A DNA stretch of 64,000 bases from an uncultured Elusimicrobia bacterium (GTDB taxonomy: Bacteria; Elusimicrobiota; Elusimicrobia; UBA1565; UBA9628). The translations under genes were made by a program, and so were the position numbers. Below the pieces are notes generated by a model. It saw nothing but the letters and a program-made list of their open reading frames with translations, ran no database searches and was not told the origin of the DNA. The stretch lies in contig CAYHPY010000001.1 in assembly GCA_964358485.1 (NCBI GenBank), positions 81,382 to 145,381 on the forward strand, given 5' to 3'. Positions 1 to 64,000 of the stretch are shown here, piece by piece; the first letter of the stretch is position 1; the number at the start of each line of letters is the position of its first letter.

Positions 1-329
1 TTTTTGGAAATCGTCTCGGTGGTGATGCCGGCCATAAGGCTGATGACGAGCTGTCCCGGCCGGACGGCGGGGGCCAGCTCCTCGAGCACCGCGCCCGCGG
101 CCTGGGGCTTGACGCAGAGCACGACAACGTCGGCGCCGGCGACGGCCTTCCTGTTGTCGCTCACGGCATGCACGCCCCACTTGCGGCGCAGTTCCTCCAG
201 GGCCCCTTCCGAGCGGCGGCTGGCGGTCACCTGCTTGGGCTTGGCTAGCCCCGCCTTGAGGATGCCGCCCATGAGGGCCGAGCCCATGTTCCCCGTTCCG
301 ATGAAAGCGATCTTTTTGTTTTTCAGCAT
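1..329 (-). CDS. proC: pyrroline-5-carboxylate reductase, N-terminal part (gene runs off the window start)
   Basis: Reverse-strand ATG at 329-327 translates to MLKNKKIAFIGTGNMGSALMGGILKAG...VVVLCVKPQ, a Rossmann NADP-binding N-terminus typical of ProC. There is no stop before the window edge, so it is absent from the ORF track. Confidence 0.7.
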   Translation of the reverse strand, partial: MLKNKKIAFIGTGNMGSALMGGILKAGLAKPKQVTASRRSEGALEELRRKWGVHAVSDNRKAVAGADVVVLCVKPQAAGAVLEELAPAVRPGQLVISLMAGITTETISK

Positions 330-469
330 CGATGTCCCAGATTCCCCAAAACGGCAAAAAAAAAGAGGACCGCGGGTCGGCGGTCCTGCGCACTAAGTGT
401 ATAACAGGATATTGCGGGTTCGTCAAGCCCCCCCTGGTTACGGCGGCCGTCCGCGCCCCCGGCCTCCCG

Positions 470-1156
470 CTACAGAGCCCGCCTGACGTATTTTCCGCGC
501 GGCGCGATCCGGCCCGCCCTTTCCAGGCCGCCGACGACATCGAGCAGTTCGAAGCGGGCCCTGTCGATTTCCACGTCCCCCAGGCGTTCCAGGTAGCTCA
601 TGGACTCTTTGAGCAAGACCGCCGCGCCCGCCGACATGTTCGAAAAGAAATGGTTGATCAAGCCTGGAGGAGCTTTTTGGAGCGCGCGGGCCAGATGCTC
701 CGTTCTGAGGTTGCGAACGATGGATTGCATGTCGCGGTCGGAGATGGCGGCGAGGTCTTCAAATGTGGGGTAATGCCTGCGAAGCTCTTCGTATATTTCA
801 GGTTTTTTCGTTTTTAAGTAGGTGACGATGTTGTAGCGGGTCTCAAAATCCGCCCTTTCCAGCTCTCCTCCCAGCCGTTCCATGCCGTCCACGATGAAAT
901 CAACGTTCGCTTTGACATGCTCGTCGATGGCGGTCAATTGTTCCCGGGTCAGCGTTCGGATGGTCAGACCCATGAGGCCGACCTTGGATTGAAGCTCCGC
1001 GGGCAAGGAGAGAAGCAGTTTTCGGGCCAACTCCGGATTCATGTAGGTGGCGACGACCGCGATGACCCACGGTTCTTCTTTTCGGAGAATGAACATGTAG
1101 GCGAGGCGGGTGATGTTGTCTTCGGTGAGATAGTGAAACGGCCGAGTCTCATTCAT
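470..1156 (-). CDS. FliG-like domain protein (short flagellar motor switch FliG homolog)
   Basis: The 228-aa C-terminus FSNMSAGAAVLLKESMSYL...DVEIDRARFELLDVVGGLERAGRI matches the FliG C-terminal signature F.NMS.RAA.LLKE.M.Y...DVE.A...LE.AG.I. It is shorter than canonical FliG and has no other flagellar genes nearby. Confidence 0.45.
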   Translation of the reverse strand: MNETRPFHYLTEDNITRLAYMFILRKEEPWVIAVVATYMNPELARKLLLSLPAELQSKVGLMGLTIRTLTREQLTAIDEHVKANVDFIVDGMERLGGELERADFETRYNIVTYLKTKKPEIYEELRRHYPTFEDLAAISDRDMQSIVRNLRTEHLARALQKAPPGLINHFFSNMSAGAAVLLKESMSYLERLGDVEIDRARFELLDVVGGLERAGRIAPRGKYVRRAL

Positions 1157-1178
1157 GAACGGCCTTTCCCCCGCTCCG

Positions 1179-2012
1179 CTATAAAATCGCGCACTGGCGC
1201 GCGAGATTGAAGGCCTTCTCCTCGGTTTCGGCGAACTGCTTGCTCTCCAGGGGGGAGAGCTCGGGGATGATCGCCTGGCCGCCCCACTGCTTCATGCGCT
1301 GGTAGAATTCCTTCTTGAGGTCGGGATCGGAGATCGTCGAGCCGGGGTTGAACTTGATGGTGCGGTAGGCTACGCCGCGGGAAAGCTGGAGGGCCCAATA
1401 GCGGGCCTTCACGTCCAGGATGCGGCGCTCCATGGCGTCGACGCGGTCATGGGCGCTCTCGCAGGGGTCGTAGTCCGAGGAGCCTTCCCGCATGGCCAGG
1501 GAGTCCTCCATGTCCAGGACCGGCGGCTCGATGGAAAAACGCGGCGGAGCCACCACCAGGTCCCGGTCCATCCGCCACTCCCCCGCGGGCTCGGACTCTC
1601 CCGTTTTAATGTTCAGGAGAAAGGCCTTGGCCACCGAGATCATCCCCTCGGCCTTGAAACTTCCGCCCACGATGGCCTCGACATCCAGGATTTTCCCCAG
1701 CCGGCGAAGTTCCGCGGGGTTGGCCAGCTTGCGCTTGTCGAGGCGGTGCTCCTCCATCACTCGGCTGAGCGCCCGCCAGTCCAGGGCCAGAACCTCGCGG
1801 CCGCTGCCCAGGTGGGGGAGGAGCTTGACCGCCAGGCGCCAGCCTTCCGCCGGGTCGGCTCCCAGGGCGGGAAGGAAGGGAAGAACCGCCACTCTCCGGG
1901 GAAGCCGGGCGGCCGCGGCGTGCTGGGCTTGGCACCCAAAGAAGAGGACCATCCCCACCACCAGGCGGATGGTCCGGCTCCCTGCTCCCCACGGCCCCTC
2001 GGCAAAAGGCAC
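1179..2012 (-). CDS. hypothetical protein with hydrophobic N-terminus (possibly secreted)
   Basis: Long ORF with coding-like composition and an N-terminal hydrophobic stretch (VVGMVLFFGC). No recognisable family; exact start uncertain. Confidence 0.4.
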   Translation of the reverse strand: MPFAEGPWGAGSRTIRLVVGMVLFFGCQAQHAAAARLPRRVAVLPFLPALGADPAEGWRLAVKLLPHLGSGREVLALDWRALSRVMEEHRLDKRKLANPAELRRLGKILDVEAIVGGSFKAEGMISVAKAFLLNIKTGESEPAGEWRMDRDLVVAPPRFSIEPPVLDMEDSLAMREGSSDYDPCESAHDRVDAMERRILDVKARYWALQLSRGVAYRTIKFNPGSTISDPDLKKEFYQRMKQWGGQAIIPELSPLESKQFAETEEKAFNLARQCAIL

Positions 2013-2351
2013 GTCTTTACTATAACAGGGGGACCGTGTAATGTAAATTCACATTCGAGTTACTTTGTGTAACTCCGATGTTACTCATATAAATTTATTA
2101 TTAAAATTAATAGACAATTTTAAGTGAAGCACAGGTCCAGCCCCGCGTAGGTGTTGCGGCGCTGGGGCTGTTGGGGCGCGTTCATTATGGCGCCGAACAG
2201 GCTGGCGCCGCCGCCGCCGCCGCCCAAGCCGCCTCCGCCCGCCGGCCGACAATTATAAAATCGAGGGGTAACAAGGGTGTAAGCCCAAGTAACGAGCCTG
2301 TGAATTGAAGACGGCGGTCGTTCGTGGTACCCTTCGCCAGAGGTACACGCT

Positions 2352-3035
2352 ATGAGGAAGTCAATATCATGCTTCTTGGCCGCCGTCGTTTCGGGTCTGC
2401 TTTTCATCGTGCCGGCGAGCGGAACTCCGCAGGACGACGACCCGCTGTTGGCCCATAGGCTGGAGATAGAAACCTCCGATCGCATCAAGAGCCAGATCCT
2501 CGACCCGCTTCTGGGACCCGGCCGGAGCTTCGCCTTCGTCGAGCTGGACCTTGGGGTCAAGCGGGTGCGGGAGGCCAGAGATAAATGGGGCCAGGGAGTC
2601 GCCCGGCGAGTATCGCAAAAAGTTGATTCCACTAGGGGCGTCTCGGATGGGGAGGTAAATGATGAGAATCTCTTTTCGGGATTCGGTCGGGATTTTTTTG
2701 ATGATTTTTCCTCCCGTGCGGCCGGGGCCAACCCCCGGCATCCGGTCAAGGCGAGCACCGATACGGGGAAATCTTTCGCGGGGGAAGATCGAAGGGTGAC
2801 CAGCGGTTCCCAGCGGCTCCAGGAATCCCGGCAAGAAATGGGGGTGGAGGAGCGGAGTTCGGAAGCCCGCCTGATCTTTAAACGATTCAGCGTCTTGGTC
2901 GTCCACGACGCCGGCGTGCCGCCGAAAACGCTGCGTATCGTCCGGGAGATTATCCTGCAGGCCTACAAACGAGACCTTAAACGCGAGGACATTCGTTTCC
3001 ACGGAGCGGATTTTTTTAACGCGAACTTGCCCTAG
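2352..3035 (+). CDS. secreted hypothetical protein
   Basis: Signal peptide MRKSISCFLAAVVSGLLFIVPASG and a plausible RBS (gaggtacacgct) before the ATG. Lies downstream of an AT-rich promoter-like region. Confidence 0.5.
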   Translation: MRKSISCFLAAVVSGLLFIVPASGTPQDDDPLLAHRLEIETSDRIKSQILDPLLGPGRSFAFVELDLGVKRVREARDKWGQGVARRVSQKVDSTRGVSDGEVNDENLFSGFGRDFFDDFSSRAAGANPRHPVKASTDTGKSFAGEDRRVTSGSQRLQESRQEMGVEERSSEARLIFKRFSVLVVHDAGVPPKTLRIVREIILQAYKRDLKREDIRFHGADFFNANLP

Positions 3036-3094
3036 CGGGTTCCCCTCCTTGAAGATGATTCTTCTTGGACCGCAAATGAGATTCAACTCCTAGG

Positions 3095-3991
3095 CTACCA
3101 ATCAGCCGGCTTGATCTTCTCCTTTATCGCCGACGCCCTCAATTCAGCCTGCAAACGCTCATTCGGGGTCATTAAAAGAGAAACTTCCTCAAGATTTTGC
3201 CGCGCCCTTTCATCTTTCTGGGCCGCGGCCAATAGGAACCAGGCGCAGGCCTCAAGCAAATCCCGTTGGACGCCCTGGCCATTCCGGTACATGACGCCCA
3301 GGGAGGCTTCCGCCTCCGGAATGCCTTGATTGGCCGCCAAATCAAACCATTTGAAGGCTTCCGGGTAGTCTTGGGGAACTCCCGAACCGGAATAGTAGAC
3401 CGCCCCCACCGCATTCTGCGAGTGGGCCTCTCCCCGGCGCGCGCCTGCCTGCCACCACGCCAAAGCCCCCGAAAGGTCCGGTTCGCAACCGCTTTCCCCG
3501 TAAAATAAGAGCCGCCCAAGATTGAATTGAGAGCGCGAGTCTCCTTTTTCCGCGGCTTTTTTAAACCAATCGCGCGACGCCTGACAGTCCTTGGCCGTTC
3601 CCTTTCCGTCCAGGTATCTTACGCCAAGCATGTACTCGGCGTCCATGTTTCCCTGGGCCGCGGCCTTCCGATACCAAGCGATCGCGGCTTGGTGATCGAC
3701 CGCGATGCAGTCCCCTTCATCGTAGGAGAGGCCAAGATTGACTTGCGCGGTGGAATTCCCTTGATTCGCCGACTTGCGATACCAATAAATAGCTTGAGCG
3801 CAGTCTTTTGGCATGGCTTGGCCCTTTTGATAGAACCAGCCCAAGGAATTGGCGGCACAGGGGTCCCCAGCCTTCGCGTCCGCCCGAATCTTCTCGATTT
3901 CTTTCTCCTCACATTGCGCCGCGAAGGAACAGGGGCGGGAGGTTCGGTTGGGATTGGCGCAAGCCCCTAGAGCGATTGCCAAAAGAAACAT
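3095..3991 (-). CDS. Sel1-repeat (SLR/TPR-like) protein, probable lipoprotein
   Basis: Multiple Sel1 repeats (AAQGNMDAEYMLGVRYLDGKGTAKDCQASRDWFKKAAEKGD, AANQGIPEAEASLGVMYRNGQG). The start is trimmed to MFLLAIALGAC at 3991 (signal plus lipobox-like Cys), which also avoids overlap with the upstream gene. Confidence 0.7.
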   Translation of the reverse strand: MFLLAIALGACANPNRTSRPCSFAAQCEEKEIEKIRADAKAGDPCAANSLGWFYQKGQAMPKDCAQAIYWYRKSANQGNSTAQVNLGLSYDEGDCIAVDHQAAIAWYRKAAAQGNMDAEYMLGVRYLDGKGTAKDCQASRDWFKKAAEKGDSRSQFNLGRLLFYGESGCEPDLSGALAWWQAGARRGEAHSQNAVGAVYYSGSGVPQDYPEAFKWFDLAANQGIPEAEASLGVMYRNGQGVQRDLLEACAWFLLAAAQKDERARQNLEEVSLLMTPNERLQAELRASAIKEKIKPADW

Positions 3992-4023
3992 GGGACAGAT
4001 GGCGCGGGGGGAAATCCTGATTA

Positions 4024-5010
4024 TCACTGGCCCGGGGCGAGCTTCTCGTCCGATTCTCTTGCCCGAAGCACGGCCGATTCTATCTCCTGGGCCGTCATCA
4101 GCGGCCGAAGCCGCTTCATGTCGGTGAAGGCCACGGGAGTGCCGCGATTGCCGGATCGGACGTACCAATAATAGGCCTCGACCCTGTCGACCGGTACGCC
4201 GTATCCCTCGTCGTAAAAAGTCCCCACCCATTGCATCGCCGCCGGGATGCCCCGGTCCGCCGCTCGGCGAAACCAGCGCAGCGCCGCCCCATAGTCTCGG
4301 GGCGCCCCTTCCCCGTAATAGTTCATTTCCCCGAGCATGTAGTCCGCGCGGACATCATCCGCCGCGGAGGCTTTCGCGTACCACTCCCGCGCCAAGGCTA
4401 AGTCTTTGGGCTGCGCCAGTCCGCGCCGATAATATTCGCCTAAAGAAGTCATCGCCATGTTGAAGCCTCCAGCGGCGGCCTGCTTCCAGAGTTTTAGAGA
4501 TTTTTTGGGGTCTTTCGGCACGCCGTCCCCGCGGTAGTAGGCATCTCCCAGATTTAGCATGCCGACGGTCTTTCCTTTTTTCGCGGCGCTTTCAAACAAC
4601 GCGAGGGCTTTGGCCCGGTCCCGCTCGCCCCCGAGTCCTTCGCTGTAGAGGTTGCCGAGGTTCACCTCCGCCTCGCCGAAGCCATGCGCGACGGCCCGGG
4701 CATACCATTCACGGGCCTTGACGAAATCCTTCGGCACGCCCCAGCCTTGGCCGTACATGTCCCCGATGCTGGTTTCCGCGATTGGGAGGTTCTGGGCGGC
4801 GGCCTTGAGAAACCACTTCATCGCCTCGGCGTGATCAGTCTTGACGCCGATTCCGGAAACATAACGCGCGCCGAGCCGATGTTGCGCCGCCGCATCGCCC
4901 GCAAGCGCGGCCTTCTCGAGCGACGCAAGGTCATTTTGAGGAGCCGCGGTCGGCGCGGGCCGGGCTGCCGTCAAAGCGAGGAAAGAGAATAACAAGATTC
5001 GATTCTTCAT
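4024..5010 (-). CDS. Sel1-repeat protein with signal peptide
   Basis: Signal peptide MKNRILLFSFLALTAARPAPTAAP followed by about 7 Sel1 repeats (A..G.A.AQ..LG..Y..G.GV..D...A..W...AA). Confidence 0.75.
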   Translation of the reverse strand: MKNRILLFSFLALTAARPAPTAAPQNDLASLEKAALAGDAAAQHRLGARYVSGIGVKTDHAEAMKWFLKAAAQNLPIAETSIGDMYGQGWGVPKDFVKAREWYARAVAHGFGEAEVNLGNLYSEGLGGERDRAKALALFESAAKKGKTVGMLNLGDAYYRGDGVPKDPKKSLKLWKQAAAGGFNMAMTSLGEYYRRGLAQPKDLALAREWYAKASAADDVRADYMLGEMNYYGEGAPRDYGAALRWFRRAADRGIPAAMQWVGTFYDEGYGVPVDRVEAYYWYVRSGNRGTPVAFTDMKRLRPLMTAQEIESAVLRARESDEKLAPGQ

Positions 5011-5061
5011 GATATTCCTTCCAAGGATATAACCCCGGCCGCGGGAGATGTCAATGCCTCT

Positions 5062-7161
5062 TTAGGGAAGAACCAGAAACCGCGCCGAGGCTTTCTCCCC
5101 GGAGCGGGAGACTTCCACGGCATGCTTTCCCGGTTTTAGGGGCCACCAGGCGCCGGACTCCGTGGCGGGAAGAAGTTCCCCGTCCACCTTCCAGGTTAAA
5201 TCCCCTTCCGCCACGGTCGCCTTGAGCCGGAGGACCTGCGCCCCGCGCGGAGTGGACGGGTCGAGCCGGAAGACCGCGCCGTCCATGGGAAATTCCACGG
5301 CCAGCGGCTTTGGGGCGGGCGCCGCGGGCGCGCCTTCGGGTCCATGGCTGCGGCACGGTCCGTCCGGCGGATGCTTGGAGGAAAAGACCTCCAGAATCCG
5401 GTCCGGGCACCAGGCCCCCGGAGTTTTTCCGGAAACCGGGCAGACCTCGATTTCCCGGATGCCCGCGGGAACCGGAAAGGGACGCGTCCCCAGTCTTTCC
5501 GCCACGGCCAGGGCGGCGTCTTTTAAAAGCGGGGCCGCGCCCGTGATTCCGGACACCTTTCTCATAGGACTGCCGTCGAAATTTCCCACCCAGACGGCCA
5601 CGGTCCAATCCGGGGTGTAGCCCGCCGCCCAATTATCCCGGTAGTCCTTGGTGGTCCCGGTCTTGGCCGCGAAGGGAAAGGGCAGATGCAGGGGCGAGTT
5701 GAGCCCGAAGGCCTCGGCGCGGGCGGCGTTGTCGGAGAGGATGTGGGTGATCAAGTAGGCGCTTTCGCGGTCCAGGACCCGGCGGGCGGGCTCGGCCGGA
5801 GGTTCTCCCTTGATGGTCCGCGCCGGGAGCCACGCTCCGCCGCGGGCCAGCGCGGCGTAGGCGTCGGCCAGCTCCAGCAAGGTGACTTCCCCGTTGCCCA
5901 GCGCCAGGCCCAGGCCGTAATGCTCGGCGCTCCGGTCCAGGGATTTGAAGCCCGCCGCCCGCAGAACGGCCAGCAGGGCCGGGGCGCCGTAGGACTCGGC
6001 GGCGCGGATGGCGGGGACGTTGTAGGAATTGGCCAGCGCCTCGCGCAGGCGCACGAGGCCGTGGTAGGTCTGGTCGTAATTGCGGGGGGAAAATCCTCCC
6101 GCGGTCTGGATCGGCAAGTCCTCCAAAATGTCCGAGGTCCGCATCCCCCGGGCCAGGCCCAGGCCGTAGACGAAGGGTTTCAGGGTGGAGCCCGGCTGGC
6201 GCGGGGCCAGGACCCCGTCCACCTGTCCATCGGCGGGCCGCCGGAAGTCGGCCGAGCCGACCCAGGCCAAAACCTCGCCGCTCCGGTTGTCGAGCACCAC
6301 CAGCGCTCCGTTGGTGACATTCTGGCCCTTGAGCCGCGCCACATGGGAGGCCGTCAGTTCCTGCAGGCGCCCCTGCAGGCCCGCGTCCAAGGTGGTCGTT
6401 ATCCGCGCCTCGCCGGAGGCGGCCAGGCGGCCGGTGAAATGGGGCGCCAGGAAGGGCCGCGCCTGGGGGAGGACCTCGATTTTCTCGGCTCGGGCGAACT
6501 TCCAGGTGTCTTCGTCCACCCAGCCCAACTCCTTGAGCCGCTTGAGAATCCGCTCCTGCCGGGCGCGGGCCTGGCCGGGCCGCCGGGCGGGGTCGTAGCG
6601 GGCGGGGGATTTCGGAATCCCGGCCAAAAGCGCCGCCTGCGCCAGCGAGAGCTCCGCGGCGGGAACCCCGAAATAAGCGCGGGACGCGGCCTCGGCCCCG
6701 GTCAGTTGCGGGCCGTAGGGGGCGCGGTTGAGGTATTCTTCCAGAATTTCGGCCTTGTCCAGGTTCTTCTCCAGAGTGAAGGCCCCCAGCGCCTCGCGGG
6801 CCTTGCCCCACAAAGTCCGCGGCCGCGGCGAGAGGGCCCGGGCCAATTGCTGGGTCAAGGTCGAGCCCCCGGAGACCCGCCGCCCTTGCCGGGTGTTTTG
6901 CCAGAGCGCGCGGAGCGTGGCCTTGAAATCCATTCCTGGATGGGAGAAAAACCGACGGTCCTCGGCGGCCAAAGTGGCGAGGATGAGCCACGGGGAAATC
7001 TTTTCCAAGGGGACCGGACGGGACAGGGTCGCCTCCTCCGAAAGAACCGTTCGCAGCGCCACGCCGTGGCGGTCCACGATTTCCCGGGAGGCGGACGGAG
7101 GCGCCGGTCGCTCCCCGGCGAAAGCGGGAAGAACCAGCAGGAGGAGAGCCTTAGCGAACAA
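5062..7161 (-). CDS. pbpC: penicillin-binding protein 1C (transglycosylase plus transpeptidase)
   Basis: The N-terminal glycosyltransferase-51 motifs (EDRRFFSHPGMD, GGSTLTQQLAR), a central transpeptidase region and a C-terminal PbpC-type domain match the PBP1C architecture. It overlaps the upstream A2M gene by 11 bp, as in yfhM-pbpC operons. Confidence 0.85.
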   Translation of the reverse strand: MFAKALLLLVLPAFAGERPAPPSASREIVDRHGVALRTVLSEEATLSRPVPLEKISPWLILATLAAEDRRFFSHPGMDFKATLRALWQNTRQGRRVSGGSTLTQQLARALSPRPRTLWGKAREALGAFTLEKNLDKAEILEEYLNRAPYGPQLTGAEAASRAYFGVPAAELSLAQAALLAGIPKSPARYDPARRPGQARARQERILKRLKELGWVDEDTWKFARAEKIEVLPQARPFLAPHFTGRLAASGEARITTTLDAGLQGRLQELTASHVARLKGQNVTNGALVVLDNRSGEVLAWVGSADFRRPADGQVDGVLAPRQPGSTLKPFVYGLGLARGMRTSDILEDLPIQTAGGFSPRNYDQTYHGLVRLREALANSYNVPAIRAAESYGAPALLAVLRAAGFKSLDRSAEHYGLGLALGNGEVTLLELADAYAALARGGAWLPARTIKGEPPAEPARRVLDRESAYLITHILSDNAARAEAFGLNSPLHLPFPFAAKTGTTKDYRDNWAAGYTPDWTVAVWVGNFDGSPMRKVSGITGAAPLLKDAALAVAERLGTRPFPVPAGIREIEVCPVSGKTPGAWCPDRILEVFSSKHPPDGPCRSHGPEGAPAAPAPKPLAVEFPMDGAVFRLDPSTPRGAQVLRLKATVAEGDLTWKVDGELLPATESGAWWPLKPGKHAVEVSRSGEKASARFLVLP

Positions 7162-10100
7162 TTTCGATCTCCGAGGAGGCCGTCCGCCCGAACACCTCGG
7201 GCTCGTACATCTGCTCGGCCCAGGCGGCGGGGGCGTGATAGCGCCCCGGGGTGGTGGCCTGGATCAAATAGGAATAACGGTGCTCCCCGGCGGTCAGATA
7301 ATCGGCGAAGATCGCGATCCGGTCATCGTATTTCTCGTTCCGGTGGAAAGTCCCCCAGTAAGGCGCGCGGGCCGCCTCGGCCCGCAGAACCCGGGCGTCC
7401 TCCCTTCCCTCGACGGCAAACGACGGATCCACGATTTCCCACCCGGCGGGCAGAGGATCGTCGACCGCCACGAAGGTCCGGTCCTGGGGGGTGGTCACGG
7501 TGAGGGTGACTACGGCGCGGGAGCCGGCCTTTAGCTTGTCGCCGCTGTAAAGCGGCTGGAATGTTCGTTTAATCTCAAGCCCTTCTTTGGCTGGCTCCTT
7601 ATATGACGAGGGAGAGAACGACATTTGGAGGGCATAGTACAACCTTCCGATTCCGGTTTTCCGGAATCGGATCATAGCCTTTTGATCCGTTCCCGAAATT
7701 GTTTCTAAAGAATAATCCTTTTTCCGGGCAGTCAAAGACCGCCCGGAAAATTCCTCCTTCCAGGCCGCCGTTGTTCCGTTCGTTACTTCCGCCGAAAACC
7801 TCGGCTCGTCTTTCTCATATCGGCGGAAGTAATCGGTCAGAGCCCGCAACCCCGCCGCGTTCTCCTGCGTCGTCCTCCACCGCCCCTTATCCTTTCTCTC
7901 ATCCGTCAACCATTTCACCGCCTTTTCGTCGTTGGGAAACCCTCCCCGCGCCTCCAACAGGGCCTGCAATAAAACCGCGGTGGTCTTGACGTTGGTGCCG
8001 TGGATCCAGGGCATGGCCATTCCTTCGGGCTCCTCGAAGTGCAGGGAGCGCGGGGATTGGCGGGCCTGGTTGAGCAGTTCGTCGGCCAACAGGCGCCCGG
8101 GGCGCAGGTCGCGGCTCAAGAGCGGCGCGGCCTTGAGCAGGTGGGCCTTGGCCAGGAAGGGGAGTTGGTCCCGCCGCTCGTACAGGTTCTGGAAATAGCC
8201 CGTGAGTTTCCGGCCGTGGAGTGCCAGGGCGTAAACCGCGTAGGCCTGCGCCGCGAAAAACTCGTGGTTGTTGTAGGGATAGGCCCAATCGTCCTGGCGA
8301 TTGATGGCCGCCGACAGCCAGCCGACGGCCCGGTCGATGACCGGCTCCGGGAGGCGGTAGCCCTCTTTCTTGGCCAGATGGGCCACTTCCAGGGCGTAGG
8401 CCGTCACATAGGGATCGGGCAAATCGGGGTTGGGCCAGTAGCCGAAGCCCCCGGAAGGATGCTGGAAGGTTCCCAACTTGTCGAGGTTGGACTGGACTTC
8501 GGCCTTCAATGGGCCCACCGAGCCCAAACCGAAAACCTTGGCCAATTCCTCGCCGACGATGACCGGCATCATCCGGGAGAGCCGCTGTTCCAGACAGCCG
8601 TACGGATATTCCAGGAGGTAGCGCGCGCCTTCGGAAAGCCCGGTCAGCGCGGTGGGCGCCAGGGAAATTTTCAGGCGGCCCGAGCCCGGCACGCCGTTTT
8701 GGGGCCGGGCCACGGCCTCTTCGGCGGTCCCCTCGGTGGCGCCGCTGGTGGCCGACCACTCCAGGCGTTCGGGGGCGCGCACCGGCACCTTCCACTCCAA
8801 GCCGTCGGTCTCGGTCCCCGCCGCCGCCCGGAATTTGAACACGGCGGTTCCGGTGGAGGCCGCCTGGCAGTCCCAGGGGACTTCCGCCGCCTTGCCCGCG
8901 GCCACTTCCAGCTCGCGGCGGGCGTCGCCGGAAACGGAAACCGCCCCTCCGGCCAAGGTCAGTTCCAGGCGCACCCTGGCCGTGGAGGAGGAATAGTTGT
9001 GGACCACGGCCCCGCATTGAAAGGAGTCTCCGACCCGGGCGAAGCGCGGCAGGCTGGGCCTCAGCAGAAGGGGCTTGGACACCGTCAGCCGCGCCTCCCC
9101 GGAGCCGAATTGTTTGCCCGCGTGGGCCACGGCCATCAACCGGAAGCGCGAGAGATTGTCGGGCAAGGTGAAGGAGACCTTGGCCCGGCCCTGGGCGTCG
9201 GTTTGGACGGAAGGCGCCCAGAAGGCCGTGGGAATGAAGCGCGAGCGCAGGTCGACGCCCTCCAGGTTGGCCCCGGAGGCGCCCCCGCCCCCGCGGCTTT
9301 TGCCCTTCTCGCCGAAACTGCGCTGGCCGATCACATACGGCCGCGAGTCGGCGGAGGCGACTTGAAGCGGCCTGGCCCCGTAAAAATCCACGAAGGCGTC
9401 GGGGGTGGCGTAGCCGGTTAGGGCTAGGACGCCTTCATCCACCGCGTAAGCGGTGGCTTCTCCCGTTGTTCCGTTGCCGTTTGAATCCGTTATCTCGATT
9501 TCAACATCAACCTTTTGCCGCGGCCGGAATTGGTTCCGTTGCGGTTTGATCTTTACTTTTAATCTCCGGCCTCCGGGGTCAACGGCCAACGTCGCGTATC
9601 CGAATTTGGCTTGAGGTTTGGCTAGATCTTCGCCGTCCGGGGAGTAGTTGTCGCCCGTTCGTCCTTGGAGAAGAACTACGGAAACAAAGACATTGGGGAC
9701 GGAACGGTCATTCAACGGAATCTGAACGAAGCTGGCTCCGCCGTCGATCCATTCCTCACGACGAGAGATGATCCCTTCCCTCTCCACGGTCACCAGGGCC
9801 CGCGATTTCGGGAAGGGAGATTTCACCATCAGCCGCGCCGTCTCCCCCGGCTTGTAGCTGGTTTTGTCCGGCACGATTTCGATGATGTCGGTATCCGACC
9901 GCGACCACCACGCGTCCCCGGTCCCGGTCACATAGAAGGAATCCGCGGCTTCCGCGGGCCGCCCCTGCTCGTCCTTGGCCGTGACGCTTAAGAAATACTG
10001 CCCCGGCCGGTCCGGGTTCCAGGTCCAGGTGAAGGTGTCCCGGCTGGAGGTGAAGGAAAAGCTCGAGACCTCCAGGTCCCGCTGTTCGCTGACCCATTCC

Positions 10101-12820
10101 AGGCGGCCCGCCACCCCGGCGCGTTGGACGCTCAGCCAGTCGCGGCGGACGACCTTGCCCGAGACCGCCGCGTTCTCGGCCGCCTTCCCCAAGGGGCGCA
10201 AGGCTACGACCTCGGCCCGATAAGCTTGGCCCTTCTCCAGAAATCGAGAAGAAGAGCGCACGCCCAGATAGAGGTCGGCGCGGTGGACCACGGTCAGCGC
10301 CCGGCCGAAGAGGCGCTGGCGGTCGGGGCTGGCCACCCCGGCCTCCAGGACCGCCGCCATGGGCCCGCGGAGATTTCCGGGATCGAGCTTGGCCGAAACC
10401 GGCGCCCGTCCTTGACCGTCCAAGGAAGCGGACCCGGAACCCGCCAGTCGCCCGGTCTCGGAGGTGCGCTCCCACCAGCCCGCGGAAAAATTGAAGCCCT
10501 CGAAGCCGGGAGGGGAGAAGGACCAGGGCTCCAGGCGGAGCTTCCAGTCCATTTTGGCCTCGGTCATGGGGGCCCCGAACAAGTACCAGCCTTCCACCGA
10601 GGCGCGGTACTCGTCGCCCGCCAAATAGGAGTCCCGCTCCGGCGCGACGCGGACTTCAAAGGACGCGGGCTTGAAGGCCTCCACCCGAAAGCCCGCAGCC
10701 AGGTTAATTTTCTTTTCAGGGCCGGGGTTGTAGGGCTCCCCATCTTCTTCAGCGTTCAAGTCGCTGACATGGATGGTCGGGGTGCTCGTGGCCGGGAGCG
10801 CCTCGGTGACCGACAGGGTCCACTCTCCGGTGGGCGCTTCCTCGGCCAGGGCGTGGGCGAAATCGAAGGAAGAGACCGCGGAAAGGGCCGCGGTGCTGAT
10901 CCGGACCTGGGCCCCGCGCGAGTCGGTCACGGTGAGGACCATGGTCCGGGGATCTTTTTCGCCCAGATGGGCCCAGTCCCCCGAGAGCAGTTTCCTCAAG
11001 ATGCCCTTGGCGTAAACCGTTTCACCCGGGCGGTAGACGCCCCGCTCGGTGAACAGGGAACCTTGGTACAGGTGGGGCCGGGGGGCCCAATCGTAATTGA
11101 CATTAAAGCGCCAAGGCGCCAGTTCGTCCTTGCCGTGCATGGTCACCACGGCCGTTCCCTTCGGGTCCTTGGCGAACGCCCAGAGCTTGGGCCGCTTCCA
11201 GCGGGGCCAATCGGTAATGCCCAGCTTGTGCCAGCCCGGGATGTCGGCAAACCCCCGCTTGTCGGTCAGGCCCGTCCAAAGCACCCGGTTGTCGTCGTCG
11301 CGCACCTCGACGGGCACGCTCGGGGCGGGGCCGCCGGTCTTGAGATAAGTCGCCCAGAGCAGGCCCGAGTCCGGCGAGGTCTTGAAGTGCAGGCCCAGGC
11401 GGGTGACGTTGTCGACCGCCTTGACCCAGCAGCCGCCGGGCTCCGGAGTGCGGACCGCCGCGAAGGCCAGGCCCCCGCCGTCGCCCAAGACCTCGTCCAA
11501 ATTGATGAAGGTCCGCAGGCTGACGTTGCGCTTCTCGCCCAAATTCCAGGCTTTGACGGCGGCGCCCTCGGGCGTTTCGGGGGAGTCGCAGTTCCATTTC
11601 AAGCCGTTGAAGAACGGGATGAACTTGTCCTCGGGAATGCGGGTCTTGACCAGGGGCACTTCCCCGGTGTTGACCGCGTTGACCGGATGGCGGGCGGGGA
11701 GATAGCCCTCCAGCACCCCGAAGCCCTGGGGTGTGGTCAGGCGCGGGCAATAGGGCCCGGTCCGCAGTTGAAAGCGGAGTTCCGAACCCAGCCGGTTGCC
11801 GAAAACGTCCTTTAGGCCCGGATCCACCCGGAAGGAATAATCCGTGTCGGGGGCCCAACCAAGATCCGGAAGGTGGTGCCGGACCAGGCGATCCCGGTGG
11901 TTCTGCCCCCCGCTGTATTCGGCGCGATGGCCCTCCACGACGGGCATGGGCGTGGAGGGGCTGACCGTCAGGTGGGCCAACAGGTCTGCGAAGCGGACCG
12001 GATTGGAGAACGAGAGGGGAAAAGAGCGCGGCAAGCACTCGGTTTGGGGGAACTCCAAAGCCCGGAAGGAATACCAGGTCTCAAAGACGATGTCCCGGCG
12101 GGCGATGAGTCCCAAGGTCCCCGCTTCGGCGGGCAGGTCTTGCTTTAAAGTCAGTCGATAGCTCCGGTCGGGCCGCAGTTCCCGGCCCGGCTTGAGGGCC
12201 AGGACATTGGAGGTGGAGGGCAGTACCGCCCCCCAGGCGTAGGGCCAGGCCGCCTTGACCTCCTCGGCCGTCGCGCGCCGCACGCCCAAGGCCACGCCCT
12301 CCCCGCCGCCGCCGTCCAGTCGGGTTTCCTCCAGGGAAATGAAATCCCGCGCCCGGCGAGGGTCCATGTCCATGTTGAAATGCAGAAACAGGGTGGCCCC
12401 CAGTCCGATCCAGCGCTCATCGTGCCGGGGGCGGCTGTCGGTCAGAACGGGACGCAAGGTCTCGAATTCCCAGGAGACCTCCGTGTCCAGGGCCGCGCCC
12501 GACACCCGCGACTTGGTTCCCGCCGGGATCACGGCTTTGTAGGCCGTGGCGGGGGTCAGCGGCTCGGCCGGCTCGAAGGCGACGGTATTGGTCCCCTGCC
12601 AGCGGCACCTTCCCTTAATAGGGGGGGAAAGCCTCAAGGGACAGTCGGCTCCCATGTCCGCGGCCGAGGCCAAGGGCACCATCGGCTGGTTGAAGGTGGC
12701 CGTGATCGCCGAGGCGGCCGTCCTCGAGTCGGTCCGCCCCGCGGGGACGCGGCTGACCACCAGCAACTCGGGGCTCTCCCCGGCCAAGACCGGCCACGCC
12801 GCCAGCAGCAGCCACCGCAT
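7151..12820 (-). CDS. yfhM: bacterial alpha-2-macroglobulin family protein with intact thioester
   Basis: 1889 aa with a signal peptide and the thioester motif YGCLEQ (EYPYGCLEQRLSRMMP). The size and the downstream pbpC match the conserved A2M-PBP1C pair. Confidence 0.85.
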   Translation of the reverse strand: MRWLLLAAWPVLAGESPELLVVSRVPAGRTDSRTAASAITATFNQPMVPLASAADMGADCPLRLSPPIKGRCRWQGTNTVAFEPAEPLTPATAYKAVIPAGTKSRVSGAALDTEVSWEFETLRPVLTDSRPRHDERWIGLGATLFLHFNMDMDPRRARDFISLEETRLDGGGGEGVALGVRRATAEEVKAAWPYAWGAVLPSTSNVLALKPGRELRPDRSYRLTLKQDLPAEAGTLGLIARRDIVFETWYSFRALEFPQTECLPRSFPLSFSNPVRFADLLAHLTVSPSTPMPVVEGHRAEYSGGQNHRDRLVRHHLPDLGWAPDTDYSFRVDPGLKDVFGNRLGSELRFQLRTGPYCPRLTTPQGFGVLEGYLPARHPVNAVNTGEVPLVKTRIPEDKFIPFFNGLKWNCDSPETPEGAAVKAWNLGEKRNVSLRTFINLDEVLGDGGGLAFAAVRTPEPGGCWVKAVDNVTRLGLHFKTSPDSGLLWATYLKTGGPAPSVPVEVRDDDNRVLWTGLTDKRGFADIPGWHKLGITDWPRWKRPKLWAFAKDPKGTAVVTMHGKDELAPWRFNVNYDWAPRPHLYQGSLFTERGVYRPGETVYAKGILRKLLSGDWAHLGEKDPRTMVLTVTDSRGAQVRISTAALSAVSSFDFAHALAEEAPTGEWTLSVTEALPATSTPTIHVSDLNAEEDGEPYNPGPEKKINLAAGFRVEAFKPASFEVRVAPERDSYLAGDEYRASVEGWYLFGAPMTEAKMDWKLRLEPWSFSPPGFEGFNFSAGWWERTSETGRLAGSGSASLDGQGRAPVSAKLDPGNLRGPMAAVLEAGVASPDRQRLFGRALTVVHRADLYLGVRSSSRFLEKGQAYRAEVVALRPLGKAAENAAVSGKVVRRDWLSVQRAGVAGRLEWVSEQRDLEVSSFSFTSSRDTFTWTWNPDRPGQYFLSVTAKDEQGRPAEAADSFYVTGTGDAWWSRSDTDIIEIVPDKTSYKPGETARLMVKSPFPKSRALVTVEREGIISRREEWIDGGASFVQIPLNDRSVPNVFVSVVLLQGRTGDNYSPDGEDLAKPQAKFGYATLAVDPGGRRLKVKIKPQRNQFRPRQKVDVEIEITDSNGNGTTGEATAYAVDEGVLALTGYATPDAFVDFYGARPLQVASADSRPYVIGQRSFGEKGKSRGGGGASGANLEGVDLRSRFIPTAFWAPSVQTDAQGRAKVSFTLPDNLSRFRLMAVAHAGKQFGSGEARLTVSKPLLLRPSLPRFARVGDSFQCGAVVHNYSSSTARVRLELTLAGGAVSVSGDARRELEVAAGKAAEVPWDCQAASTGTAVFKFRAAAGTETDGLEWKVPVRAPERLEWSATSGATEGTAEEAVARPQNGVPGSGRLKISLAPTALTGLSEGARYLLEYPYGCLEQRLSRMMPVIVGEELAKVFGLGSVGPLKAEVQSNLDKLGTFQHPSGGFGYWPNPDLPDPYVTAYALEVAHLAKKEGYRLPEPVIDRAVGWLSAAINRQDDWAYPYNNHEFFAAQAYAVYALALHGRKLTGYFQNLYERRDQLPFLAKAHLLKAAPLLSRDLRPGRLLADELLNQARQSPRSLHFEEPEGMAMPWIHGTNVKTTAVLLQALLEARGGFPNDEKAVKWLTDERKDKGRWRTTQENAAGLRALTDYFRRYEKDEPRFSAEVTNGTTAAWKEEFSGRSLTARKKDYSLETISGTDQKAMIRFRKTGIGRLYYALQMSFSPSSYKEPAKEGLEIKRTFQPLYSGDKLKAGSRAVVTLTVTTPQDRTFVAVDDPLPAGWEIVDPSFAVEGREDARVLRAEAARAPYWGTFHRNEKYDDRIAIFADYLTAGEHRYSYLIQATTPGRYHAPAAWAEQMYEPEVFGRTASSEIEIVR

Positions 12821-12977
12821 GCTCCCTATATAGCACCTTCCCCCCTAAACTTACAATCCTCGGTGCCGGTGGTTGACTTGCTTGACTTACTTGCCTTGCG
12901 GGGCCTTGGGGGTCGGGTTCAACTCGGTGCGCGGTCCTATTGAAAAGTACAAGATTGCGTACTATACTAAGTAATAT

Positions 12978-13259
12978 ATGAAGACCCAAATAATGCCGGC
13001 CTCCGAATTTCGGACCCATTTGGCCCAAGTTCTGACGACGATCCGCGAGGAAGAGTCTCCCTGCTTCATCACCAAGGGGGGAAAAGCGGTGGCGGCGCTG
13101 GTTCCGATCGCGCTCTATGACCAACTGATCAGCGCCCTGGAGGATCGTTTGGATGAGGCCGACCCGGTCTTGGCTTCCGAGGTGCGGGACTCCCGCAGGG
13201 AATACAAGGCCGGGGAGACGGTCTCCTTGCCCAAGCTCAAGAAACTTCTCGGGCGCTGA
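12978..13259 (+). CDS. Phd/YefM family type II antitoxin
   Basis: 93 aa (TIREEESPCFITKGGKAVAALVPIALYDQL) typical of Phd/YefM. Sits immediately upstream of a RelE/ParE-like ORF. Confidence 0.8.
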   Translation: MKTQIMPASEFRTHLAQVLTTIREEESPCFITKGGKAVAALVPIALYDQLISALEDRLDEADPVLASEVRDSRREYKAGETVSLPKLKKLLGR

Positions 13260-13517
13260 GTGCACAGCCTGCGGTTTAGTTCCAAGGCGGCGCGGGAGCT
13301 TTCCTCCTGCCCGAAGGACCTCGGGGAAGCCCTTCTCCGGGCGATCGAAGGCCTGGCCCTCGACCCTCGGCCCCCAGGCGCCAAGAAGCTCTCCAGCGGC
13401 CTGGCCGGGGCTTGGCGCATCCGGGTTCGAAGTTGGCGGGTGATCTACGACATCTTCGACAAGGACAAGGTGGTCCTGGTCGCCAAGATCGGGCCTCGCA
13501 AATCCATCTACCGCTGA
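13260..13517 (+). CDS. RelE/ParE family type II toxin
   Basis: 85 aa (WRIRVRSWRVIYDIFDKDKVVLVAKIGPRKSIYR) with the RelE/ParE C-terminal signature. A GTG start abuts the antitoxin stop (TGAGTG). Confidence 0.75.
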   Translation: MHSLRFSSKAARELSSCPKDLGEALLRAIEGLALDPRPPGAKKLSSGLAGAWRIRVRSWRVIYDIFDKDKVVLVAKIGPRKSIYR

Positions 13518-13639
13518 CCGCGGACTGTGTTTGAACACAGTTGAAATTTAGGGCCAACGGTCCCCCCGGGGCTTGGACCCAATGCCGCCCCGGGTCTGGT
13601 CCCTTCGGCCCTAGGGCGTTTGGCCGGGTCCGTGCTACC

Positions 13640-16327
13640 ATGCATGTCTTGAAAAAACTGATCAGTCTTCTGCTTTCTTGGTCCTTGGTCGTTCCCGCCG
13701 CCGCCCAAGTCCGCTCGGTGCGGCCGGTCCGGCTTTCCGCCCCTTCGGCCCCCGCCGTTTCCCGGCTAGGCGCTCCCCGGTTTACCCCCGTCACCGCTCC
13801 GGGCTCGTCCTTGCCCCGGGTCGAGGCGGCTCCCCGGCTGGCCCCCGCTCCCGCTCCCCGTCCGGCCCAGGCGTTGGCCGTCCACGCCGAGGAGGCGCTG
13901 GCCGACTTCCAGACTTCGCCGGTCGAGAACCTCGCGGCCGAGGAAGCCAGCGGCGCCGGCTCCCGCCTGCTCGATTTCGGCCAAGCCCCTTCCCGCTCCG
14001 GCTCCGTTGAAGCCGTCGCCGAACTTCCGGGCGCCACGGGCCTTTCGGCCCCCGGAACCGAGGAGCCGACCCGCGTCCCGGCCGCCCCCGCCCCGTCCGC
14101 CGCCCCCGAGAAAAAACCCTTCTTCATCCGTCATTGCCGCCTAGCGCGCTGGGCGCTATTGCCCGTCGTCAAACTGCTCTACTCCGTCCGCTCCGCGGGC
14201 CTGGAGAACCTTCCCGCCGGGCCCGCCTTGGTCGTGCCCAACCATGTCTCCTATGCCGACGCCTTGATCGTGGCCTACGCCGCCGGGCGGCCCATGCGCT
14301 TCATGCTGTACCGCCCCATCTACGAGACCAAGGGCCTGCAATGGCTGTTCAAGGCCCTGGGCGCCATCCCCGTCAGCTCGAAAGATTCTAAAGAAGAGAT
14401 CGAGCGCTCCCTGGCCCGCGCCTCCTCGGCCCTCAAGGCCGGGGAAACCGTGGTCATCTTCCCCGAGGGCGCGCTGACCCACACCGGCAACATGGCGGGT
14501 TTCCGCCGGGGATTTGAGCGCATCGCGGCGGCCTCCGGGGCGCCCGTCATCCCCGCCCACATCGACGGCCTTTGGGGCTCGCTGTTCTCCCGCCAAACCG
14601 GCCGCTCCCTCTGGATCCGCCTCAAGGAAATCCCCCGCCCCGTCGCGGTCCGTTTCGGACCGGCGATGGAGCGGCCCGAGGCAAACCTCGTCCGCGAGGC
14701 CGTCCAAGAGCTTTCCGCCGCCTCCATGGAGGACCGCCTACGCCGCTCCGCCGAGCCTCTCCCCCGCGCTTTCTTAAGAACCGCCAAGAGCAAATGGTCC
14801 CAGCGCGCCTTCGCCGACTCTCTGGGACAGGACCTCTCTTACGGAAAGGCGCTGACCGGCGTGGTCCTTTTGGCGGGCTTGCTCAAGCCTGAAATCGGCG
14901 CCGCTTCCCATGTCGGCGTGCTCCTGCCTCCTTCCGCGGGCGGCGCCTTGGCCAATATCGCCGTCGGGACCCTCGGCAAGGTTCCGGTCAACCTCAACTA
15001 CACCGCCTCCGCCGAGGCCATGGCCCACGCCCTCAAGAAGGGCGAGGTCCAAACCATCGTTACCTCCCGCAAATTCCTGGAGGCCCTCAAGGCCAAGGGC
15101 GTCTCCGCCCCGGAGGGAAAGCTCGTTTTGCTTGAAGACCTCCTTCCCAAGGTCCCCGGCTGGAAGAAAGTCGTGACCTTGCTGGCCCTGCGCCTCATTC
15201 CCCGCGCCCTGGCCGCGCGCGTCTATTTCAACGAAGCGTCCCGTTCCTTGGACGATCCCGCGACGGTGCTCTTCACCAGCGGCTCGAGCGCCTTGCCCAA
15301 GGGCGTGGTTCTCTCGCATCTCAACATCCGCGCCGACATCGAGATGGTCCGCGAGGTCTTCCCCATCGGCGCCAAGGACGCCATCATGGGCGTGCTCCCC
15401 TTCTTCCACTCCTTCGGCTATACCGTCACCCTCTGGTACGCCTTGGTGACGGGCATTCCGGCCATCTATCACACCCATCCTTTAGAAACCGACGCCATCG
15501 CCAAGCTGGCGGCGAAGTTCAATCCGACCATCCTGCTGGGAACTCCGACCTTCCTTCAGCGCTATGTGCAAAAAATCCCGGCGGAGGCCTTCCGGGCCTT
15601 GAAGTTCGTCGTGGCCGGGGCCGAAAAATTGCGCGGGAGCATCGCCGACGAGTTCGAGAAGAAATTCGGCGCCCGCCCCTACGAAGGTTACGGCGCCACC
15701 GAGCTCTCCCCCGTGGCCTCGGTTAATCTTCCCGACACCAAAAAGCAGAAGGGCAACAGGGAAGGCTCCGTCGGCCAGGCCCTGCCCGGCAGCGTCATGA
15801 AGGTCGTCGATCCCGACACCGGGGCCTCGGTCCCCGCCGGAGAGCCCGGCATGCTCTTGGTCAAAGGCCCCCACGCCATGCGCGGCTATCTGGACGAGCC
15901 CGCCAAGACCGCCGAGGCCTTGAAGGACGGCTGGTATGTCACCGGCGACATCGCTTCCATCGACCGGGAAGGCTTCGTGACCTTGGTGGGGCGGCTCTCG
16001 CGCTTCAGCAAGATCGCCGGCGAGATGATCTCCCATGTGGCCGTGGAGGAAAATCTCCAGGCCGCGATCGGTTCCGCGGAACAGGTCTTTGTCGTCTCCG
16101 CCGTGCCCGACGAGCGGCGCGGGGAGCGGTTGGTGGTGCTCTACGCCGGGTACGACGGCTCCATCGAGGAACTTCTGGCCAAGGCCAAGGCCGCGGGCCT
16201 GCCGGGGCTGTGGACGCCTTCCAAGGAAAGCTTCCACAAGGTGGACGCCATCCCGGTTTTGGGGACCGGCAAGCTGGACTTGAAGGCGGTCAAGGAATTG
16301 GCCGCCAAGCTCGAAGCGGGCCTTTAG
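13640..16327 (+). CDS. aas: bifunctional lysophospholipid acyltransferase / acyl-ACP synthetase (Aas-like)
   Basis: PlsC-type acyltransferase motif NHVSYADALIV, followed by an AMP-dependent synthetase/ligase domain (TSGSSALPKGVVLSH, YGATE, GDIASIDREGFVTLVGR). The start is chosen at MHVLKKLISLLLSW (13640); the track ORF begins at 13541 with a Pro/Ala-rich extension. Confidence 0.8.
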   Translation: MHVLKKLISLLLSWSLVVPAAAQVRSVRPVRLSAPSAPAVSRLGAPRFTPVTAPGSSLPRVEAAPRLAPAPAPRPAQALAVHAEEALADFQTSPVENLAAEEASGAGSRLLDFGQAPSRSGSVEAVAELPGATGLSAPGTEEPTRVPAAPAPSAAPEKKPFFIRHCRLARWALLPVVKLLYSVRSAGLENLPAGPALVVPNHVSYADALIVAYAAGRPMRFMLYRPIYETKGLQWLFKALGAIPVSSKDSKEEIERSLARASSALKAGETVVIFPEGALTHTGNMAGFRRGFERIAAASGAPVIPAHIDGLWGSLFSRQTGRSLWIRLKEIPRPVAVRFGPAMERPEANLVREAVQELSAASMEDRLRRSAEPLPRAFLRTAKSKWSQRAFADSLGQDLSYGKALTGVVLLAGLLKPEIGAASHVGVLLPPSAGGALANIAVGTLGKVPVNLNYTASAEAMAHALKKGEVQTIVTSRKFLEALKAKGVSAPEGKLVLLEDLLPKVPGWKKVVTLLALRLIPRALAARVYFNEASRSLDDPATVLFTSGSSALPKGVVLSHLNIRADIEMVREVFPIGAKDAIMGVLPFFHSFGYTVTLWYALVTGIPAIYHTHPLETDAIAKLAAKFNPTILLGTPTFLQRYVQKIPAEAFRALKFVVAGAEKLRGSIADEFEKKFGARPYEGYGATELSPVASVNLPDTKKQKGNREGSVGQALPGSVMKVVDPDTGASVPAGEPGMLLVKGPHAMRGYLDEPAKTAEALKDGWYVTGDIASIDREGFVTLVGRLSRFSKIAGEMISHVAVEENLQAAIGSAEQVFVVSAVPDERRGERLVVLYAGYDGSIEELLAKAKAAGLPGLWTPSKESFHKVDAIPVLGTGKLDLKAVKELAAKLEAGL

Positions 16328-16344
16328 GCCCGCCCCGAAGGCAC

Positions 16345-17817
16345 TCAGCTATTGATGGCGGATTTCTGGAGTTCTTCCTCCATCTTCATCAGTTCTTCTT
16401 CCGTCCCCAACTTCTTGGGCCCCTGGAACACCCCTTTGACCGCGGCCAAATAGTAGACCGTCAAGGCGGTCGAAACGCCGGCGAACAGAAAGCCGGATTG
16501 CTGGTTGGGGGGGGCGACGAAGAGGACGGTGATCAGCGCCACCCAGCCCACCGCCAGGGCGTTGATCAAGCCGCCCCATTTCCCCAGGTTCCAGGGCCCC
16601 AGTTCCTTCCAGGTTCCATTGCGGCGGGCCCGCAAAACCAGAGCGACGGGGATGACATAGGAGACGTACAGTCCGATCGTGGAAAGAGACACGATAACCG
16701 TGAAGTGTTTTGAGAATAAGGCGATGCCGAAGGCCAAGACCACCGCCAGCCACACGGCCGGGGCGGGGGTGCGGAACCTCGGGCTGACCTGGGCCCAAAG
16801 CTTGGAATAGGGCATCCCGCCGTCCCGGGCGAAGGCGAAGATCATGCGCGCGTTGGCCGTGATGGACGATAGCCCGCAGAACCACATGGCGGGGAGGATG
16901 GCCCACACCATGGCCTTGCCGAAGCCCTTGCCGAAGGCCTGCTCGGCCACGAAGATAAAGGGATTGGGCGCGGCGGCGGTCGCGGCCAGGTCCTGAATGG
17001 CGCAGGTGACGGCCAGGAGCATGGGATAGCCGAAGACGGCCGAGACCAGCACCGCGATGAACATCCCCCAGGGCGCGTTGCGGCGCGGGTCCAAGGTCTC
17101 CTCGGTGATGTGGGCGGAGGCGTCGTAGCCGGTCAGGGTCCATTGGCTTTGGAGCAGGGCCACCAGGAAGGCCCACGGATAAGGATAGGAAGAGGTGGTG
17201 AATCCCGTCTCGAAGGCGAAAGAGAGCGGCCGGCGCTCGGCGAAGAAGCCGAAGGCCACGATCAGGGCCACCGTGACGGCCATGTGATACCAGACGCTGA
17301 TGTCGTTGCAGATGGCGATGGCCCGGATGCCGTAGTGGTTGAGCAGGCCGTGGCTCAAGAGGAGCGCCGCGTAGACGGCCAAAAGCGGCCCGGTCCCGGT
17401 CCAGCCCATGAGGTCCACCACGAACAGGGCGATGCCGTAGTCGATGCCGGCCGTGGTGGCCAGCTGTCCGATGAAATTAAACCACGCCGTGTACCAGCCC
17501 CAGCCCGGACCGCCCAAGAGGGCGGCCCAGTGATAGACCGCTCCGGCCGTCGGGATGGCGGAGGCGATCTCGGCCATGGAGGCCGCGACCAGGAGGGTGA
17601 AGAAGGAGACCAAGAGCCACCCGATCCCGTTGGCGGCGGGGCCGCCGAAGTTCAGGCCGTGGCCGAAGAGGACCAAAGCCCCGGTCACGATGGAAATGAT
17701 GGTGAAGGAAACCGCGAAGTTGGCGAAGCCCCCCATGTCGCGCAGGAGCTGTTGGGCGTAGCCGTATTGGTGGAGGTCCCGGGCGTCCTTGTGGAGTTGT
17801 TCCTCGTGCGAGGTCAC
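16345..17817 (-). CDS. APC-family amino acid permease
   Basis: 490 aa with about 12 predicted TM helices. The N-terminal region FANFAVSFTIISIVTGALVLFGHGLNFGGPA is typical of amino acid/polyamine/organocation transporters. Confidence 0.8.
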   Translation of the reverse strand: MTSHEEQLHKDARDLHQYGYAQQLLRDMGGFANFAVSFTIISIVTGALVLFGHGLNFGGPAANGIGWLLVSFFTLLVAASMAEIASAIPTAGAVYHWAALLGGPGWGWYTAWFNFIGQLATTAGIDYGIALFVVDLMGWTGTGPLLAVYAALLLSHGLLNHYGIRAIAICNDISVWYHMAVTVALIVAFGFFAERRPLSFAFETGFTTSSYPYPWAFLVALLQSQWTLTGYDASAHITEETLDPRRNAPWGMFIAVLVSAVFGYPMLLAVTCAIQDLAATAAAPNPFIFVAEQAFGKGFGKAMVWAILPAMWFCGLSSITANARMIFAFARDGGMPYSKLWAQVSPRFRTPAPAVWLAVVLAFGIALFSKHFTVIVSLSTIGLYVSYVIPVALVLRARRNGTWKELGPWNLGKWGGLINALAVGWVALITVLFVAPPNQQSGFLFAGVSTALTVYYLAAVKGVFQGPKKLGTEEELMKMEEELQKSAINS

Positions 17818-18653
17818 TGCTTGGGCGCTTCCGGCGGGGCCGTTTGAACCGGCCCGGTGCAGGAGAGTTCCCGGGTCAGACGGTCCCGGCGGGTCGAGAG
17901 ACCATCGAGCGCCGAGAGGCGGGTTTTCAGGGAGTCGCCCGCCCCGTCCAGGGGGCCCAGGATCTTGGTGGTTTCCCCGAAGAGATCGTTGGTCTTGGCG
18001 ATTTTCTCTCGGGCCGCGGCCAGGTTGTCGGCCTGGGTTTTCTGGCGGCGGAAGTTTTCATCCTGCAAAAGATCCTTGGTGATCTGGGAGAAAGCGGGCC
18101 AGGAATAGCGGGCGCAGTACCAGGACCGGATGGCGCGCTCATGGGTGGCGCAATCCTCCTTGAGCTTCTCGGCGGCGGCCTTGCGGCAGGTTTCAAGTTG
18201 AGCGGGCTTCTGATCCTCCGGGACCAGCTTGGTGATCGTCGCGCCCAGTTCGTCGCAGCGGCCCTTGCGGGTCCGGGTCAGGCAGGCCTGCCGCCGGACG
18301 AAATGGTCGGCCAAAAAGCCCCGGGTCTGGTCCATGAGGGCGTCGTAGTCCTTGAGTTCGGCGAAATTCATGCGCCCGCGGATCGTCCCGGAGGAGTCCA
18401 GCCAGCCTTCCTTGACTTCCTTAAGCATGGGCGTCAGGACGAATTCCCGCTGGCATTGGACGGTGAGGTCCATCAGGGTCATCGCGCGCCCGGGTCCGGA
18501 GGCGGCGTCCAAGAGCCGGTCGACCTCCGAAAGCTCCGCCTTCAGCCGCGCGGCCAGGGAATCCAGTTGTTTTTCGGGGGAGTCGGCGGCGCGCGTAGGT
18601 GGAGCCGCGAAGGCCAGGGCCAGGAGACCGGCAAGGAGGGCTTTCTTGTTCAT
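17814..18653 (-). CDS. secreted hypothetical protein (Cys-containing, alpha-helical)
   Basis: Signal peptide MNKKALLAGLLALAFAAPPTRA; overlaps the permease start by 4 bp, so likely co-transcribed. Confidence 0.5.
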   Translation of the reverse strand: MNKKALLAGLLALAFAAPPTRAADSPEKQLDSLAARLKAELSEVDRLLDAASGPGRAMTLMDLTVQCQREFVLTPMLKEVKEGWLDSSGTIRGRMNFAELKDYDALMDQTRGFLADHFVRRQACLTRTRKGRCDELGATITKLVPEDQKPAQLETCRKAAAEKLKEDCATHERAIRSWYCARYSWPAFSQITKDLLQDENFRRQKTQADNLAAAREKIAKTNDLFGETTKILGPLDGAGDSLKTRLSALDGLSTRRDRLTRELSCTGPVQTAPPEAPKQ

Positions 18654-18661
18654 GGCACGAA

Positions 18662-19192
18662 TTATACTGAGGCCGGCCGGGGAAGTCCAGGCATGGCGAC
18701 CCCTTCCTTGACCGCGGCCAGCACGATCCGGGCGCAGGCCTCGGCGTCGGAAAGGGCCTCATGGTGCTTGAGCTCGATGCCCAAGGCCGAGCAGACGTTG
18801 GGCAGGCGGGTCGGCCGGATGTTCCAGGCCTTGCGGGCCAGGCTCACGGTGCACACGAAGGGGTTCTTGGGTCCGGGCACCCCCGCCGCGGAGCAGCAGG
18901 CGGCCAGCACGCCCTTGTCGAAGGATGCGTTGTGGGCGGCGATGAAGTCTGCGCTCTCCAGAATCGGGGAAAGCTCCGGCCAGACCTGCCCGAAGGAGGG
19001 CTCTTTTTCCACCTTGGACCAGGTGATGCCGTGGATATAGGTGAAGAGAAATTCCCGGCGGGGAGGCCGAACCAGGCGGTGGATTTTTTGGACGATCTTG
19101 CCGCCCTCGACCACCACCAAGCCCACCGCGCAGGCCGAATCCCGTCCTTGGTCGGCCGTCTCAAAGTCCAGCGCGGCGAAACGCATGGTCAA
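18662..19192 (-). CDS. DnaQ-like 3'-5' exonuclease (DEDD family)
   Basis: Exo I motif FAALDFETAD, Exo II region FIAAHNASFDKGVL, and Exo III HEALSDAEA. Confidence 0.75.
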   Translation of the reverse strand: MTMRFAALDFETADQGRDSACAVGLVVVEGGKIVQKIHRLVRPPRREFLFTYIHGITWSKVEKEPSFGQVWPELSPILESADFIAAHNASFDKGVLAACCSAAGVPGPKNPFVCTVSLARKAWNIRPTRLPNVCSALGIELKHHEALSDAEACARIVLAAVKEGVAMPGLPRPASV

Positions 19193-19199
19193 TTATAGT

Positions 19200-19262
19200 A
19201 AAAATAGGGACACCCCCCATTTTTACCATCGCTTGGTAAAAATGGGGGGTGTCCCTATTTTT
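19200..19262 (-). terminator. 28-bp perfect inverted repeat (hairpin) at the lysC stop codon, likely a bidirectional terminator
   Basis: aaaaatagggacaccccccatttttacc / atcgctt / ggtaaaaatggggggtgtccctattttt: perfect 28-bp arms, a 7-nt loop and T-runs on both sides. Lies between the lysC stop and the exonuclease start. Confidence 0.5.
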
Positions 19263-20493
19263 ATTTTCTGGTTAGGCCGTAGGCTTTGTGGAGGGCGCGC
19301 AGGGCGGTTTCGGCGTGGCGGGAGTCCACCACGCAGGAGATCCGCAGGTCGGAGGCGGTGATCATGTGGATGTTGACCCCGGCCTTGGCCAAGGTCTCGA
19401 ACATCCGAGCCGCCACCCAGGGGTGGTGCCGGAAACCCGTGCCCACCGCCGAGACCTTGGCCACGGATTCATTCAAGTCCACCCGGGCCTTGAGCTCGCG
19501 GGCCACCTTCTCCAGCGCCGCCACGGCTTTGGAGCTTCCGGCGCGGGGCGTCATGAAAGAAATCGCGTTGACGCCTTCCTTGGAGGGCGCCGACTGGATG
19601 ATCATGTCCAGCGGGATGGCCTTGGCCGCCAAGGCCGACAGGATGCGGGCGGCCACGCCGGGGCGGTCCGGAACGTCGGCCACCGTCAGGCGCACCTCGC
19701 CCTTGTCCAGGGCCAGGCTCGAGACATAGGCTTTTTCCATCGCGCGGTTTTTCATGCCTCTCCTTTTACTCACGATCCAGGTTCCGTTTTGGGGGTGGAA
19801 GGCCGAGCGGACATGGATGTCCACCTTGTAGCGGCGGGCGACTTCCAGGGACCGCGCCTGCATGACCTGGGCGCCGGCTCCGGCCAGCTCCAGCATTTCT
19901 TCAAAGGTGAGCCGCTGGAGCTTGCGGGCCTGGGGGACGACGCGCGGGTCGGCGGTGTAGACGCCCTTGACGTCGCTGAAAATCTCGCAGGCCCCGGTCT
20001 TAAGGGCCGAGGCCAGGGCCACCGCGGTCAAGTCCGAACCGCCCCGGCCCAAAGTGGTGACGTCGTCGCTGGGGTTGAGAGCCTGAAAGCCCGCCACGGT
20101 CACGATCCGCCCGGCCTTGAGATGCGCCCGAATCCGGTCGGTCCGGATGCGGACGATCTGCGCTTTGGTGTGGGCTCCGGCCGCCACGATGCCCGCCTGC
20201 GGGCCGGTCAAGGAAACCGCGGGCGCGCCGCGGCCGATGCACGCCATGGCAAACAGGGAAATCCCCACCTGCTCGCCGGTGGAGACCAGCTGATCCAGCT
20301 CCCGCTCGTCGGGCTCGGGGACCACGCGGGCGGCCAGCTCCAGAAGCTCGTCGGTCATCTCTCCGGGGGCCGAGACCACCACCACCACGGCATAGCCCGC
20401 CCGGCGCAAAGCCACGGCCCGGTCGGCCGCCCGCTGGATCTTCTCGGGATCAGCCACCGAGGTCCCGCCGAACTTGAGCACTTTGATCTTCAT
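19261..20493 (-). CDS. lysC: aspartate kinase with C-terminal ACT domains
   Basis: MKIKVLKFGGTSVADPEKI...VVVVSA is the classic aspartokinase N-terminus. The start is trimmed to the ATG at 20493 (the track ORF extends upstream). Confidence 0.9.
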   Translation of the reverse strand: MKIKVLKFGGTSVADPEKIQRAADRAVALRRAGYAVVVVVSAPGEMTDELLELAARVVPEPDERELDQLVSTGEQVGISLFAMACIGRGAPAVSLTGPQAGIVAAGAHTKAQIVRIRTDRIRAHLKAGRIVTVAGFQALNPSDDVTTLGRGGSDLTAVALASALKTGACEIFSDVKGVYTADPRVVPQARKLQRLTFEEMLELAGAGAQVMQARSLEVARRYKVDIHVRSAFHPQNGTWIVSKRRGMKNRAMEKAYVSSLALDKGEVRLTVADVPDRPGVAARILSALAAKAIPLDMIIQSAPSKEGVNAISFMTPRAGSSKAVAALEKVARELKARVDLNESVAKVSAVGTGFRHHPWVAARMFETLAKAGVNIHMITASDLRISCVVDSRHAETALRALHKAYGLTRK

Positions 20494-20587
20494 TCCGGGG
20501 GCCATCATAGCAATTTGCCCGGTCCCGGGGCGCTCATGCATTGAAAAACCGGTGGCACAAACCGATATTTCAAGGTATACTATTCGG

Positions 20588-21730
20588 GTGATCCAGCGCC
20601 CACGCGCCCTGCGGGCCGTTCGTTCCTTGCTGATCCGCCATCCCGTCGTTGCCCTCTTGGGCGCCCGCCAAGTCGGAAAAACCACCTTGGCCCGGGAGGT
20701 TCAGCGGGGTTTTGGCGGATCGTCCTCTTGGTTCGACTTGGAGGATCCCGCGCACCTGGCCCGCTTGTCGGAGCCGATGCTCGGATTGCGGGGCCTCAAG
20801 GGCTTAGTCGTGATCGACGAAGTCCAGCGCCTCCCGGGTTTGTTCCCGGCTTTGCGCGTCCTGGCCGACCGTCCGGGCCGGCCCGCCCGTTTTTTGCTCC
20901 TGGGAAGCGCGTCTCCCGACATCCGCCGGCAGGGCGCGGAGTCCTTGGCCGGAAGAATCGCCCATTACGCGTTGGGGCCCCTGGCGCTGGACGAGGTCGG
21001 CCGGCCCGCCCTGAACCGTCTTTGGCTGCGGGGGGGATTGCCGCGGTCCTTTCTGGCCCGCTCCGAGGCGGTCGGCGCCGAGTGGCGCAGGGAGTTCGTC
21101 GCCAGCTTTCTGGAGCGCGATTTGGGGCAGTTGGGCTTCCGGTTCCCGGCCCAGACCATGCGCCGGTTTTGGACCATGCTGGCCCATTATCATGGGCAGA
21201 TTTGGAACGCGGCGGAGTTCGCGCGCTCCTTCGGGGTCGCGGACACCACGGTCCGCGGTTATCTGGACGCCCTCTCGGCCAGCTTCCTGGTCCGCCAGCT
21301 TCAGCCTTGGCACGAGAACCTGGGCAAGCGCCAGGTCAAATCCCCCAAGATCTATATTTCGGACTCGGGACTCCTGCACACCTTGCTCGGTCTTGAGACC
21401 ATGCCCCAGCTTCAGAGCCATCCGAAGCTGGGCGCCTCTTGGGAGGGTTTCGCCTTGGAGATCGTGGTCCGGGTCCTGGGCGCCCGGCCCGAGGAGTGCT
21501 TCTTCTGGGCCACCCACGCTGGGGCCGAATTGGACCTGCTGATCGTCAAAGGCGGCAAGCGCCTGGGTTATGAGTTCAAATTCACCGAGGCTCCGGCCCT
21601 GACCCCATCCATGAAGATCGCGTTCAAAGACTTGCGGCTGGACTCCCTGCAAGTCCTCCACGCCGGGCAGGACGGCTTCCCGCTCGCCGACGGCGTGCGG
21701 GCCGTGCCGTTGGCCGCTTTTAAGCCTTAA
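20588..21730 (+). CDS. AAA+ ATPase with C-terminal DUF4143 (COG1373-like)
   Basis: Walker A LLGARQVGKTTL, Walker B LVVIDEVQ, and a downstream DUF4143 region (IYISDSGLLHTLLGL...HPKLGASWEGFALE). A GTG start at 20588 is proposed. Confidence 0.7.
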   Translation: MIQRPRALRAVRSLLIRHPVVALLGARQVGKTTLAREVQRGFGGSSSWFDLEDPAHLARLSEPMLGLRGLKGLVVIDEVQRLPGLFPALRVLADRPGRPARFLLLGSASPDIRRQGAESLAGRIAHYALGPLALDEVGRPALNRLWLRGGLPRSFLARSEAVGAEWRREFVASFLERDLGQLGFRFPAQTMRRFWTMLAHYHGQIWNAAEFARSFGVADTTVRGYLDALSASFLVRQLQPWHENLGKRQVKSPKIYISDSGLLHTLLGLETMPQLQSHPKLGASWEGFALEIVVRVLGARPEECFFWATHAGAELDLLIVKGGKRLGYEFKFTEAPALTPSMKIAFKDLRLDSLQVLHAGQDGFPLADGVRAVPLAAFKP

Positions 21731-22640
21731 GGACCTTGACTCCCGCCCGGTCCGGATTCAAAGTCAGCACCCGGACGCGGACGCCGGCCTTGGCAAAGGC
21801 CTCCTTCATGCGGCGGCCCACCAGCACCGCCCGCAGGCCCGCCGGGCACAGGGCGGCCACGGACGGGCCCGCCCCCGACAAAAACGCCCCGCAGGAGCCG
21901 ACTTTGCGGGCGGCGGCCAGCGCTTCTTCCAAACCGCGGACCAGCGGCGCGCGGTAGGGCTGGTGCAGGCGGTCTTGCGTGGCCGTCGCCAATTGCGCCC
22001 AGCGGCCCGCTTCCAGGGCCGCGGCCAAAAGCACGCTCCGGGAAAGATTGGCCACCGCGTCGGCCAGGGGCACTTTCTTAGGAAGGGCGGCGCGGGATTT
22101 TTGCGTGCTCAGCGCGTAGTCCGGCACGCACACCACGACGGCCGCGTTCTTGTGCAGGCGCAGGGGCGCCACGACCAGCCCCTCCTCCGACGGCGCGCAG
22201 GCCACCAGCCCGCCGTGGACGGCCGCCGCGGCGTTGTCGGGATGGCCCTCCAGGGCGCAGGCCATTTCCAAAAGCTTGAACCGCTTGCGGGGCCGCTTTT
22301 TGTTGAGCGCGTTGCCCGCGTAGAGCCCCGCCAAGACCGCCGCGGCCGAAGACCCCAGACCCCGCCCCAGCGGAATGCAGTTGACGGCCTTGAAGACCAA
22401 ACGCCCCGACCCCGAAGGAAGGACCAGGCGCGCCGCCTTGACCATGAGATTGGAGCCGTCGCGGGGGAGCTCGTCTTCTCCTTCCCCGTCGATGCGCACC
22501 AGGTCCGGGCCCGTCCCGGTGTGCAGTTCCAAGGTCAGCTCGTTGTAGAGCGCCAAGGCCAGGCCGAAGCAATCGAATCCCGGCCCCAGGTTGGAGGTGG
22601 AGGCCGGAACCCGGACGCGCGCGCGCGCGACCAACGCCAT
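21720..22640 (-). CDS. thrB: homoserine kinase (GHMP kinase)
   Basis: N-terminus VRVPASTSNLGPGFDCFGLAL and the GHMP motif PLGRGLGSSAAA. Confidence 0.85.
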   Translation of the reverse strand: MALVARARVRVPASTSNLGPGFDCFGLALALYNELTLELHTGTGPDLVRIDGEGEDELPRDGSNLMVKAARLVLPSGSGRLVFKAVNCIPLGRGLGSSAAAVLAGLYAGNALNKKRPRKRFKLLEMACALEGHPDNAAAAVHGGLVACAPSEEGLVVAPLRLHKNAAVVVCVPDYALSTQKSRAALPKKVPLADAVANLSRSVLLAAALEAGRWAQLATATQDRLHQPYRAPLVRGLEEALAAARKVGSCGAFLSGAGPSVAALCPAGLRAVLVGRRMKEAFAKAGVRVRVLTLNPDRAGVKVLKA

Positions 22641-22641
22641 T

Positions 22642-23670
22642 TTAAATCCTGGCCCCGCCCGCCAAGTCCTTGGCCGAGACCGTCCGGCGGCGGAACTTGA
22701 AGGTCAAAGGGGTTTCCGGGTCCTTGAGGCCGTGGCCCGTGAGCACGCAGACGATCTTGCCCTTAAGAGGATAACCCTGCCGCGCGCACTTAAGCAGGCC
22801 CGCCACGCCGGCCGCGCTGGAGGGCTCGCAGAACACCCCTTCGGCCTTGGCCAAGAGCCGGTAGGCCGCCAAAATCTCCTTGTCGGTGACCGAATCGATC
22901 AAGCCGCCGGACTCGTCGCGGGCCTTGAGCGCCCCGTCCTTGGAAACCGGATTGCCGATGCGGATGGCGGAGGCCACCGTCTTGGGCTTGTCCACCGTGC
23001 GCCCCAGGACCAAGGGGGCCGCGCCCGCGGCCTGATAGCCCATCATCCGGGGGCGCAGGCCCAGCTCGGAGTAGCCGCGCCAGTAGGCGGTGATGTTTCC
23101 GGCGTTGCCCACCGGCATGAACTGAAAATCGGGGGCCTGGCCCAACTGCTCGGCCACCTCGAAGGCGGCGGTCTTCTGGCCCTCCAGGCGGTACGGGTTG
23201 GTGGAGTTGACCAAGGTGTAGCCCAGCTTGACGGCTTGCCGGCGCGCCAGCTCCAGGGCCTGGTCGAAATTGCCGCTCACCTCCACCGTCTCGGCGCCGT
23301 GCATGAGGGCCTGGGCCAGCTTTCCCTGGGCCACCGCCCCCTTGGGCAAAAACACCACGCAGCGCAGGCCCGCCCGCGCGGCGTAGGCGGCGGCGGACGC
23401 GGCGGTGTTTCCCGTGGAGGCGCACAGCACGCCCTTGGCCCCTTCCTCCACCGCCTTGGAGATGGCCAAGGTCATCCCGCGGTCTTTGAAGGAGCCGGTC
23501 GGGTTCATCCCTTCCAGTTTTAAATAGACCGCGCCCGTCGTCAGCCCCGCCGACGCCGCGATCAGGTCCGCCCGCAGCAAGGGGGTGTCGCCCTCGTGGA
23601 GGGTGACGATCGGCGTCTTGTCGGTGACCGGCAGGCGCTCGCGCCAGCGTTGGATGATTCCGGATGTCAC
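22642..23670 (-). CDS. thrC: threonine synthase (PLP-dependent)
   Basis: PLP-lysine region NPTGSFKDRGMTLAISKA and CASTGNTAASAAAYAARAG; its stop abuts the thrB start. Confidence 0.9.
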   Translation of the reverse strand: MTSGIIQRWRERLPVTDKTPIVTLHEGDTPLLRADLIAASAGLTTGAVYLKLEGMNPTGSFKDRGMTLAISKAVEEGAKGVLCASTGNTAASAAAYAARAGLRCVVFLPKGAVAQGKLAQALMHGAETVEVSGNFDQALELARRQAVKLGYTLVNSTNPYRLEGQKTAAFEVAEQLGQAPDFQFMPVGNAGNITAYWRGYSELGLRPRMMGYQAAGAAPLVLGRTVDKPKTVASAIRIGNPVSKDGALKARDESGGLIDSVTDKEILAAYRLLAKAEGVFCEPSSAAGVAGLLKCARQGYPLKGKIVCVLTGHGLKDPETPLTFKFRRRTVSAKDLAGGARI

Positions 23671-23789
23671 GGCGACCAGTTTACATTTTTGGGGGGCCGG
23701 CCTTCATTGACTTCACTTGTTGCACGGGATAAAATGTCCCGGTCCAGGACCGAGTTCCGCGTAGGCCGCAAATTGCAATACAGACTTGC

Positions 23790-23935
23790 AATTTGCAGTA
23801 AAGGTCTACCTGCGGGACAGCGGCCCGCTCCACGCCCTGCTGGAGCTGCCCTCCGCCGGGGAGTTGCTGGGCCATCCCGCCCATCGCGTCGGCCAAGGCG
23901 TCTCCCGCGTAGAGCTTCGGCCGGAAGGAGTTTGA
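23790..23935 (+). pseudogene. remnant of a second DUF4143 AAA ATPase gene (internal fragment of about 45 codons)
   Basis: The + strand translation KVYLRDSGPLHALLELPSAGELLGHPAHRVGQGV...stop aligns to the KIYISDSGLLHTLLGL region of the intact ATPase at 20588-21730. Its 3' portion shares a 45-bp repeat with the 3' end of the nucleotidyltransferase gene. Confidence 0.4.
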
Positions 23936-23967
23936 ATTTCCTACAATGCGACTTAGATAAATTCCCG

Positions 23968-25263
23968 ATGATGAAAGCGAAGACGGCCCTTCTTCTGCTC
24001 CTCACTCTCTGTCTCTGTCCATTCGGAGGACGCGCATTTGCGGCGACGGAGAACGTGTTCCGTAAGCACAAGAATGCCGTTCTGCGCGTGCGCATTCTCG
24101 AGCGCTCCTCGGGCGCGCAAGCGAGCGTGGGCTCCGGGTTCTTCGTGGGGCGCGGCGGGCTGGCCGTCACCAACTTTCACGTCGTCGCCCACCTTGTTTG
24201 GAAGCCGGGCTCCTACGAGGCCGTGGGCGTGCTTGAAAACGACGAATCGAAGCGCGTCGAGCTTTTGGCCGTGGACGTCGTCCATGATCTGGCGGTGCTC
24301 CGCATCGAGGGAGCGCCGACGCAATCTCTCATCCTGTCGGCCTCCATCCCCCCCAAGGGTCAACGGCTCTACGCCTTGGGCAATCCACATGACCTCGGGA
24401 TGACGATCATCGAGGGAAGCTACAGCGGCCTGCTTGAGGACTCTTTGGTCCAGACGGTGCATCTGACGGGAACCTTGAATCCCGGCATGAGCGGGGGTCC
24501 GGTGCTCAACGGCTCTGGACAGGTCGTGGGGGTTTCGGTGGCGAGCGCGGGAGACGAGGTGAGCTTCCTGGTGCCGGTGGCCTTCGTCAAGACCCTCGTT
24601 GAAAACGCCCCGGCCTCCGCCACTCCGGAGGCGTTGCGGGCGGCCGTGTCCTCCCAGCTCGCGTCCCACCAGGAGACCATCGCCGGCCGACTCACCGGGT
24701 CGCCCTTCCAAACGCAGAGCCTGGGGCCCTTCCAAGTTCCGGGGAAGCTTTCTCCGGCCTTCCGCTGCTGGGCCAACTCGGATGAAGCCGAGGGGCAGCC
24801 CTATGAAGTCATCCACTCGCAATGCGATGCCGACGGCACCGTCTTCATAAATGACAGGCTTAACACCGGCACGATTGACTTCGCGCATCACATGCTTGAG
24901 GGGGGGAGCCTCAACGCCTTCCGGCTCTCCGCTCTGCAGAAGCGCTATTTCCATGAGAACTCCTCGTTCGCCGGGGAAGCCGGGGGCTTTCTGTGGGCGG
25001 GCATGGGCCAGGAGGACCAGGATCTGACTCCTTATGATTGCTCTTCGTCCACCGTCGAATCGAGAGAGCTCGTTTTAAAGGCCATCATCTGCCTGCGCGC
25101 CTACAAAAAGTTCCCGGGCCTCTACGACATGCAGTGGAGGGGGACTTCCTTTGTGGACAGCCGCCGCGCGTTCACGTCCTATCTCACGGTCGAGGGAACT
25201 TCGCGCGAGAACGCGGAAAAGTTCCTGCGCCGGTATCTGGAGGCATTCACGTGGAAGAAGTAG
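23968..25263 (+). CDS. secreted trypsin-like serine protease (S1C/Do-like, no obvious PDZ)
   Basis: Signal peptide MMKAKTALLLLLTLCLCPFGGRAFA, His region VTNFHVV, Asp region DLAVLRI, and catalytic Ser motif GMSGGPV. The start is trimmed to 23968. Confidence 0.75.
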   Translation: MMKAKTALLLLLTLCLCPFGGRAFAATENVFRKHKNAVLRVRILERSSGAQASVGSGFFVGRGGLAVTNFHVVAHLVWKPGSYEAVGVLENDESKRVELLAVDVVHDLAVLRIEGAPTQSLILSASIPPKGQRLYALGNPHDLGMTIIEGSYSGLLEDSLVQTVHLTGTLNPGMSGGPVLNGSGQVVGVSVASAGDEVSFLVPVAFVKTLVENAPASATPEALRAAVSSQLASHQETIAGRLTGSPFQTQSLGPFQVPGKLSPAFRCWANSDEAEGQPYEVIHSQCDADGTVFINDRLNTGTIDFAHHMLEGGSLNAFRLSALQKRYFHENSSFAGEAGGFLWAGMGQEDQDLTPYDCSSSTVESRELVLKAIICLRAYKKFPGLYDMQWRGTSFVDSRRAFTSYLTVEGTSRENAEKFLRRYLEAFTWKK

Positions 25264-25385
25264 GGCCGCCGCCTGCTTCGCCGCCTCCCGCCGCGGAGGC
25301 GGGCCCGGGCCCGGTTGCCTGGATCGAGAGAGGGACGACGACGGCGCTGATCCTCCTGGTCACGATCCCGACCGACGCGGTGGTG

Positions 25386-25940
25386 ATGTACAACGCGATG
25401 TATCAGCGCGTCTCGCCGCCCATGATCGGGTTCATCGTGATGACTTGGCTTATTTCGAATCTCGTGATGTTCCTCCCTTGGTCCGGCCTCTGGGCGTTGG
25501 CCACCAAGGTATTCCGGCGGCGCGCGCGCTTCATCGGCCATCTCAATACCGCCCTGCTCGCGGGCCTCCTGTGGACCTGGCTGCGCGGGTCCCTGGACGT
25601 TGTCGTGTTCGCCGTGTCCGCCGACGATCAACGCAGCGTGCCGTACTTCTTGCTTCTCGGCGCGGCCTTGTCGGCCACGCTCTGGGGGCACCTGCGGCTG
25701 GTCTCCACGGCGTCCCCGCGCCGGCTGGGGGGCGTTGCCATCATCATCGGCGCGTTCGTTGTCGGGATCGCCTCCGGCGTTCGGGCGCTTGCCATCCGGC
25801 GCACCCCCGCCGCGCGGACCGCCGACATTACGATCTTTCCGCATTTCCTGCGGCTCACGGCTCCGGTGTCAATCGAGCGCCACATTCAGTCCCTGGATGG
25901 ACTCAAGAAAACGGTCGACGCGCGCGCGAAGGAACTCTAA
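25386..25940 (+). CDS. hypothetical integral membrane protein
   Basis: Several hydrophobic helices (IGFIVMTWLISNLVMFLPWSGLWALA, GVAIIIGAFVVGIASG) downstream of the protease. The start is ambiguous (25314-25386). Confidence 0.4.
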   Translation: MYNAMYQRVSPPMIGFIVMTWLISNLVMFLPWSGLWALATKVFRRRARFIGHLNTALLAGLLWTWLRGSLDVVVFAVSADDQRSVPYFLLLGAALSATLWGHLRLVSTASPRRLGGVAIIIGAFVVGIASGVRALAIRRTPAARTADITIFPHFLRLTAPVSIERHIQSLDGLKKTVDARAKEL

Positions 25941-26006
25941 AGACCGCCGTTTCCGGGGGAAGTGTGTGGCGTCCTTTTTGGCGGCTAGCCCCAAAGCTTC
26001 GCCGGT

Positions 26007-26858
26007 TCAGCGCGGAGTCGACGCGCCCATCGCGTCGGCCAAGGAGTCCCCCGCGTAAAGCCTCGGCAAGATCCCGCCCGGCCGTCCGAAATGAGGCGCG
26101 CAGTCGACGGGGGCCCCGGGGCCCGGCAGCACGAACCGCCGTTCTTGGGGGGAATAATACAGGCAGCCCGCTTCCTCCGAAGGGCGGCTCCTCGCGAAGG
26201 CCTCCGCGCCCTCCAACGCTGCCAGCCACTGGGTTTTGAGGGCGGTCGGTTCCACCGGCGCGGCCAGGTGGAGACGCTCGAAATCCACCGGCTGGTAGCG
26301 CCCCCGGCGGCGGATGAGGTCCAGCAGGGAGATCGGGGTAAATCCCGGGTCCTTGCCGACCGCCGCCCAGAGCAGGGCCGGGAAGGGGAGGAGCTCCGCG
26401 TGGGCGTAGAGCACGTCCAGGAAATCCCGAGGCTCGTCGCGGCCGGCCAGCGCCAGGACTTTGTTGACGGCCAGATCCACGGGATGAAGCGCCCAGCCCG
26501 CGCCGGCCAGGCGCACGGCGGGCATGAAACGCCACGCCGAGTCGTGCGCCCATTCGATCTTCACTCCCTGGTCCCCGGCCTCGGCCAGCGCCCGGATGTA
26601 TCCGGGCTGAGCGACTTGGACCGACACCGCGATGCCGTTGTCCTCCAAGACCTTGCGGTCGGCCGCGAAGGCCGTGGCCACCCGCTCCGCGGAATCATGA
26701 AAGTAGTCCAGGTCATTGCTGAAACGCTTGGACTCCGGGCGAAAATGCAGGGCCGCCGCTCCGGCCAGGTGGCTGTCGGGAGTCCGATTTGGGGCCAGCA
26801 AGAGGGAGACCTTCGCTTGAAAAGGAGTTAGCGGCATAAGCGCGCCGCCGTTTCCCAA
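26007..26858 (-). CDS. nucleotidyltransferase, AbiEii/AbiGii-like (DUF1814) putative toxin
   Basis: N-terminal region KVSLLLAPNRTPDSHLAGAAALHF...RFSNDLDYF matches the AbiEii nucleotidyltransferase fold signature (GG.AL...R.S.DLD.F). Confidence 0.65.
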   Translation of the reverse strand: MGNGGALMPLTPFQAKVSLLLAPNRTPDSHLAGAAALHFRPESKRFSNDLDYFHDSAERVATAFAADRKVLEDNGIAVSVQVAQPGYIRALAEAGDQGVKIEWAHDSAWRFMPAVRLAGAGWALHPVDLAVNKVLALAGRDEPRDFLDVLYAHAELLPFPALLWAAVGKDPGFTPISLLDLIRRRGRYQPVDFERLHLAAPVEPTALKTQWLAALEGAEAFARSRPSEEAGCLYYSPQERRFVLPGPGAPVDCAPHFGRPGGILPRLYAGDSLADAMGASTPR

Positions 26859-27094
26859 GCTTGCCGCCCGCCGTGTTTTTTAAGCTGCTCCACCACCCAG
26901 GGGATGTCGGACGCCGTCAGGGGGCGGGCGGGATCGAAGGACCAAAAGCAGGAGGTCTGGAATTTTCGGAAGGCGCGGCGGGCTTCCCGAAGGCGGACCA
27001 TTTCCCTGGCCGTTTCCGGGGGCAGGACGCGGCGGCTCTTGGCGCCCCCACGGCGGCCGATTTCGGATAGGTAGCGGCGAATGGACTGGTCCAT
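26828..27094 (-). CDS. small basic protein, putative cognate partner or antitoxin of the nucleotidyltransferase
   Basis: The 88-aa ORF overlaps the NTase start by 31 bp (a TA-like arrangement) and contains LSEIGRRGGAKSRRVLPPETAREMVRLREARR. It is not a canonical AbiEi. Confidence 0.45.
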   Translation of the reverse strand: MDQSIRRYLSEIGRRGGAKSRRVLPPETAREMVRLREARRAFRKFQTSCFWSFDPARPLTASDIPWVVEQLKKHGGRQAWETAARLCR

Positions 27095-27160
27095 TGGTAT
27101 ATTATAAGCCGCTTATGATAAAAAGTCAATATTACGGCCCCTGGCAGTCCTGGGCCGTGT

Positions 27161-28453
27161 TTACAGCATCCGCAGAACGGTATGCTTGGCGGCCACGGAC
27201 CCCAGCCGCAAAATCTCGCGGCGGGCGGCGTCCACCTGGCCGTGCTCGGCCTCATGGGTGGTCAGGACTATGGGCACGCCCCAGCGCGTGCGCTCGGCCG
27301 GCTGGTGGATGGTGGCAATCGAGATCCCGCGCCCGCCCAACGCCTTGGCGATGGACGCCAGCACCCCGGGCTTGTCCTGGGCGTGAAAGCGCAGGTAGAA
27401 CGGGGCCTTGGACTGGGCCACGGCAATCAAGCGCGACGGCCGCCGGTCCAGCTTGCGGGCGGGGATCGAGCCCAAAAGATCGCGGGACAGCATGAACACG
27501 TCGCCCACCACGGCGCTGGCGGCCGGTCCCGGGCCCGCGCCCTTTCCGTAGAACATCAGGTCCCCGGCGGAGGAGGCCCGGACCAAGAGGGCGTTGAACT
27601 CCCGGTGCACCGAGGCCAGCGGATGGGCCAAAGGCACCAAGGTGGGAAACACATGCGCCTCCACCCCCACCGACGCGCCCCAGTCCAGCTTCAAGGAGCC
27701 CAACAGCCGCACGGTGCGGCCCAGCTCCTCCTTGGCGAAGGCCAAATCCGCCTCGTGCAGGTTCTCGATCCCTTCGCGGGCGATCTTCATGGACGGCAAA
27801 GAGGTCCCCGTCAGCAAGGAGGCCAGCACCGAGACCTTGTGCGCGGTGTCGGTGCCATTTAAATCCAAGGTGGGGTCCTTCTCGGCCAAGCCTTTTTCCT
27901 GAGCCTCCTTCAAAGCGGCCTGTAGGGGAATGCCTTCCTGCGCGCGGCTTAAAATGTAGTTCGTGGTCCCGTTCAAAATCCCCGTCACCGCTTCAATCGT
28001 GTTGCCCGCCAGGCCGTTGTCTAAAGCCTCGATGATGGGAATGCCGCCCGCCACGCTGGCCTCGAAATAAAGGCGCGCCCCGCGCCGGGCGGCGGCCTTC
28101 TGCAGTTCGGGCCAGCAATGGGCCAGCAGGCGCTTGTTGGCGGTGACCACATTCATGCCCGACTCCAGGGAGAACAAGACCAGTCGCCGCGCGTCCTCCA
28201 GGCCGCCGATCACCTCCACGATGATGTCGATCCCGGGGTGGCTGACGAGTTGGCGGGGGTCGGTGGTCTGATAGACGTCTTTGCCCAGGCCGAGAGCTTT
28301 GGCCTCTTTCTTGACCTGGCGGTCGCAGACGGCGCCGATAACGATGTCGGCGCCCAGTCGCCGGGAGAATTTCTCTCGATTGGCCTGCAGGAGGCGAATG
28401 GTTTCCCGTCCGACGAAGCCCAGGCCGGCGACGGCCACGTTGATGGTTCTCAC
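27161..28453 (-). CDS. hom: homoserine dehydrogenase with C-terminal ACT domain
   Basis: N-terminal Rossmann VAVAGLGFVGRE, catalytic region LYFEASVAGGIPII and NGTTNYIL, plus a C-terminal ACT domain. Confidence 0.9.
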   Translation of the reverse strand: MRTINVAVAGLGFVGRETIRLLQANREKFSRRLGADIVIGAVCDRQVKKEAKALGLGKDVYQTTDPRQLVSHPGIDIIVEVIGGLEDARRLVLFSLESGMNVVTANKRLLAHCWPELQKAAARRGARLYFEASVAGGIPIIEALDNGLAGNTIEAVTGILNGTTNYILSRAQEGIPLQAALKEAQEKGLAEKDPTLDLNGTDTAHKVSVLASLLTGTSLPSMKIAREGIENLHEADLAFAKEELGRTVRLLGSLKLDWGASVGVEAHVFPTLVPLAHPLASVHREFNALLVRASSAGDLMFYGKGAGPGPAASAVVGDVFMLSRDLLGSIPARKLDRRPSRLIAVAQSKAPFYLRFHAQDKPGVLASIAKALGGRGISIATIHQPAERTRWGVPIVLTTHEAEHGQVDAARREILRLGSVAAKHTVLRML

Positions 28454-28463
28454 GGGAGGGAGT

Positions 28464-30908
28464 TTACTTTTTTTGGGGTGTTATCTTTATGACGATTGGT
28501 AGGCAATCCACGAATTCCGCAACCACGCGGAAGTCATCCTCTCCTGCATTTTCAAGGATGATGGGCTCGAATTCCGGATTGATCGGCGATAATGTAATCC
28601 GGACTCGTTTCCAGGCGCCCTCGTCAGTGACCCCGACCTCGCTCGAGTACTTCTTTACGGTATACCGGCCGTCGTTCTCAGGGTCACAGATCAAGCGGCT
28701 TTCGACTAGGACGATCTTGCCATTCCGGCTCCCACCTCTTTCCCATCGGAAAATGCACCAAGCTCCGTCCGGAATTCTTGGGAGCATTGACCGGCCTTTG
28801 ACGAAGGTAACGAACATGTCTCGATTCAGCCGCCAGCCTGAGGGAACTTCCACCCAGCCAAGGGGGTTTGTTTTTTGCTCCTCGGTGAATTCACCCGCGG
28901 CCACGGCGAGGGAGAAAACCGGGAGGTGCGTGACGTGCTGTGCGGTGAGCGCGATATTGGGCAGGATAAATGGTTCCGGTGCCGGGTTGATCTCAAGCGG
29001 AGGCGTGACGGCGTGACGGGCGGCGTTCGTGAGGTGCTCTTGCAGGTAGGCGCTCAGGTCCGTGTCCTCGCACCATACAAAGCAGCCCTTCCGGCCGCGC
29101 GTCAGCAAAGTTTTATACGTTCCTTTGATGATTTCCTGGACCCGGTCGAGAATCGCCTTTTCCGCCGCCGACTTTCCCTTCGCCGCGAGTAGGTCGGATT
29201 TCCAGCCCTTCAAAGATGAGTCGGTCTTGGCGCGCATTTCGGGGATGCCGACGACCTTCCCATCCTTTAATGAGAGGTCGCCCCCAATTAGGACGCCGAG
29301 CCAGTCGAATTCAAGGCCTTGGCAGGTATGAATGCAGCCGACCTGTCCGATGCCGTCCGGGCTGGTGGCCCAATTTTCCCCATCAAAATTCCATGGAAGC
29401 TTCAACTCATCGGCCGCCACGTGCTTGGTGCCGGCACCGCGCCCGCGTCCCTGCTTTGGCCAATCCCATGAGTAGCCCGCGATGAGGCGCGCCTTGTTGG
29501 CCGCGTTTTTGGCCCTGAGCGCGGCGTAAAGGTCTTCGGCCCTCTCGAAAACGCGAAAATCGTATTCGTTATCCCAGCCCGCGGCGGCCCCAGTTCCTCC
29601 GACTTGAAGAACTTGATCGAGCCAATTTAAATATCCAGTGGAGCCGTTGCAGCGGAACTGGGCCGATAACCGCAAGGGCTCCTGCATCTCGGCGTTAAAC
29701 TTTTTCGCGGCTTTTCTGATCGCCGCCACGGAGCCGATGTCGTTCCAGGAAACCGTTTGGCCCTCATCGATGAAAAATACGCTGACGCGGGCCGCTCGAA
29801 CCATGTCTTCGACCATGCTGTTGCCTTTGTACTGAAACGCCCCTTTCCCTTTGAGGCGATGGGCCTCATCGATTATCAGCACTTCAAATTGCCGGTCCTT
29901 GCGGTAATCGACGTCGTGGAAGGTCCATGAGGAATTCAAAAGTTGACGGCCATCTTCTCGATACCCCCGGTTTCCGCGGGATAATTGCTCTATCAACGTT
30001 TTTCGGAAGGCGGCGTTGGGGGCCACGAAGAATCCCGCCCGCTTTTCCTTTAGAATTTCGGAGAGCAGGCGAATTGCAATGACGGATTTTCCGGTTCCGG
30101 GCCCGCCCTCGATTATGAAGACATGTCGCTTGGTTAAATTCTTTTTGGTGAGGATTTCGTGGCGGACAATTTGAAATGCCTCGTACTGCTCATTGATCAA
30201 GAAGAACTCCGGATTTCCATCCAGCATGCTGCTAACTCGTCCGATCAGTTCGTCGGACGGCCGCATCTTGCCGTTTTCGATAAGGAACATCACATCCCGC
30301 TTGGGTTTCAGCGGAACGACGGTTTCGAGGTATTTTTTCAGTTCTTGGGAATCGTTCGCCAGAAATAGCCGCGAATCTTTCAACAGATCCTTGTACTTGG
30401 GGTCCTCCAAAGGTTCCGGCTTTCGACGATTTAGGTTGAAGAGATAGGCCGCGGCATGGAGGGAAATGGCCGCTTGCCGGACATCTTCGTTGAAGTTCAG
30501 AATCAGCCCTTTGTAGCCCAGCGCCTGGGCGGATGGGTGCTGAGTTATTTTCCCGCCGCCCACGGGAGCCCAGACCATGTCCTCCGGTCCGGCCGCCCTG
30601 GCATCTGCCCACGCCTTAAGTTCAATGATTAGCCCGTTGTCGGTTTTGCCGTCATTGCCGGACAGAAGAACATCCACGCGGAAGCGGCCCGCGGCCGAAA
30701 CATGATACTCGATGGCCACCTGCACCTCATCCTCGACTTGGGCGTTGCCCAAAGCTATTGAAAAGCGCGCGTATTCGTCCGCCCACACTCTCTGATCGCT
30801 GGGGACGCTGCCGGTCTTTTCCCGGAACTTGGTTACAAGCATCGATTGTAGCCGGTTTGCGTTGACATCTTCGAGGAACCCGGCTCTGGACGATTGATAG
30901 ATAATCAT
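28464..30908 (-). CDS. three-domain fusion: PD-(D/E)xK-like nuclease N-domain, DUF2075 (Schlafen-like) ATPase/helicase, and C-terminal LexA/S24-like autopeptidase
   Basis: N-terminus: RFRVDVLL...IIELKAW (D...ELK nuclease-like). Middle: Walker A IIEGGPGTGKSVIA, Walker B VLIIDEAHRL, DUF2075-like core. C-terminus: VAAGEF (LexA Ala-Gly cleavage-site-like), then about 36 aa later GRSMLP (Ser nucleophile, cf. GDSMxP), TVKKY (Lys of the Ser-Lys dyad) and LSPINPEFEPI (LexA C-terminal motif). The ATG overlaps the Fic stop by 4 bp. Confidence 0.75.
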   Translation of the reverse strand: MIIYQSSRAGFLEDVNANRLQSMLVTKFREKTGSVPSDQRVWADEYARFSIALGNAQVEDEVQVAIEYHVSAAGRFRVDVLLSGNDGKTDNGLIIELKAWADARAAGPEDMVWAPVGGGKITQHPSAQALGYKGLILNFNEDVRQAAISLHAAAYLFNLNRRKPEPLEDPKYKDLLKDSRLFLANDSQELKKYLETVVPLKPKRDVMFLIENGKMRPSDELIGRVSSMLDGNPEFFLINEQYEAFQIVRHEILTKKNLTKRHVFIIEGGPGTGKSVIAIRLLSEILKEKRAGFFVAPNAAFRKTLIEQLSRGNRGYREDGRQLLNSSWTFHDVDYRKDRQFEVLIIDEAHRLKGKGAFQYKGNSMVEDMVRAARVSVFFIDEGQTVSWNDIGSVAAIRKAAKKFNAEMQEPLRLSAQFRCNGSTGYLNWLDQVLQVGGTGAAAGWDNEYDFRVFERAEDLYAALRAKNAANKARLIAGYSWDWPKQGRGRGAGTKHVAADELKLPWNFDGENWATSPDGIGQVGCIHTCQGLEFDWLGVLIGGDLSLKDGKVVGIPEMRAKTDSSLKGWKSDLLAAKGKSAAEKAILDRVQEIIKGTYKTLLTRGRKGCFVWCEDTDLSAYLQEHLTNAARHAVTPPLEINPAPEPFILPNIALTAQHVTHLPVFSLAVAAGEFTEEQKTNPLGWVEVPSGWRLNRDMFVTFVKGRSMLPRIPDGAWCIFRWERGGSRNGKIVLVESRLICDPENDGRYTVKKYSSEVGVTDEGAWKRVRITLSPINPEFEPIILENAGEDDFRVVAEFVDCLPIVIKITPQKK

Positions 30909-32011
30909 AATGTTTGTGGCCTCAATGAATAGCTCGTGCTCCGCCCCCCCGCCGCCTCCTTAACCAGTATCCCATGCCCAATCAACCCCACAATATCCCG
31001 CTGCGCCGTATCGTGCGAACATTTCATCAGCAACGCCCACTTCGTCGTCGTCAGCTTCCCCTTGAACTCCCCATCCAACAGCCTATTCAGCATCCCCCGC
31101 TGCCTCTCGTTAAGCGAGAGATGGGCGCAAGTCTTCCAGAACGCCTCCTTCTCCAGGGCGGCCTTTAAAGACGCCTGCGCCCCCAAAATGGCGCGGTCCA
31201 GGCAAGCCAAAAACCAAAGCATCCAGTCGGTGATGTCGAGGGTTCCCTTCCCGGTGGCTTCAAGGATCGCGTAGTAGGCCTTGCGCTCCAGCTGGATTTG
31301 CGCCGACATGCTGTAGCAGCGCCGGGCTCTGTTCTCCGACCGGGCCAGCGCCCAGTCCGCGATGGCGCGGGCGACCCGGCCGTTGCCGTCGTCGAAGGGG
31401 TGGATGTTCACGAACCATAGGTGCGCCTGCGCGGCCCGGAGCAGGGGGTCGAGGTCGCCGGGCCGGTTGGCCCATTGGAAGAAGGCGCTCATTTCCGATT
31501 CCAGGCGCTCCGCCGCCGGCGCCTCGTAGTGGACTTTTTCAAGCCCGATGGCGCCGGACACCACCTGCATGGGGCCCGCGGCGTCGTCGCGCCAGCGGCC
31601 GACTTGCACGCGCTGCGGGGCGATGGGAAACAGCGACCGGTGCCAGTCCAGCAGGCGCTCCTGGGTCAGGGGTTGGGAATAGTTCCGCGTGGCTTCCAGC
31701 GTCATGTCCACCACGCCCTCCACGCGGCGGTCCGCGGGTGTGAGGCCCGCGATGTCTAGCCCCAAGCGGCGGGCGATGGAAGAGCGCACTTGGTCCGGGT
31801 TAAGGAACTCGCCCTCGATCTCGCTGGATTTGACGACGTCCTGGGTGAACGCTTTTAGGACGGCCTCGTTCTGCTGCGAGAAGCCGAGGCTTTCCAGCGA
31901 GCCGATGAGCTGTCCTTGCCTTAGGCGCGCGGCCGCCAGGGGCTGGACCAGGGCTTCCTGGCGCCAGTGGAAATTGGGCCAGTCATCGTGTTCGTGGATG
32001 TATTTGGTCAT
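30905..32011 (-). CDS. fic: Fic/Doc family protein (putative AMPylase) with N-terminal DUF4172-like region and C-terminal wHTH-like region
   Basis: Canonical Fic motif HPFDDGNGRVAR (HPFx[DE]GNGR). 368 aa; the stop overlaps the downstream fusion gene start (ATGA). Confidence 0.85.
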   Translation of the reverse strand: MTKYIHEHDDWPNFHWRQEALVQPLAAARLRQGQLIGSLESLGFSQQNEAVLKAFTQDVVKSSEIEGEFLNPDQVRSSIARRLGLDIAGLTPADRRVEGVVDMTLEATRNYSQPLTQERLLDWHRSLFPIAPQRVQVGRWRDDAAGPMQVVSGAIGLEKVHYEAPAAERLESEMSAFFQWANRPGDLDPLLRAAQAHLWFVNIHPFDDGNGRVARAIADWALARSENRARRCYSMSAQIQLERKAYYAILEATGKGTLDITDWMLWFLACLDRAILGAQASLKAALEKEAFWKTCAHLSLNERQRGMLNRLLDGEFKGKLTTTKWALLMKCSHDTAQRDIVGLIGHGILVKEAAGGRSTSYSLRPQTL

Positions 32012-32174
32012 AATACGCAGACTGTGCGTATATTATAATGCGTAAAGTTAATAATTTCAAGTCTTTATACGCTAAATGTTCGTAGAATAAGCGAATTAAT
32101 CTACGCATGGTGGCTACTTGACGAAATCCCGCCGACCTGCTAAACTTGTTGTGTATAACTAACAACTGTTAGGT
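32012..32174. promoter_or_regulatory. AT-rich divergent promoter/operator region between the fic operon and the MNT/HEPN pair
   Basis: taatacgcagactgtgcgtatattataatgcgtaaag...tacgctaaatg...ctacgcatgg: five tacgc/gcgta half-sites, including the near-palindrome tacgcagac/tgtgcgta. Low GC relative to the flanks. Confidence 0.4.
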
Positions 32175-32804
32175 ATGACTAACGATATCCCCAGCGGCCC
32201 ATCGCTTCCCCAAGAAGACGCCCAAACGCGCGTCCTGAGATTCCTTTGGCGCAGCCGGAGCGAATGGAGCGGCCGGGAGGTCGCCCGCAAGGTGGGCTTG
32301 AGCGCGCCCGCCTGCCACGCGGCCCTCAAGAAGCTCGACGCCAGGGGGCTGGTTCTTTTCAGGCGCGTCTCGAACGTGCATCTATACCAGATTAACCCCG
32401 AGAACTATCTGGTCCAGAAGATCTTCGCGCGCCAATTCGAGGCCGAGGCGGCCATGCCCAAGGAGGTCGCCGCCCTGGTGGTGAAGTCCCTGGTCGATTC
32501 CCCCAAGACCGCCATCCAGGCCATCGTGCTTTTCGGCAGTATGGCGCGGGGCACGGGGCGCATCGGCAGCGACCTGGACCTCCTGGTTGTCCTTGCGGAG
32601 AAGGAAGGCGCCACGGCTCTGGAGCCGCGAATTGAGCGGCTAAGGGAACTGCTGTTCAAGCGCTTCAGCGTCCCTTTGTCGCCCTACATCCAAACCTTGT
32701 CCGAACTGAGGGAAAAGCACCAACAAAAGCTGCCGTTGATCGGAGAGATTCTTAAAGACGGACGGACCATTTACGGCCAAGAAATCAAGGAGTTGCTGCC
32801 ATGA
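32175..32804 (+). CDS. minimal nucleotidyltransferase (MNT/MntA-like) with N-terminal wHTH, putative antitoxin
   Basis: Pol-beta-type NTase motif LFGSMARGTGRIGSDLDLLVV, and an N-terminal wHTH (SGREVARKVGLSAPACHAALKKLDARGLV). Confidence 0.75.
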   Translation: MTNDIPSGPSLPQEDAQTRVLRFLWRSRSEWSGREVARKVGLSAPACHAALKKLDARGLVLFRRVSNVHLYQINPENYLVQKIFARQFEAEAAMPKEVAALVVKSLVDSPKTAIQAIVLFGSMARGTGRIGSDLDLLVVLAEKEGATALEPRIERLRELLFKRFSVPLSPYIQTLSELREKHQQKLPLIGEILKDGRTIYGQEIKELLP

Positions 32805-33208
32805 CCCCGAAGAAGCTCAAGACGCGCTCGGTGTCGCGTGAGCGCCATTCGACCTATCTCAAGAAGGCGATGGAGTTCCTGCGGGCCGCGGAGTCGTCGA
32901 TGAAAATAGGCGATTGGGACGCCGTGGGACTCAACGCGGTCCACTCGGCGATCTCCGCCGCGGACGCGGTTCTGGTCTATTACGGCGGCGTTCGCTCTGC
33001 CGGCGATTCCCATCATGACGTGGCCGGCCTTTTGCGCCAGCACATCAAGGATGACCAGCTCGGTTCTAAAATACAGACGCTCTCCAAGGTGCTTGGCTAT
33101 AAAAACTTGGCCGCCTATGAGGATCGGGAAGTCACGGAGGCCGAGGGCCGGGACGCGGAGAAGCTGGCGCGGCGGTTTTTGGATTGGGCTCAGTCGCGCT
33201 TGGCGTGA
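32801..33208 (+). CDS. HEPN domain protein (HepT-like putative toxin)
   Basis: The 135-aa ORF overlaps the MNT stop by 4 bp and contains an R-x4-6-H HEPN motif (RSAGDSHHD). Confidence 0.7.
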   Translation: MTPKKLKTRSVSRERHSTYLKKAMEFLRAAESSMKIGDWDAVGLNAVHSAISAADAVLVYYGGVRSAGDSHHDVAGLLRQHIKDDQLGSKIQTLSKVLGYKNLAAYEDREVTEAEGRDAEKLARRFLDWAQSRLA

Positions 33209-33285
33209 GCCCTGGGGCTTCTCCTCCGGGCGGCATCTTTCCCGATGACCGGCAGTTGACGGTTATTTATCGTGGGCTTAATTGC

Positions 33286-33330
33286 GAGTTGGCTATTTAA
33301 CTTTAGTGATCTAAAGTTAAATAGCGGGAA
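33286..33330. promoter_or_regulatory. perfect 14-bp-arm palindrome in a 295-bp AT-rich spacer
   Basis: ctatttaactttag tgatc taaagttaaatag, within the non-coding region 33209-33502 upstream of the gene at 33503. Confidence 0.35.
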
Positions 33331-33502
33331 TGGCCTTAAAGAAGGCGATTTATTAATTCCATATTGGGTCTCAAAATGGAGTTATTGATTCCAAATTGAC
33401 ATTATCCCCGGCAAACCCACCTGGGCTCGGCCCCCCTCTCCCGCGGCCCTTTCCCGAAATACTCCAGTAATCATTAAGGATCATAATGAATAGCCTCCTC
33501 CC

Positions 33503-35659
33503 ATGGTTATTCATTTCCTGGCCCTTATAACCCTCCTAGCCCTCCCCGGGGCCGCGCAGGACTTGTCCCCGCTCCCCGAACCCGCGCCCCGCCAGACGCC
33601 CGCCTCCCAAACCGCCGCCCCGGAACTGGTTTTGGAAGTCATTTCCGTCGAGGGTTTCGTGGAACTGCGGCGCGTGGGGGAGACCGAGTGGAGCGAACTC
33701 GTGGAGTTTCCCATCGAGCTCAATGACCGGGACCGCATCCACACCTACAACGACGCGCGCGTTCGCCTGCGCCTCGACGACGGCACCGAGCTGACCTTGG
33801 GGCCCTACGCCATCTTCTCGGCCGACCGCAAGCGGAGCGATCTGACGGTTTTCGCCCTGGGGCGGGGGCGGTTGGAGGCCAAGGTTTCCCCGGGGGGCGG
33901 GCGGCGCAAGCGGCGGTTGGAGATCCGCACGCCGGCGGCCTCGGCTTGGACGGTGGAGGGGGAGTTGACGGTGGATCACACCTCCGAGGGGCGGACCATC
34001 GTGTCCGTGCGCGGGGGGGAAGCCGAGGTCCGGCCCAAGAGCGGTCAGCCGCGGGGGCTGATTTCCGGGGAGGAAGTGGAGATCGTGGATGGGTCGGCGG
34101 GCAAATCCCGCGAGGCGGGGGAGCGTCCGGCGCCCAAGCCGCCGCGGCGGAAGGTGGAGGTGGTGGAGGACCGTCCGGAGCGGGCGAAGGCTTGGGCCGC
34201 GCCGCCCAAGGCGGGAATGCCGGATCGGGTTCGAAGCCGGGCCCGGCGGGAAGTGGAGCGGGAGTTGGGGCTTTTTATGGCGCGGGAGGCGGTGGAGGCT
34301 TCCGCGGCCATGACGGCCAAGCACCCGGTTTACGCCGAAGGCAAGGTTCTCATGGACGCCTTCGGGCGCAGGGCGCGGGTGGAGGAGTATGTCTCCCGGC
34401 CGGATTCGACCTCTTTTAAGCTGATCACGCTCAACCAGCGGGCCGGGCGAAACGATTGGGCCGTCTTCGAGGTCACGGCCAACGCCGGGCTACCGGAGAA
34501 TTTGGCCGACGCGGGAAATCTTTGGTTTCAGCGGGGCGGGGCCAAGCCGGGCTTTTACGCGGTGCGCGAGCGGTGGACGGTCTCTAATGGACGGGATTCG
34601 GTGGTGCGGGTCATGGTGGACGGGGATTCCTTGGCGGTGGACATTCCCGTGCGGCCGGTCTATGATCCGGTCACGGGCCAATATGAGTCCCAAATCGTCT
34701 CCCCGGCTTACCAGACCGTGTTCGGCAACTCGTATGAGTTCATCAACGGCGAGGCGGCCGCCATCGACCGGATATGGAGCGAGACGGGAGCGGCGGCCTT
34801 CCGGCCCCTCAACAACGGGGTGGTCTCGGGCTCTTTGGTGGGGGGCATGGCTTGGCACGCCCAGCCGATCCAGGTGGACGTGCGGGACGCCGCGGTACCG
34901 GCCACGCGCCTGGCCACCTACTGGGAAAACGCTTTCTTAAGCACGGACCCGACCGACGCCACCGGCAACGCCACGGGGCGGACCTTGATCGAGGCTTTCG
35001 ATTATCCGGCCTCCTTCCGGGGGGAATTCCGGGAGCGGCGCTTCTACATCGACTTCCGCGACACCAACGGCAACGGCATCCAGGACTTCCCCGAGATCAC
35101 TCAGGCGGGGGCCGGCTGTTTCTACGGCAACTGCGCGGTGGCCAACGTTTTTTACGATCGCTCCAACCGGCTCAACGGGACGGCGCTGGTGGCCCTGCCG
35201 GGCTCGGGTTGTCAGGGGACGACGGCGGCCTGCGGGACCAATGACGGAGACACCGTGTTTTTCTCCGATACCAACGGCAATGGGGCCTTGAACGCCGGGG
35301 AGGCGTCCTTGGTGGGGCCGCGGACCACTTTCGACGCGGCCTTGCTGGCTTTCGCGGCGGCCTCGCCGCGGGCCTGGACGGAGAACCGGCAGTTGCTGGG
35401 GACCGACTCCGGGGAGGTGCTCGACACCGGCGGGGAGTTCTCCAGCCCCGTCACGGGGGAGTCGGTCGGGGCTTTGGACCAGGTTTCGGGGCTCTTCGAG
35501 CGCTTTGCCTACCAGCGGACCTTGACCAGCTCGGAATTCTCCGGGCGGTCCATCGATTTGGTGCTGACGCCGGTCATTTATCTTAAATCCGGCCTGCTGG
35601 ACCCGAAGGCGGTGCACGGCGAGGCGCCCGCCCCGGGCGGGGGGCCGATTTCGCCCTAA
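33503..35659 (+). CDS. large secreted protein with N-terminal FecR-like domain
   Basis: Signal peptide MVIHFLALITLLALPGAAQ. Residues 50-170 resemble the FecR/anti-sigma periplasmic fold (VELRRVGETEW..., RVRLRLDDGTELTLGP, RLEIRTPAASAWTVEGELTV); the rest is Gly/Asn/Thr-rich with beta-like repeats. Confidence 0.5.
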   Translation: MVIHFLALITLLALPGAAQDLSPLPEPAPRQTPASQTAAPELVLEVISVEGFVELRRVGETEWSELVEFPIELNDRDRIHTYNDARVRLRLDDGTELTLGPYAIFSADRKRSDLTVFALGRGRLEAKVSPGGGRRKRRLEIRTPAASAWTVEGELTVDHTSEGRTIVSVRGGEAEVRPKSGQPRGLISGEEVEIVDGSAGKSREAGERPAPKPPRRKVEVVEDRPERAKAWAAPPKAGMPDRVRSRARREVERELGLFMAREAVEASAAMTAKHPVYAEGKVLMDAFGRRARVEEYVSRPDSTSFKLITLNQRAGRNDWAVFEVTANAGLPENLADAGNLWFQRGGAKPGFYAVRERWTVSNGRDSVVRVMVDGDSLAVDIPVRPVYDPVTGQYESQIVSPAYQTVFGNSYEFINGEAAAIDRIWSETGAAAFRPLNNGVVSGSLVGGMAWHAQPIQVDVRDAAVPATRLATYWENAFLSTDPTDATGNATGRTLIEAFDYPASFRGEFRERRFYIDFRDTNGNGIQDFPEITQAGAGCFYGNCAVANVFYDRSNRLNGTALVALPGSGCQGTTAACGTNDGDTVFFSDTNGNGALNAGEASLVGPRTTFDAALLAFAAASPRAWTENRQLLGTDSGEVLDTGGEFSSPVTGESVGALDQVSGLFERFAYQRTLTSSEFSGRSIDLVLTPVIYLKSGLLDPKAVHGEAPAPGGGPISP

Positions 35660-35663
35660 GCGC

Positions 35664-36863
35664 ATGAGACTCTTGCCCGCCTTGCTTGCGCTTCTGGCCC
35701 CCGCCGCGGTTACGGCGGCCGAGGTGCTTCCCGTGCTCCGGCTGGATTTTTACGGCGGACAGTTTTTCTTCGAGCGCCAAGCCCCGTCGATCTCGGCCAG
35801 CGGGGATTGGTTGTTTTCGCCGGCGCTGCGTTTTTCCGACGGGGATCTGTTGATCCCGAGCGTGTCCGGCTCCTACCGGCGCAGCCGCGACATCCATGAG
35901 TACCTGGGCGGGGGATTTATCACCGACGAGACCCTAAACAACACCGCGGCGCTCAAATGGGTCCACTATTTGGACGAGGCCTATGCGGTCAAGCCCGCCT
36001 TTTCCTACAAGAACGAACTGGTCTCGGAAACGGCCGATGAGAAGCTGGGCAACGGGCTTTTCGATCACCATAAGATCTCGGGCGGGCTGGAGATCGAGCG
36101 GCAGGGTGAATTTCTGCGCTCCATGCGCCACGCGTTCCACGCCTTCGGGGTGCGCTACTACAACTTCAAGGCTTTGACGGCGGGGCAATTCGGGACGGAG
36201 GTGCAGTCCGGGGAGAATGTCCTGGATTTCAACTCCTTCGACTATACCTGCGCGGCCCAGCTTGTGCCCTGGGAGAAGACGACGGTCAATGTCACCGGGA
36301 CGGGGTCCTACCGGGAGTTTCTGGACCAGAAGATCGTGACCCGGGCGGGGACCTATTCCGAGGCCAACCGGAAGGACCTTTTTGCGGCCTTCTCGGCGGG
36401 CGTGGAGCGGCTTCTGCCGGGGCTGGGCTCGGGGTGGTATTCCTTCGAGCCTTCCGGGGGCTTTACGGTGGGTTGGGATCAGCTGGGTTCCAACCAGGAC
36501 CATTACGACGCCCCGCGCCTGCGCTACGATGCCGATTTTTACGATTACAAGGAAGTTCAGGTGGGGCTATTTCTCAAGGCGCTGATCGGGGGCAAGCTCA
36601 CCGTGTCGGGGCAGTACGACTACACCCGGCGGTTTTACAAAACGCGCGCCGCGCGCAACACCGAGGGGGTGGAAATGGCCGACCGCGCCTTCAACAACAC
36701 GCATGTCTTCACCTACGAGTTCTCGCGGCCCATCGCCCGGGGCTTTTCCATCAAGGCGCGGGGCGGCTACCGGGTGGAGTCCTCCAACGACAAATACGAG
36801 CGGACCTACCGCTCCAACTTCCACGCCGCCCACTACTTCCTCGGCGCCGGCTGGGCCTACTGA
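35664..36863 (+). CDS. probable outer-membrane beta-barrel protein
   Basis: Signal peptide MRLLPALLALLAPAAVTA, alternating amphipathic beta-strand pattern and a C-terminal aromatic-rich end (HYFLGAGWAY). Starts 5 bp after the preceding gene. Confidence 0.5.
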   Translation: MRLLPALLALLAPAAVTAAEVLPVLRLDFYGGQFFFERQAPSISASGDWLFSPALRFSDGDLLIPSVSGSYRRSRDIHEYLGGGFITDETLNNTAALKWVHYLDEAYAVKPAFSYKNELVSETADEKLGNGLFDHHKISGGLEIERQGEFLRSMRHAFHAFGVRYYNFKALTAGQFGTEVQSGENVLDFNSFDYTCAAQLVPWEKTTVNVTGTGSYREFLDQKIVTRAGTYSEANRKDLFAAFSAGVERLLPGLGSGWYSFEPSGGFTVGWDQLGSNQDHYDAPRLRYDADFYDYKEVQVGLFLKALIGGKLTVSGQYDYTRRFYKTRAARNTEGVEMADRAFNNTHVFTYEFSRPIARGFSIKARGGYRVESSNDKYERTYRSNFHAAHYFLGAGWAY

Positions 36864-36867
36864 TATT

Positions 36868-36932
36868 GGTGCCAGGTATCCACTTTCTTAACATTCTTCC
36901 GGGGAAAGTTTAGAAAGTGGATACCTGGCACC
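36868..36932. mobile_element. MITE-like 65-bp element with perfect 21-bp terminal inverted repeats (copy 1)
   Basis: ggtgccaggtatccactttct...agaaagtggatacctggcacc flanking a 23-bp core (taacattcttccggggaaagttt). Sits 4 bp after the OMP stop codon; a near-identical copy is at 54774-54838. Confidence 0.55.
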
Positions 36933-36936
36933 GAAA

Positions 36937-37860
36937 TTAGAACTTGCGGCGGTGGCGGCGGACGATCATCAGCGCCGAGGCGGCCGCGAGGCCGGCCAGG
37001 AGCAGGACCGCGAAGATTTTGGCGGGACCCTTGATGGCGGGGGCGAAGGGCAGGGGATGTTCGAGCACGCGGAAGGAGGCGAGGGTGTAGGAGAAGTCGC
37101 CCTCCAAAACGGGGAAATCCGCCAAATCGGCGATGCAGGTGATCAGGTAGCCCCGCTCCAGTCCCGGGACGATGATCGAGATGACCTTGAGGTCGTGGAC
37201 CTTGGTGGTCTCGGGCGTGATGAGGATTTTGGTCGTCCCCGAAAGGATGGTTTTGTAGACCGCCGGAATGACGACGACGGTTTTCTGCCCCGTGCCCGTC
37301 ACCCGTAGGGCCTTGAGCCGGTCGATTTCGATGATTTGGGCGCTCTGGCGGGAGTAGCCCTCGAACACGCCTTTGAGTTCGGACTCCACGATCTTCGCGG
37401 CCCGGTCCTTGAGCCGATCGGTCATCGGGGGAACCGGGGTTTCGGTGACCACCACGTTGAGCACGGGGGGCATCCGGCCCTCCGGGGCGGATTTGAGCAT
37501 GGAGAAAGCGTCGACAAACCGGCCTTTTTTATTTCCGGGGAAGGAGTGGTTCCAGCCGGGGGCCGGGGAAATGGCGAAGCCATAGGCCTGGTTTTTATGA
37601 GCTTCGTCGGGGATCGGTAGGCCCCGCCGCGGCGTGAAGAGCCAGAGCCCGAGGCTGACCGCCGAGACTAAGACCAGAATCCAGCCCCAAGGCCGGCTTT
37701 TGCGATCGAGCGGGCCGGTGGCCTGGGTGGAGGACGGAGCCGCGTAGCCGCCGTACTCGCGTTTGGCTTGGACCTCTTTCCAATGGGAGAAATTGATCTG
37801 ACAGCCCGCGCAATCCTTGGCCTTGTCCGGCTGTTTAAGTCCGCAATTGGGGCATTCCAT
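36937..37860 (-). CDS. membrane protein with N-terminal zinc-ribbon (CPNC...CAGC)
   Basis: MECPNCGLKQPDKAKDCAGCQ zinc ribbon, a TM helix (WILVLVSAVSLGLWLF), a periplasmic-type domain, and a C-terminal TM (IFAVLLLAGLAAASALMIV). Confidence 0.5.
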   Translation of the reverse strand: MECPNCGLKQPDKAKDCAGCQINFSHWKEVQAKREYGGYAAPSSTQATGPLDRKSRPWGWILVLVSAVSLGLWLFTPRRGLPIPDEAHKNQAYGFAISPAPGWNHSFPGNKKGRFVDAFSMLKSAPEGRMPPVLNVVVTETPVPPMTDRLKDRAAKIVESELKGVFEGYSRQSAQIIEIDRLKALRVTGTGQKTVVVIPAVYKTILSGTTKILITPETTKVHDLKVISIIVPGLERGYLITCIADLADFPVLEGDFSYTLASFRVLEHPLPFAPAIKGPAKIFAVLLLAGLAAASALMIVRRHRRKF

Positions 37861-37872
37861 GCGTGCGGCCTA

Positions 37873-38544
37873 TTATAACTGATCCCCGGCCGCCAAAGAG
37901 GCGATCTCAGCGGACGGCCAGATCCGGGTCCCTCGCTCGCCGCGCTTGGAAATGAGGACCAGGGCATGCCCCACGGCGCGGGCGGGGATCGGTTTGAGCC
38001 CCGCCAGAGGGCCCATCAGTAGGAAGGACAGCTTTCCCAGGAGCGAGAGCGCGGCCGCCTCCAAGGGGCGGCGTTCCGTGCGTTCGCCCAACAGAAGTCC
38101 CGGCCGAAGAATCTGCACGCTTTCGAAGCCCAGGCCCGACACGGCCGCCTCGATTTCGCCTTTGACGCGGGGGTAGAGAAACGGCGAGGACGCGTCGGCC
38201 CCCTGGGAGCTGACCAGGTAAAAGTTTCGCGCCCCTGAGGCGCGGCCGGCCCGGGCGGCCGCCAGGACATAGTCGAAATCCACCCGCCGGAAGGCCTCGG
38301 CGCTGCCCGCCTTTTTGCGGGTGGTGCCCAGACAGCAGAAGACGTCGTCGGCCGCGGGCAGGGGGCGCTCGGCCAAGCGCTCGAAATCAACGGGTTCGAA
38401 AGCGAGCTTCGGCGCGGCGGGAAGGGGGGAGCGTCCGGCCGCGATGACTTGGGCGAAGTCCGGGTCCTCCAGCAGGAACTTGACGCACCAACTCCCGACC
38501 AAACCGGTGGCGCCCAGGACCAGCGCCCGGCGTCCCGGGTTCAA
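37873..38544 (-). CDS. NAD(P)-binding atypical SDR/NmrA-like oxidoreductase
   Basis: N-terminal Rossmann motif LVLGATGLVGSWCV; 223 aa; 4-bp overlap with the downstream kinase gene. Confidence 0.6.
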   Translation of the reverse strand: MNPGRRALVLGATGLVGSWCVKFLLEDPDFAQVIAAGRSPLPAAPKLAFEPVDFERLAERPLPAADDVFCCLGTTRKKAGSAEAFRRVDFDYVLAAARAGRASGARNFYLVSSQGADASSPFLYPRVKGEIEAAVSGLGFESVQILRPGLLLGERTERRPLEAAALSLLGKLSFLLMGPLAGLKPIPARAVGHALVLISKRGERGTRIWPSAEIASLAAGDQL

Positions 38545-40685
38545 GCGCCGGAAATCGCCGCTTCAAACGCCGCGTAGAGCTCCGTGGCGTTGCGAAACCG
38601 CGCGTCGGGCAGGATGGCCAGGGCTTTCTTGAAGAATGGCTCCAGGGCGGGCGGGTGCGCGGCGATCTTTCCCTTGACCTTGGCCAGGTAGGGGTCCTTG
38701 CCGGTGAAGGGCAGTTCCCCGGTGGCCATCTCGAAGAGGCAGACCCCCAGGGCGTAGAGGTCGCTGGCCCGGCTGAGCTCCCCGCCGTGCTGTTCCGGGG
38801 CCATATAGGCGGGGGTGCCCATGGCGGTCTGGCTTTGGGTTTGAACGGAGGGGCTTGAGGTGCGGCGGGCCAGGCCGAAATCCATGATCTTGACCCGCCC
38901 GTGCTCGACCATGATGTTGGAGCTTTTTAGGTCCCGGTGGATGACGCCCTTGGAGTGGGCGTAGTCCAGGGCCTCGCACACGGGGCGCAGGATTCGGAGC
39001 ATTTCGGAGGGCTCCAGGCGCCGGGAGGCGCTGCGGTCGATCATCTGGAGGATGTTCTCGCCGTCCACCAGCTCGAAGACCAGATGGACTTCTCCGTTTT
39101 CGACGAACACGTCGTGGATCTGGACGATGGCGGGATGTTTGAGGGCGGCCACCGTCTTGGCTTCGGCCATGAAGCGCTCCAGCTCCTTGACGCTGGTTTG
39201 ATAGTGCTCGTGAAGCCGCTTGATGGCCACGGGCCGGTCCAGGCGGGTGTCCACGGCTTTGTAGACTTCGCCCATTCCCCCGCGGCCGATGAGCTTGCCT
39301 AATTTGAAATGCCCGCCGATGAGCCCGTCTTTGGCGGGCGGCGTGGCCGGGGGCGTGGCGGGTTGCTCCGGTTTGGGTGGCGCGGGGTGCTCCTCGGCGT
39401 GGCCCGTCACCTGGACATCCATGATTTCGGAATTGTCGGTTCGGCGCCAGGCCAGATAGACCGGGACGCTCACCGCCAGGAGGATGGCGATGAAAATAAA
39501 GGTCGGAAAATGGGGCGCCAGTTCCTCCGAGAAATTTCGAGCCCCGGGGGCCGCCGGGGTGGACGGGGCTCCCGGGGTCTTGGGGGCGCGGCCGAGTTCC
39601 GCCAGGGCTTCCGTATAATAGGAAGAGAAGGCGGGATTGAGTTCGGAGGCTTTTTTGAGGTCCTCAAGGTATTTTTCCGGGAGCTCGCCGAGGAGTTTTC
39701 GGGCCGTACCCTTCTGGACCCACGCGAAGGGGTCCTTGGGATCCAAGGCGACGGCCTTCTGAGCGTCGGCCAGGGCGTCCTTGGGCTTGCCGAGCTGGTT
39801 GTTGGCGGCGGCGCGCAGGGCAAGCAGGGCGGCGGCGTCGGGCTTGAGGGCCAGGCCGACGTTGGCGTCCTTGAGCGCGTCGGCGGGCTTTTTAAGGAAG
39901 AGGGAGGCGAACGCCCGCTGCATATAGGCTTTCGGGTTGCTGGGCATCTGGGCGATGGCCGCGGTGGCCTGACGGTGCATGGCCTCGTAGTCCCGCAGGC
40001 GCAGGGCGGTCTCGGCCTGGCCGGTGCGGCCGACGGATTCCGTAAATCCCGCCGGGCGGGTCAGGGCGGAGGCGGCTTGGCTGACGAGCAGGCGCACCTC
40101 GGCGGGGGTCGCCAATGGGGCGGGAATGCCGCCGGTGGACGCGGCCGTGCGGGGTTTGGAGAGGTTCAAGACGCCGGTCGCGGCCAGATCGTCCGGGTTC
40201 TTCTTGAGCACCGCCTGGGCGTCGGCGGCGGCTTCCGGATAGCGGCCCGAGGCGAAATTGGCGATGGCCCGCGCCTTCAGCGCGTCGGCGTTCTCCGGGT
40301 CGGCCGCGACGGCCTTTTCGGCGCGCTCCAGGGCCTTCGGATAATCCCCGGTTTGGGTGGCGAGGCGGGCGGCTGCGGCCTGGACCCCGGAGTCCTTGGG
40401 GAACATGTCGGCGAGGGCGTTGGAGTCCGTGGAGAGGGCCTGCTTTTGCTCCTCGTTCTTGCGCGCCTCTTCCGGGGCCGGGGGCGTCTTGGCCTTGGCG
40501 GCGGCGTCCTCGGTTTTTTGGATTTGTTCGATTTTGGCGCGGTTGTCTTCGAGGGTTTGGCGGGCTTTTTCAACCGTCAATAGGGAGTATTGTCCGAAGG
40601 ATGGGCGAGGAGTAGTGGGGGGCTCTTGTGAGACCGCAATCTGGCCGCAGAAAATAACGATAAGTGGGACTAGAAACGGTCTCAT
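38541..40685 (-). CDS. receptor-type Hanks Ser/Thr protein kinase with extracytoplasmic TPR sensor domain
   Basis: Signal peptide MRPFLVPLIVIFCGQIA, TPR-rich region, TM helix (FIFIAILLAVSVPVYLAW), then a kinase domain with IGRGGMGEVYKA, AIKRL, HRDLKSSNIMV, DFGLAR and GTPAYMAPE. The start is trimmed to 40685. Confidence 0.8.
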   Translation of the reverse strand: MRPFLVPLIVIFCGQIAVSQEPPTTPRPSFGQYSLLTVEKARQTLEDNRAKIEQIQKTEDAAAKAKTPPAPEEARKNEEQKQALSTDSNALADMFPKDSGVQAAAARLATQTGDYPKALERAEKAVAADPENADALKARAIANFASGRYPEAAADAQAVLKKNPDDLAATGVLNLSKPRTAASTGGIPAPLATPAEVRLLVSQAASALTRPAGFTESVGRTGQAETALRLRDYEAMHRQATAAIAQMPSNPKAYMQRAFASLFLKKPADALKDANVGLALKPDAAALLALRAAANNQLGKPKDALADAQKAVALDPKDPFAWVQKGTARKLLGELPEKYLEDLKKASELNPAFSSYYTEALAELGRAPKTPGAPSTPAAPGARNFSEELAPHFPTFIFIAILLAVSVPVYLAWRRTDNSEIMDVQVTGHAEEHPAPPKPEQPATPPATPPAKDGLIGGHFKLGKLIGRGGMGEVYKAVDTRLDRPVAIKRLHEHYQTSVKELERFMAEAKTVAALKHPAIVQIHDVFVENGEVHLVFELVDGENILQMIDRSASRRLEPSEMLRILRPVCEALDYAHSKGVIHRDLKSSNIMVEHGRVKIMDFGLARRTSSPSVQTQSQTAMGTPAYMAPEQHGGELSRASDLYALGVCLFEMATGELPFTGKDPYLAKVKGKIAAHPPALEPFFKKALAILPDARFRNATELYAAFEAAISGA

Positions 40686-40725
40686 TTCACTATTATGGTA
40701 AAATCGGGAAAGGCACTCAATAGAG

Positions 40726-41292
40726 GTGAAAATGAAAATTCTATTCCTCGTCATCGCTTTCCTCCCCGTGTTCGCATCGGCGGGAAATCCTATCCAAAAA
40801 ACAAAGCGGAATGCGCTACAGAAAAAATTTGACTCTTTGGTGTTGCGCCTGAATTCTATTCCGGGAGGCAAGTGCCTGAGTCAGGAAGTCGCTTCGTCTT
40901 TCGAGGTTCCGGAGCATTGGGAGTGCCGTTTGGAGGAAGTCGATGCTGAGTCCACCACCGATGGGATGGTGCATAACGCGAATCTCCTGGTGGAAATCTC
41001 TACGACAGCGGCCGAACGGGGAGCCAGGCGATTAGTGTTTTTTTCAATGGAGTGGGGTTCGGATCGCAGAAGCGTGGAATACTACACTTTCATCACTTCC
41101 CTGGACGGCGAACTGGTCAAGGCCTTGGAAACGCACAGCAAACGGGACGAAAAAGGCCAAGGGGTGAGGGGCTCGGCCATCGACATCCCCCAGGACCTAA
41201 AAGCCAAAGAAATCCGCGACCGCTATAAGCACGAACTCGAGTTCTGGCTCGACGGCAAGTACCGCAAGAAGCAGAAGCCGAAAAAGAACTAG
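40726..41292 (+). CDS. secreted hypothetical protein (left boundary paralog of the secreted-protein island)
   Basis: Signal peptide MKMKILFLVIAFLPVFASA. The C-terminus RYKHELEFWLDGKYRKKQKPKK matches the C-terminus of the protein at 52754-53350 ([18 protein letters not shown]). Confidence 0.5.
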   Translation: MKMKILFLVIAFLPVFASAGNPIQKTKRNALQKKFDSLVLRLNSIPGGKCLSQEVASSFEVPEHWECRLEEVDAESTTDGMVHNANLLVEISTTAAERGARRLVFFSMEWGSDRRSVEYYTFITSLDGELVKALETHSKRDEKGQGVRGSAIDIPQDLKAKEIRDRYKHELEFWLDGKYRKKQKPKKN

Positions 41293-41433
41293 CCGCCGCC
41301 CCCTTACGGATCGATGGTTTATTTACCATCAATCCCAGAGGGACCCAAGGGGATGCCCAAAAAGGCCGGCGGGAAGTAGGCCAATTCGCGCCCTTGACAG
41401 TTCCAGCCTCCGGCCCTATCCTATAGCGATCCC

Positions 41434-41853
41434 GTGACCCTATCCCGCCCCTGGCGTTTCGCCCTCGCGGGCGGCCTCTTCTTGGCCGCCGCGCCCATCC
41501 TTCAAGCGGGCACGGATTTTCTCAATTTCAGGGAGACCAGCGTTCCTCAGGAGGTCCGGGCCGATTTGGAGACAATCGGCTACGTCTTTGAAGAAAGATT
41601 CGGAGGCGTTCGAAAACCCCGTGAATGGCCCTTGGAAAAGGCTGAATATCTCGCCTTCCTGGAGCCTCACGACCTGAAAGCCAAGCCCATCGATGAAAGT
41701 CTTCGTGTTTCCTTGCTCCTTCGCGGCTACCGAATGGATCAGGACGCGGGACGCATACTGACCGGGGAGCCCGCCCGGCCACGAACTTGGAGATCCAAGC
41801 CTTCAAGAAATCCATGGAGGACGCCCAGCGGGCCAACAGCCTGGAGCGACTGA
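41434..41853 (+). CDS. secreted N-terminal ORF, possibly the frameshifted 5' part of the downstream HExxH gene
   Basis: Signal peptide MTLSRPWRFALAGGLFLAAAPILQAG. It overlaps by 67 nt, in another frame, the 41787 ORF, which lacks both a signal peptide and an ATG start. Confidence 0.4.
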   Translation: MTLSRPWRFALAGGLFLAAAPILQAGTDFLNFRETSVPQEVRADLETIGYVFEERFGGVRKPREWPLEKAEYLAFLEPHDLKAKPIDESLRVSLLLRGYRMDQDAGRILTGEPARPRTWRSKPSRNPWRTPSGPTAWSD

Positions 41854-43118
41854 CCCAATTCCTATCCGAGCAGAACCCCGATAGGCCGCTGCACTTCAAT
41901 CATTGGATGAAAGCGAAAGGGATGGGAGCGGAGGGCCCTCCCGGGTTGGTCGGCGCCCTCCAGGATCCCAACCAAAAAGCGGGCGAGCTGCTGTCAACCG
42001 CCCGCCAGGCTCAATTGGAAGGCGCCCGCGTTTTCGACGGCAAGAAATCCCTGCCTGACTGGGACAAGGACACTTTGCCGGTGAAGCCTGATTGGGGCGG
42101 GGCAAGCCGGGTGCCCTACGCGGGGGATGTGGAGCGGCGCTTGGGCTCCCTCTTAAGCGCCTCGGCGGAGACCCACCTGGCCAAGAACCCGGCGGGCCGT
42201 GAACTGCTGGACCGCTTCCGCGGCAAGGACGGCAAGGTGGAGCTGCCCGCCTTCCTCATCCTGCCGATCAACGACTCCATGGACGCCGCCTACTCGGCCC
42301 CCAACAAGGCGCTGATCTTCAATCAGACCTACGTCGTCAGGGGGATGACGGAAAAACTTCCCGAGAGGAAGCGATCGGAGCTCCGCCGGGAGCTGGCCGA
42401 CCCCAAGAAGTTCGCGGAGTATCTGTTGGCGCATCCCGAGGCCCGGGACGCCTTCATCGCCGGCCACGATGTTCAGATGGTCCACGAGTTGACCCACGGG
42501 TTTCAGGACCGCCTGGGGACGTTGTCGGAGGAGCAGGAGCGGGGAAACCTGCCGCAGGGGACCATCATCGAGAAGGAGACGGAGGCCTTTTTCGCGCATG
42601 CCAAGTACCTGCATCACAAATTGGTGCAGGATCCGGAGTCTGTGAGGGACAATCCGAGACTTGAGGAGTATGCCGAATTCATTAAAAGCGCTGAGGTTTT
42701 GGAAAAGATTGTTTCCGATGCTTACACGCAGAATTATCCGACGGGGGCGGCGACATTCCCTACCCTGAAATCCATCCAGAGGGAACGGATCAGCCAGGCC
42801 CGAATTTTAATAGGAGAGAGCGCGTACGAGAAAATCGGTGAATTGAAGCTTCGAGGCTTGCAAGCCGGCATGAAGGAATTGGAGGCCGAAGAGAGCCGAG
42901 TTTCGGCCAGGATGCTAAAATTCATGAATGACGAATACCCAGCGATTCAAATGGAGGGGCGAAGGCGATTGGCCGCCCTGTATATCGTGAAGGCGCGGCT
43001 TGAGCCGGAATGGTATAAACGGGATGGGTATTTAAATTCCGCCAAAGACTTGGTTTCCGATGAAAAATCTTTGCGCCTGATTGCGAGCTTGCGCACGGAG
43101 CCGCCCGAGGACGAATAA
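41787..43118 (+). CDS. HExxH-motif protein (putative zincin-like metallopeptidase)
   Basis: Contains VHELTHGF (HExxH). A TTG start is inferred (the first ATG is at 41814). Its 3' third is duplicated at 43936-44211. Confidence 0.5.
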   Translation: MEIQAFKKSMEDAQRANSLERLTQFLSEQNPDRPLHFNHWMKAKGMGAEGPPGLVGALQDPNQKAGELLSTARQAQLEGARVFDGKKSLPDWDKDTLPVKPDWGGASRVPYAGDVERRLGSLLSASAETHLAKNPAGRELLDRFRGKDGKVELPAFLILPINDSMDAAYSAPNKALIFNQTYVVRGMTEKLPERKRSELRRELADPKKFAEYLLAHPEARDAFIAGHDVQMVHELTHGFQDRLGTLSEEQERGNLPQGTIIEKETEAFFAHAKYLHHKLVQDPESVRDNPRLEEYAEFIKSAEVLEKIVSDAYTQNYPTGAATFPTLKSIQRERISQARILIGESAYEKIGELKLRGLQAGMKELEAEESRVSARMLKFMNDEYPAIQMEGRRRLAALYIVKARLEPEWYKRDGYLNSAKDLVSDEKSLRLIASLRTEPPEDE

Positions 43119-43645
43119 TGAGAAAGACTGTTTTCGCCATTTTTGCCGCCTTTTTCTCGGCCTGCGCCAATAAAACATCCGTTCCCGGCATGGAGTTGGC
43201 CGTTTACGAAGACCCATCGGGCCTATTCTCTTGTGAGGGTCCCGCCGATTGGCGCGTTCACGAACATCGAACGCATAAAGGTTTTGTCCAATTTTTCGGC
43301 CCGGCGGGAGACGCGCCCTTCGGAGCATCTATCGGCATCCATTACGTCCATCCCGATAATCCCGGTATTTTTACCCCGATCGACAAGTATCCCGCGCTGA
43401 TGTCATCCGGGGCCGTGCCGCGCGAGCGCCTATGGCGCGGCCAAAAAGTCATCGAGTTCGACTACCTAAAAAAGCCGTTCGAGATCCACGGCAAGGTCGA
43501 GCCGGGAATGCGGAAGCATTTAAGCGTGCTCATCCCCGCCAAGACCGGCTATTTCGTCCTCGACCATTCGGTCAACGAGAAATACCACCACGAGACTAAG
43601 CACGTGTTTGAGACCGTGGTCAACAGCTTTCGCCCGAAAGACTAA
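43118..43645 (+). CDS. lipoprotein, paralog A
   Basis: Signal peptide plus lipobox-like Cys (MRKTVFAIFAAFFSACANK). About 88 percent aa identity to 44211-44735; start is coupled to the upstream stop (TAATGA). Confidence 0.6.
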   Translation: MRKTVFAIFAAFFSACANKTSVPGMELAVYEDPSGLFSCEGPADWRVHEHRTHKGFVQFFGPAGDAPFGASIGIHYVHPDNPGIFTPIDKYPALMSSGAVPRERLWRGQKVIEFDYLKKPFEIHGKVEPGMRKHLSVLIPAKTGYFVLDHSVNEKYHHETKHVFETVVNSFRPKD

Positions 43646-43649
43646 ATTC

Positions 43650-43790
43650 AGCGTTTCGACTTGCCGCGGCGCCGTTTTTCCGGGGCTCTTGAGGCGCCCA
43701 GTGCATCCTGGAGCCGCCGCCGCCGTATCCTCGGCCTCGACCACAGCGCGTCTTCGGCCCCGGAAGGCGGCCTGCAGGCGCCGGAGCAAT
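43650..43790 (-). pseudogene. remnant of SEC-C-domain gene (internal deletion in duplicated copy A)
   Basis: The minus-strand fragment LRRLQAAFRGRRRAVVEAEDTAAA matches the C-terminal part of the intact gene at 44732-45799. Confidence 0.4.
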
Positions 43791-43807
43791 GGGGGCGCGG
43801 AATTAGG

Positions 43808-43850
43808 GAAAGCTTAAGTAGGGCGGTGCCAGGTATCCACTTTCTGCATT
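43808..43850. repeat. 45-bp junction repeat containing a solo MITE TIR
   Basis: agggaaagcttaagtagggcggtgccaggtatccactttctgca carries the 21-bp TIR (43825-43845). The same repeat ends duplicated copy B at 45838-45880. Confidence 0.6.
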
Positions 43851-43935
43851 CCCTACCCTGAAATCCATCCAGAGGGAACGGATCAGCCAGGCCCGAATTT
43901 TAATAGGAGAGAGCGCGTACGAGAAAATCGGTGAA

Positions 43936-44211
43936 TTGAAGCTTCGAGGCTTGCAAGCCGGCATGAAGGAATTGGAGGCCGAAGAGAGCCGAGTTTCGGC
44001 CAGGATGCTAAAATTCATGAATGACGAATACCCAGCGATTCAAATGGAGGGGCGAAGGCGATTGGCCGCCCTGTATATCGTGAAGGCGCGGCTTGAGCCG
44101 GAATGGTATAAACGGGATGGGTATTTAAATTCCGCCAAAGACTTGGTTTCCGATGAAAAATCTTTGCGCCTGATTGCGAGCTTGCGCACGGAGCCGCCCG
44201 AGGACGAATAA
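43936..44211 (+). pseudogene. duplicated 3' fragment (91 codons) of the HExxH gene
   Basis: Nucleotide sequence 43851-44225 is near-identical to 42755-43130. It encodes only the C-terminal 91 aa (MKLRGLQAGMKELEAE...), with no upstream gene body. Confidence 0.5.
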
Positions 44212-44735
44212 TGAGAAAGACTGTTTTCGCCATTTTTGCCGCCTTTTTCTCGGCCTGCGCCAATAAAACATCCGTTCCCGGCATGGAGTTGGCCGTTTAC
44301 GAAGACCCTTCGGGCCTATTCTCTTGCGAGGGACCCGCGGATTGGCGGGTTTATGAGCACAAAGGCGATAAAGGCCATGTCCAATTTTTCGGACCGGCGG
44401 GAAACTCGCCCTTCGGAGCCTCCATCGGCATACATCACTTGCACCCCAGCGAAGCCTGGTTTGTCCCGATCGACAAGTATCCCGCGCTGATGTCGTCGCG
44501 GGCCATTCCTAGGGAGCGCATGTGGCGCGGCCAAAAAGTCATCGAGTTCGATTACCTAAAAAAGCCGTTCGAGATCCACGGCAAGGTCGAACCGGGAATG
44601 CGGAAGCATTTAAGCGTGCTCATCCCCGCCAAGACCGGCTATTTCGTCCTCGACCATTCGGTCAACGAGAAACACCACCACGAGACGACGCAGGTATTCG
44701 ACGCCGTCGTCAACAGCTTCCGTCCCAAGGATTAA
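44211..44735 (+). CDS. lipoprotein, paralog B
   Basis: The same signal/lipobox N-terminus as 43118-43645, with a diverged central region (YEHKGDKGHVQFFGPAGNSP...HHLHPSEAWFVP). Confidence 0.6.
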   Translation: MRKTVFAIFAAFFSACANKTSVPGMELAVYEDPSGLFSCEGPADWRVYEHKGDKGHVQFFGPAGNSPFGASIGIHHLHPSEAWFVPIDKYPALMSSRAIPRERMWRGQKVIEFDYLKKPFEIHGKVEPGMRKHLSVLIPAKTGYFVLDHSVNEKHHHETTQVFDAVVNSFRPKD

Positions 44736-45799
44736 GTGCCGCGCCGCGGACCCCCGCGGCGCCGTTTTTTCGGGGCTTTGGAGGCGCCCAACGCTTCCAC
44801 GAGGCGCCGAGCCCGGTCCGCCAACTCCGCCGGGACCGGCAGGCCCAGGGCTTCCCGCATCCAGATGATGGAGGGGATGTTCAACGAGCCCGATAGTGCG
44901 TCGGGGGCGCGCGCGAGCGAGGACTCGTATTCCTTGAGCAGGTCGGCGAGAAACCTCCTCCCTTCTGAGTTGCCGGCGGCTTGGCGGGGGGTCCGGCCTC
45001 CCAAAGCGGGCACGGGTTCGTCCGGCCAGCGCCTTTCCCTTTCCTGGAGGGCTCCCGCCAGGGCGCTTCGGGGATCCGCCGCCGCCGTATCCTCGGCCTT
45101 GACCACAGCGCGTCTTCGGCCCCGGAAGGCGGCCTGCAGGCGCCGGAGCAATGGCGGCGCGGAATTGAGGAACGCCTGCCATGAAAGGCCGGGCTCATGG
45201 ACCTTGGCCATGCGGTAGGCGCCCTCTACCTCAAACTTGAGTTCCAAGCGCTCCAGAGGGGAGAACACGACGGCTTCGCCCCAGGCTTCCGCGGGTCCGC
45301 CCTGGCGCCTCAGGCGCATCCCCAAGACGTCCCAAACCGCCGCTTGGCGCGAGGACGACACGTCGGCCACATCGAACTTCTCGCCGGAGAAGAGATCCTG
45401 GACGGCCAGGCCCGTCCCGGGACGGACCTCAAGCACCTCGACGATCGTGACGGCCGTGGACTTATGCTTGGCCAACTCGGAGCGGTCGGAAGCGCTCAAG
45501 TCCTCGGCGCGCTCGGCCTCGAAGCGCTCCAGCAAGGTCCGTCCGCCCCGGCGGCGGCCGGTGATCAGCCAGTCCAAAAATAAGCCGAAACGGGGTCCCT
45601 CCTTGACCGGGCCGGCCTCTCCGTGTTCCTCCCAGGCGGCCTGCAGTTCGGCCTTGCCTGCCGCCTCGAGCGCGAAGGCGGCGATCTCCTCGGTGAGGGA
45701 CGTGAGGCGCGGCGTCGGGGCGCCGTCTTTCAGGCAGCAATTCTTATATTTCTTCCCGGAGCCGCAGGGGCAAGGCTGGTTTCGTCCGATTCTGCCCAT
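44732..45799 (-). CDS. SEC-C metal-binding motif protein
   Basis: N-terminal QPCPCGSGKKYKNCC (SEC-C/YecA-type Zn motif). The start is trimmed to MGRIGRN at 45799; 4-bp overlap with the paralog B stop. Confidence 0.6.
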   Translation of the reverse strand: MGRIGRNQPCPCGSGKKYKNCCLKDGAPTPRLTSLTEEIAAFALEAAGKAELQAAWEEHGEAGPVKEGPRFGLFLDWLITGRRRGGRTLLERFEAERAEDLSASDRSELAKHKSTAVTIVEVLEVRPGTGLAVQDLFSGEKFDVADVSSSRQAAVWDVLGMRLRRQGGPAEAWGEAVVFSPLERLELKFEVEGAYRMAKVHEPGLSWQAFLNSAPPLLRRLQAAFRGRRRAVVKAEDTAAADPRSALAGALQERERRWPDEPVPALGGRTPRQAAGNSEGRRFLADLLKEYESSLARAPDALSGSLNIPSIIWMREALGLPVPAELADRARRLVEALGASKAPKKRRRGGPRRGT

Positions 45800-45837
45800 A
45801 TATAAGAATAGGCTATCAATCTCAGAGGCGACCAAGG

Positions 45838-45880
45838 GAAAGCTTAAGTGGGGCGGTGCCAGGTATCCACTTTCTGCACT
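45838..45880. repeat. 45-bp junction repeat containing a solo MITE TIR (second copy)
   Basis: agggaaagcttaagtggggcggtgccaggtatccactttctgca; TIR at 45855-45875. Confidence 0.6.
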
Positions 45881-45896
45881 TTCCCCCGGGCCGATC

Positions 45897-46886
45897 CTAC
45901 CGCGCCAAATCGTCAAAGGCGGCTTGCGCGCGGCCATTGACGTAGTCCAGTTCCTTCTGCTCCACCCCCTCCATTTTCGCGACGGCTTCCATGAGTTGGG
46001 AGAGGTTGAAACGCATTAGAACGCAGGCCTCCCCGCTTTCCAGCTTCCAGGTCGCGCTTGGAGGGGTCTCCTGGAGAGCGGCGTCCAACGGCTTGCGCCA
46101 GGCCTTCATGGCCCAGGGTCGGGGACTTTCAGAGGCTATTTTCATTTCCTCGGGAGTCGGCGCGGGCATGTAGGGAGGGGACATCCAAGAGGCGGCGGCG
46201 ATATGCGCTCTCGCGAGCTTTCCGATTTCATCGCGAGCCATTTCCCGCCCATCGCGCCACGTCGCGGAGCTCGAGACGCTGCCAAAGCCGACTCCCTCGA
46301 AAAAGCGGCCTTCGGCTGTTTTGACGGCAGCCGAACCCCGTTGCGCCCAGGCCGGCTCGGGACCTAATTGGACGGCGGAAGAATCAAAAGCGATGAGGGC
46401 GTTATGGCGGTAGTATTGTTCGATCTTGTGGTCCAGGTTTCCCTGGGCCAGCACCGTTTTCACCGCTTCAGTGAGGGGAATCCGGACCAGGATGGATGGA
46501 GTTCCGGCAGGGGACTTCCACCGGGTCGTGGGGGGAGTTTTCTTGGCCAGGAGGAAAAGAGGGTCTTGCCAGCGAGGAGGTTTTCGCGGGATCCACTGCT
46601 CTTGGTCCTCATTAGGAAGATTGCCTGCGGTCGTAGACTCCATGTAAATGCGGGCCATGGTGTCGAAATGTTTTTTCGCCAAATCGTAGGCGGCCAAGCG
46701 GGCGGCTTCTTCGGTTTTACCGACGCCCTCGAAATGATCGCCTTCGGCCGTTTTGACGGCCGCCGTGCCCCGCTGGACCCAGGCGGGCACGGTTTCCGCC
46801 TCCCGTGCCCGGGGGCCCGCGCATGCCATGAGCGACAAAAAAATGGGCGGGGACAGAACTCTAAAGAAATCAATTCGGCGGTTCAT
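45897..46886 (-). CDS. lipoprotein with two tandem LPP20-like repeats
   Basis: Signal plus lipobox (IFLSLMACAG). Internal duplication: PAWVQRGTAAVKTAEGDHFEGVGKTEE versus PAWAQRGSAAVKTAEGRFFEGVGFGS. Confidence 0.5.
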   Translation of the reverse strand: MNRRIDFFRVLSPPIFLSLMACAGPRAREAETVPAWVQRGTAAVKTAEGDHFEGVGKTEEAARLAAYDLAKKHFDTMARIYMESTTAGNLPNEDQEQWIPRKPPRWQDPLFLLAKKTPPTTRWKSPAGTPSILVRIPLTEAVKTVLAQGNLDHKIEQYYRHNALIAFDSSAVQLGPEPAWAQRGSAAVKTAEGRFFEGVGFGSVSSSATWRDGREMARDEIGKLARAHIAAASWMSPPYMPAPTPEEMKIASESPRPWAMKAWRKPLDAALQETPPSATWKLESGEACVLMRFNLSQLMEAVAKMEGVEQKELDYVNGRAQAAFDDLAR

Positions 46887-47079
46887 CGGGTCTCATTGTA
46901 GCAGACGGCGGCCGCCGGGACCGGCAGGCCCAGTACCCCCGCGCCCCCTTACGGATCGATAGCTTATTTACAATCAATCCCAGAGGGACCCAAGGGGATG
47001 CCCAACCGCAGGCCCAAACTCCCGGGGCGGGGTTTCCCGAGGGCGACGCCCCCCGCCGGTTTCTTGCTACCATTCGCTC

Positions 47080-47628
47080 ATGAAGACCGAAGTCCGGCGC
47101 CTGAATCCCGAGACTCGCTGGGACTTCATGTCGCTGCGCGCCTACCCGGGCTGCGATTGGTGCTTTTGCGTGGCCTGGCATGTCCCGATCTGGGACGGCT
47201 GGAAGGAGCGGACCGCGGCGGAGAATCGGGCCCTGCGGGAGAATCTGTTTTCCCTGGGCCGCTACGACGGCTACCTGCTTTATGTGGACGGTCGGCCGTC
47301 GGGCTGGTGCCAGGTGGGGCCCCTGGCCTGGTTTCCCAAAATGGTCGGGCAATTCGGCCTGGAAGGGGAGCCCGAACAGACTCCGGTGGTGGGCTGCCTG
47401 GAAATCATCCCGGAGTATCGAAAACGGGGCTTGAGCCGGGTTCTCTTGGACGCGGCGCTCGCGGACTTGGGCCGCTCCGGCGTCCGGCGGGTCCTGGCCA
47501 TTCCCCGGGCCGGCCGGCACGAGGACGGAAAGGTTTGGACGGGGCCCATGGCGCTGTTTGAGTCGAGGGGTTTCAAGCCCCTGCGCGAGGCGGGGGAGCG
47601 GGTGGTGATGGAGTTCCTCGTTCCCTAG
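47080..47628 (+). CDS. GNAT family N-acetyltransferase
   Basis: 182 aa with acetyl-CoA-binding-like region LEIIPEYRKRGLSRVLLDAAL. Its 3' end is duplicated at 50100-50237. Confidence 0.65.
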   Translation: MKTEVRRLNPETRWDFMSLRAYPGCDWCFCVAWHVPIWDGWKERTAAENRALRENLFSLGRYDGYLLYVDGRPSGWCQVGPLAWFPKMVGQFGLEGEPEQTPVVGCLEIIPEYRKRGLSRVLLDAALADLGRSGVRRVLAIPRAGRHEDGKVWTGPMALFESRGFKPLREAGERVVMEFLVP

Positions 47629-47671
47629 ATTCCCCCTGCCCTGGCGTGTTCGGGGCGGAGGTGTTATCCTT

Positions 47672-48526
47672 ATGAGGATGCCAAAAAGGGGCCTTTGGGC
47701 GTTGGCGCTTTTATTCCTCCTTCCGGGAGCATGGGCGGCTCCACCCACCGATGAGGAGCTTGAGGCCGAGGACCGCAAGGAATTGGTCACGCCGGCGCCT
47801 CCGGATTTTAAGCCCGAGGACCAGGGAAAGAAGTTGAAGTTGACTCTTATTCCCCGGGACGCCGAAATCCACAGGGGGGAGGCCTTTTGGTTTCGCCTCG
47901 AAGTTCAAAACATTGGACGGACCCCTGTCCCTTTGAATGCGGAATGGTCATTTTTCAAGATCGGGTACGGTGAAGCGCTGGAATATCGATTCCTGGTGAC
48001 TCCTCCCAAGGGAGTTGAGAGGGAGGAGCCGGTCAATTTTTTCCCCACAATGGGGTATCGGTATTTTTCCCCAATCGTTCCCGGTGGCGATAAAATGTCT
48101 CCGGAGGAAAGGGCAGAGGCCTCTCGCCGTATTGAGGCGGAAATGCCATACAAGCGAGCCCGGGGATTCGGGCTTCGGATGCACTTGGCCCCAGGGGAGA
48201 CTCTCCGCACCCGCCCCTGGAAGCATCTGGAGCTAATCCAGGCATACAAGCGGTTGCGGCAGGGAGAAGATCCGTTTCCCCCTGTTCCCGGGGAATTTCG
48301 GGAAGTGGATTTCCACTCCATGGAATTCGATAAAGTCGGAACCTATCGAATTCGAATAGTTTTCACGGCTGATCCCTGGCTCAAGGCTCCGGATGGGGAA
48401 GAGATTGAGGAGGGCATCCGGCTTGGCCTTAGTCGGGAGTGGCAGATGGAGCAGTATAAGGCAAGACTTCGGGAATCCCTTGGCCGTTTCGAGTCGAACG
48501 TCGTTGAGGTTGAAGTCGTTCCGTGA
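47672..48526 (+). CDS. secreted protein, cassette copy 1 gene A
   Basis: Signal peptide MRMPKRGLWALALLFLLPGAWA. The first 49 aa are identical to 50281-51135, then about 65 percent identity; the C-terminus VVEVEVVP is shared. Confidence 0.6.
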   Translation: MRMPKRGLWALALLFLLPGAWAAPPTDEELEAEDRKELVTPAPPDFKPEDQGKKLKLTLIPRDAEIHRGEAFWFRLEVQNIGRTPVPLNAEWSFFKIGYGEALEYRFLVTPPKGVEREEPVNFFPTMGYRYFSPIVPGGDKMSPEERAEASRRIEAEMPYKRARGFGLRMHLAPGETLRTRPWKHLELIQAYKRLRQGEDPFPPVPGEFREVDFHSMEFDKVGTYRIRIVFTADPWLKAPDGEEIEEGIRLGLSREWQMEQYKARLRESLGRFESNVVEVEVVP

Positions 48527-50055
48527 TCGCGGGCTTGCTGGGTTCCTTCCTGCTGATTTTCTCCGGAGGCTTGGCCATGGCCGCCCCATGTCAGCCCCAA
48601 ATCCGGGACCGCCTATCTGCTTGCGAGCCGCCCAAGGCGGAACGCGATCTTCTTTTGGCGGTGGCTCGGAGAGTCGTCGAAGCCCATGGGATGTTTCAGA
48701 AATCCTTATCCCGGGAAGCCGCGTTAAGGAAAATGGCCGCAGGGGGCGAAGATTTGGACCTTCTTGGTCAATGGAAGCTGAGTTTTATCGAAATGGAATG
48801 GGAGCGCAAGCGGATGGAGTTATATTCGGAGCGCGCGCTGTCCGCGGCGCAAAAAATATACGGGATTGTTCCTCCGGTCGTTTCTGGAAACGTCGCCAAT
48901 GGCCCCATGGCGGGCCATCCGGTCAGTTGGAGTCCGCAGTTTTTGCGTTCCCGGGAAAACTACCGCCTTGGGGTTCGACCCGACGGCTCGGATTATTATA
49001 TGGAAACAGTCTTTGATCCCGGAGATGGTGGAATAACGGATGAGGACGGCCGGGTTAATATTGGCATCGGATCGTTTTATTTGGCAGCCGCGATGGGGGA
49101 TACCCTCTTTTTGGCCTTGACGGTACACCACGAAGGGTTTCACTTCTGGGAGCTATTGACTCGAGGTTGGGACACTCATGAGGCCGGGGAAAGTCGCGCA
49201 TGGGGCGAGACAGTCAAGGCGGCCGAGGCCATGGGGGCTGGAGAGGATGCGAAAAAGGCTGTCCACCATATCATGGCGGAAGTTGAGGAGGCGGCGCGGC
49301 AAGATGAATTGAATCCACCGTTCCATAGCGAGAAAATTCAGTTCGATGTGGCCTTGGACTACGAAAGAACCCAAATTGATTCCCATATTGCCGCAATGGA
49401 GCGAAAGGCATTGGACGCCCGGCTGGAATCAATGCGGGCCGAAGCCGCGGGGAAATCCGAGGAGGCCAAGAAGGCCGGAATGTTGGCCCGCTTGGAGGAG
49501 GAGGCCGCCCGCTGCGGGTTCAAGTTCCTTCACCCGGGCAATTGGAATCGATACGGGTTCTATGAAGAGGAGGTTCCGGGGAATAAGCACTTGGGGGCGC
49601 ACTATTATTTCGCCAGAGGCCTCACTTGGGATGAATTTCGGACGGTCCTATTTCTGGCGAGGGCTTGCCTGGATGAGGGGCTTAATGAGCCCTGCAACGA
49701 CGGCTTGGACATCATCAATCGTCGATGGGGTAAGGACGGCTTTGGGGAAGGGTGGGAACTGGCGGTGGAAGGCGGCCAGGGCGGGCAAAAGGCGTGCCTC
49801 GAATACCTTCAGGGACGGATCAAACCCCCCATGAACGTTCGCGGCATCGATAAGGCGGCCTCTCGGGCCTGGAAAGACCTCCGAAAGCGATGGAAGCGGG
49901 AGGGGGAGGCCGCCATGAGGCGCCACCGGCAACAGCAGGCGGAGGCCGAACGGCCGCGAAAACGCCGGGATTGGGAGGCTGATGATTCCGACGGGGAGAG
50001 CCGCTGCGGCAATGCGAATTCCGAAACCGGAATCGTGGGTTGCCGCTCCCGCTGA
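48523..50055 (+). CDS. secreted HExxH-motif protein, cassette copy 1 gene B
   Basis: Signal peptide, two Cys near the N-terminus (APCQPQ...SACEPPK), and an HExxH motif (TVHHEGFHFWEL). The C-terminal tail ...RCGNANSETGIVGCRSR is shared with 51132-52703. Confidence 0.6.
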   Translation: MIAGLLGSFLLIFSGGLAMAAPCQPQIRDRLSACEPPKAERDLLLAVARRVVEAHGMFQKSLSREAALRKMAAGGEDLDLLGQWKLSFIEMEWERKRMELYSERALSAAQKIYGIVPPVVSGNVANGPMAGHPVSWSPQFLRSRENYRLGVRPDGSDYYMETVFDPGDGGITDEDGRVNIGIGSFYLAAAMGDTLFLALTVHHEGFHFWELLTRGWDTHEAGESRAWGETVKAAEAMGAGEDAKKAVHHIMAEVEEAARQDELNPPFHSEKIQFDVALDYERTQIDSHIAAMERKALDARLESMRAEAAGKSEEAKKAGMLARLEEEAARCGFKFLHPGNWNRYGFYEEEVPGNKHLGAHYYFARGLTWDEFRTVLFLARACLDEGLNEPCNDGLDIINRRWGKDGFGEGWELAVEGGQGGQKACLEYLQGRIKPPMNVRGIDKAASRAWKDLRKRWKREGEAAMRRHRQQQAEAERPRKRRDWEADDSDGESRCGNANSETGIVGCRSR

Positions 50056-50237
50056 TCGGGCCGTCCTTTCCTCCCCGGTTCTGGCCCTTACTCCTGGCTT
50101 TGTCGGCTCCCGCCCGGGCCGGCCGGCACGAGGACGGGACAGTTTGGACGGGGCCCATGGCGCTGTTTGAGTCGCGGGGTTTCAAGCCCCTGCGCGAGGC
50201 GGGGGAGCGGGTGGTGATGGAGTTCCTCGTTCCCTAG
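50040..50237 (+). pseudogene. chimeric junction ORF: signal-peptide-like 5' part fused to a duplicated GNAT 3' fragment
   Basis: The 3' part (AGRHEDGTVWTGPMALFESRGFKPLREAGERVVMEFLVP) duplicates the GNAT C-terminus. The 5' part (SFPPRFWPLLLALSAPARAG) resembles the signal region of the gene at 52754. The junction is at the shared cccgggccggc. Confidence 0.5.
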
Positions 50238-50280
50238 ATTCCCCCTGCCCTGGCGTGTTCGGGGCGGAGGTGTTATCCTT

Positions 50281-51135
50281 ATGAGGATGCCAAAAAGGGG
50301 CCTTTGGGCGTTGGCGCTTTTATTCCTCCTTCCGGGAGCATGGGCGGCTCCACCCACCGATGAGGAGCTTGAGGCCGAGGACCGCAAGGAATTGGTCACG
50401 CCGGCGCCTCCGGATTTTAAGCCCGAGGGCGAAGAGCGGAAGCTGAAGCTGACGCTCATTGCCCGGGATTCGAAAATCCGCAAAGGCGAAAATTTTTGGT
50501 ATCGCCTCGAGGTCCAAAACGTCGGTCCTCGAGCCATTCCTTTTAAGGCGAAGTGGTCTTTTTTTAAGGTTGGATACGGAGAGGCGTTGAATTACCGTTT
50601 TCTGGTGACGCCTCCCGGCGGGGTCGAATTGGATCCGCCAATTCGGTTCATGTTGTCGATGGGTAGGGCCTATCTTGACCCTTTTGTTCCCGGTGGGGCA
50701 AAAATGTCGGTCGCCGAGCGGGCCGAAGCGGCTCGTAAAATTGCGGACGACATTCCCCGAAAAGAGGCGCGGGGTTTCGGGCTTCTGGTCAATTTGTCTT
50801 CGGGCGAGACTCTCCGCACCCGTTCCTGGGAATACTTGGACCAAGGCCGCGCCTATCGGCGGCTGAGACAAGGTGAGGATCCATTTCCTGCAACCCCGGG
50901 AGAATTTAGGGAATTGGCTCTCGCTTCGTTTAAATTCGATAAGGTCGGCACTTATCGTATCCGAGTGGAATTCGCGGCCGATCCCTGGCTTGTGGCTCCG
51001 GATGAGGAAGAGATTCAGGAGGGAATTGAGTTTGGCCTCACCCGTGAATGGCAAATGGAGCAGTATGAAGAGAGGGTCCAAAGATCCCTCGGCCGATTCC
51101 AATCCAATATCGTCGAAGTCGAAGTCGTTCCGTGA
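50281..51135 (+). CDS. secreted protein, cassette copy 2 gene A
   Basis: Paralog of 47672-48526. The upstream 190 bp (50238-50427) is identical to 47629-47818. Confidence 0.6.
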   Translation: MRMPKRGLWALALLFLLPGAWAAPPTDEELEAEDRKELVTPAPPDFKPEGEERKLKLTLIARDSKIRKGENFWYRLEVQNVGPRAIPFKAKWSFFKVGYGEALNYRFLVTPPGGVELDPPIRFMLSMGRAYLDPFVPGGAKMSVAERAEAARKIADDIPRKEARGFGLLVNLSSGETLRTRSWEYLDQGRAYRRLRQGEDPFPATPGEFRELALASFKFDKVGTYRIRVEFAADPWLVAPDEEEIQEGIEFGLTREWQMEQYEERVQRSLGRFQSNIVEVEVVP

Positions 51136-52703
51136 GAGTCGGGCTCCTCGCCCTTCTGTGGCTTATTTTCCCCGTTGGCCGGGCGGCTGCCGCCCCCTGC
51201 GATCTCGATCTTCAGAAACGCGTTTCGGTTTGTGAGCCGCCTAAGGAGGAACGCGAACGACTGATGAAAATGGTGCGGCGAGTCGTCGAGGCGCACGGGA
51301 TTTACCAGGATTCTTGGTCTCGGGAAATCACTCTGCGGGAAATGGCCGCCGGGAAGGAGGATTTGAATCTTCTGGGTAAATGGAGGCGGAGTTTGATCGA
51401 TGTTGAATGGCAACGGAAGAGGATGGAGTTGTATGCGGGGCGTGCTTTATTGGCGGTTCAGAGAATTTACGGAATTGTCCCCACCGCCATTTCCCGAGAA
51501 GTCTTCAATGGCCCGTTTGCGCGCCATCCTGCACGGTGGGAGCCGCGCTTCTTGCATTCAAGAAAAATCGGCGAGGGCGAATATCAGGCGGCGTATCGGT
51601 CCGAGAAGTGTCCGGATGGCTCGGAATATTTTTTAGAAACGAGATTCGGGTCTGGGGATGGTGGAGTAACTGACGAGGACGGGCAGGTTAATATTGGAAT
51701 TGAGGCGTTTTATTGGTCGGTCAGATATGGAAGCCCGCTCCTTTTGGCGTTGACGGTGCACCATGAGGAAGTCCATTTCTGGGAACTCGTGTCCAGCGGA
51801 TGGGACACGCATGAGGACGGGGAGAAGCGCGTGTGGGGAAAGACGCTCGCGGCGGCGGAGGCCATGGGAGCCGATGCTCTCATGAAGAATGACATTGAGC
51901 AACAAATGCTGAATTTTGAAAAGGACGCGGAAGGCGGGGGGGATGGAGTGGCGGCGTCGAGTTCCCCGTTTCATAGCGAGAATATTCAGTTCGATGCGGC
52001 CTTTGACTTCGAGAAAGCCTTGTTGGATTCTCAGATGGCGAATCTGGAACGCGGGGCCTTATCCCGGCGGCTGGAGGATTTGAGGGCCGAAGCCGCGGGG
52101 AAATCCGAGGCGGCCAAGAAGGCCGGGATGTTGACACGCTTGGAGGAGGAGGCCGCCCGCTGCGGGTTCAAGTTGCTTCACCCGGGCAATTGGGATCGAT
52201 ACGGGTTCTATGAAGAGGAAGTTCCGGGGAATAGGCACTTGGGGGCGCACTATTATTTCGCCAGAGGCCTCAATTGGGATGAATTTCGGACGGTCCTTTT
52301 TCTGGCGAGGGTTTGCCTGGACGAAGGGCTGGGGGAGCCTTGCAACGACGGCCTGGACATCATCAATCTGCGATGGGGAAAGGACGGCTTCGGGGATGGG
52401 TGGGAGCTGGCGGTGGAAGGCGGCCAGGGTGGGCAAGAGGCGTGCCTCGAATACCTCCAGGGGCGGCTCAAACCCCCCATGAGCGTTCGCGGCATCGACA
52501 CGGCGGCCTCGCGGGCCTGGAAAGACCTCCGAAAGCGTTGGAAGCGGGAGGGGGAGGCCGCCATGAGGCGCCACCGGCAGCAGCAGGCGGAGGCCGAACG
52601 GCCGCGAAAAATCCGGGATCGCGACACTGATGATTCCGACGATGAGCGCCGTTGCGGCAATGCGAATTCAGAAACCGGAATCGTGGGTTGCCGCTCCCGC
52701 TGA
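51132..52703 (+). CDS. secreted HExxH-motif protein, cassette copy 2 gene B
   Basis: Paralog of 48523-50055; HExxH present as TVHHEEVHFWEL. Conserved N-terminal Cys pair and C-terminal tail. Confidence 0.6.
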   Translation: MRVGLLALLWLIFPVGRAAAAPCDLDLQKRVSVCEPPKEERERLMKMVRRVVEAHGIYQDSWSREITLREMAAGKEDLNLLGKWRRSLIDVEWQRKRMELYAGRALLAVQRIYGIVPTAISREVFNGPFARHPARWEPRFLHSRKIGEGEYQAAYRSEKCPDGSEYFLETRFGSGDGGVTDEDGQVNIGIEAFYWSVRYGSPLLLALTVHHEEVHFWELVSSGWDTHEDGEKRVWGKTLAAAEAMGADALMKNDIEQQMLNFEKDAEGGGDGVAASSSPFHSENIQFDAAFDFEKALLDSQMANLERGALSRRLEDLRAEAAGKSEAAKKAGMLTRLEEEAARCGFKLLHPGNWDRYGFYEEEVPGNRHLGAHYYFARGLNWDEFRTVLFLARVCLDEGLGEPCNDGLDIINLRWGKDGFGDGWELAVEGGQGGQEACLEYLQGRLKPPMSVRGIDTAASRAWKDLRKRWKREGEAAMRRHRQQQAEAERPRKIRDRDTDDSDDERRCGNANSETGIVGCRSR

Positions 52704-52753
52704 CCGAGCCGTCCTTTCCTCCCCGGTTCCGGCATTGCTACAATCAATCCGGC

Positions 52754-53350
52754 ATGGCATTCTCCTCGGTTCTGGCCCTTCTCCTGGCTTTGACGGCCCC
52801 CTCCCGGGCCGGCGAGGCGCCCGCCGTCCCCACCTCCGCCTCCGCTCCGGCGAAGGCCGAGGTCAAGGCCTCCACCGCCGCCGCCAAGCCGGGGGCCGTT
52901 CCGGGGATGAAGAAGTTCGTCGCCCATGTCCTGGAGGAGGGGATGTCGGAATCCCTGCCCTCGGCCTTGGTCGCCGCCTATGAGCTTCCGGAGGGCCTGG
53001 ACGGAAGGATTTTGCAGGTCACTCCGCAGGAAACCACCGACGGCCTGCTCCACGCTTTCAACGCCCTGGTTCTCGAAGAAGAGCCCTCCAAGGTCCAGCG
53101 CTTGATCCTGCTGGCCCGCAAGCAGGCGGGCGACGGCCGGAACACCGAATTCCACGCCTTCATTTGCGCTCCCGACGGAACCTTGATCAGGGTGGTCCGC
53201 TCCGCCTGGAAAAACGACCCGGAGGGCCAGGCGATGGGCGCCTCGGCGTCGCATCGTCCGTTGAGCGCGGCGTCCCCGGCGGTCAAAGCTCTTTTCCGCC
53301 ACGAGCTGGATTTCTGGCTCAAGGGCCGCTTCCGGAAAAAGCAGGAATAA
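52754..53350 (+). CDS. secreted hypothetical protein (right boundary paralog of the island)
   Basis: Signal peptide [22 protein letters not shown] (start trimmed to 52754). The C-terminus [18 protein letters not shown] is like that of 40726-41292. Confidence 0.55.
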
Positions 53351-53351
53351 G

Positions 53352-54770
53352 ATGGCCCGCCAATCCGCCTACGACGTGGTCGTCATCGGCAGCGGGCCGG
53401 GCGGCGAGGGCGCGGCCATGAAGTCGGTGAAAGCCGGGCTCTCCACCGCGGTCGTGGAATCCTTCCGGGAAGTCGGGGGAGCCTGCACGCACCGGGGGAC
53501 CATCCCCAGCAAGGCCCTGCGCCAAGCCGTTCAGCAATTGGCCGAGTTTCGGCGCAATCCCTGGTATAAGCGCGCGGCCGCCCGCTTTTCCGTCGATTTC
53601 CCCGATCTCTTGAAGGAAGCCGACCGGGTGATGTCGGCCCAGGTGCGCCTGCGGACCTCGTTTTACGAGCGCAACGGGGTCAAGATTTTGGAAGGCCGCG
53701 CCGCCTTCGGCGGGAAAAACGAGATCCGGGTGGAGCATCCGGAGCACGGCGCCCTGGTCCTGAAAGCGGCCAATGTCGTCCTGGCCATGGGCTCCCGTCC
53801 TTACCGTCCCCCGGAGGTGGATTTTTCCCATCCCCGCGTGCTCGACAGCGACAAGGTCCTGGGCCTCAAGGAAACCCCGGCGTCGATCGTGATCTTCGGG
53901 GCCGGCGTGGTCGGCTGCGAGTACGCCTCCATTTTCCGGAGCCTGGGCTCGAAGGTAACCTTGGTCAACACCCGGGAGAAGCTTTTGACCTTCCTGGACG
54001 ACGAAATCATCGACGCCTTGAGCTACCACCTGCGCGACCAGGGCGTGATCCTCCTGCACAACGAGGAGCATGCCAAGGTGGAGGCCGACGAGAAGGGAGT
54101 TTCCTTGCATCTGAAATCCGGGAAAAAGATTCGGGCCGAGTGCCTGCTCTGGGCCAACGGCCGGACCGGCAACACCGATGGCATGGGGCTCGAGTCCCTG
54201 GGCGTCAAGCTCGACTCCCGGGGCAACGTCCAGGTGGACGAGAATTACCGGACCGCGGCCCCGCATGTCTTCGCGGTGGGCGACGTGGTGGGTTTCCCGG
54301 CCTTGGCCTCGGCGGCCTACGACCAGGGGCGCTTTGCCGCCACCCAGATCGTGGAGGGCCGCTGCGACGAGCGCTTGGCCCGGGACATCCCCGCCGGAAT
54401 CTATACTTTGCCGGAGATTTCCAGCGTCGGGCGCACCGAGCGGGAGCTCACGGCGGCCAAGGTGCCCTACGAGGTTGGCCATGCCTTTTTCCGGAGCCTG
54501 GCCCGGGCCCAGCTCATGGGCGAGACCGTGGGCATGCTCAAGCTTTTGTTTCACCGGGACACCCTGGAGATTTTGGGCGTGCACTGCTTCGGCTCCCAGG
54601 CCGCCGAGATCATCCACATCGGCCAGGCGATTTATTCCCAGAAGGGCCCGGCCAACTCCCTGCTCTACTTCATCAACACCACCTTCAATTATCCCACCAT
54701 GGCCGAAGCCTACCGCGTCGCCGCGCTCAACGGCTACAACCGCCTCAAAGGCATCGCCCCCAAGGCCTAG
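53352..54770 (+). CDS. sthA: soluble pyridine nucleotide transhydrogenase
   Basis: Near-collinear match to E. coli SthA/UdhA: [57 protein letters not shown]. Confidence 0.9.
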
Positions 54771-54773
54771 GAT

Positions 54774-54838
54774 GGTGCCAGGTATCCACTTTCTTAACAT
54801 TCGCCCGGGGAAAGTTTAGAAAGTGGATACCTGGCACC
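54774..54838. mobile_element. MITE-like 65-bp element with perfect 21-bp TIRs (copy 2)
   Basis: ggtgccaggtatccactttct taacattcgcccggggaaagttt agaaagtggatacctggcacc; begins 4 bp after the sthA stop. The core differs from copy 1 by 2 nt. Confidence 0.55.
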
Positions 54839-54844
54839 AATGAT

Positions 54845-55528
54845 ATGAAGGGTTTGAGGGGGGTGGGGGTTGTCGTTGGGGTGGTCTTGGCGGTCATGGT
54901 CGTTCGCGCCAAGGGCGGGTGGTTTTTGGAGTCGTTCGCTTTGGGGATGAAGAGTTTCGGCGCTTTCGCCCCCGCGGTTTTGATCTTGGCTTATGTTCCG
55001 GCCTGCCTGTTTTTGATTCCCGGGTCGGCCCTGAGCCTGGCGGCGGGAGCGGTGTTCGGGACGCTCCGGGGGACGATCTATGTTTCGGCGGGCTCGGTCC
55101 TGGGGGCGTGCGCGGCTTTTTTCGCCGGGCGCTATTTGGCCCGGGACTGGGTGCGGGGCCGGCTGGCCGAGCATCCGCGCTTGGAGGTCTTGAGCAAGGC
55201 GGTCGGCAAGGAAGGCTGGAAATTGGTCGGCTTGACCCGGCTTTCCCCGGTGTTTCCCTTCAACCTGCTCAACTACGCCTACGGGGTGAGCGAGGTTTCC
55301 TTCCGGGATTACCTGCTGGCCTCCTGGATCGGGATGCTGCCCGGGACTTTGCTTTACGTGTCGTTGGGCTCCTTGCTGGGAGAGGCGACGGGAGTCAGCG
55401 AGGCCGCGGGCTTGATGAGCGCGGCCCCCGGCTACCGGTGGGTCTCCATCCTGGGCTTTTTGGCCACGGTCGCGGTGGCGGTCCTGGCGGGAAAGCTGGC
55501 CAAGGACGCGCTCGAGAGGAAACTCTAA
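54845..55528 (+). CDS. DedA/TVP38/TMEM64 family membrane protein
   Basis: Start trimmed to MKGLRG. Typical DedA motifs (PGSALSLAAGAVFG, GLTRLSPVFPFNLLNYAYG). Confidence 0.75.
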   Translation: MKGLRGVGVVVGVVLAVMVVRAKGGWFLESFALGMKSFGAFAPAVLILAYVPACLFLIPGSALSLAAGAVFGTLRGTIYVSAGSVLGACAAFFAGRYLARDWVRGRLAEHPRLEVLSKAVGKEGWKLVGLTRLSPVFPFNLLNYAYGVSEVSFRDYLLASWIGMLPGTLLYVSLGSLLGEATGVSEAAGLMSAAPGYRWVSILGFLATVAVAVLAGKLAKDALERKL

Positions 55529-56865
55529 TGGAACCGGAACTGGGTTGCGTGCGCCGCACCTTGCGCTTCTATGGGACCCTCTTTGCCGGGTCGGGGGTGG
55601 CCTTCCTCCTGGCCGGGGGCTGGGTCCTGTGGGGGATGAACTTGATCGGGGCCCGCCTTCCCGGGGGCGCCGAGGTCCCGCTGGGGCCGGTAACGCTTTG
55701 GTTGGGATTGACCGGCTCGCTCATGGCGGTTCTGGTGGCCGCGACATTTTTCCTGGCGCGCGACCCGCGCCAGGAAAACATCTGGTTTCTGGTCATTCTT
55801 TCTAAGTTCGTTTCGGCGGGATTGTTCGCGGCGTTCGCTTTTGCCACGGGCAACTCCGGGTTTTTGCTGGCGGCGGCGACCGACGGCCTCATCGGCCTTC
55901 ATTACATTTACTTGCGGGGGATCGTCCGGTTGTACCGGCACGGGACCTTCGAGCCGTACTTTCCCGCCGCGAGCGGTCCTTTCTACGAGGTGTGGTTTGC
56001 CAAGGCCAACGATCCCAAGACCCGGAGCGCGGTCTGGGTGCGCTATGTTTTCGAGCGGGGCGTCGAAGGCGCGCGCGCTTCGTGCTGGTGGATCCTCTTT
56101 GACGCCCCCTCCGGCAAGGTGGCCCACGGGAAATGGGAATGGGACGCCTCCGAGCTCTTGAGCGGCCCGAAGAGTCCGTTCCGCCTCAATGTCTCGCGGG
56201 TGGAGCCGGGGCGGCTGTTGGGGGCGGGGGAGGGCGCTTTCTGGGATTTCGCCTGGACGAACGCCGGCGCGCCGGCGTTCTCCTTCGTCCCCCCGGTCCT
56301 GGCGGGGATTTTGCCGTCGGGGTATGCCGTTCCGTTGAGCCTCGGGCGTTTCACGGGCAGCGCGACCATCGACGGCACGACGCTGGAGCTCAAAGACGCC
56401 CCGGGTTCTATCGGCCACCTGTGGGGCCCGCGCATGGCCCAGTCCTGGCGCTGGGCCCACGCGGTCTTGGACGGAAAAAACGGCCCTTCGGTTCTGGAGA
56501 TCTTGACGGCGCGGGTCATGCTCGGGCCGTGCCGCTCCCCGGAAATGACCACGGCTCATTTCTGGCACGAGGGGCGGCATTATCAGAGCGTCGGCCTGCT
56601 CGCGGCCCTGACCACGGCCTCCCGGCGGGAAGGGGAGACTTGGACTTTCCGGATCGATTTCGGGGAGCTGTCGGTCGAGGGGGAGTGCTCCCCCGCCGCT
56701 GGCTTAAGCGTTGCGTTGCCGTACCAAAGTCCCGACGGCCGCGCCTTGACCTGCCAGAATTCCAAAACCGGAGCCATGCGCCTGACCCTCCGCCGTCCCG
56801 GGCGGGAGGCGGAAATCCTGTCGACGGCCGATCAGGCCGCCGTCGAATTCGCCGGGCCCGCATGA
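55528..56865 (+). CDS. membrane protein with C-terminal soluble domain (tentatively CrtC/AttH lipocalin-like)
   Basis: About 4 N-terminal TM helices, then a 300-aa Trp-rich soluble domain (WEWDASELL, FWDFAWTNAG, GHLWGPRMAQSWRW). The family assignment is weak. Confidence 0.35.
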   Translation: MEPELGCVRRTLRFYGTLFAGSGVAFLLAGGWVLWGMNLIGARLPGGAEVPLGPVTLWLGLTGSLMAVLVAATFFLARDPRQENIWFLVILSKFVSAGLFAAFAFATGNSGFLLAAATDGLIGLHYIYLRGIVRLYRHGTFEPYFPAASGPFYEVWFAKANDPKTRSAVWVRYVFERGVEGARASCWWILFDAPSGKVAHGKWEWDASELLSGPKSPFRLNVSRVEPGRLLGAGEGAFWDFAWTNAGAPAFSFVPPVLAGILPSGYAVPLSLGRFTGSATIDGTTLELKDAPGSIGHLWGPRMAQSWRWAHAVLDGKNGPSVLEILTARVMLGPCRSPEMTTAHFWHEGRHYQSVGLLAALTTASRREGETWTFRIDFGELSVEGECSPAAGLSVALPYQSPDGRALTCQNSKTGAMRLTLRRPGREAEILSTADQAAVEFAGPA

Positions 56866-57242
56866 ACGCGGCCGCCCTTATTTTCCCCCTGCTGGCGGCG
56901 TACGCCGCGCACGCCCAAAGCCCGGTTTCGCAAGAAGAGCTCAAGCGCCAACTCGAGCGCCGTCTCTCGTTTTTTCCGTTTTGGATGCGGCTTTACTTCG
57001 CGGCGAGCGCCGTTTATGTCGGTTGGCTCGGCCCGACTTTGGTCCTGGGCCGCTGGCGGCGCTTTTCCGCGCTGGATGAAGTCGAGGCCGAGGACTGCCT
57101 GGGCCGCCTTCAGCGCGACGGGCGGCTCTTCATCCGCGGGCCTTTCCTGGGGATCAAGAGCCTGCTGTTGGCGTGCTGTTACGGCTCTCCCGAGTTTTTG
57201 AAAACCATCGGCTATCGGGCGGGGGCCAAGTCCCATGCTTGA
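56862..57242 (+). CDS. small hypothetical protein upstream of GMC oxidoreductases (possible small subunit)
   Basis: 127 aa with an N-terminal hydrophobic segment. Overlaps the neighbouring genes by 4-8 bp, suggesting an operon. Confidence 0.4.
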   Translation: MNAAALIFPLLAAYAAHAQSPVSQEELKRQLERRLSFFPFWMRLYFAASAVYVGWLGPTLVLGRWRRFSALDEVEAEDCLGRLQRDGRLFIRGPFLGIKSLLLACCYGSPEFLKTIGYRAGAKSHA

Positions 57243-58668
57243 GGATTTCGATTTTGCGGTGGCGGGCGGCGGAGCGGCGGGCTGCGCCTTGGCCGAGCGG
57301 CTCTCTTCGGAAGGCGCGCGGGTGCTGCTCATCGAGAAAGGCGGCCGGGCCAAGCCCGGGGCCGACGCCTTCGAGGCGGTGTATCGTTACTACACCCGCG
57401 CCGGGCTCTCCGCTTCTCTAGGCAACTGCCTTCTGCCCATTCCAACCGGGACGGCGCTCGGCGGGACCACCACCATCAACTCGGCCACCTGCCTGATGAC
57501 TCCCAAGGAAACCTTGGAGCGCTGGGAGCGGGGGGCGGCGGGCGGCTTTTCGGCGGGGGAATTTCAGGGTCATCTGGACGAGGCCTGGCGGCGCCTGATG
57601 GTCAAGACCGCTCCGGCCGAAACGATGAGCGCTTCCAGCGGATTGTTTCTCAAGGGGCTGAGCGCGCTGGGCTTGGAGGGCGGCCACCGCCTGGACCGCG
57701 CCGAGGACCGGTGCGTCGGCTCGGGGCTTTGCTGTTTCGTCTGCCCCGAGGACGCCAAGATGAGCGCGGAGAAGGCGTTTTTGCGGCGGCCCGCGGCGGG
57801 GCTTGAGATCGCCGTGGACACCGGACTGGAGTCGATTTCCGAGGAGCCCTCGGCCGTCCGGCTCCTTCTGCGCGGCCCCGGCGGAACTCGCCGGATCGTT
57901 CGATGCGGGCGGCTGGTCCTGGCCTGCGGGAGCCTGGCCACGCCCTATTTCGTCCGCCGGTTCAAGCTGGGCGCCCGTTGGGCGGCGGCGGGCAACGAGC
58001 TTTCCCTGCATCCGGCCAGCAAGGTCTTCGCCCTCTTCGACGAATCGGTGAAAAGCTGGACCGGCGTGCCCCAAGGCGCGGGCTGGGTGGACCCGCGGGA
58101 GCCGCTCATCCGCTACGAGGGCGTCTACACCCCGCCGGAGATGGCGGCGGTGACCATGCCCTTGGAGGGACGCGCGCTGGCGTGGTGGTTGTCCCGCTAC
58201 GACAAGGTGGCGACCTTCGGCTTTATGATCCGCGACCGCAGCCGGGGCAGCGTCCGCTATCCCGGAGGGCCGGACCTTCCCCTGATCCGCTACGACATGG
58301 GCCCCGAGGACGCCGCCCTCATGGTCCGGGCCATGAAGTTCGTGGGCCGGGCGTTTTTCGCGGCCGGGGCCAAGCGGGTGGTCATCCCCATCAACCGCGA
58401 AGGAAACGATTTCACGGACGCCGCGGCCCTGGAGCGCGAGGAGTTTCCCGGCGCCCGGCCCCGGGAATTTCAGATGATGGCCTTCCACCCATTGGGGACT
58501 TGCGGGGCGGGACGCGCGGTGGGCTGGGACCTGGCTTTGACGGACCGGATTTTCGTCTGCGACGGCTCGGTGGTGCCGGAAAGCCTGGGGGTCAATCCCC
58601 AGATCACGATCTACGCCTTCGCGCTGAGGCTGGCCGAGCGGCTTCTGGGAAGGGTCCATGCGGGTTGA
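57235..58668 (+). CDS. GMC family FAD-dependent oxidoreductase
   Basis: N-terminal FAD-binding motif DFDFAVAGGGAAGCALAERL. The C-terminal GMC region is present (HPLGTCGAG, CDGSVVPESLGVNPQITIYA). Confidence 0.7.
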   Translation: MLEDFDFAVAGGGAAGCALAERLSSEGARVLLIEKGGRAKPGADAFEAVYRYYTRAGLSASLGNCLLPIPTGTALGGTTTINSATCLMTPKETLERWERGAAGGFSAGEFQGHLDEAWRRLMVKTAPAETMSASSGLFLKGLSALGLEGGHRLDRAEDRCVGSGLCCFVCPEDAKMSAEKAFLRRPAAGLEIAVDTGLESISEEPSAVRLLLRGPGGTRRIVRCGRLVLACGSLATPYFVRRFKLGARWAAAGNELSLHPASKVFALFDESVKSWTGVPQGAGWVDPREPLIRYEGVYTPPEMAAVTMPLEGRALAWWLSRYDKVATFGFMIRDRSRGSVRYPGGPDLPLIRYDMGPEDAALMVRAMKFVGRAFFAAGAKRVVIPINREGNDFTDAAALEREEFPGARPREFQMMAFHPLGTCGAGRAVGWDLALTDRIFVCDGSVVPESLGVNPQITIYAFALRLAERLLGRVHAG

Positions 58669-60190
58669 GGATTTCTCGGACCTCCCGGAGGAGGGACACT
58701 TCGATTTCGTGGTGGTGGGCTCGGGCTTCGGGGGCTCCGTGGCGGCTTTGCGCCTGGCGGAAAAGGGTTACTCCGTGGCGGTCCTGGAGGCCGGGCGGCA
58801 TTTCCGGGACCGGGATTTTGCCGGGTCCAACTGGAACCTGGCCAAGACCTTCTGGCTCCCGGAATTCTTCCTGCGCGGAATCATGCGCCTGACCTTGCTC
58901 AAGGACGTCCTGATCCTCTCCGGGGCGGGCGTGGGCGGGGGCTCCTTGGTCTACGCCAACACCTTGCTGGAACCCGGGGACCGGTTTTACGATTCGGAGC
59001 AGGTCAAACGCCTGGCGCCCAATCTCCGTGAACTGCTCCGCCCTCATTACGCGATGGCCAAGCGCATGCTGGGCGTGGCCGTCAACCCCCGCCTTTTTCC
59101 CGCCGACGAGACTTTGCGCGAAATCGCGGAGGAAACCGGACGGGGGGACACCTTTGAGCCCACCAAGGTCGGGGTGTTTTTTGGCGAGCCCGGCAAGACC
59201 GTGCCCGATCCTTACTTCGAGGGCGCGGGCCCGGAGCGGGCGGGCTGTCTTTTCTGCGGGGCCTGCATGGTGGGCTGTCGGCACAACGCCAAGAACACCT
59301 TGGCCAAGAACTACCTGTACCTGGCCTCCGGCAAGGGCGCCCGGATTTTTTCGCTATCCCAGGTGTCTCGGATCGAGGAAGGCCCCAAGGGTTTCGAGCT
59401 GAGCGTGCGCCGCCCCGGCTGGGGCGGGGGCCGGCGCAAACTGCGGTGCGCCAAGCTCGTGGTGAGCGCGGGCGTGCTGGGCACCATCCGCCTGCTCCTG
59501 TCCCCGGAAAACCGCCTTTCCGCCCTGCCCGCGCGCCTGGGCCGGGACGTGCGGACCAACTCCGAGGTGATCATGGGCGCGACGGATTTGGCCGGCAAAA
59601 AAGATTACTCCCAAGGCCTGGCCATCAGCGCCGGCTTTTGGGCGGACGAGGACACGCACATCGAGGCCGTGCGCTATCCGGAAGGTTCCGACGCGATGAG
59701 CCTGCTCTCCATCCCCTGGAAAAAAGGCCTCGGGCTCTTCAAGCGCCTTCGCCTGGCCTGGCCCCTGGGCTGGGCCAAGAACAGCACCATTCTCCTGGTG
59801 ATGCAGGCCCTGGACACCCGGCTGCGCTTGGTTTTGAAAGGCGGCCGCCTTCACAGCGAACCCGAGCCGGGATCCGCGCCCCTGCCCCTTTCGATCCCCG
59901 CCGCCGACCGCACCCTGGAGCGCTATTGCGAAAAGACCGGCAGCTCAGGCCTGGCCTCGGCCGCGGGCGAGCTCCTGGGCGTTTCCACCACCGCCCACAT
60001 CCTGGGCGGGGCGGTGATGGCGCGCGGGCCGGAGGACGGGGTCACCGGCCTGGACGGCAAAGTCTTCGGCTACGACAACCTGTGGATCCTGGACGGCTCC
60101 GTGGTCCCGGCCAACCTCGGGGTCAACCCGTCTCTCACCATCACGGCCTTAAGCGAGCACGCCATGAGCCAGGTCCCACCCAAGCCATGA
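58658..60190 (+). CDS. GMC family oxidoreductase (cholesterol-oxidase-like subgroup)
   Basis: FDFVVVGSGFGGSVAALRLAEKG, the FCGACMVGCRHNAKNTL segment typical of the cholesterol oxidase/GMC group, and a C-terminal LDGSVVPANLGVNPSLTITAL. Confidence 0.75.
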   Translation: MRVEDFSDLPEEGHFDFVVVGSGFGGSVAALRLAEKGYSVAVLEAGRHFRDRDFAGSNWNLAKTFWLPEFFLRGIMRLTLLKDVLILSGAGVGGGSLVYANTLLEPGDRFYDSEQVKRLAPNLRELLRPHYAMAKRMLGVAVNPRLFPADETLREIAEETGRGDTFEPTKVGVFFGEPGKTVPDPYFEGAGPERAGCLFCGACMVGCRHNAKNTLAKNYLYLASGKGARIFSLSQVSRIEEGPKGFELSVRRPGWGGGRRKLRCAKLVVSAGVLGTIRLLLSPENRLSALPARLGRDVRTNSEVIMGATDLAGKKDYSQGLAISAGFWADEDTHIEAVRYPEGSDAMSLLSIPWKKGLGLFKRLRLAWPLGWAKNSTILLVMQALDTRLRLVLKGGRLHSEPEPGSAPLPLSIPAADRTLERYCEKTGSSGLASAAGELLGVSTTAHILGGAVMARGPEDGVTGLDGKVFGYDNLWILDGSVVPANLGVNPSLTITALSEHAMSQVPPKP

Positions 60191-60840
60191 CGCGGCGCGC
60201 GCCCTGGATCGTCACGGTCGAATACGCCCTGGGGCTCTCGGCCCTGGCCGCGGCCTTGGGGATCAACTACTGGGCCGGCCGCCTGGCCGACACTTTCGGG
60301 GAAGGCGCGCCGATTTTGCAGGACCTGTTTTTGTCCACCCTTCCGGTGGTGGACACCCAGGTGATCTTCGTCTACGGCTACGGATTTTTTTTAGCGTGGC
60401 TGTTCACCGCGGTCCTGCTGTGGGAGCGGCGGCGGGCGCCCTATATCGCCTGGTCCTTCGCGCTACTCATCGTGGTCCGGTCCTTCTTTATTCTGCTGAC
60501 GCCTCTGCACCATCCCCTGGCGGAGCTGCCGGTGGCGGGGGACCCGCTTTATGAGGCCATCGGCCGCTACCTCACCTTCAAGCATGACCTGTTTTTTTCC
60601 TCGCATACTTCAACGCCGTTTTTGGCCGCGCTGATTTTGCGGGGGCGTTGGGTGCGCCGCTCGTTTTTGGCGATTTCCCTGATCATGGCGGCGACCGTGC
60701 TGTTGGGGCGCTATCATTATTCGATCGACGTGTTCGGGGCTTTTTTCATCACCTACGCCCTGCACAAGGGCGAGGTGCGGTGGTTTCAGCCCGCGTATGG
60801 CCGGCTTAAGGCCCGGCTGACGGCCGTTTCGTCCTCTTAG
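60187..60840 (+). CDS. PAP2-superfamily (sphingomyelin-synthase-like) membrane protein
   Basis: 6 TM helices with PAP2 C-motifs (SSHTS, GRYHYSIDV). Confidence 0.55.
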   Translation: MTRRAPWIVTVEYALGLSALAAALGINYWAGRLADTFGEGAPILQDLFLSTLPVVDTQVIFVYGYGFFLAWLFTAVLLWERRRAPYIAWSFALLIVVRSFFILLTPLHHPLAELPVAGDPLYEAIGRYLTFKHDLFFSSHTSTPFLAALILRGRWVRRSFLAISLIMAATVLLGRYHYSIDVFGAFFITYALHKGEVRWFQPAYGRLKARLTAVSSS

Positions 60841-61067
60841 GGCAGGCAGGCAAAAAACCGCGCCGCGGAGCAGACCAGGACTTCGTCCCGGAGGGTCAAG
60901 AGCTCCGCGGGAGCGTCGCGAACCACCTGGAGGGCCGCCTCCGGCTAGGCGTTCCTTGAAGTCGCGCATGGCTTTTATGGTTTACATGAAACTATAAAAA
61001 AGTCATGACCTATTTATATGTATATATAAAAAAGTCATACCCATTCCGCCTAAAAAAAGGGGCCCGC

Positions 61068-61112
61068 CCGGGGCTCCTGGGACCCCGGGCGGACCTTTCT
61101 CGGCACGACTAA
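61068..61112 (-). terminator. rho-independent terminator for the minus-strand cytochrome gene
   Basis: aaaaaaa ggggcccgcccgggg ctcctggga ccccgggcggac: a GC-rich hairpin followed on the minus-strand transcript by a U7 run, 16 bp after the stop at 61128. Confidence 0.5.
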
Positions 61113-61127
61113 GTTTTCAGCGCTTCG

Positions 61128-61565
61128 TTATTTCTTGTGGCACTTCATGCAGCCGCCCTTGGAGGCGAAGGCCTTCTTGCCGTCATGGCAGGAACCGCAG
61201 TTCTTGCCGGCGTACATGTCGGACATCTTCAGCCCGACATCGGACTTCTTCTGCTGGAACAAGGCGGGCTCGCCCTCATGGCAGGTCTTGCAGTCCGCTT
61301 TCGCTTGGTGCTTGCGGTGGGGGAATTTGACCGGGGCCATTTTGGCGGTCTTGTCGAAGAGGATCGTCTCCGGGCCGTTCTTGGCGTCGGCGGCCGGGGC
61401 GGCTTCGGCCGCGGGGGCCGCTTCCGGGGCCTTGGCTTCGGCGGCGGGCGCCTTGGCCTTTTCTTCCTTGGCCTTGGCTTTGCCTTCGCCGGCGCAAGCG
61501 GAGCCGGACAGAAAGGCCGTCATCAACAACGCGCTCAGAACTGCGGTGAAACGGGGCATGGTCAA
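61128..61565 (-). CDS. triheme c-type cytochrome lipoprotein (c3/c7-like)
   Basis: Signal plus lipobox (LLMTAFLSGSACAG), an Ala/Lys/Glu-rich linker, then three CxxCH motifs (CKTCH, CGSCH, CMKCH). Confidence 0.7.
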   Translation of the reverse strand: MTMPRFTAVLSALLMTAFLSGSACAGEGKAKAKEEKAKAPAAEAKAPEAAPAAEAAPAADAKNGPETILFDKTAKMAPVKFPHRKHQAKADCKTCHEGEPALFQQKKSDVGLKMSDMYAGKNCGSCHDGKKAFASKGGCMKCHKK

Positions 61566-61665
61566 TCCTCCTTGTCGAGGGCCGGTCGGGACCCTCCTGC
61601 CGGAAACTATGCAACATTTTCGCCTAATTTAAAAAGGCCAGACTGTTGCAATCTGATAGGGCGCT

Positions 61666-63459
61666 ATGAATTTCTTCGCGGTCGGCGGGGTGTTATTCGC
61701 CTTCGCGGCTTCCGCCGCCTTCGGAGCGGTTCCCCCGGGATTGGAGAAATCCGTGCACGCGGGGCTGGATTGCGCGTCCTGCCACTCCGGGCCCGAGACG
61801 GGAGGCATGGCCAAGGCGGACTGCTCGACCTGCCATGACGGCCCGGCCAAGGCCTTGGGGGCCACCCGGCACGGACAGGCCTTGGCCCGGAGCAAAGGGG
61901 CGGGCGCTGGGGCCTGCTTGGCTTGCCACGGGTCCGGCCATCAAATAAAAAAAGCGGCGGCCGAGGGTTCCCCCACAGGCCGGGCCAATCAGCCCGCGAC
62001 CTGCGGCGCCTGCCACGGCAATGGAGGCAAGGGCGCCCACATGCCCGACGGGCACGCGGCCCTGGAGTCCTACCGTCTGAGCGTTCACGGCCAAGCCCTG
62101 GCGGCCGGAAACGCCAAGGCGGCGGCCTGTTCCGATTGCCACGGGGGCCACGACATTCGGAGCCCGGGCAAGGCCGGTTCCAAAGTGGGGCGCGCGAACT
62201 TGGCCGCGACTTGCGGGGCTTGTCACGCCAAGGAAGCGGAGGGTTACCGGGGCGGCGTCCACGGCCGGGCCTTGGCCCGAGGCGTCCGGGAGTCGCCCTC
62301 CTGCACCGACTGCCACGGGGAGCACACGATCCGCTCCCCGAAGGAATCCGGCTCCAGCGTCTGGCGCGGGTCGGTGACCAAGACCTGCTCGGGCTGTCAT
62401 GGCTCCGAGCGCATCGCCGCCAAATTCGGGGTCCCCACCGACCGGCTCAAGACCTTCATGGATTCCTACCACGGCCTGGCGGCCGGGGGCGGGAACTTGA
62501 GCGTGGCCAACTGCGCCTCCTGCCACGGCTGGCACGACATTCTGCCCTCCGACGATCCCCGCTCCACCGTCCATGGCGGCAACCTGGCCGGGACCTGCGG
62601 GCAATGCCATCCGGGCGCCGCGATGAAGCTTTCCGGGGGCAAGGTTCACGCCTCCTTGGCGGGGTTCGGCGAGGGAAGCCGCATCGCAGCCATACTCAAG
62701 AAAATTTACCTGATTCTGATTCCCCTGGTGATTCTGGGCCTGCTGTTTCATAATTTCGCGGATCTCCTTCGCAAGGCCTTGGCGTCGGCCCCCTTGCCGC
62801 CCTTGAAAGACGAGACCGGGGATATCCTGTTGACCCGGGGAGAGCGGCTCCAGCATGGAGCGTTGGTCGCGTCCTTCGTTCTTCTGGCCATCAGCGGCTT
62901 CGCCCTCAAGTATTCCGGCTCCTGGCTGGCGGCGGCTTTCTCCTTGCTGGGGGGAGAAGGGGGCCGTCTGTACGCTCATCGGGCGGCGGCCGCGGCCTTC
63001 GTCGCCTTGGCCGTCGTGCATCTGGGCTATTTGGCCTTCTCGGCCCCGGGCCGCCGGCGCCTGCGGGCGATTTTCCCGGCGCGCCGCGACCTTCCCGACG
63101 CGGCCGCGCTTCTGCTCTTCAACCTGGGGCTCTCCGGAGACCGCCCCAAGCTCCCGCGCTGGTGCTACATCGAAAAATCGGAGTACTGGGCCCTGATGTG
63201 GGGCTCGGCCGTCATGATCGCGACGGGGGCGGTTCTCATTTTCCACAATTTCGTGATGGCGAAATTTCCGTTGTGGGTGATCGAGGCGTCGCGGGTCGTG
63301 CATTTCATGGAGGCGGTGCTGGCCTGCCTGTCGATCATCGTGTGGCACGGCTACTGGGTGAGCTTCGACCCCGAGGTCTATCCCATGAGCTGGGCGTGGT
63401 TGACGGGGCGCCATCGTTTGGGAGGGGCGCACCGCAAAGGAGAGCCGGGCCATGATTGA
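61666..63459 (+). CDS. CbcL-like fusion: decaheme c-type cytochrome domain plus C-terminal dihaem b-type cytochrome (HydC/FdnI-like) membrane domain
   Basis: Signal peptide and ten CxxCH motifs (CASCH, CSTCH, CLACH, CGACH, CSDCH, CGACH, CTDCH, CSGCH, CASCH, CGQCH). Then 4 TM helices, each with a conserved His (LQHGALVASF, VVHLGYLAF, LIFHNF, IVWHGYW). Confidence 0.75.
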   Translation: MNFFAVGGVLFAFAASAAFGAVPPGLEKSVHAGLDCASCHSGPETGGMAKADCSTCHDGPAKALGATRHGQALARSKGAGAGACLACHGSGHQIKKAAAEGSPTGRANQPATCGACHGNGGKGAHMPDGHAALESYRLSVHGQALAAGNAKAAACSDCHGGHDIRSPGKAGSKVGRANLAATCGACHAKEAEGYRGGVHGRALARGVRESPSCTDCHGEHTIRSPKESGSSVWRGSVTKTCSGCHGSERIAAKFGVPTDRLKTFMDSYHGLAAGGGNLSVANCASCHGWHDILPSDDPRSTVHGGNLAGTCGQCHPGAAMKLSGGKVHASLAGFGEGSRIAAILKKIYLILIPLVILGLLFHNFADLLRKALASAPLPPLKDETGDILLTRGERLQHGALVASFVLLAISGFALKYSGSWLAAAFSLLGGEGGRLYAHRAAAAAFVALAVVHLGYLAFSAPGRRRLRAIFPARRDLPDAAALLLFNLGLSGDRPKLPRWCYIEKSEYWALMWGSAVMIATGAVLIFHNFVMAKFPLWVIEASRVVHFMEAVLACLSIIVWHGYWVSFDPEVYPMSWAWLTGRHRLGGAHRKGEPGHD

Positions 63460-64000
63460 TTGGAAAAAGTGGCTGTCCTGGAAGACGCTCTTCAGCGTGC
63501 CCAGCATCATCGTTCTTTCCTTGGCGGGGCTGGGCGGGGTCGTGCACTACTCGGAAACCCCGTCTTTCTGCCGCTCCTGCCACATCATGGAGCCGTATTA
63601 CAAAGCCTGGAACGACTCCAAGCACAAGAACGTCAAATGCGTGGAGTGTCACTATCCGCCCGCCCAGCCCAAGACTTTGCTTTGGAAGAAGTTCCAGGCG
63701 TTCTCGCAGGTGGCCAAGTACGTCACCCGGACCTATTCCTCCAAGCCCTTCGCCGAGGTTGACGATTCCTCCTGCCTGCGCTCGGGCTGTCATTCCACCC
63801 GGTTGTTGGAAGGCAAGATCCGGACCAAGGGCGGGATCAACTTCGACCATCGTCCCCACTTGACCGAGGTCCGCCGCGGGCGCAAGCTGCGCTGCACCTC
63901 CTGCCACGGTCAGGTCATGGTCGGCAATCATATCGAAGTGACCTACGACACCTGCTACCTCTGCCATTTCAAGGGCCGCGGGGAAGGGCGGGAGCTCAAG
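63452..64000 (+). CDS. NapC/NirT family tetraheme membrane-anchored quinol dehydrogenase (partial, runs off window end)
   Basis: ATG at 63452 overlaps the previous stop by 8 nt. N-terminal TM anchor, then CRSCH, CVECH, CTSCH and CYLCH motifs. No stop before the window edge. Confidence 0.7.
   Translation, partial: MIDWKKWLSWKTLFSVPSIIVLSLAGLGGVVHYSETPSFCRSCHIMEPYYKAWNDSKHKNVKCVECHYPPAQPKTLLWKKFQAFSQVAKYVTRTYSSKPFAEVDDSSCLRSGCHSTRLLEGKIRTKGGINFDHRPHLTEVRRGRKLRCTSCHGQVMVGNHIEVTYDTCYLCHFKGRGEGRELK

What the first reader, a model, noticed from the sequence alone, without database searches (positions are those of the whole stretch)
61128..64000. Respiratory multiheme cytochrome module: triheme lipoprotein, CbcL-like decaheme-c/dihaem-b fusion, NapC/NirT quinol dehydrogenase
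The 597-aa protein fuses ten CxxCH haems to a 4-TM domain with one His per helix (HydC/FdnI-like). That architecture is known from Geobacter CbcL-type quinone-oxidoreductases used in extracellular electron transfer. Its gene overlaps a NapC/NirT homolog and is divergent from a triheme c lipoprotein. This suggests capacity for periplasmic or extracellular electron transfer to metals or other acceptors, a notable trait in an unidentified lineage.
Basis: partly seen in the sequence, partly recalled or inferred. Interest (0 to 1): 0.55.

Follow-up and report, generated by a model that had tools for sequence, protein, structure and literature searches.

The report
Quinol-linked multihaem cytochrome gene cluster
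A groundwater Elusimicrobiota bacterium carries a conserved gene cluster for membrane cytochromes that pass electrons between the quinone pool and the periplasm; it is a real but fairly ordinary member of a family already known from metal-respiring bacteria.

Summary
Window positions 61128-64000 encode a trihaem c7-type cytochrome (minus strand). Divergent from it is a 597-aa protein with 10 CxxCH motifs fused to an FdnI-type cytochrome b domain. An 8-nt-overlapping third gene runs off the window.

The 597-aa protein fits the CbcL/MtoC/MtrH family. All four FdnI haem-b ligands align to invariant His residues, and the structural model's best solved match is FdnI. It is 30% identical (E 2e-69) to an Elusimicrobia protein already published as a CbcL homologue.

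Three details need correcting.
- The His ligands sit on helices 1, 2 and 4 (two on helix 4), not one per helix.
- The C-terminal sixth helix of Geobacter CbcL is absent.
- The "NapC/NirT" gene is really a 552-aa, 15-haem protein. It has an NrfH-like head and an NrfA/OcwA-like C-terminal module.

A pentahaem gene follows. Its orthologues sit beside Rieske/cytochrome b genes in two of three relatives.

The lineage is Elusimicrobiota. The family has more than 7,700 homologues across many phyla. No porin-cytochrome lies in the window, although several relatives have MtrAB next to the gene.

Verdict: a new member of a known kind. Extracellular electron transfer is plausible but unproven.

The parts
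61061..61095 (-). Intrinsic-terminator-like hairpin (14-bp stem, 12 G-C pairs, T-run) just downstream of the c7-type gene. It suggests that this gene is monocistronic.
   Evidence: This is a consensus scan only; 10 such sites were found against 5.5 expected in the region, and this one is by far the strongest.
61128..61565 (-). Trihaem c7-type cytochrome, 145 aa from TTG or more likely 143 aa from the ATG at 61559. It has a signal peptide with a possible lipobox Cys, an Ala/Lys/Glu/Pro-rich linker, and a ~70-aa domain with CxxCH at residues 92, 123 and 139.
   Evidence: TIGR04257 72.8 bits, cut-off 40; PF14522 52.9 bits. Orthologues sit next to the CbcL-like gene in L003, L088, L089 and L090, at 48-71% identity.
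61566..61665 (.). 100-bp divergent intergenic region. It holds a sigma-54-like -24/-12 element, AGGCCAGACTGTTGCA, at 61635-61650. It also holds the inverted repeat TGCAAC (61611-61616) / GTTGCA (61645-61650).
   Evidence: The same GG-N10-GC spacing about 15 nt before the start codon is seen in L089 (scan output) and in L003 (read by eye from the printed sequence). Sigma-54 activator and sigma-54 DNA-binding-domain genes flank the cluster in L003 and L088. Suggestive only.
61666..63459 (+). CbcL/MtoC/MtrH-family bc-cytochrome, 597 aa. It has a signal peptide and a periplasmic domain with 10 CxxCH and 10 conserved distal His (31, 69, 92, 141, 162, 199, 220, 269, 290, 328). A linker helix TM0 follows, then a 4-helix FdnI-type cytochrome b domain (residues ~390-567) and a conserved DPxVYPMxWAWLTG tail.
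   Evidence: AF2 mean pLDDT 87.8; Foldseek top hit 1kqf_C FdnI, prob 1.00, TM-score 0.67 on the target.
63452..64000 (+). First 183 codons of a 552-aa membrane-anchored pentadecahaem cytochrome. It has one TM helix (residues 12-32) and an NrfH-like quinol-dehydrogenase head: CxxCHxM at 40-46, CxxCH at 63, CxxxxCH at 108 and CxxCH at 148. The rest lies beyond the window and was read from L001/L085: 9 more CxxCH plus CxxxCH at 489, and an NrfA/OcwA-like helical module.
   Evidence: all 15 motifs invariant in 53 homologues; NrfH 2j7a_C E 7e-11; OcwA 6i5b E 2.9e-12.

Best explanation
The region is the start of a respiratory cytochrome cluster of a groundwater Elusimicrobiota bacterium. It connects the membrane quinone pool to chains of periplasmic c-type haems.

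**Gene 2 (597 aa)** is a CbcL/MtoC/MtrH-family bc-cytochrome.
- By homology to E. coli FdnI, quinol or quinone binds near the cytoplasmic-side haem b (ligands H397 and H561).
- Electrons cross the membrane through the second haem b (H438 and H546).
- They then enter a wire of ten bis-His c-haems in the periplasm.

**Gene 3 (552 aa)**, translationally coupled to gene 2, is a second, independent quinone-reactive protein.
- It has an NrfH-type head whose quinol site, by homology, faces the periplasmic side.
- The head is fused to about 11 further haems.

**Gene 1**, divergently transcribed, is a c7-type trihaem. It is the likely soluble or lipid-tethered carrier that takes electrons from these wires, as PpcA does for Geobacter CbcL.

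**Gene 4**, a pentahaem, probably belongs to an adjoining Rieske/cytochrome b complex.

**Most likely role:** oxidation of menaquinol with delivery of electrons to periplasmic carriers, and from there to a periplasmic or extracellular acceptor. The two oxidases would give two energetic gears, as CbcL and ImcH do in Geobacter.

**Shown:** gene structures, haem motifs, conserved ligands, fold, family relationships and conserved gene order.
**Inferred:** haem occupancy, topology of the quinone sites, direction of electron flow and the final acceptor.
For: **Architecture and ligands**
- 10 CxxCH plus PF01292.
- FdnI ligands H18/H57/H155/H169 align to H397/H438/H546/H561. These are His in 110 of 110 fused and unfused relatives.
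- The AF2 model has mean pLDDT 87.8. FdnI (1kqf_C) is its best solved match and hydrogenase-1 cytochrome b (4gd3_A) also appears.
- A profile of the family hits FdnI at E 7e-7.

**Family link**
- The protein is 30% identical over 580 aa (E 2e-69) to the protein next to P0199 in L091. That protein's haem-motif positions match OGS41263.1 (A2506_03110), listed as a CbcL/MtoC/MtrH homologue in PMC6295460.
- The spacing of the last five haem motifs (30, 28, 42, 28) matches that tabulated for GSU0274 (29, 28, 43, 28).

**Gene 3**
- One TM helix, CxxCHxM, an NrfH profile match and 15 invariant motifs.

**Conserved linkage**
- The c7 / CbcL-like / 15-haem triad is present in the four closest relatives with enough contig (L003, L088, L089, L090; 57-64% identity). 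Start and stop codons overlap or abut.
- 42 of 80 GTDB loci have a NapC/NirT-family gene within 3 kb of the CbcL-like gene. Of these, 36 are ImcH-type and 6 are multihaem-type, and 40 are on the same strand.

**Extracellular electron transfer context in relatives**
- A DmsE/MtrA-family decahaem (254 bits) and an MtrB/PioB porin (236 bits) lie in the same cluster in L004. phmmer homologues of these two proteins lie in L006-L008.

**Literature**
- CbcL is a menaquinol oxidase used at low potential, and its c domain was reported to form a functional redox complex with a periplasmic partner (10.1101/2022.08.31.506072). That the partner is PpcA is from my own knowledge of Antunes et al. 2022, not from a paper read here.
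Against: - No porin-cytochrome, terminal reductase or other cytochrome gene lies in the 61 kb upstream.
- The DNA downstream is unknown. All four assemblies of this organism end within ~0.7 kb after gene 3.
- Three of the four closest relatives have no MtrAB within 10 kb.
- Geobacter CbcL itself could not be aligned because no sequence was available.
- The protein differs from Geobacter CbcL: 10 haems rather than 9, and five rather than six TM helices after the signal peptide.
- The direction of electron flow cannot be read from sequence. The same family includes MtoC of Fe(II) oxidisers (PMC6295460).
- The NrfA/OcwA-like module in gene 3 could mean that it is itself a reductase.
Confidence: 0.65

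Rival explanations
1. The proteins are the same but the flow is reversed. The cluster takes electrons from a periplasmic or extracellular donor such as Fe(II), reduced humics or a partner cell. It reduces menaquinone at the cytoplasmic-side site of the FdnI-like domain, as proposed for MtoC of Fe(II) oxidisers. This would be a proton-motive half-loop like formate dehydrogenase-N.
For: - The CbcL/MtoC/MtrH family occurs in both Fe(III) reducers and Fe(II) oxidisers, with no distinguishing sequence feature (PMC6295460).
- The FdnI template works physiologically as a quinone reductase (established knowledge; fold match).
- In relatives the cluster is linked with Rieske/cytochrome b complexes and monohaem class-I cytochromes.
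- The source is oligotrophic groundwater, judging from the sample name.
Against: - No donor-side machinery (MtoAB, Cyc2) is seen in the window.
- The only family member with genetic evidence that I read about (Geobacter CbcL) acts as a quinol oxidase (10.1101/2022.08.31.506072).
Confidence: 0.2
2. The 552-aa protein is itself a membrane-anchored terminal reductase. An NrfH-type quinol dehydrogenase is fused through a haem wire to an NrfA/ONR/OcwA-type catalytic module. It would reduce a soluble periplasmic substrate such as nitrite, hydroxylamine, NO, sulfite or chelated metals. The cluster would then serve periplasmic respiration rather than extracellular electron transfer.
For: - A profile of the family hits OcwA (6i5b) at E 2.9e-12 over residues 246-493 and hits NrfH over residues 40-98.
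- The Foldseek top hits are NrfA, octahaem nitrite reductase and MccA, at prob 0.89-0.99 but E above 0.01.
- By my visual comparison, invariant H321 lies in a K-x-H...E-x-Y segment that resembles the NrfA distal-pocket segment. This residue correspondence is inferred, not computed.
- OcwA-type proteins keep penta-coordinated haems and reduce nitrite in vitro (PMC9250108).
Against: - There is no CxxCK motif.
- The number of conserved His and Met residues is enough for bis-ligation of almost all 15 haems.
- The model is poor exactly around residues 281-320 and 352-372, so a vacant coordination site cannot be judged.
- OcwA itself is a metal-oxide reductase (PMC6703420, title and abstract).
Confidence: 0.2
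3. The two quinone-reactive proteins work together as a redox loop. The CbcL-like protein would reduce menaquinone at the cytoplasmic face with electrons from a low-potential periplasmic donor. The NrfH-headed cytochrome would re-oxidise menaquinol at the periplasmic face and pass electrons to a higher-potential periplasmic or extracellular acceptor. This would translocate protons without any cytoplasmic substrate.
For: - There is frequent same-strand adjacency and start/stop overlap between CbcL-family and NapC/NirT/ImcH-family genes: 42 of 80 loci overall and 33 of 58 loci with full flanks.
- Hits to the two proteins that come from contigs of the same length rank in parallel by identity.
- The quinone sites are predicted on opposite faces by homology to FdnI and NrfH.
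Against: - This rests purely on inference.
- In Geobacter the two families are unlinked and act as alternative oxidases.
- Adjacency is absent in 43% of loci.
- No donor or acceptor has been identified.
Confidence: 0.1

Closest known systems
Geobacter sulfurreducens CbcL (GSU0274), and the CbcL/MtoC/MtrH family of Zhong & Shi 2018 (PMC6295460)
   Same: - An N-terminal periplasmic multihaem c domain is fused through a linker helix to a HydC/FdnI-type cytochrome b.
- The spacing of the last five haem motifs is the same.
- A c7-type trihaem partner is present.
- The family has already been recorded in Elusimicrobia.
   Different: - 10 haems rather than 9. Most of this protein's own relatives have 11.
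- The C-terminal sixth TM helix tabulated for GSU0274 and seen in OGS41263.1 is missing.
- Only 30% identical to the published Elusimicrobia homologue.
- Its gene is coupled to a NapC/NirT-family gene, whereas cbcL and imcH have distant locus tags in Geobacter (GSU0274 and GSU3259; the imcH tag is from my own knowledge).
- Direct alignment to GSU0274 was not possible.
E. coli formate dehydrogenase-N gamma subunit FdnI (PDB 1KQF chain C)
   Same: - A four-helix dihaem cytochrome b.
- All four haem ligands align.
- It is the best solved structural match.
- The conserved tail after TM4 resembles the FdnI tail; this is by eye only.
   Different: - There are no FdnG/FdnH partners. The periplasmic electron input or output is a covalently fused decahaem domain.
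- An extra helix (TM0) precedes the bundle.
- Two further conserved His residues (H362, H452) have no FdnI counterpart.
NrfH / NapC / CymA tetrahaem quinol dehydrogenases (PDB 2J7A chain C)
   Same: A single N-terminal TM helix, a CxxCHxM first haem motif, and a four-motif head of ~150 aa.
   Different: - 552 aa with 15 haem motifs.
- The third head motif is CxxxxCH.
- It scores below the NCBIfam NrfH and NapC/NirT equivalog cut-offs.
- No NrfA, Nap or Tor partner is present.
Geobacter ImcH
   Same: An inner-membrane NapC/NirT-related multihaem. In many phyla its homologue sits next to the CbcL-like gene (36 of 80 loci).
   Different: - ImcH-type proteins have 3 TM helices, CxxxCH plus 6 CxxCH, and ~500 aa.
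- The window's protein has 1 TM helix and 15 motifs.
- It matches an ImcH-type protein only over 71 residues of the head (34% identity, E 2e-7).
Thermincola OcwA / NrfA-ONR superfamily
   Same: The C-terminal half of the 15-haem protein matches the OcwA profile region, including the long helices.
   Different: - It is membrane-anchored and fused to an NrfH head.
- It has no CxxCK.
- Catalytic competence is unknown.

Membership tests
CbcL/MtoC/MtrH bc-cytochromes | Signal peptide plus a periplasmic domain with several CxxCH motifs (3-23 in the family) | tested here: met
   10 CxxCH against 0.036 expected by shuffling. 10 conserved non-motif His residues could serve as distal ligands.
CbcL/MtoC/MtrH bc-cytochromes | C-terminal HydC/FdnI-type (PF01292) cytochrome b domain with its four haem-ligating His | tested here: met
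   PF01292 scores 39.4 bits, above the cut-off of 30.1. Foldseek to 1kqf_C gives prob 1.00. H397, H438, H546 and H561 align to FdnI H18, H57, H155 and H169 and are His in 110 of 110 relatives.
CbcL/MtoC/MtrH bc-cytochromes | Significant full-length similarity to a recognised member | tested here: met
   BLASTP gives 30% identity over 580 aa, E 2e-69, to the L091 protein. Its motif positions match OGS41263.1 of Supplementary Table S2 of PMC6295460. Not tested against GSU0274 itself.
CbcL/MtoC/MtrH bc-cytochromes | Six TM helices including one at the extreme C-terminus, and nine haems, as in G. sulfurreducens CbcL | tested here: not met
   There are five helices after the signal peptide, and the protein ends 30 residues after TM4. 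It has ten haems. Haem number is known to vary in the family.
CbcL/MtoC/MtrH bc-cytochromes | Menaquinol oxidase activity used at low acceptor potential | not testable with these tools
   Needs genetics and electrochemistry.
NapC/NirT/NrfH tetrahaem quinol dehydrogenases | One N-terminal TM helix and the CxxCHxM first haem motif | tested here: met
   TM helix at 12-32. C40-x-x-C-H-x-M46 is invariant in 53 homologues. The NrfH 2j7a_C profile hit has E 7e-11. PF03264 scores 41.7 bits on the in-window part and 33.8 bits on the full protein, both above the cut-off of 24.1.
NapC/NirT/NrfH tetrahaem quinol dehydrogenases | A ~150-200 aa tetrahaem protein that reaches the curated equivalog scores | tested here: not met
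   552 aa with 15 motifs. TIGR03153 (NrfH) scores 69 bits against a cut-off of 134. TIGR02161 (NapC/NirT) scores 17.6 bits against 310.
ImcH | Three N-terminal TM helices, CxxxCH followed by about six CxxCH, ~500 aa | tested here: not met
   The window's protein has 1 TM helix and 15 motifs. BLASTP to an ImcH-type neighbour (L004, 504 aa) covers only the head, E 2e-7. ImcH-type genes are the partners in other phyla.
Cytochrome c7 / PpcA-type trihaem | A ~70-aa domain with three CxxCH motifs | tested here: met
   TIGR04257 scores 72.8 bits, above the cut-off of 40. PF14522 scores 52.9 bits. The Geobacter c7 equivalog scores 28 bits against a cut-off of 120, so it is not met.
Porin-cytochrome conduit (MtrAB/PioAB type) | A periplasmic decahaem plus an MtrB/PioB beta-barrel encoded with the quinol oxidase | tested here: not met
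   Nothing of the kind lies in the window's 61 kb upstream. Downstream cannot be seen. It is present next to the homologue in L004 and L006-L008.
NrfA/ONR/OcwA catalytic multihaem superfamily (C-terminal half of the 552-aa protein) | C-terminal module with long helices and a penta-coordinated catalytic haem | tested here: inconclusive
   The OcwA profile match has E 2.9e-12. Foldseek hits to NrfA are weak. There is no CxxCK. The model confidence is too low around the putative pocket.

The most novel reading that the evidence does not exclude
CbcL-family proteins have a cytoplasmic-face quinone site and NapC/NirT/ImcH-family proteins a periplasmic-face one. The two are encoded as translationally coupled neighbours in about half of all loci across many phyla. 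They may therefore form a two-site, quinone-mediated redox loop between two periplasmic haem wires. Such a loop would let cells conserve energy from electron flow that both begins and ends outside the cytoplasm.

A related open point concerns the TM His residues. The family keeps H452 as a fifth universally conserved His in the b domain, and fused members also keep H362 in TM0. FdnI needs only four His. The extra residues could mark a third haem or a specialised quinone pocket.
Probability: 0.1. Interest if true: 0.75.

Novelty: new member of a known kind. Interest (0 to 1): 0.35.

Why it matters
It adds a well-anchored example of Geobacter-type inner-membrane quinol:cytochrome modules in uncultivated groundwater Elusimicrobiota. 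That makes metal, humic or partner-directed electron transfer by this phylum a testable hypothesis.

Two by-products may be more useful than the finding itself.
- A conserved, uncharacterised family of 15-haem cytochromes fuses an NrfH head to an NrfA/OcwA-like module.
- CbcL-family genes are linked to NapC/NirT/ImcH-family genes in roughly half of loci across Acidobacteriota, Omnitrophota, Verrucomicrobiota, Planctomycetota and other phyla. The papers I read do not describe this linkage.

Tried and rejected
- **PDB by sequence.** phmmer of the 597-aa protein against PDB found nothing. Only a family profile reached FdnI.
- **Looking downstream.** I tried exact-protein look-ups for the 597-aa and 552-aa proteins. 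All four assemblies (window, L001, L085, L086) stop inside or just before the end of gene 4.
- **GTDB representative genomes.** The scan found no genome of this species; the best hit is 47% identical.
- **Geobacter CbcL.** No sequence could be obtained for a direct alignment. I used the motif and TM table of PMC6295460 instead.
- **Canonical NapC/NirT or NrfH for gene 3:** rejected on length, haem number and curated scores.
- **ImcH orthology for gene 3:** rejected on TM number, motif pattern and a head-only match.
- **Canonical NrfA:** rejected because there is no CxxCK.
- **A porin in the window:** the large secreted ORFs at 33503-36863 give only a FecR hit or nothing.
- **rRNA operon in the low-GC stretch at 48-52 kb:** rejected. 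There are no Rfam or tRNA hits, and the stretch is a duplicated protein-coding cassette.
- **Sigma-70 promoters:** the scan found none.

Full report
**1. Observation**

The three ORFs exist as described.
- A 145-aa protein lies on the minus strand at 61128-61565 with three CxxCH motifs.
- A 597-aa protein lies on the plus strand at 61666-63459 with ten CxxCH motifs.
- A third ORF starts at 63452, overlaps the previous stop codon by 8 nt, and runs off the window.

Residue shuffling gives 0.036, 0.008 and 0.023 expected motifs against 10, 3 and 4 observed. No other high-GC3 ORF in the 64-kb window has even one CxxCH. Pfam and NCBIfam confirm the domain calls: cytochrome c7/c3 domains and PF01292 in the 597-aa protein, the c7/nanowire trihaem domain in the 145-aa protein, and a NapC/NirT N-terminal domain in the third ORF.

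**2. The organism**

- An exact-sequence look-up finds the same genes on short contigs from Hainich groundwater metagenomes, judging by sample names of the form Hain_H52.
- Every named relative of the window's threonine synthase (70-80% identity) is Elusimicrobia/Elusimicrobiota.
- The same holds for the named best relatives of the 597-aa and 552-aa proteins.
- The cluster has the same G+C content as the rest of the window.

The lineage is therefore Elusimicrobiota, not unidentified.

**3. The 597-aa protein**

- More than 7,700 homologues were scored. The closest (57-64% identity) come from metagenomes.
- In an alignment of 66 homologues, nine of the ten CxxCH motifs are invariant. The first (C36-H40) is kept in at least 90%. 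Ten further His residues (31, 69, 92, 141, 162, 199, 220, 269, 290, 328) are invariant or nearly so. That is enough for bis-His ligation of ten haems.
- Most relatives have an eleventh, N-terminal motif that this protein and P0002 lack.

The AlphaFold2 model built on this alignment is confident (mean pLDDT 87.8). It shows a signal helix, a mostly helical haem domain, a long linker helix (TM0, 339-372) and a four-helix bundle. Its best solved structural match is FdnI, the cytochrome b of E. coli formate dehydrogenase-N (1kqf_C, prob 1.00, TM-score 0.67 on the target). Hydrogenase-1 cytochrome b appears further down the list. A family profile also finds FdnI by sequence (E 7e-7).

I aligned E. 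coli FdnI to an HMM of the membrane domain.
- Its four haem ligands H18, H57, H155 and H169 fall on H397, H438, H546 and H561.
- These four are His in all 110 fused and unfused relatives collected.
- The ligands come from helices 1, 2 and 4 (two from helix 4), as in FdnI, not one per helix. The helix-3 His (H527) is kept in 7 of 111 sequences.
- Two further His residues are conserved without an FdnI counterpart: H452 (110 of 110) and H362 in TM0 (84 of 91 fused proteins). I cannot explain them.

**4. Family membership**

Zhong & Shi (PMC6295460) defined the CbcL/MtoC/MtrH family as multihaem c domains fused to HydC/FdnI-like b domains. They found it in 15 phyla, including two Elusimicrobia proteins.
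- I recovered one of those two, A2506_03110 / OGS41263.1. It is the neighbour of a homologue of the window's third gene, and its motif positions match their table.
- It aligns with the window's protein over 580 residues at 30% identity, E 2e-69.
- The spacing of the last five haem motifs and the distance to TM0 match the values tabulated for Geobacter GSU0274.

There are differences. The protein has ten haems rather than nine. It also lacks the C-terminal sixth helix, which is tabulated for GSU0274 and visible in OGS41263.1.

I could not obtain the GSU0274 sequence. Orthology with CbcL proper is therefore untested, while membership of the wider family is supported.

**5. The third gene**

Contigs L001 and L085 extend past the window and show a 552-aa protein.
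- It has one TM helix (residues 12-32).
- It has 13 CxxCH, one CxxxxCH (residue 108) and one CxxxCH (residue 489). All fifteen motifs are invariant in 53 homologues, as is Met46 of CxxCHxM.
- The first ~155 residues match NrfH. The NCBIfam NrfH model gives 69 bits, below the equivalog cut-off of 134. The PDB profile hit to D. vulgaris NrfH has E 7e-11.
- Residues ~246-493 match OcwA of Thermincola (6i5b, E 2.9e-12). The weak Foldseek hits of a medium-quality model (pLDDT 74) are NrfA, octahaem nitrite reductase and MccA.
- There is no CxxCK.

The gene therefore encodes a fusion of an NrfH-type quinol-dehydrogenase head to a long haem wire that ends in an NrfA/OcwA-like module. It is not a conventional NapC/NirT protein, and it is not ImcH. 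ImcH-type proteins, such as the 504-aa protein in L004, have three TM helices and CxxxCH plus six CxxCH. The family (~550-610 aa) occurs in Elusimicrobia, Deltaproteobacteria, Riflebacteria, Eisenbacteria, Planctomycetota and others. It is annotated only generically.

**6. Neighbours and conserved gene order**

*Gene 4.* This is a pentahaem, seen only as truncated 217-aa (L001) and 226-aa (L085) fragments. Its complete orthologues are 241-262 aa.
- They directly precede a Rieske gene in L005, and Rieske/cytochrome b/cytochrome c genes in L089.
- The orthologue stands alone in L090.
- In L006 the 15-haem gene is followed directly by Rieske, cytochrome b and a nine-haem gene.

*The triad.* The c7 / CbcL-like / 15-haem triad is present in all four close relatives with enough sequence: L003, L088, L089 and L090. 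L089 also shares the GMC-GMC-PAP2 genes seen upstream in the window.

*The 80 GTDB loci.* These carry the CbcL-like gene in Elusimicrobia, Omnitrophota, Acidobacteriota, Verrucomicrobiota, Planctomycetota, Gemmatimonadota, NC10, Bacteroidota, Calditrichia, Ignavibacteriota and other phyla.
- 42 have a NapC/NirT-family gene within 3 kb (33 of the 58 loci with full flanks).
- 36 of these partners are ImcH-type and 6 are multihaem-type.
- 40 lie on the same strand.

*Porin-cytochrome genes.* An MtrA-type decahaem and an MtrB/PioB porin lie in the same cluster in L004. This was confirmed with NCBIfam (254 bits) and Pfam (236 bits). phmmer homologues of the two proteins lie in L006-L008, L026, L029 and L061. 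They are absent from the window, and three of the four closest relatives lack them within 10 kb.

**7. Mechanism**

*Shown:* motifs, conserved ligands, fold and gene linkage.

*Inferred from FdnI, NrfH and Geobacter work:*
- The b domain binds two haems. It has its quinone site at the cytoplasmic face next to the H397/H561 haem.
- Electrons cross the membrane to the ten c-haems and on to the c7 carrier.
- The NrfH head of the 15-haem protein oxidises quinol at the periplasmic face.
- With both encoded in one transcription unit, the cell would have two routes from menaquinol to periplasmic haems. The routes would differ in energy yield, as proposed for CbcL and ImcH in Geobacter (10.1101/2022.08.31.506072).

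The final acceptor (or donor) is unknown. My confidence estimates are:
- family-level identity: ~0.85;
- quinone-pool to periplasm electron transfer: ~0.7;
- extracellular metal reduction specifically: ~0.35.

Rival readings are reverse flow (an MtoC-like quinone reductase), a catalytic role for the 15-haem protein, and a two-site redox loop.

**8. Novelty**

The main protein is a new member of a family already described, including in this phylum. The partner 15-haem family is uncharacterised as far as I could find. The papers I read do not describe the CbcL-ImcH/NapC gene linkage. These points raise the interest slightly. However, nothing here would strongly surprise a specialist, and the key claim of extracellular electron transfer remains untested.

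Noticed in passing
window 47672-52703: Tandem duplication of a two-gene cassette. Each copy has a 284-aa secreted protein plus a 510- or 523-aa protein with an HExxH-like motif (HHEGFH / HHEEVH). The copies lie at 47672-50055 and 50281-52703. The first ~49 residues of the two 284-aa proteins are identical. G+C is ~0.575 against ~0.65 elsewhere.
   Followed up: no
window 61566-61665; L003, L088, L089: A sigma-54-like -24/-12 element (GG-N10-GC, AGGCCAGACTGTTGCA) lies ~15 nt before the CbcL-like start codon. L089 shows the same spacing in the scan, and L003 does so by eye. An inverted repeat TGCAAC/GTTGCA is also present. Sigma-54 activator, histidine kinase and sigma-54 DNA-binding-domain genes flank the cluster in L003 and L088. 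The short distance would leave almost no leader.
   Followed up: partly
window end; L001 9533, L085/L086 12385: Four independent assemblies of this organism all break within ~0.7 kb after the 552-aa gene, inside the pentahaem gene. This hints at a repeat or strain heterogeneity there. L085 and L086 are strain variants, with a 594-aa CbcL-like protein and split GMC oxidoreductase genes.
   Followed up: partly
597-aa protein residues 362 and 452 (window 62749-62751 and 63019-63021): Two conserved transmembrane His residues have no counterpart among FdnI's four haem ligands. H452 is His in 110 of 110 fused and unfused relatives. H362 in the linker helix is His in 84 of 91 fused ones. They could mark a third haem site or a quinone or proton pocket.
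   Followed up: partly
L049-L055, L063, L068, L069, L074, L075, L079-L082 (Acidobacteriota): Unfused pairs lie directly beside the fused CbcL-like gene. Each pair is an 11-haem cytochrome c (~400-450 aa) plus a separate ~290-aa FdnI-like cytochrome b, in a CbcBA-like arrangement.
   Followed up: no
L005 2347-3355; L006 11769-12761: In L005 a rhodanese-domain lipoprotein and a MauE/DoxX membrane protein are inserted between the CbcL-like gene and the 15-haem gene. L006 has similar-looking ORFs at the same place, judged by eye from their sequences.
   Followed up: partly
window 53352-60840: The upstream block comprises a pyridine-nucleotide-disulfide oxidoreductase, a tocopherol-cyclase-like protein (55939-56865; the listed 648-aa ORF from 54919 over-extends it), two GMC oxidoreductases and a PAP2-like membrane protein. 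A DedA/VTT-domain gene lies between the first two in the strain-variant contig L085. The GMC-GMC-PAP2 part is syntenic with L089. It may be a lipid- or quinone-modifying unit.
   Followed up: partly
L003 20-961; L088 69-3205 and 8410-9450; L013 13868-15714: Haem-supply genes cluster with the module in relatives. Glutamyl-tRNA reductase (hemA) is seen in L003 and L088 by Pfam, and ResB plus cytochrome c assembly genes in L088 by Pfam. In L013 the ResB/CcsA-like calls are by eye only.
   Followed up: no
whole window: There are no tRNA genes and no Rfam family matches at gathering threshold in 64 kb.
   Followed up: yes
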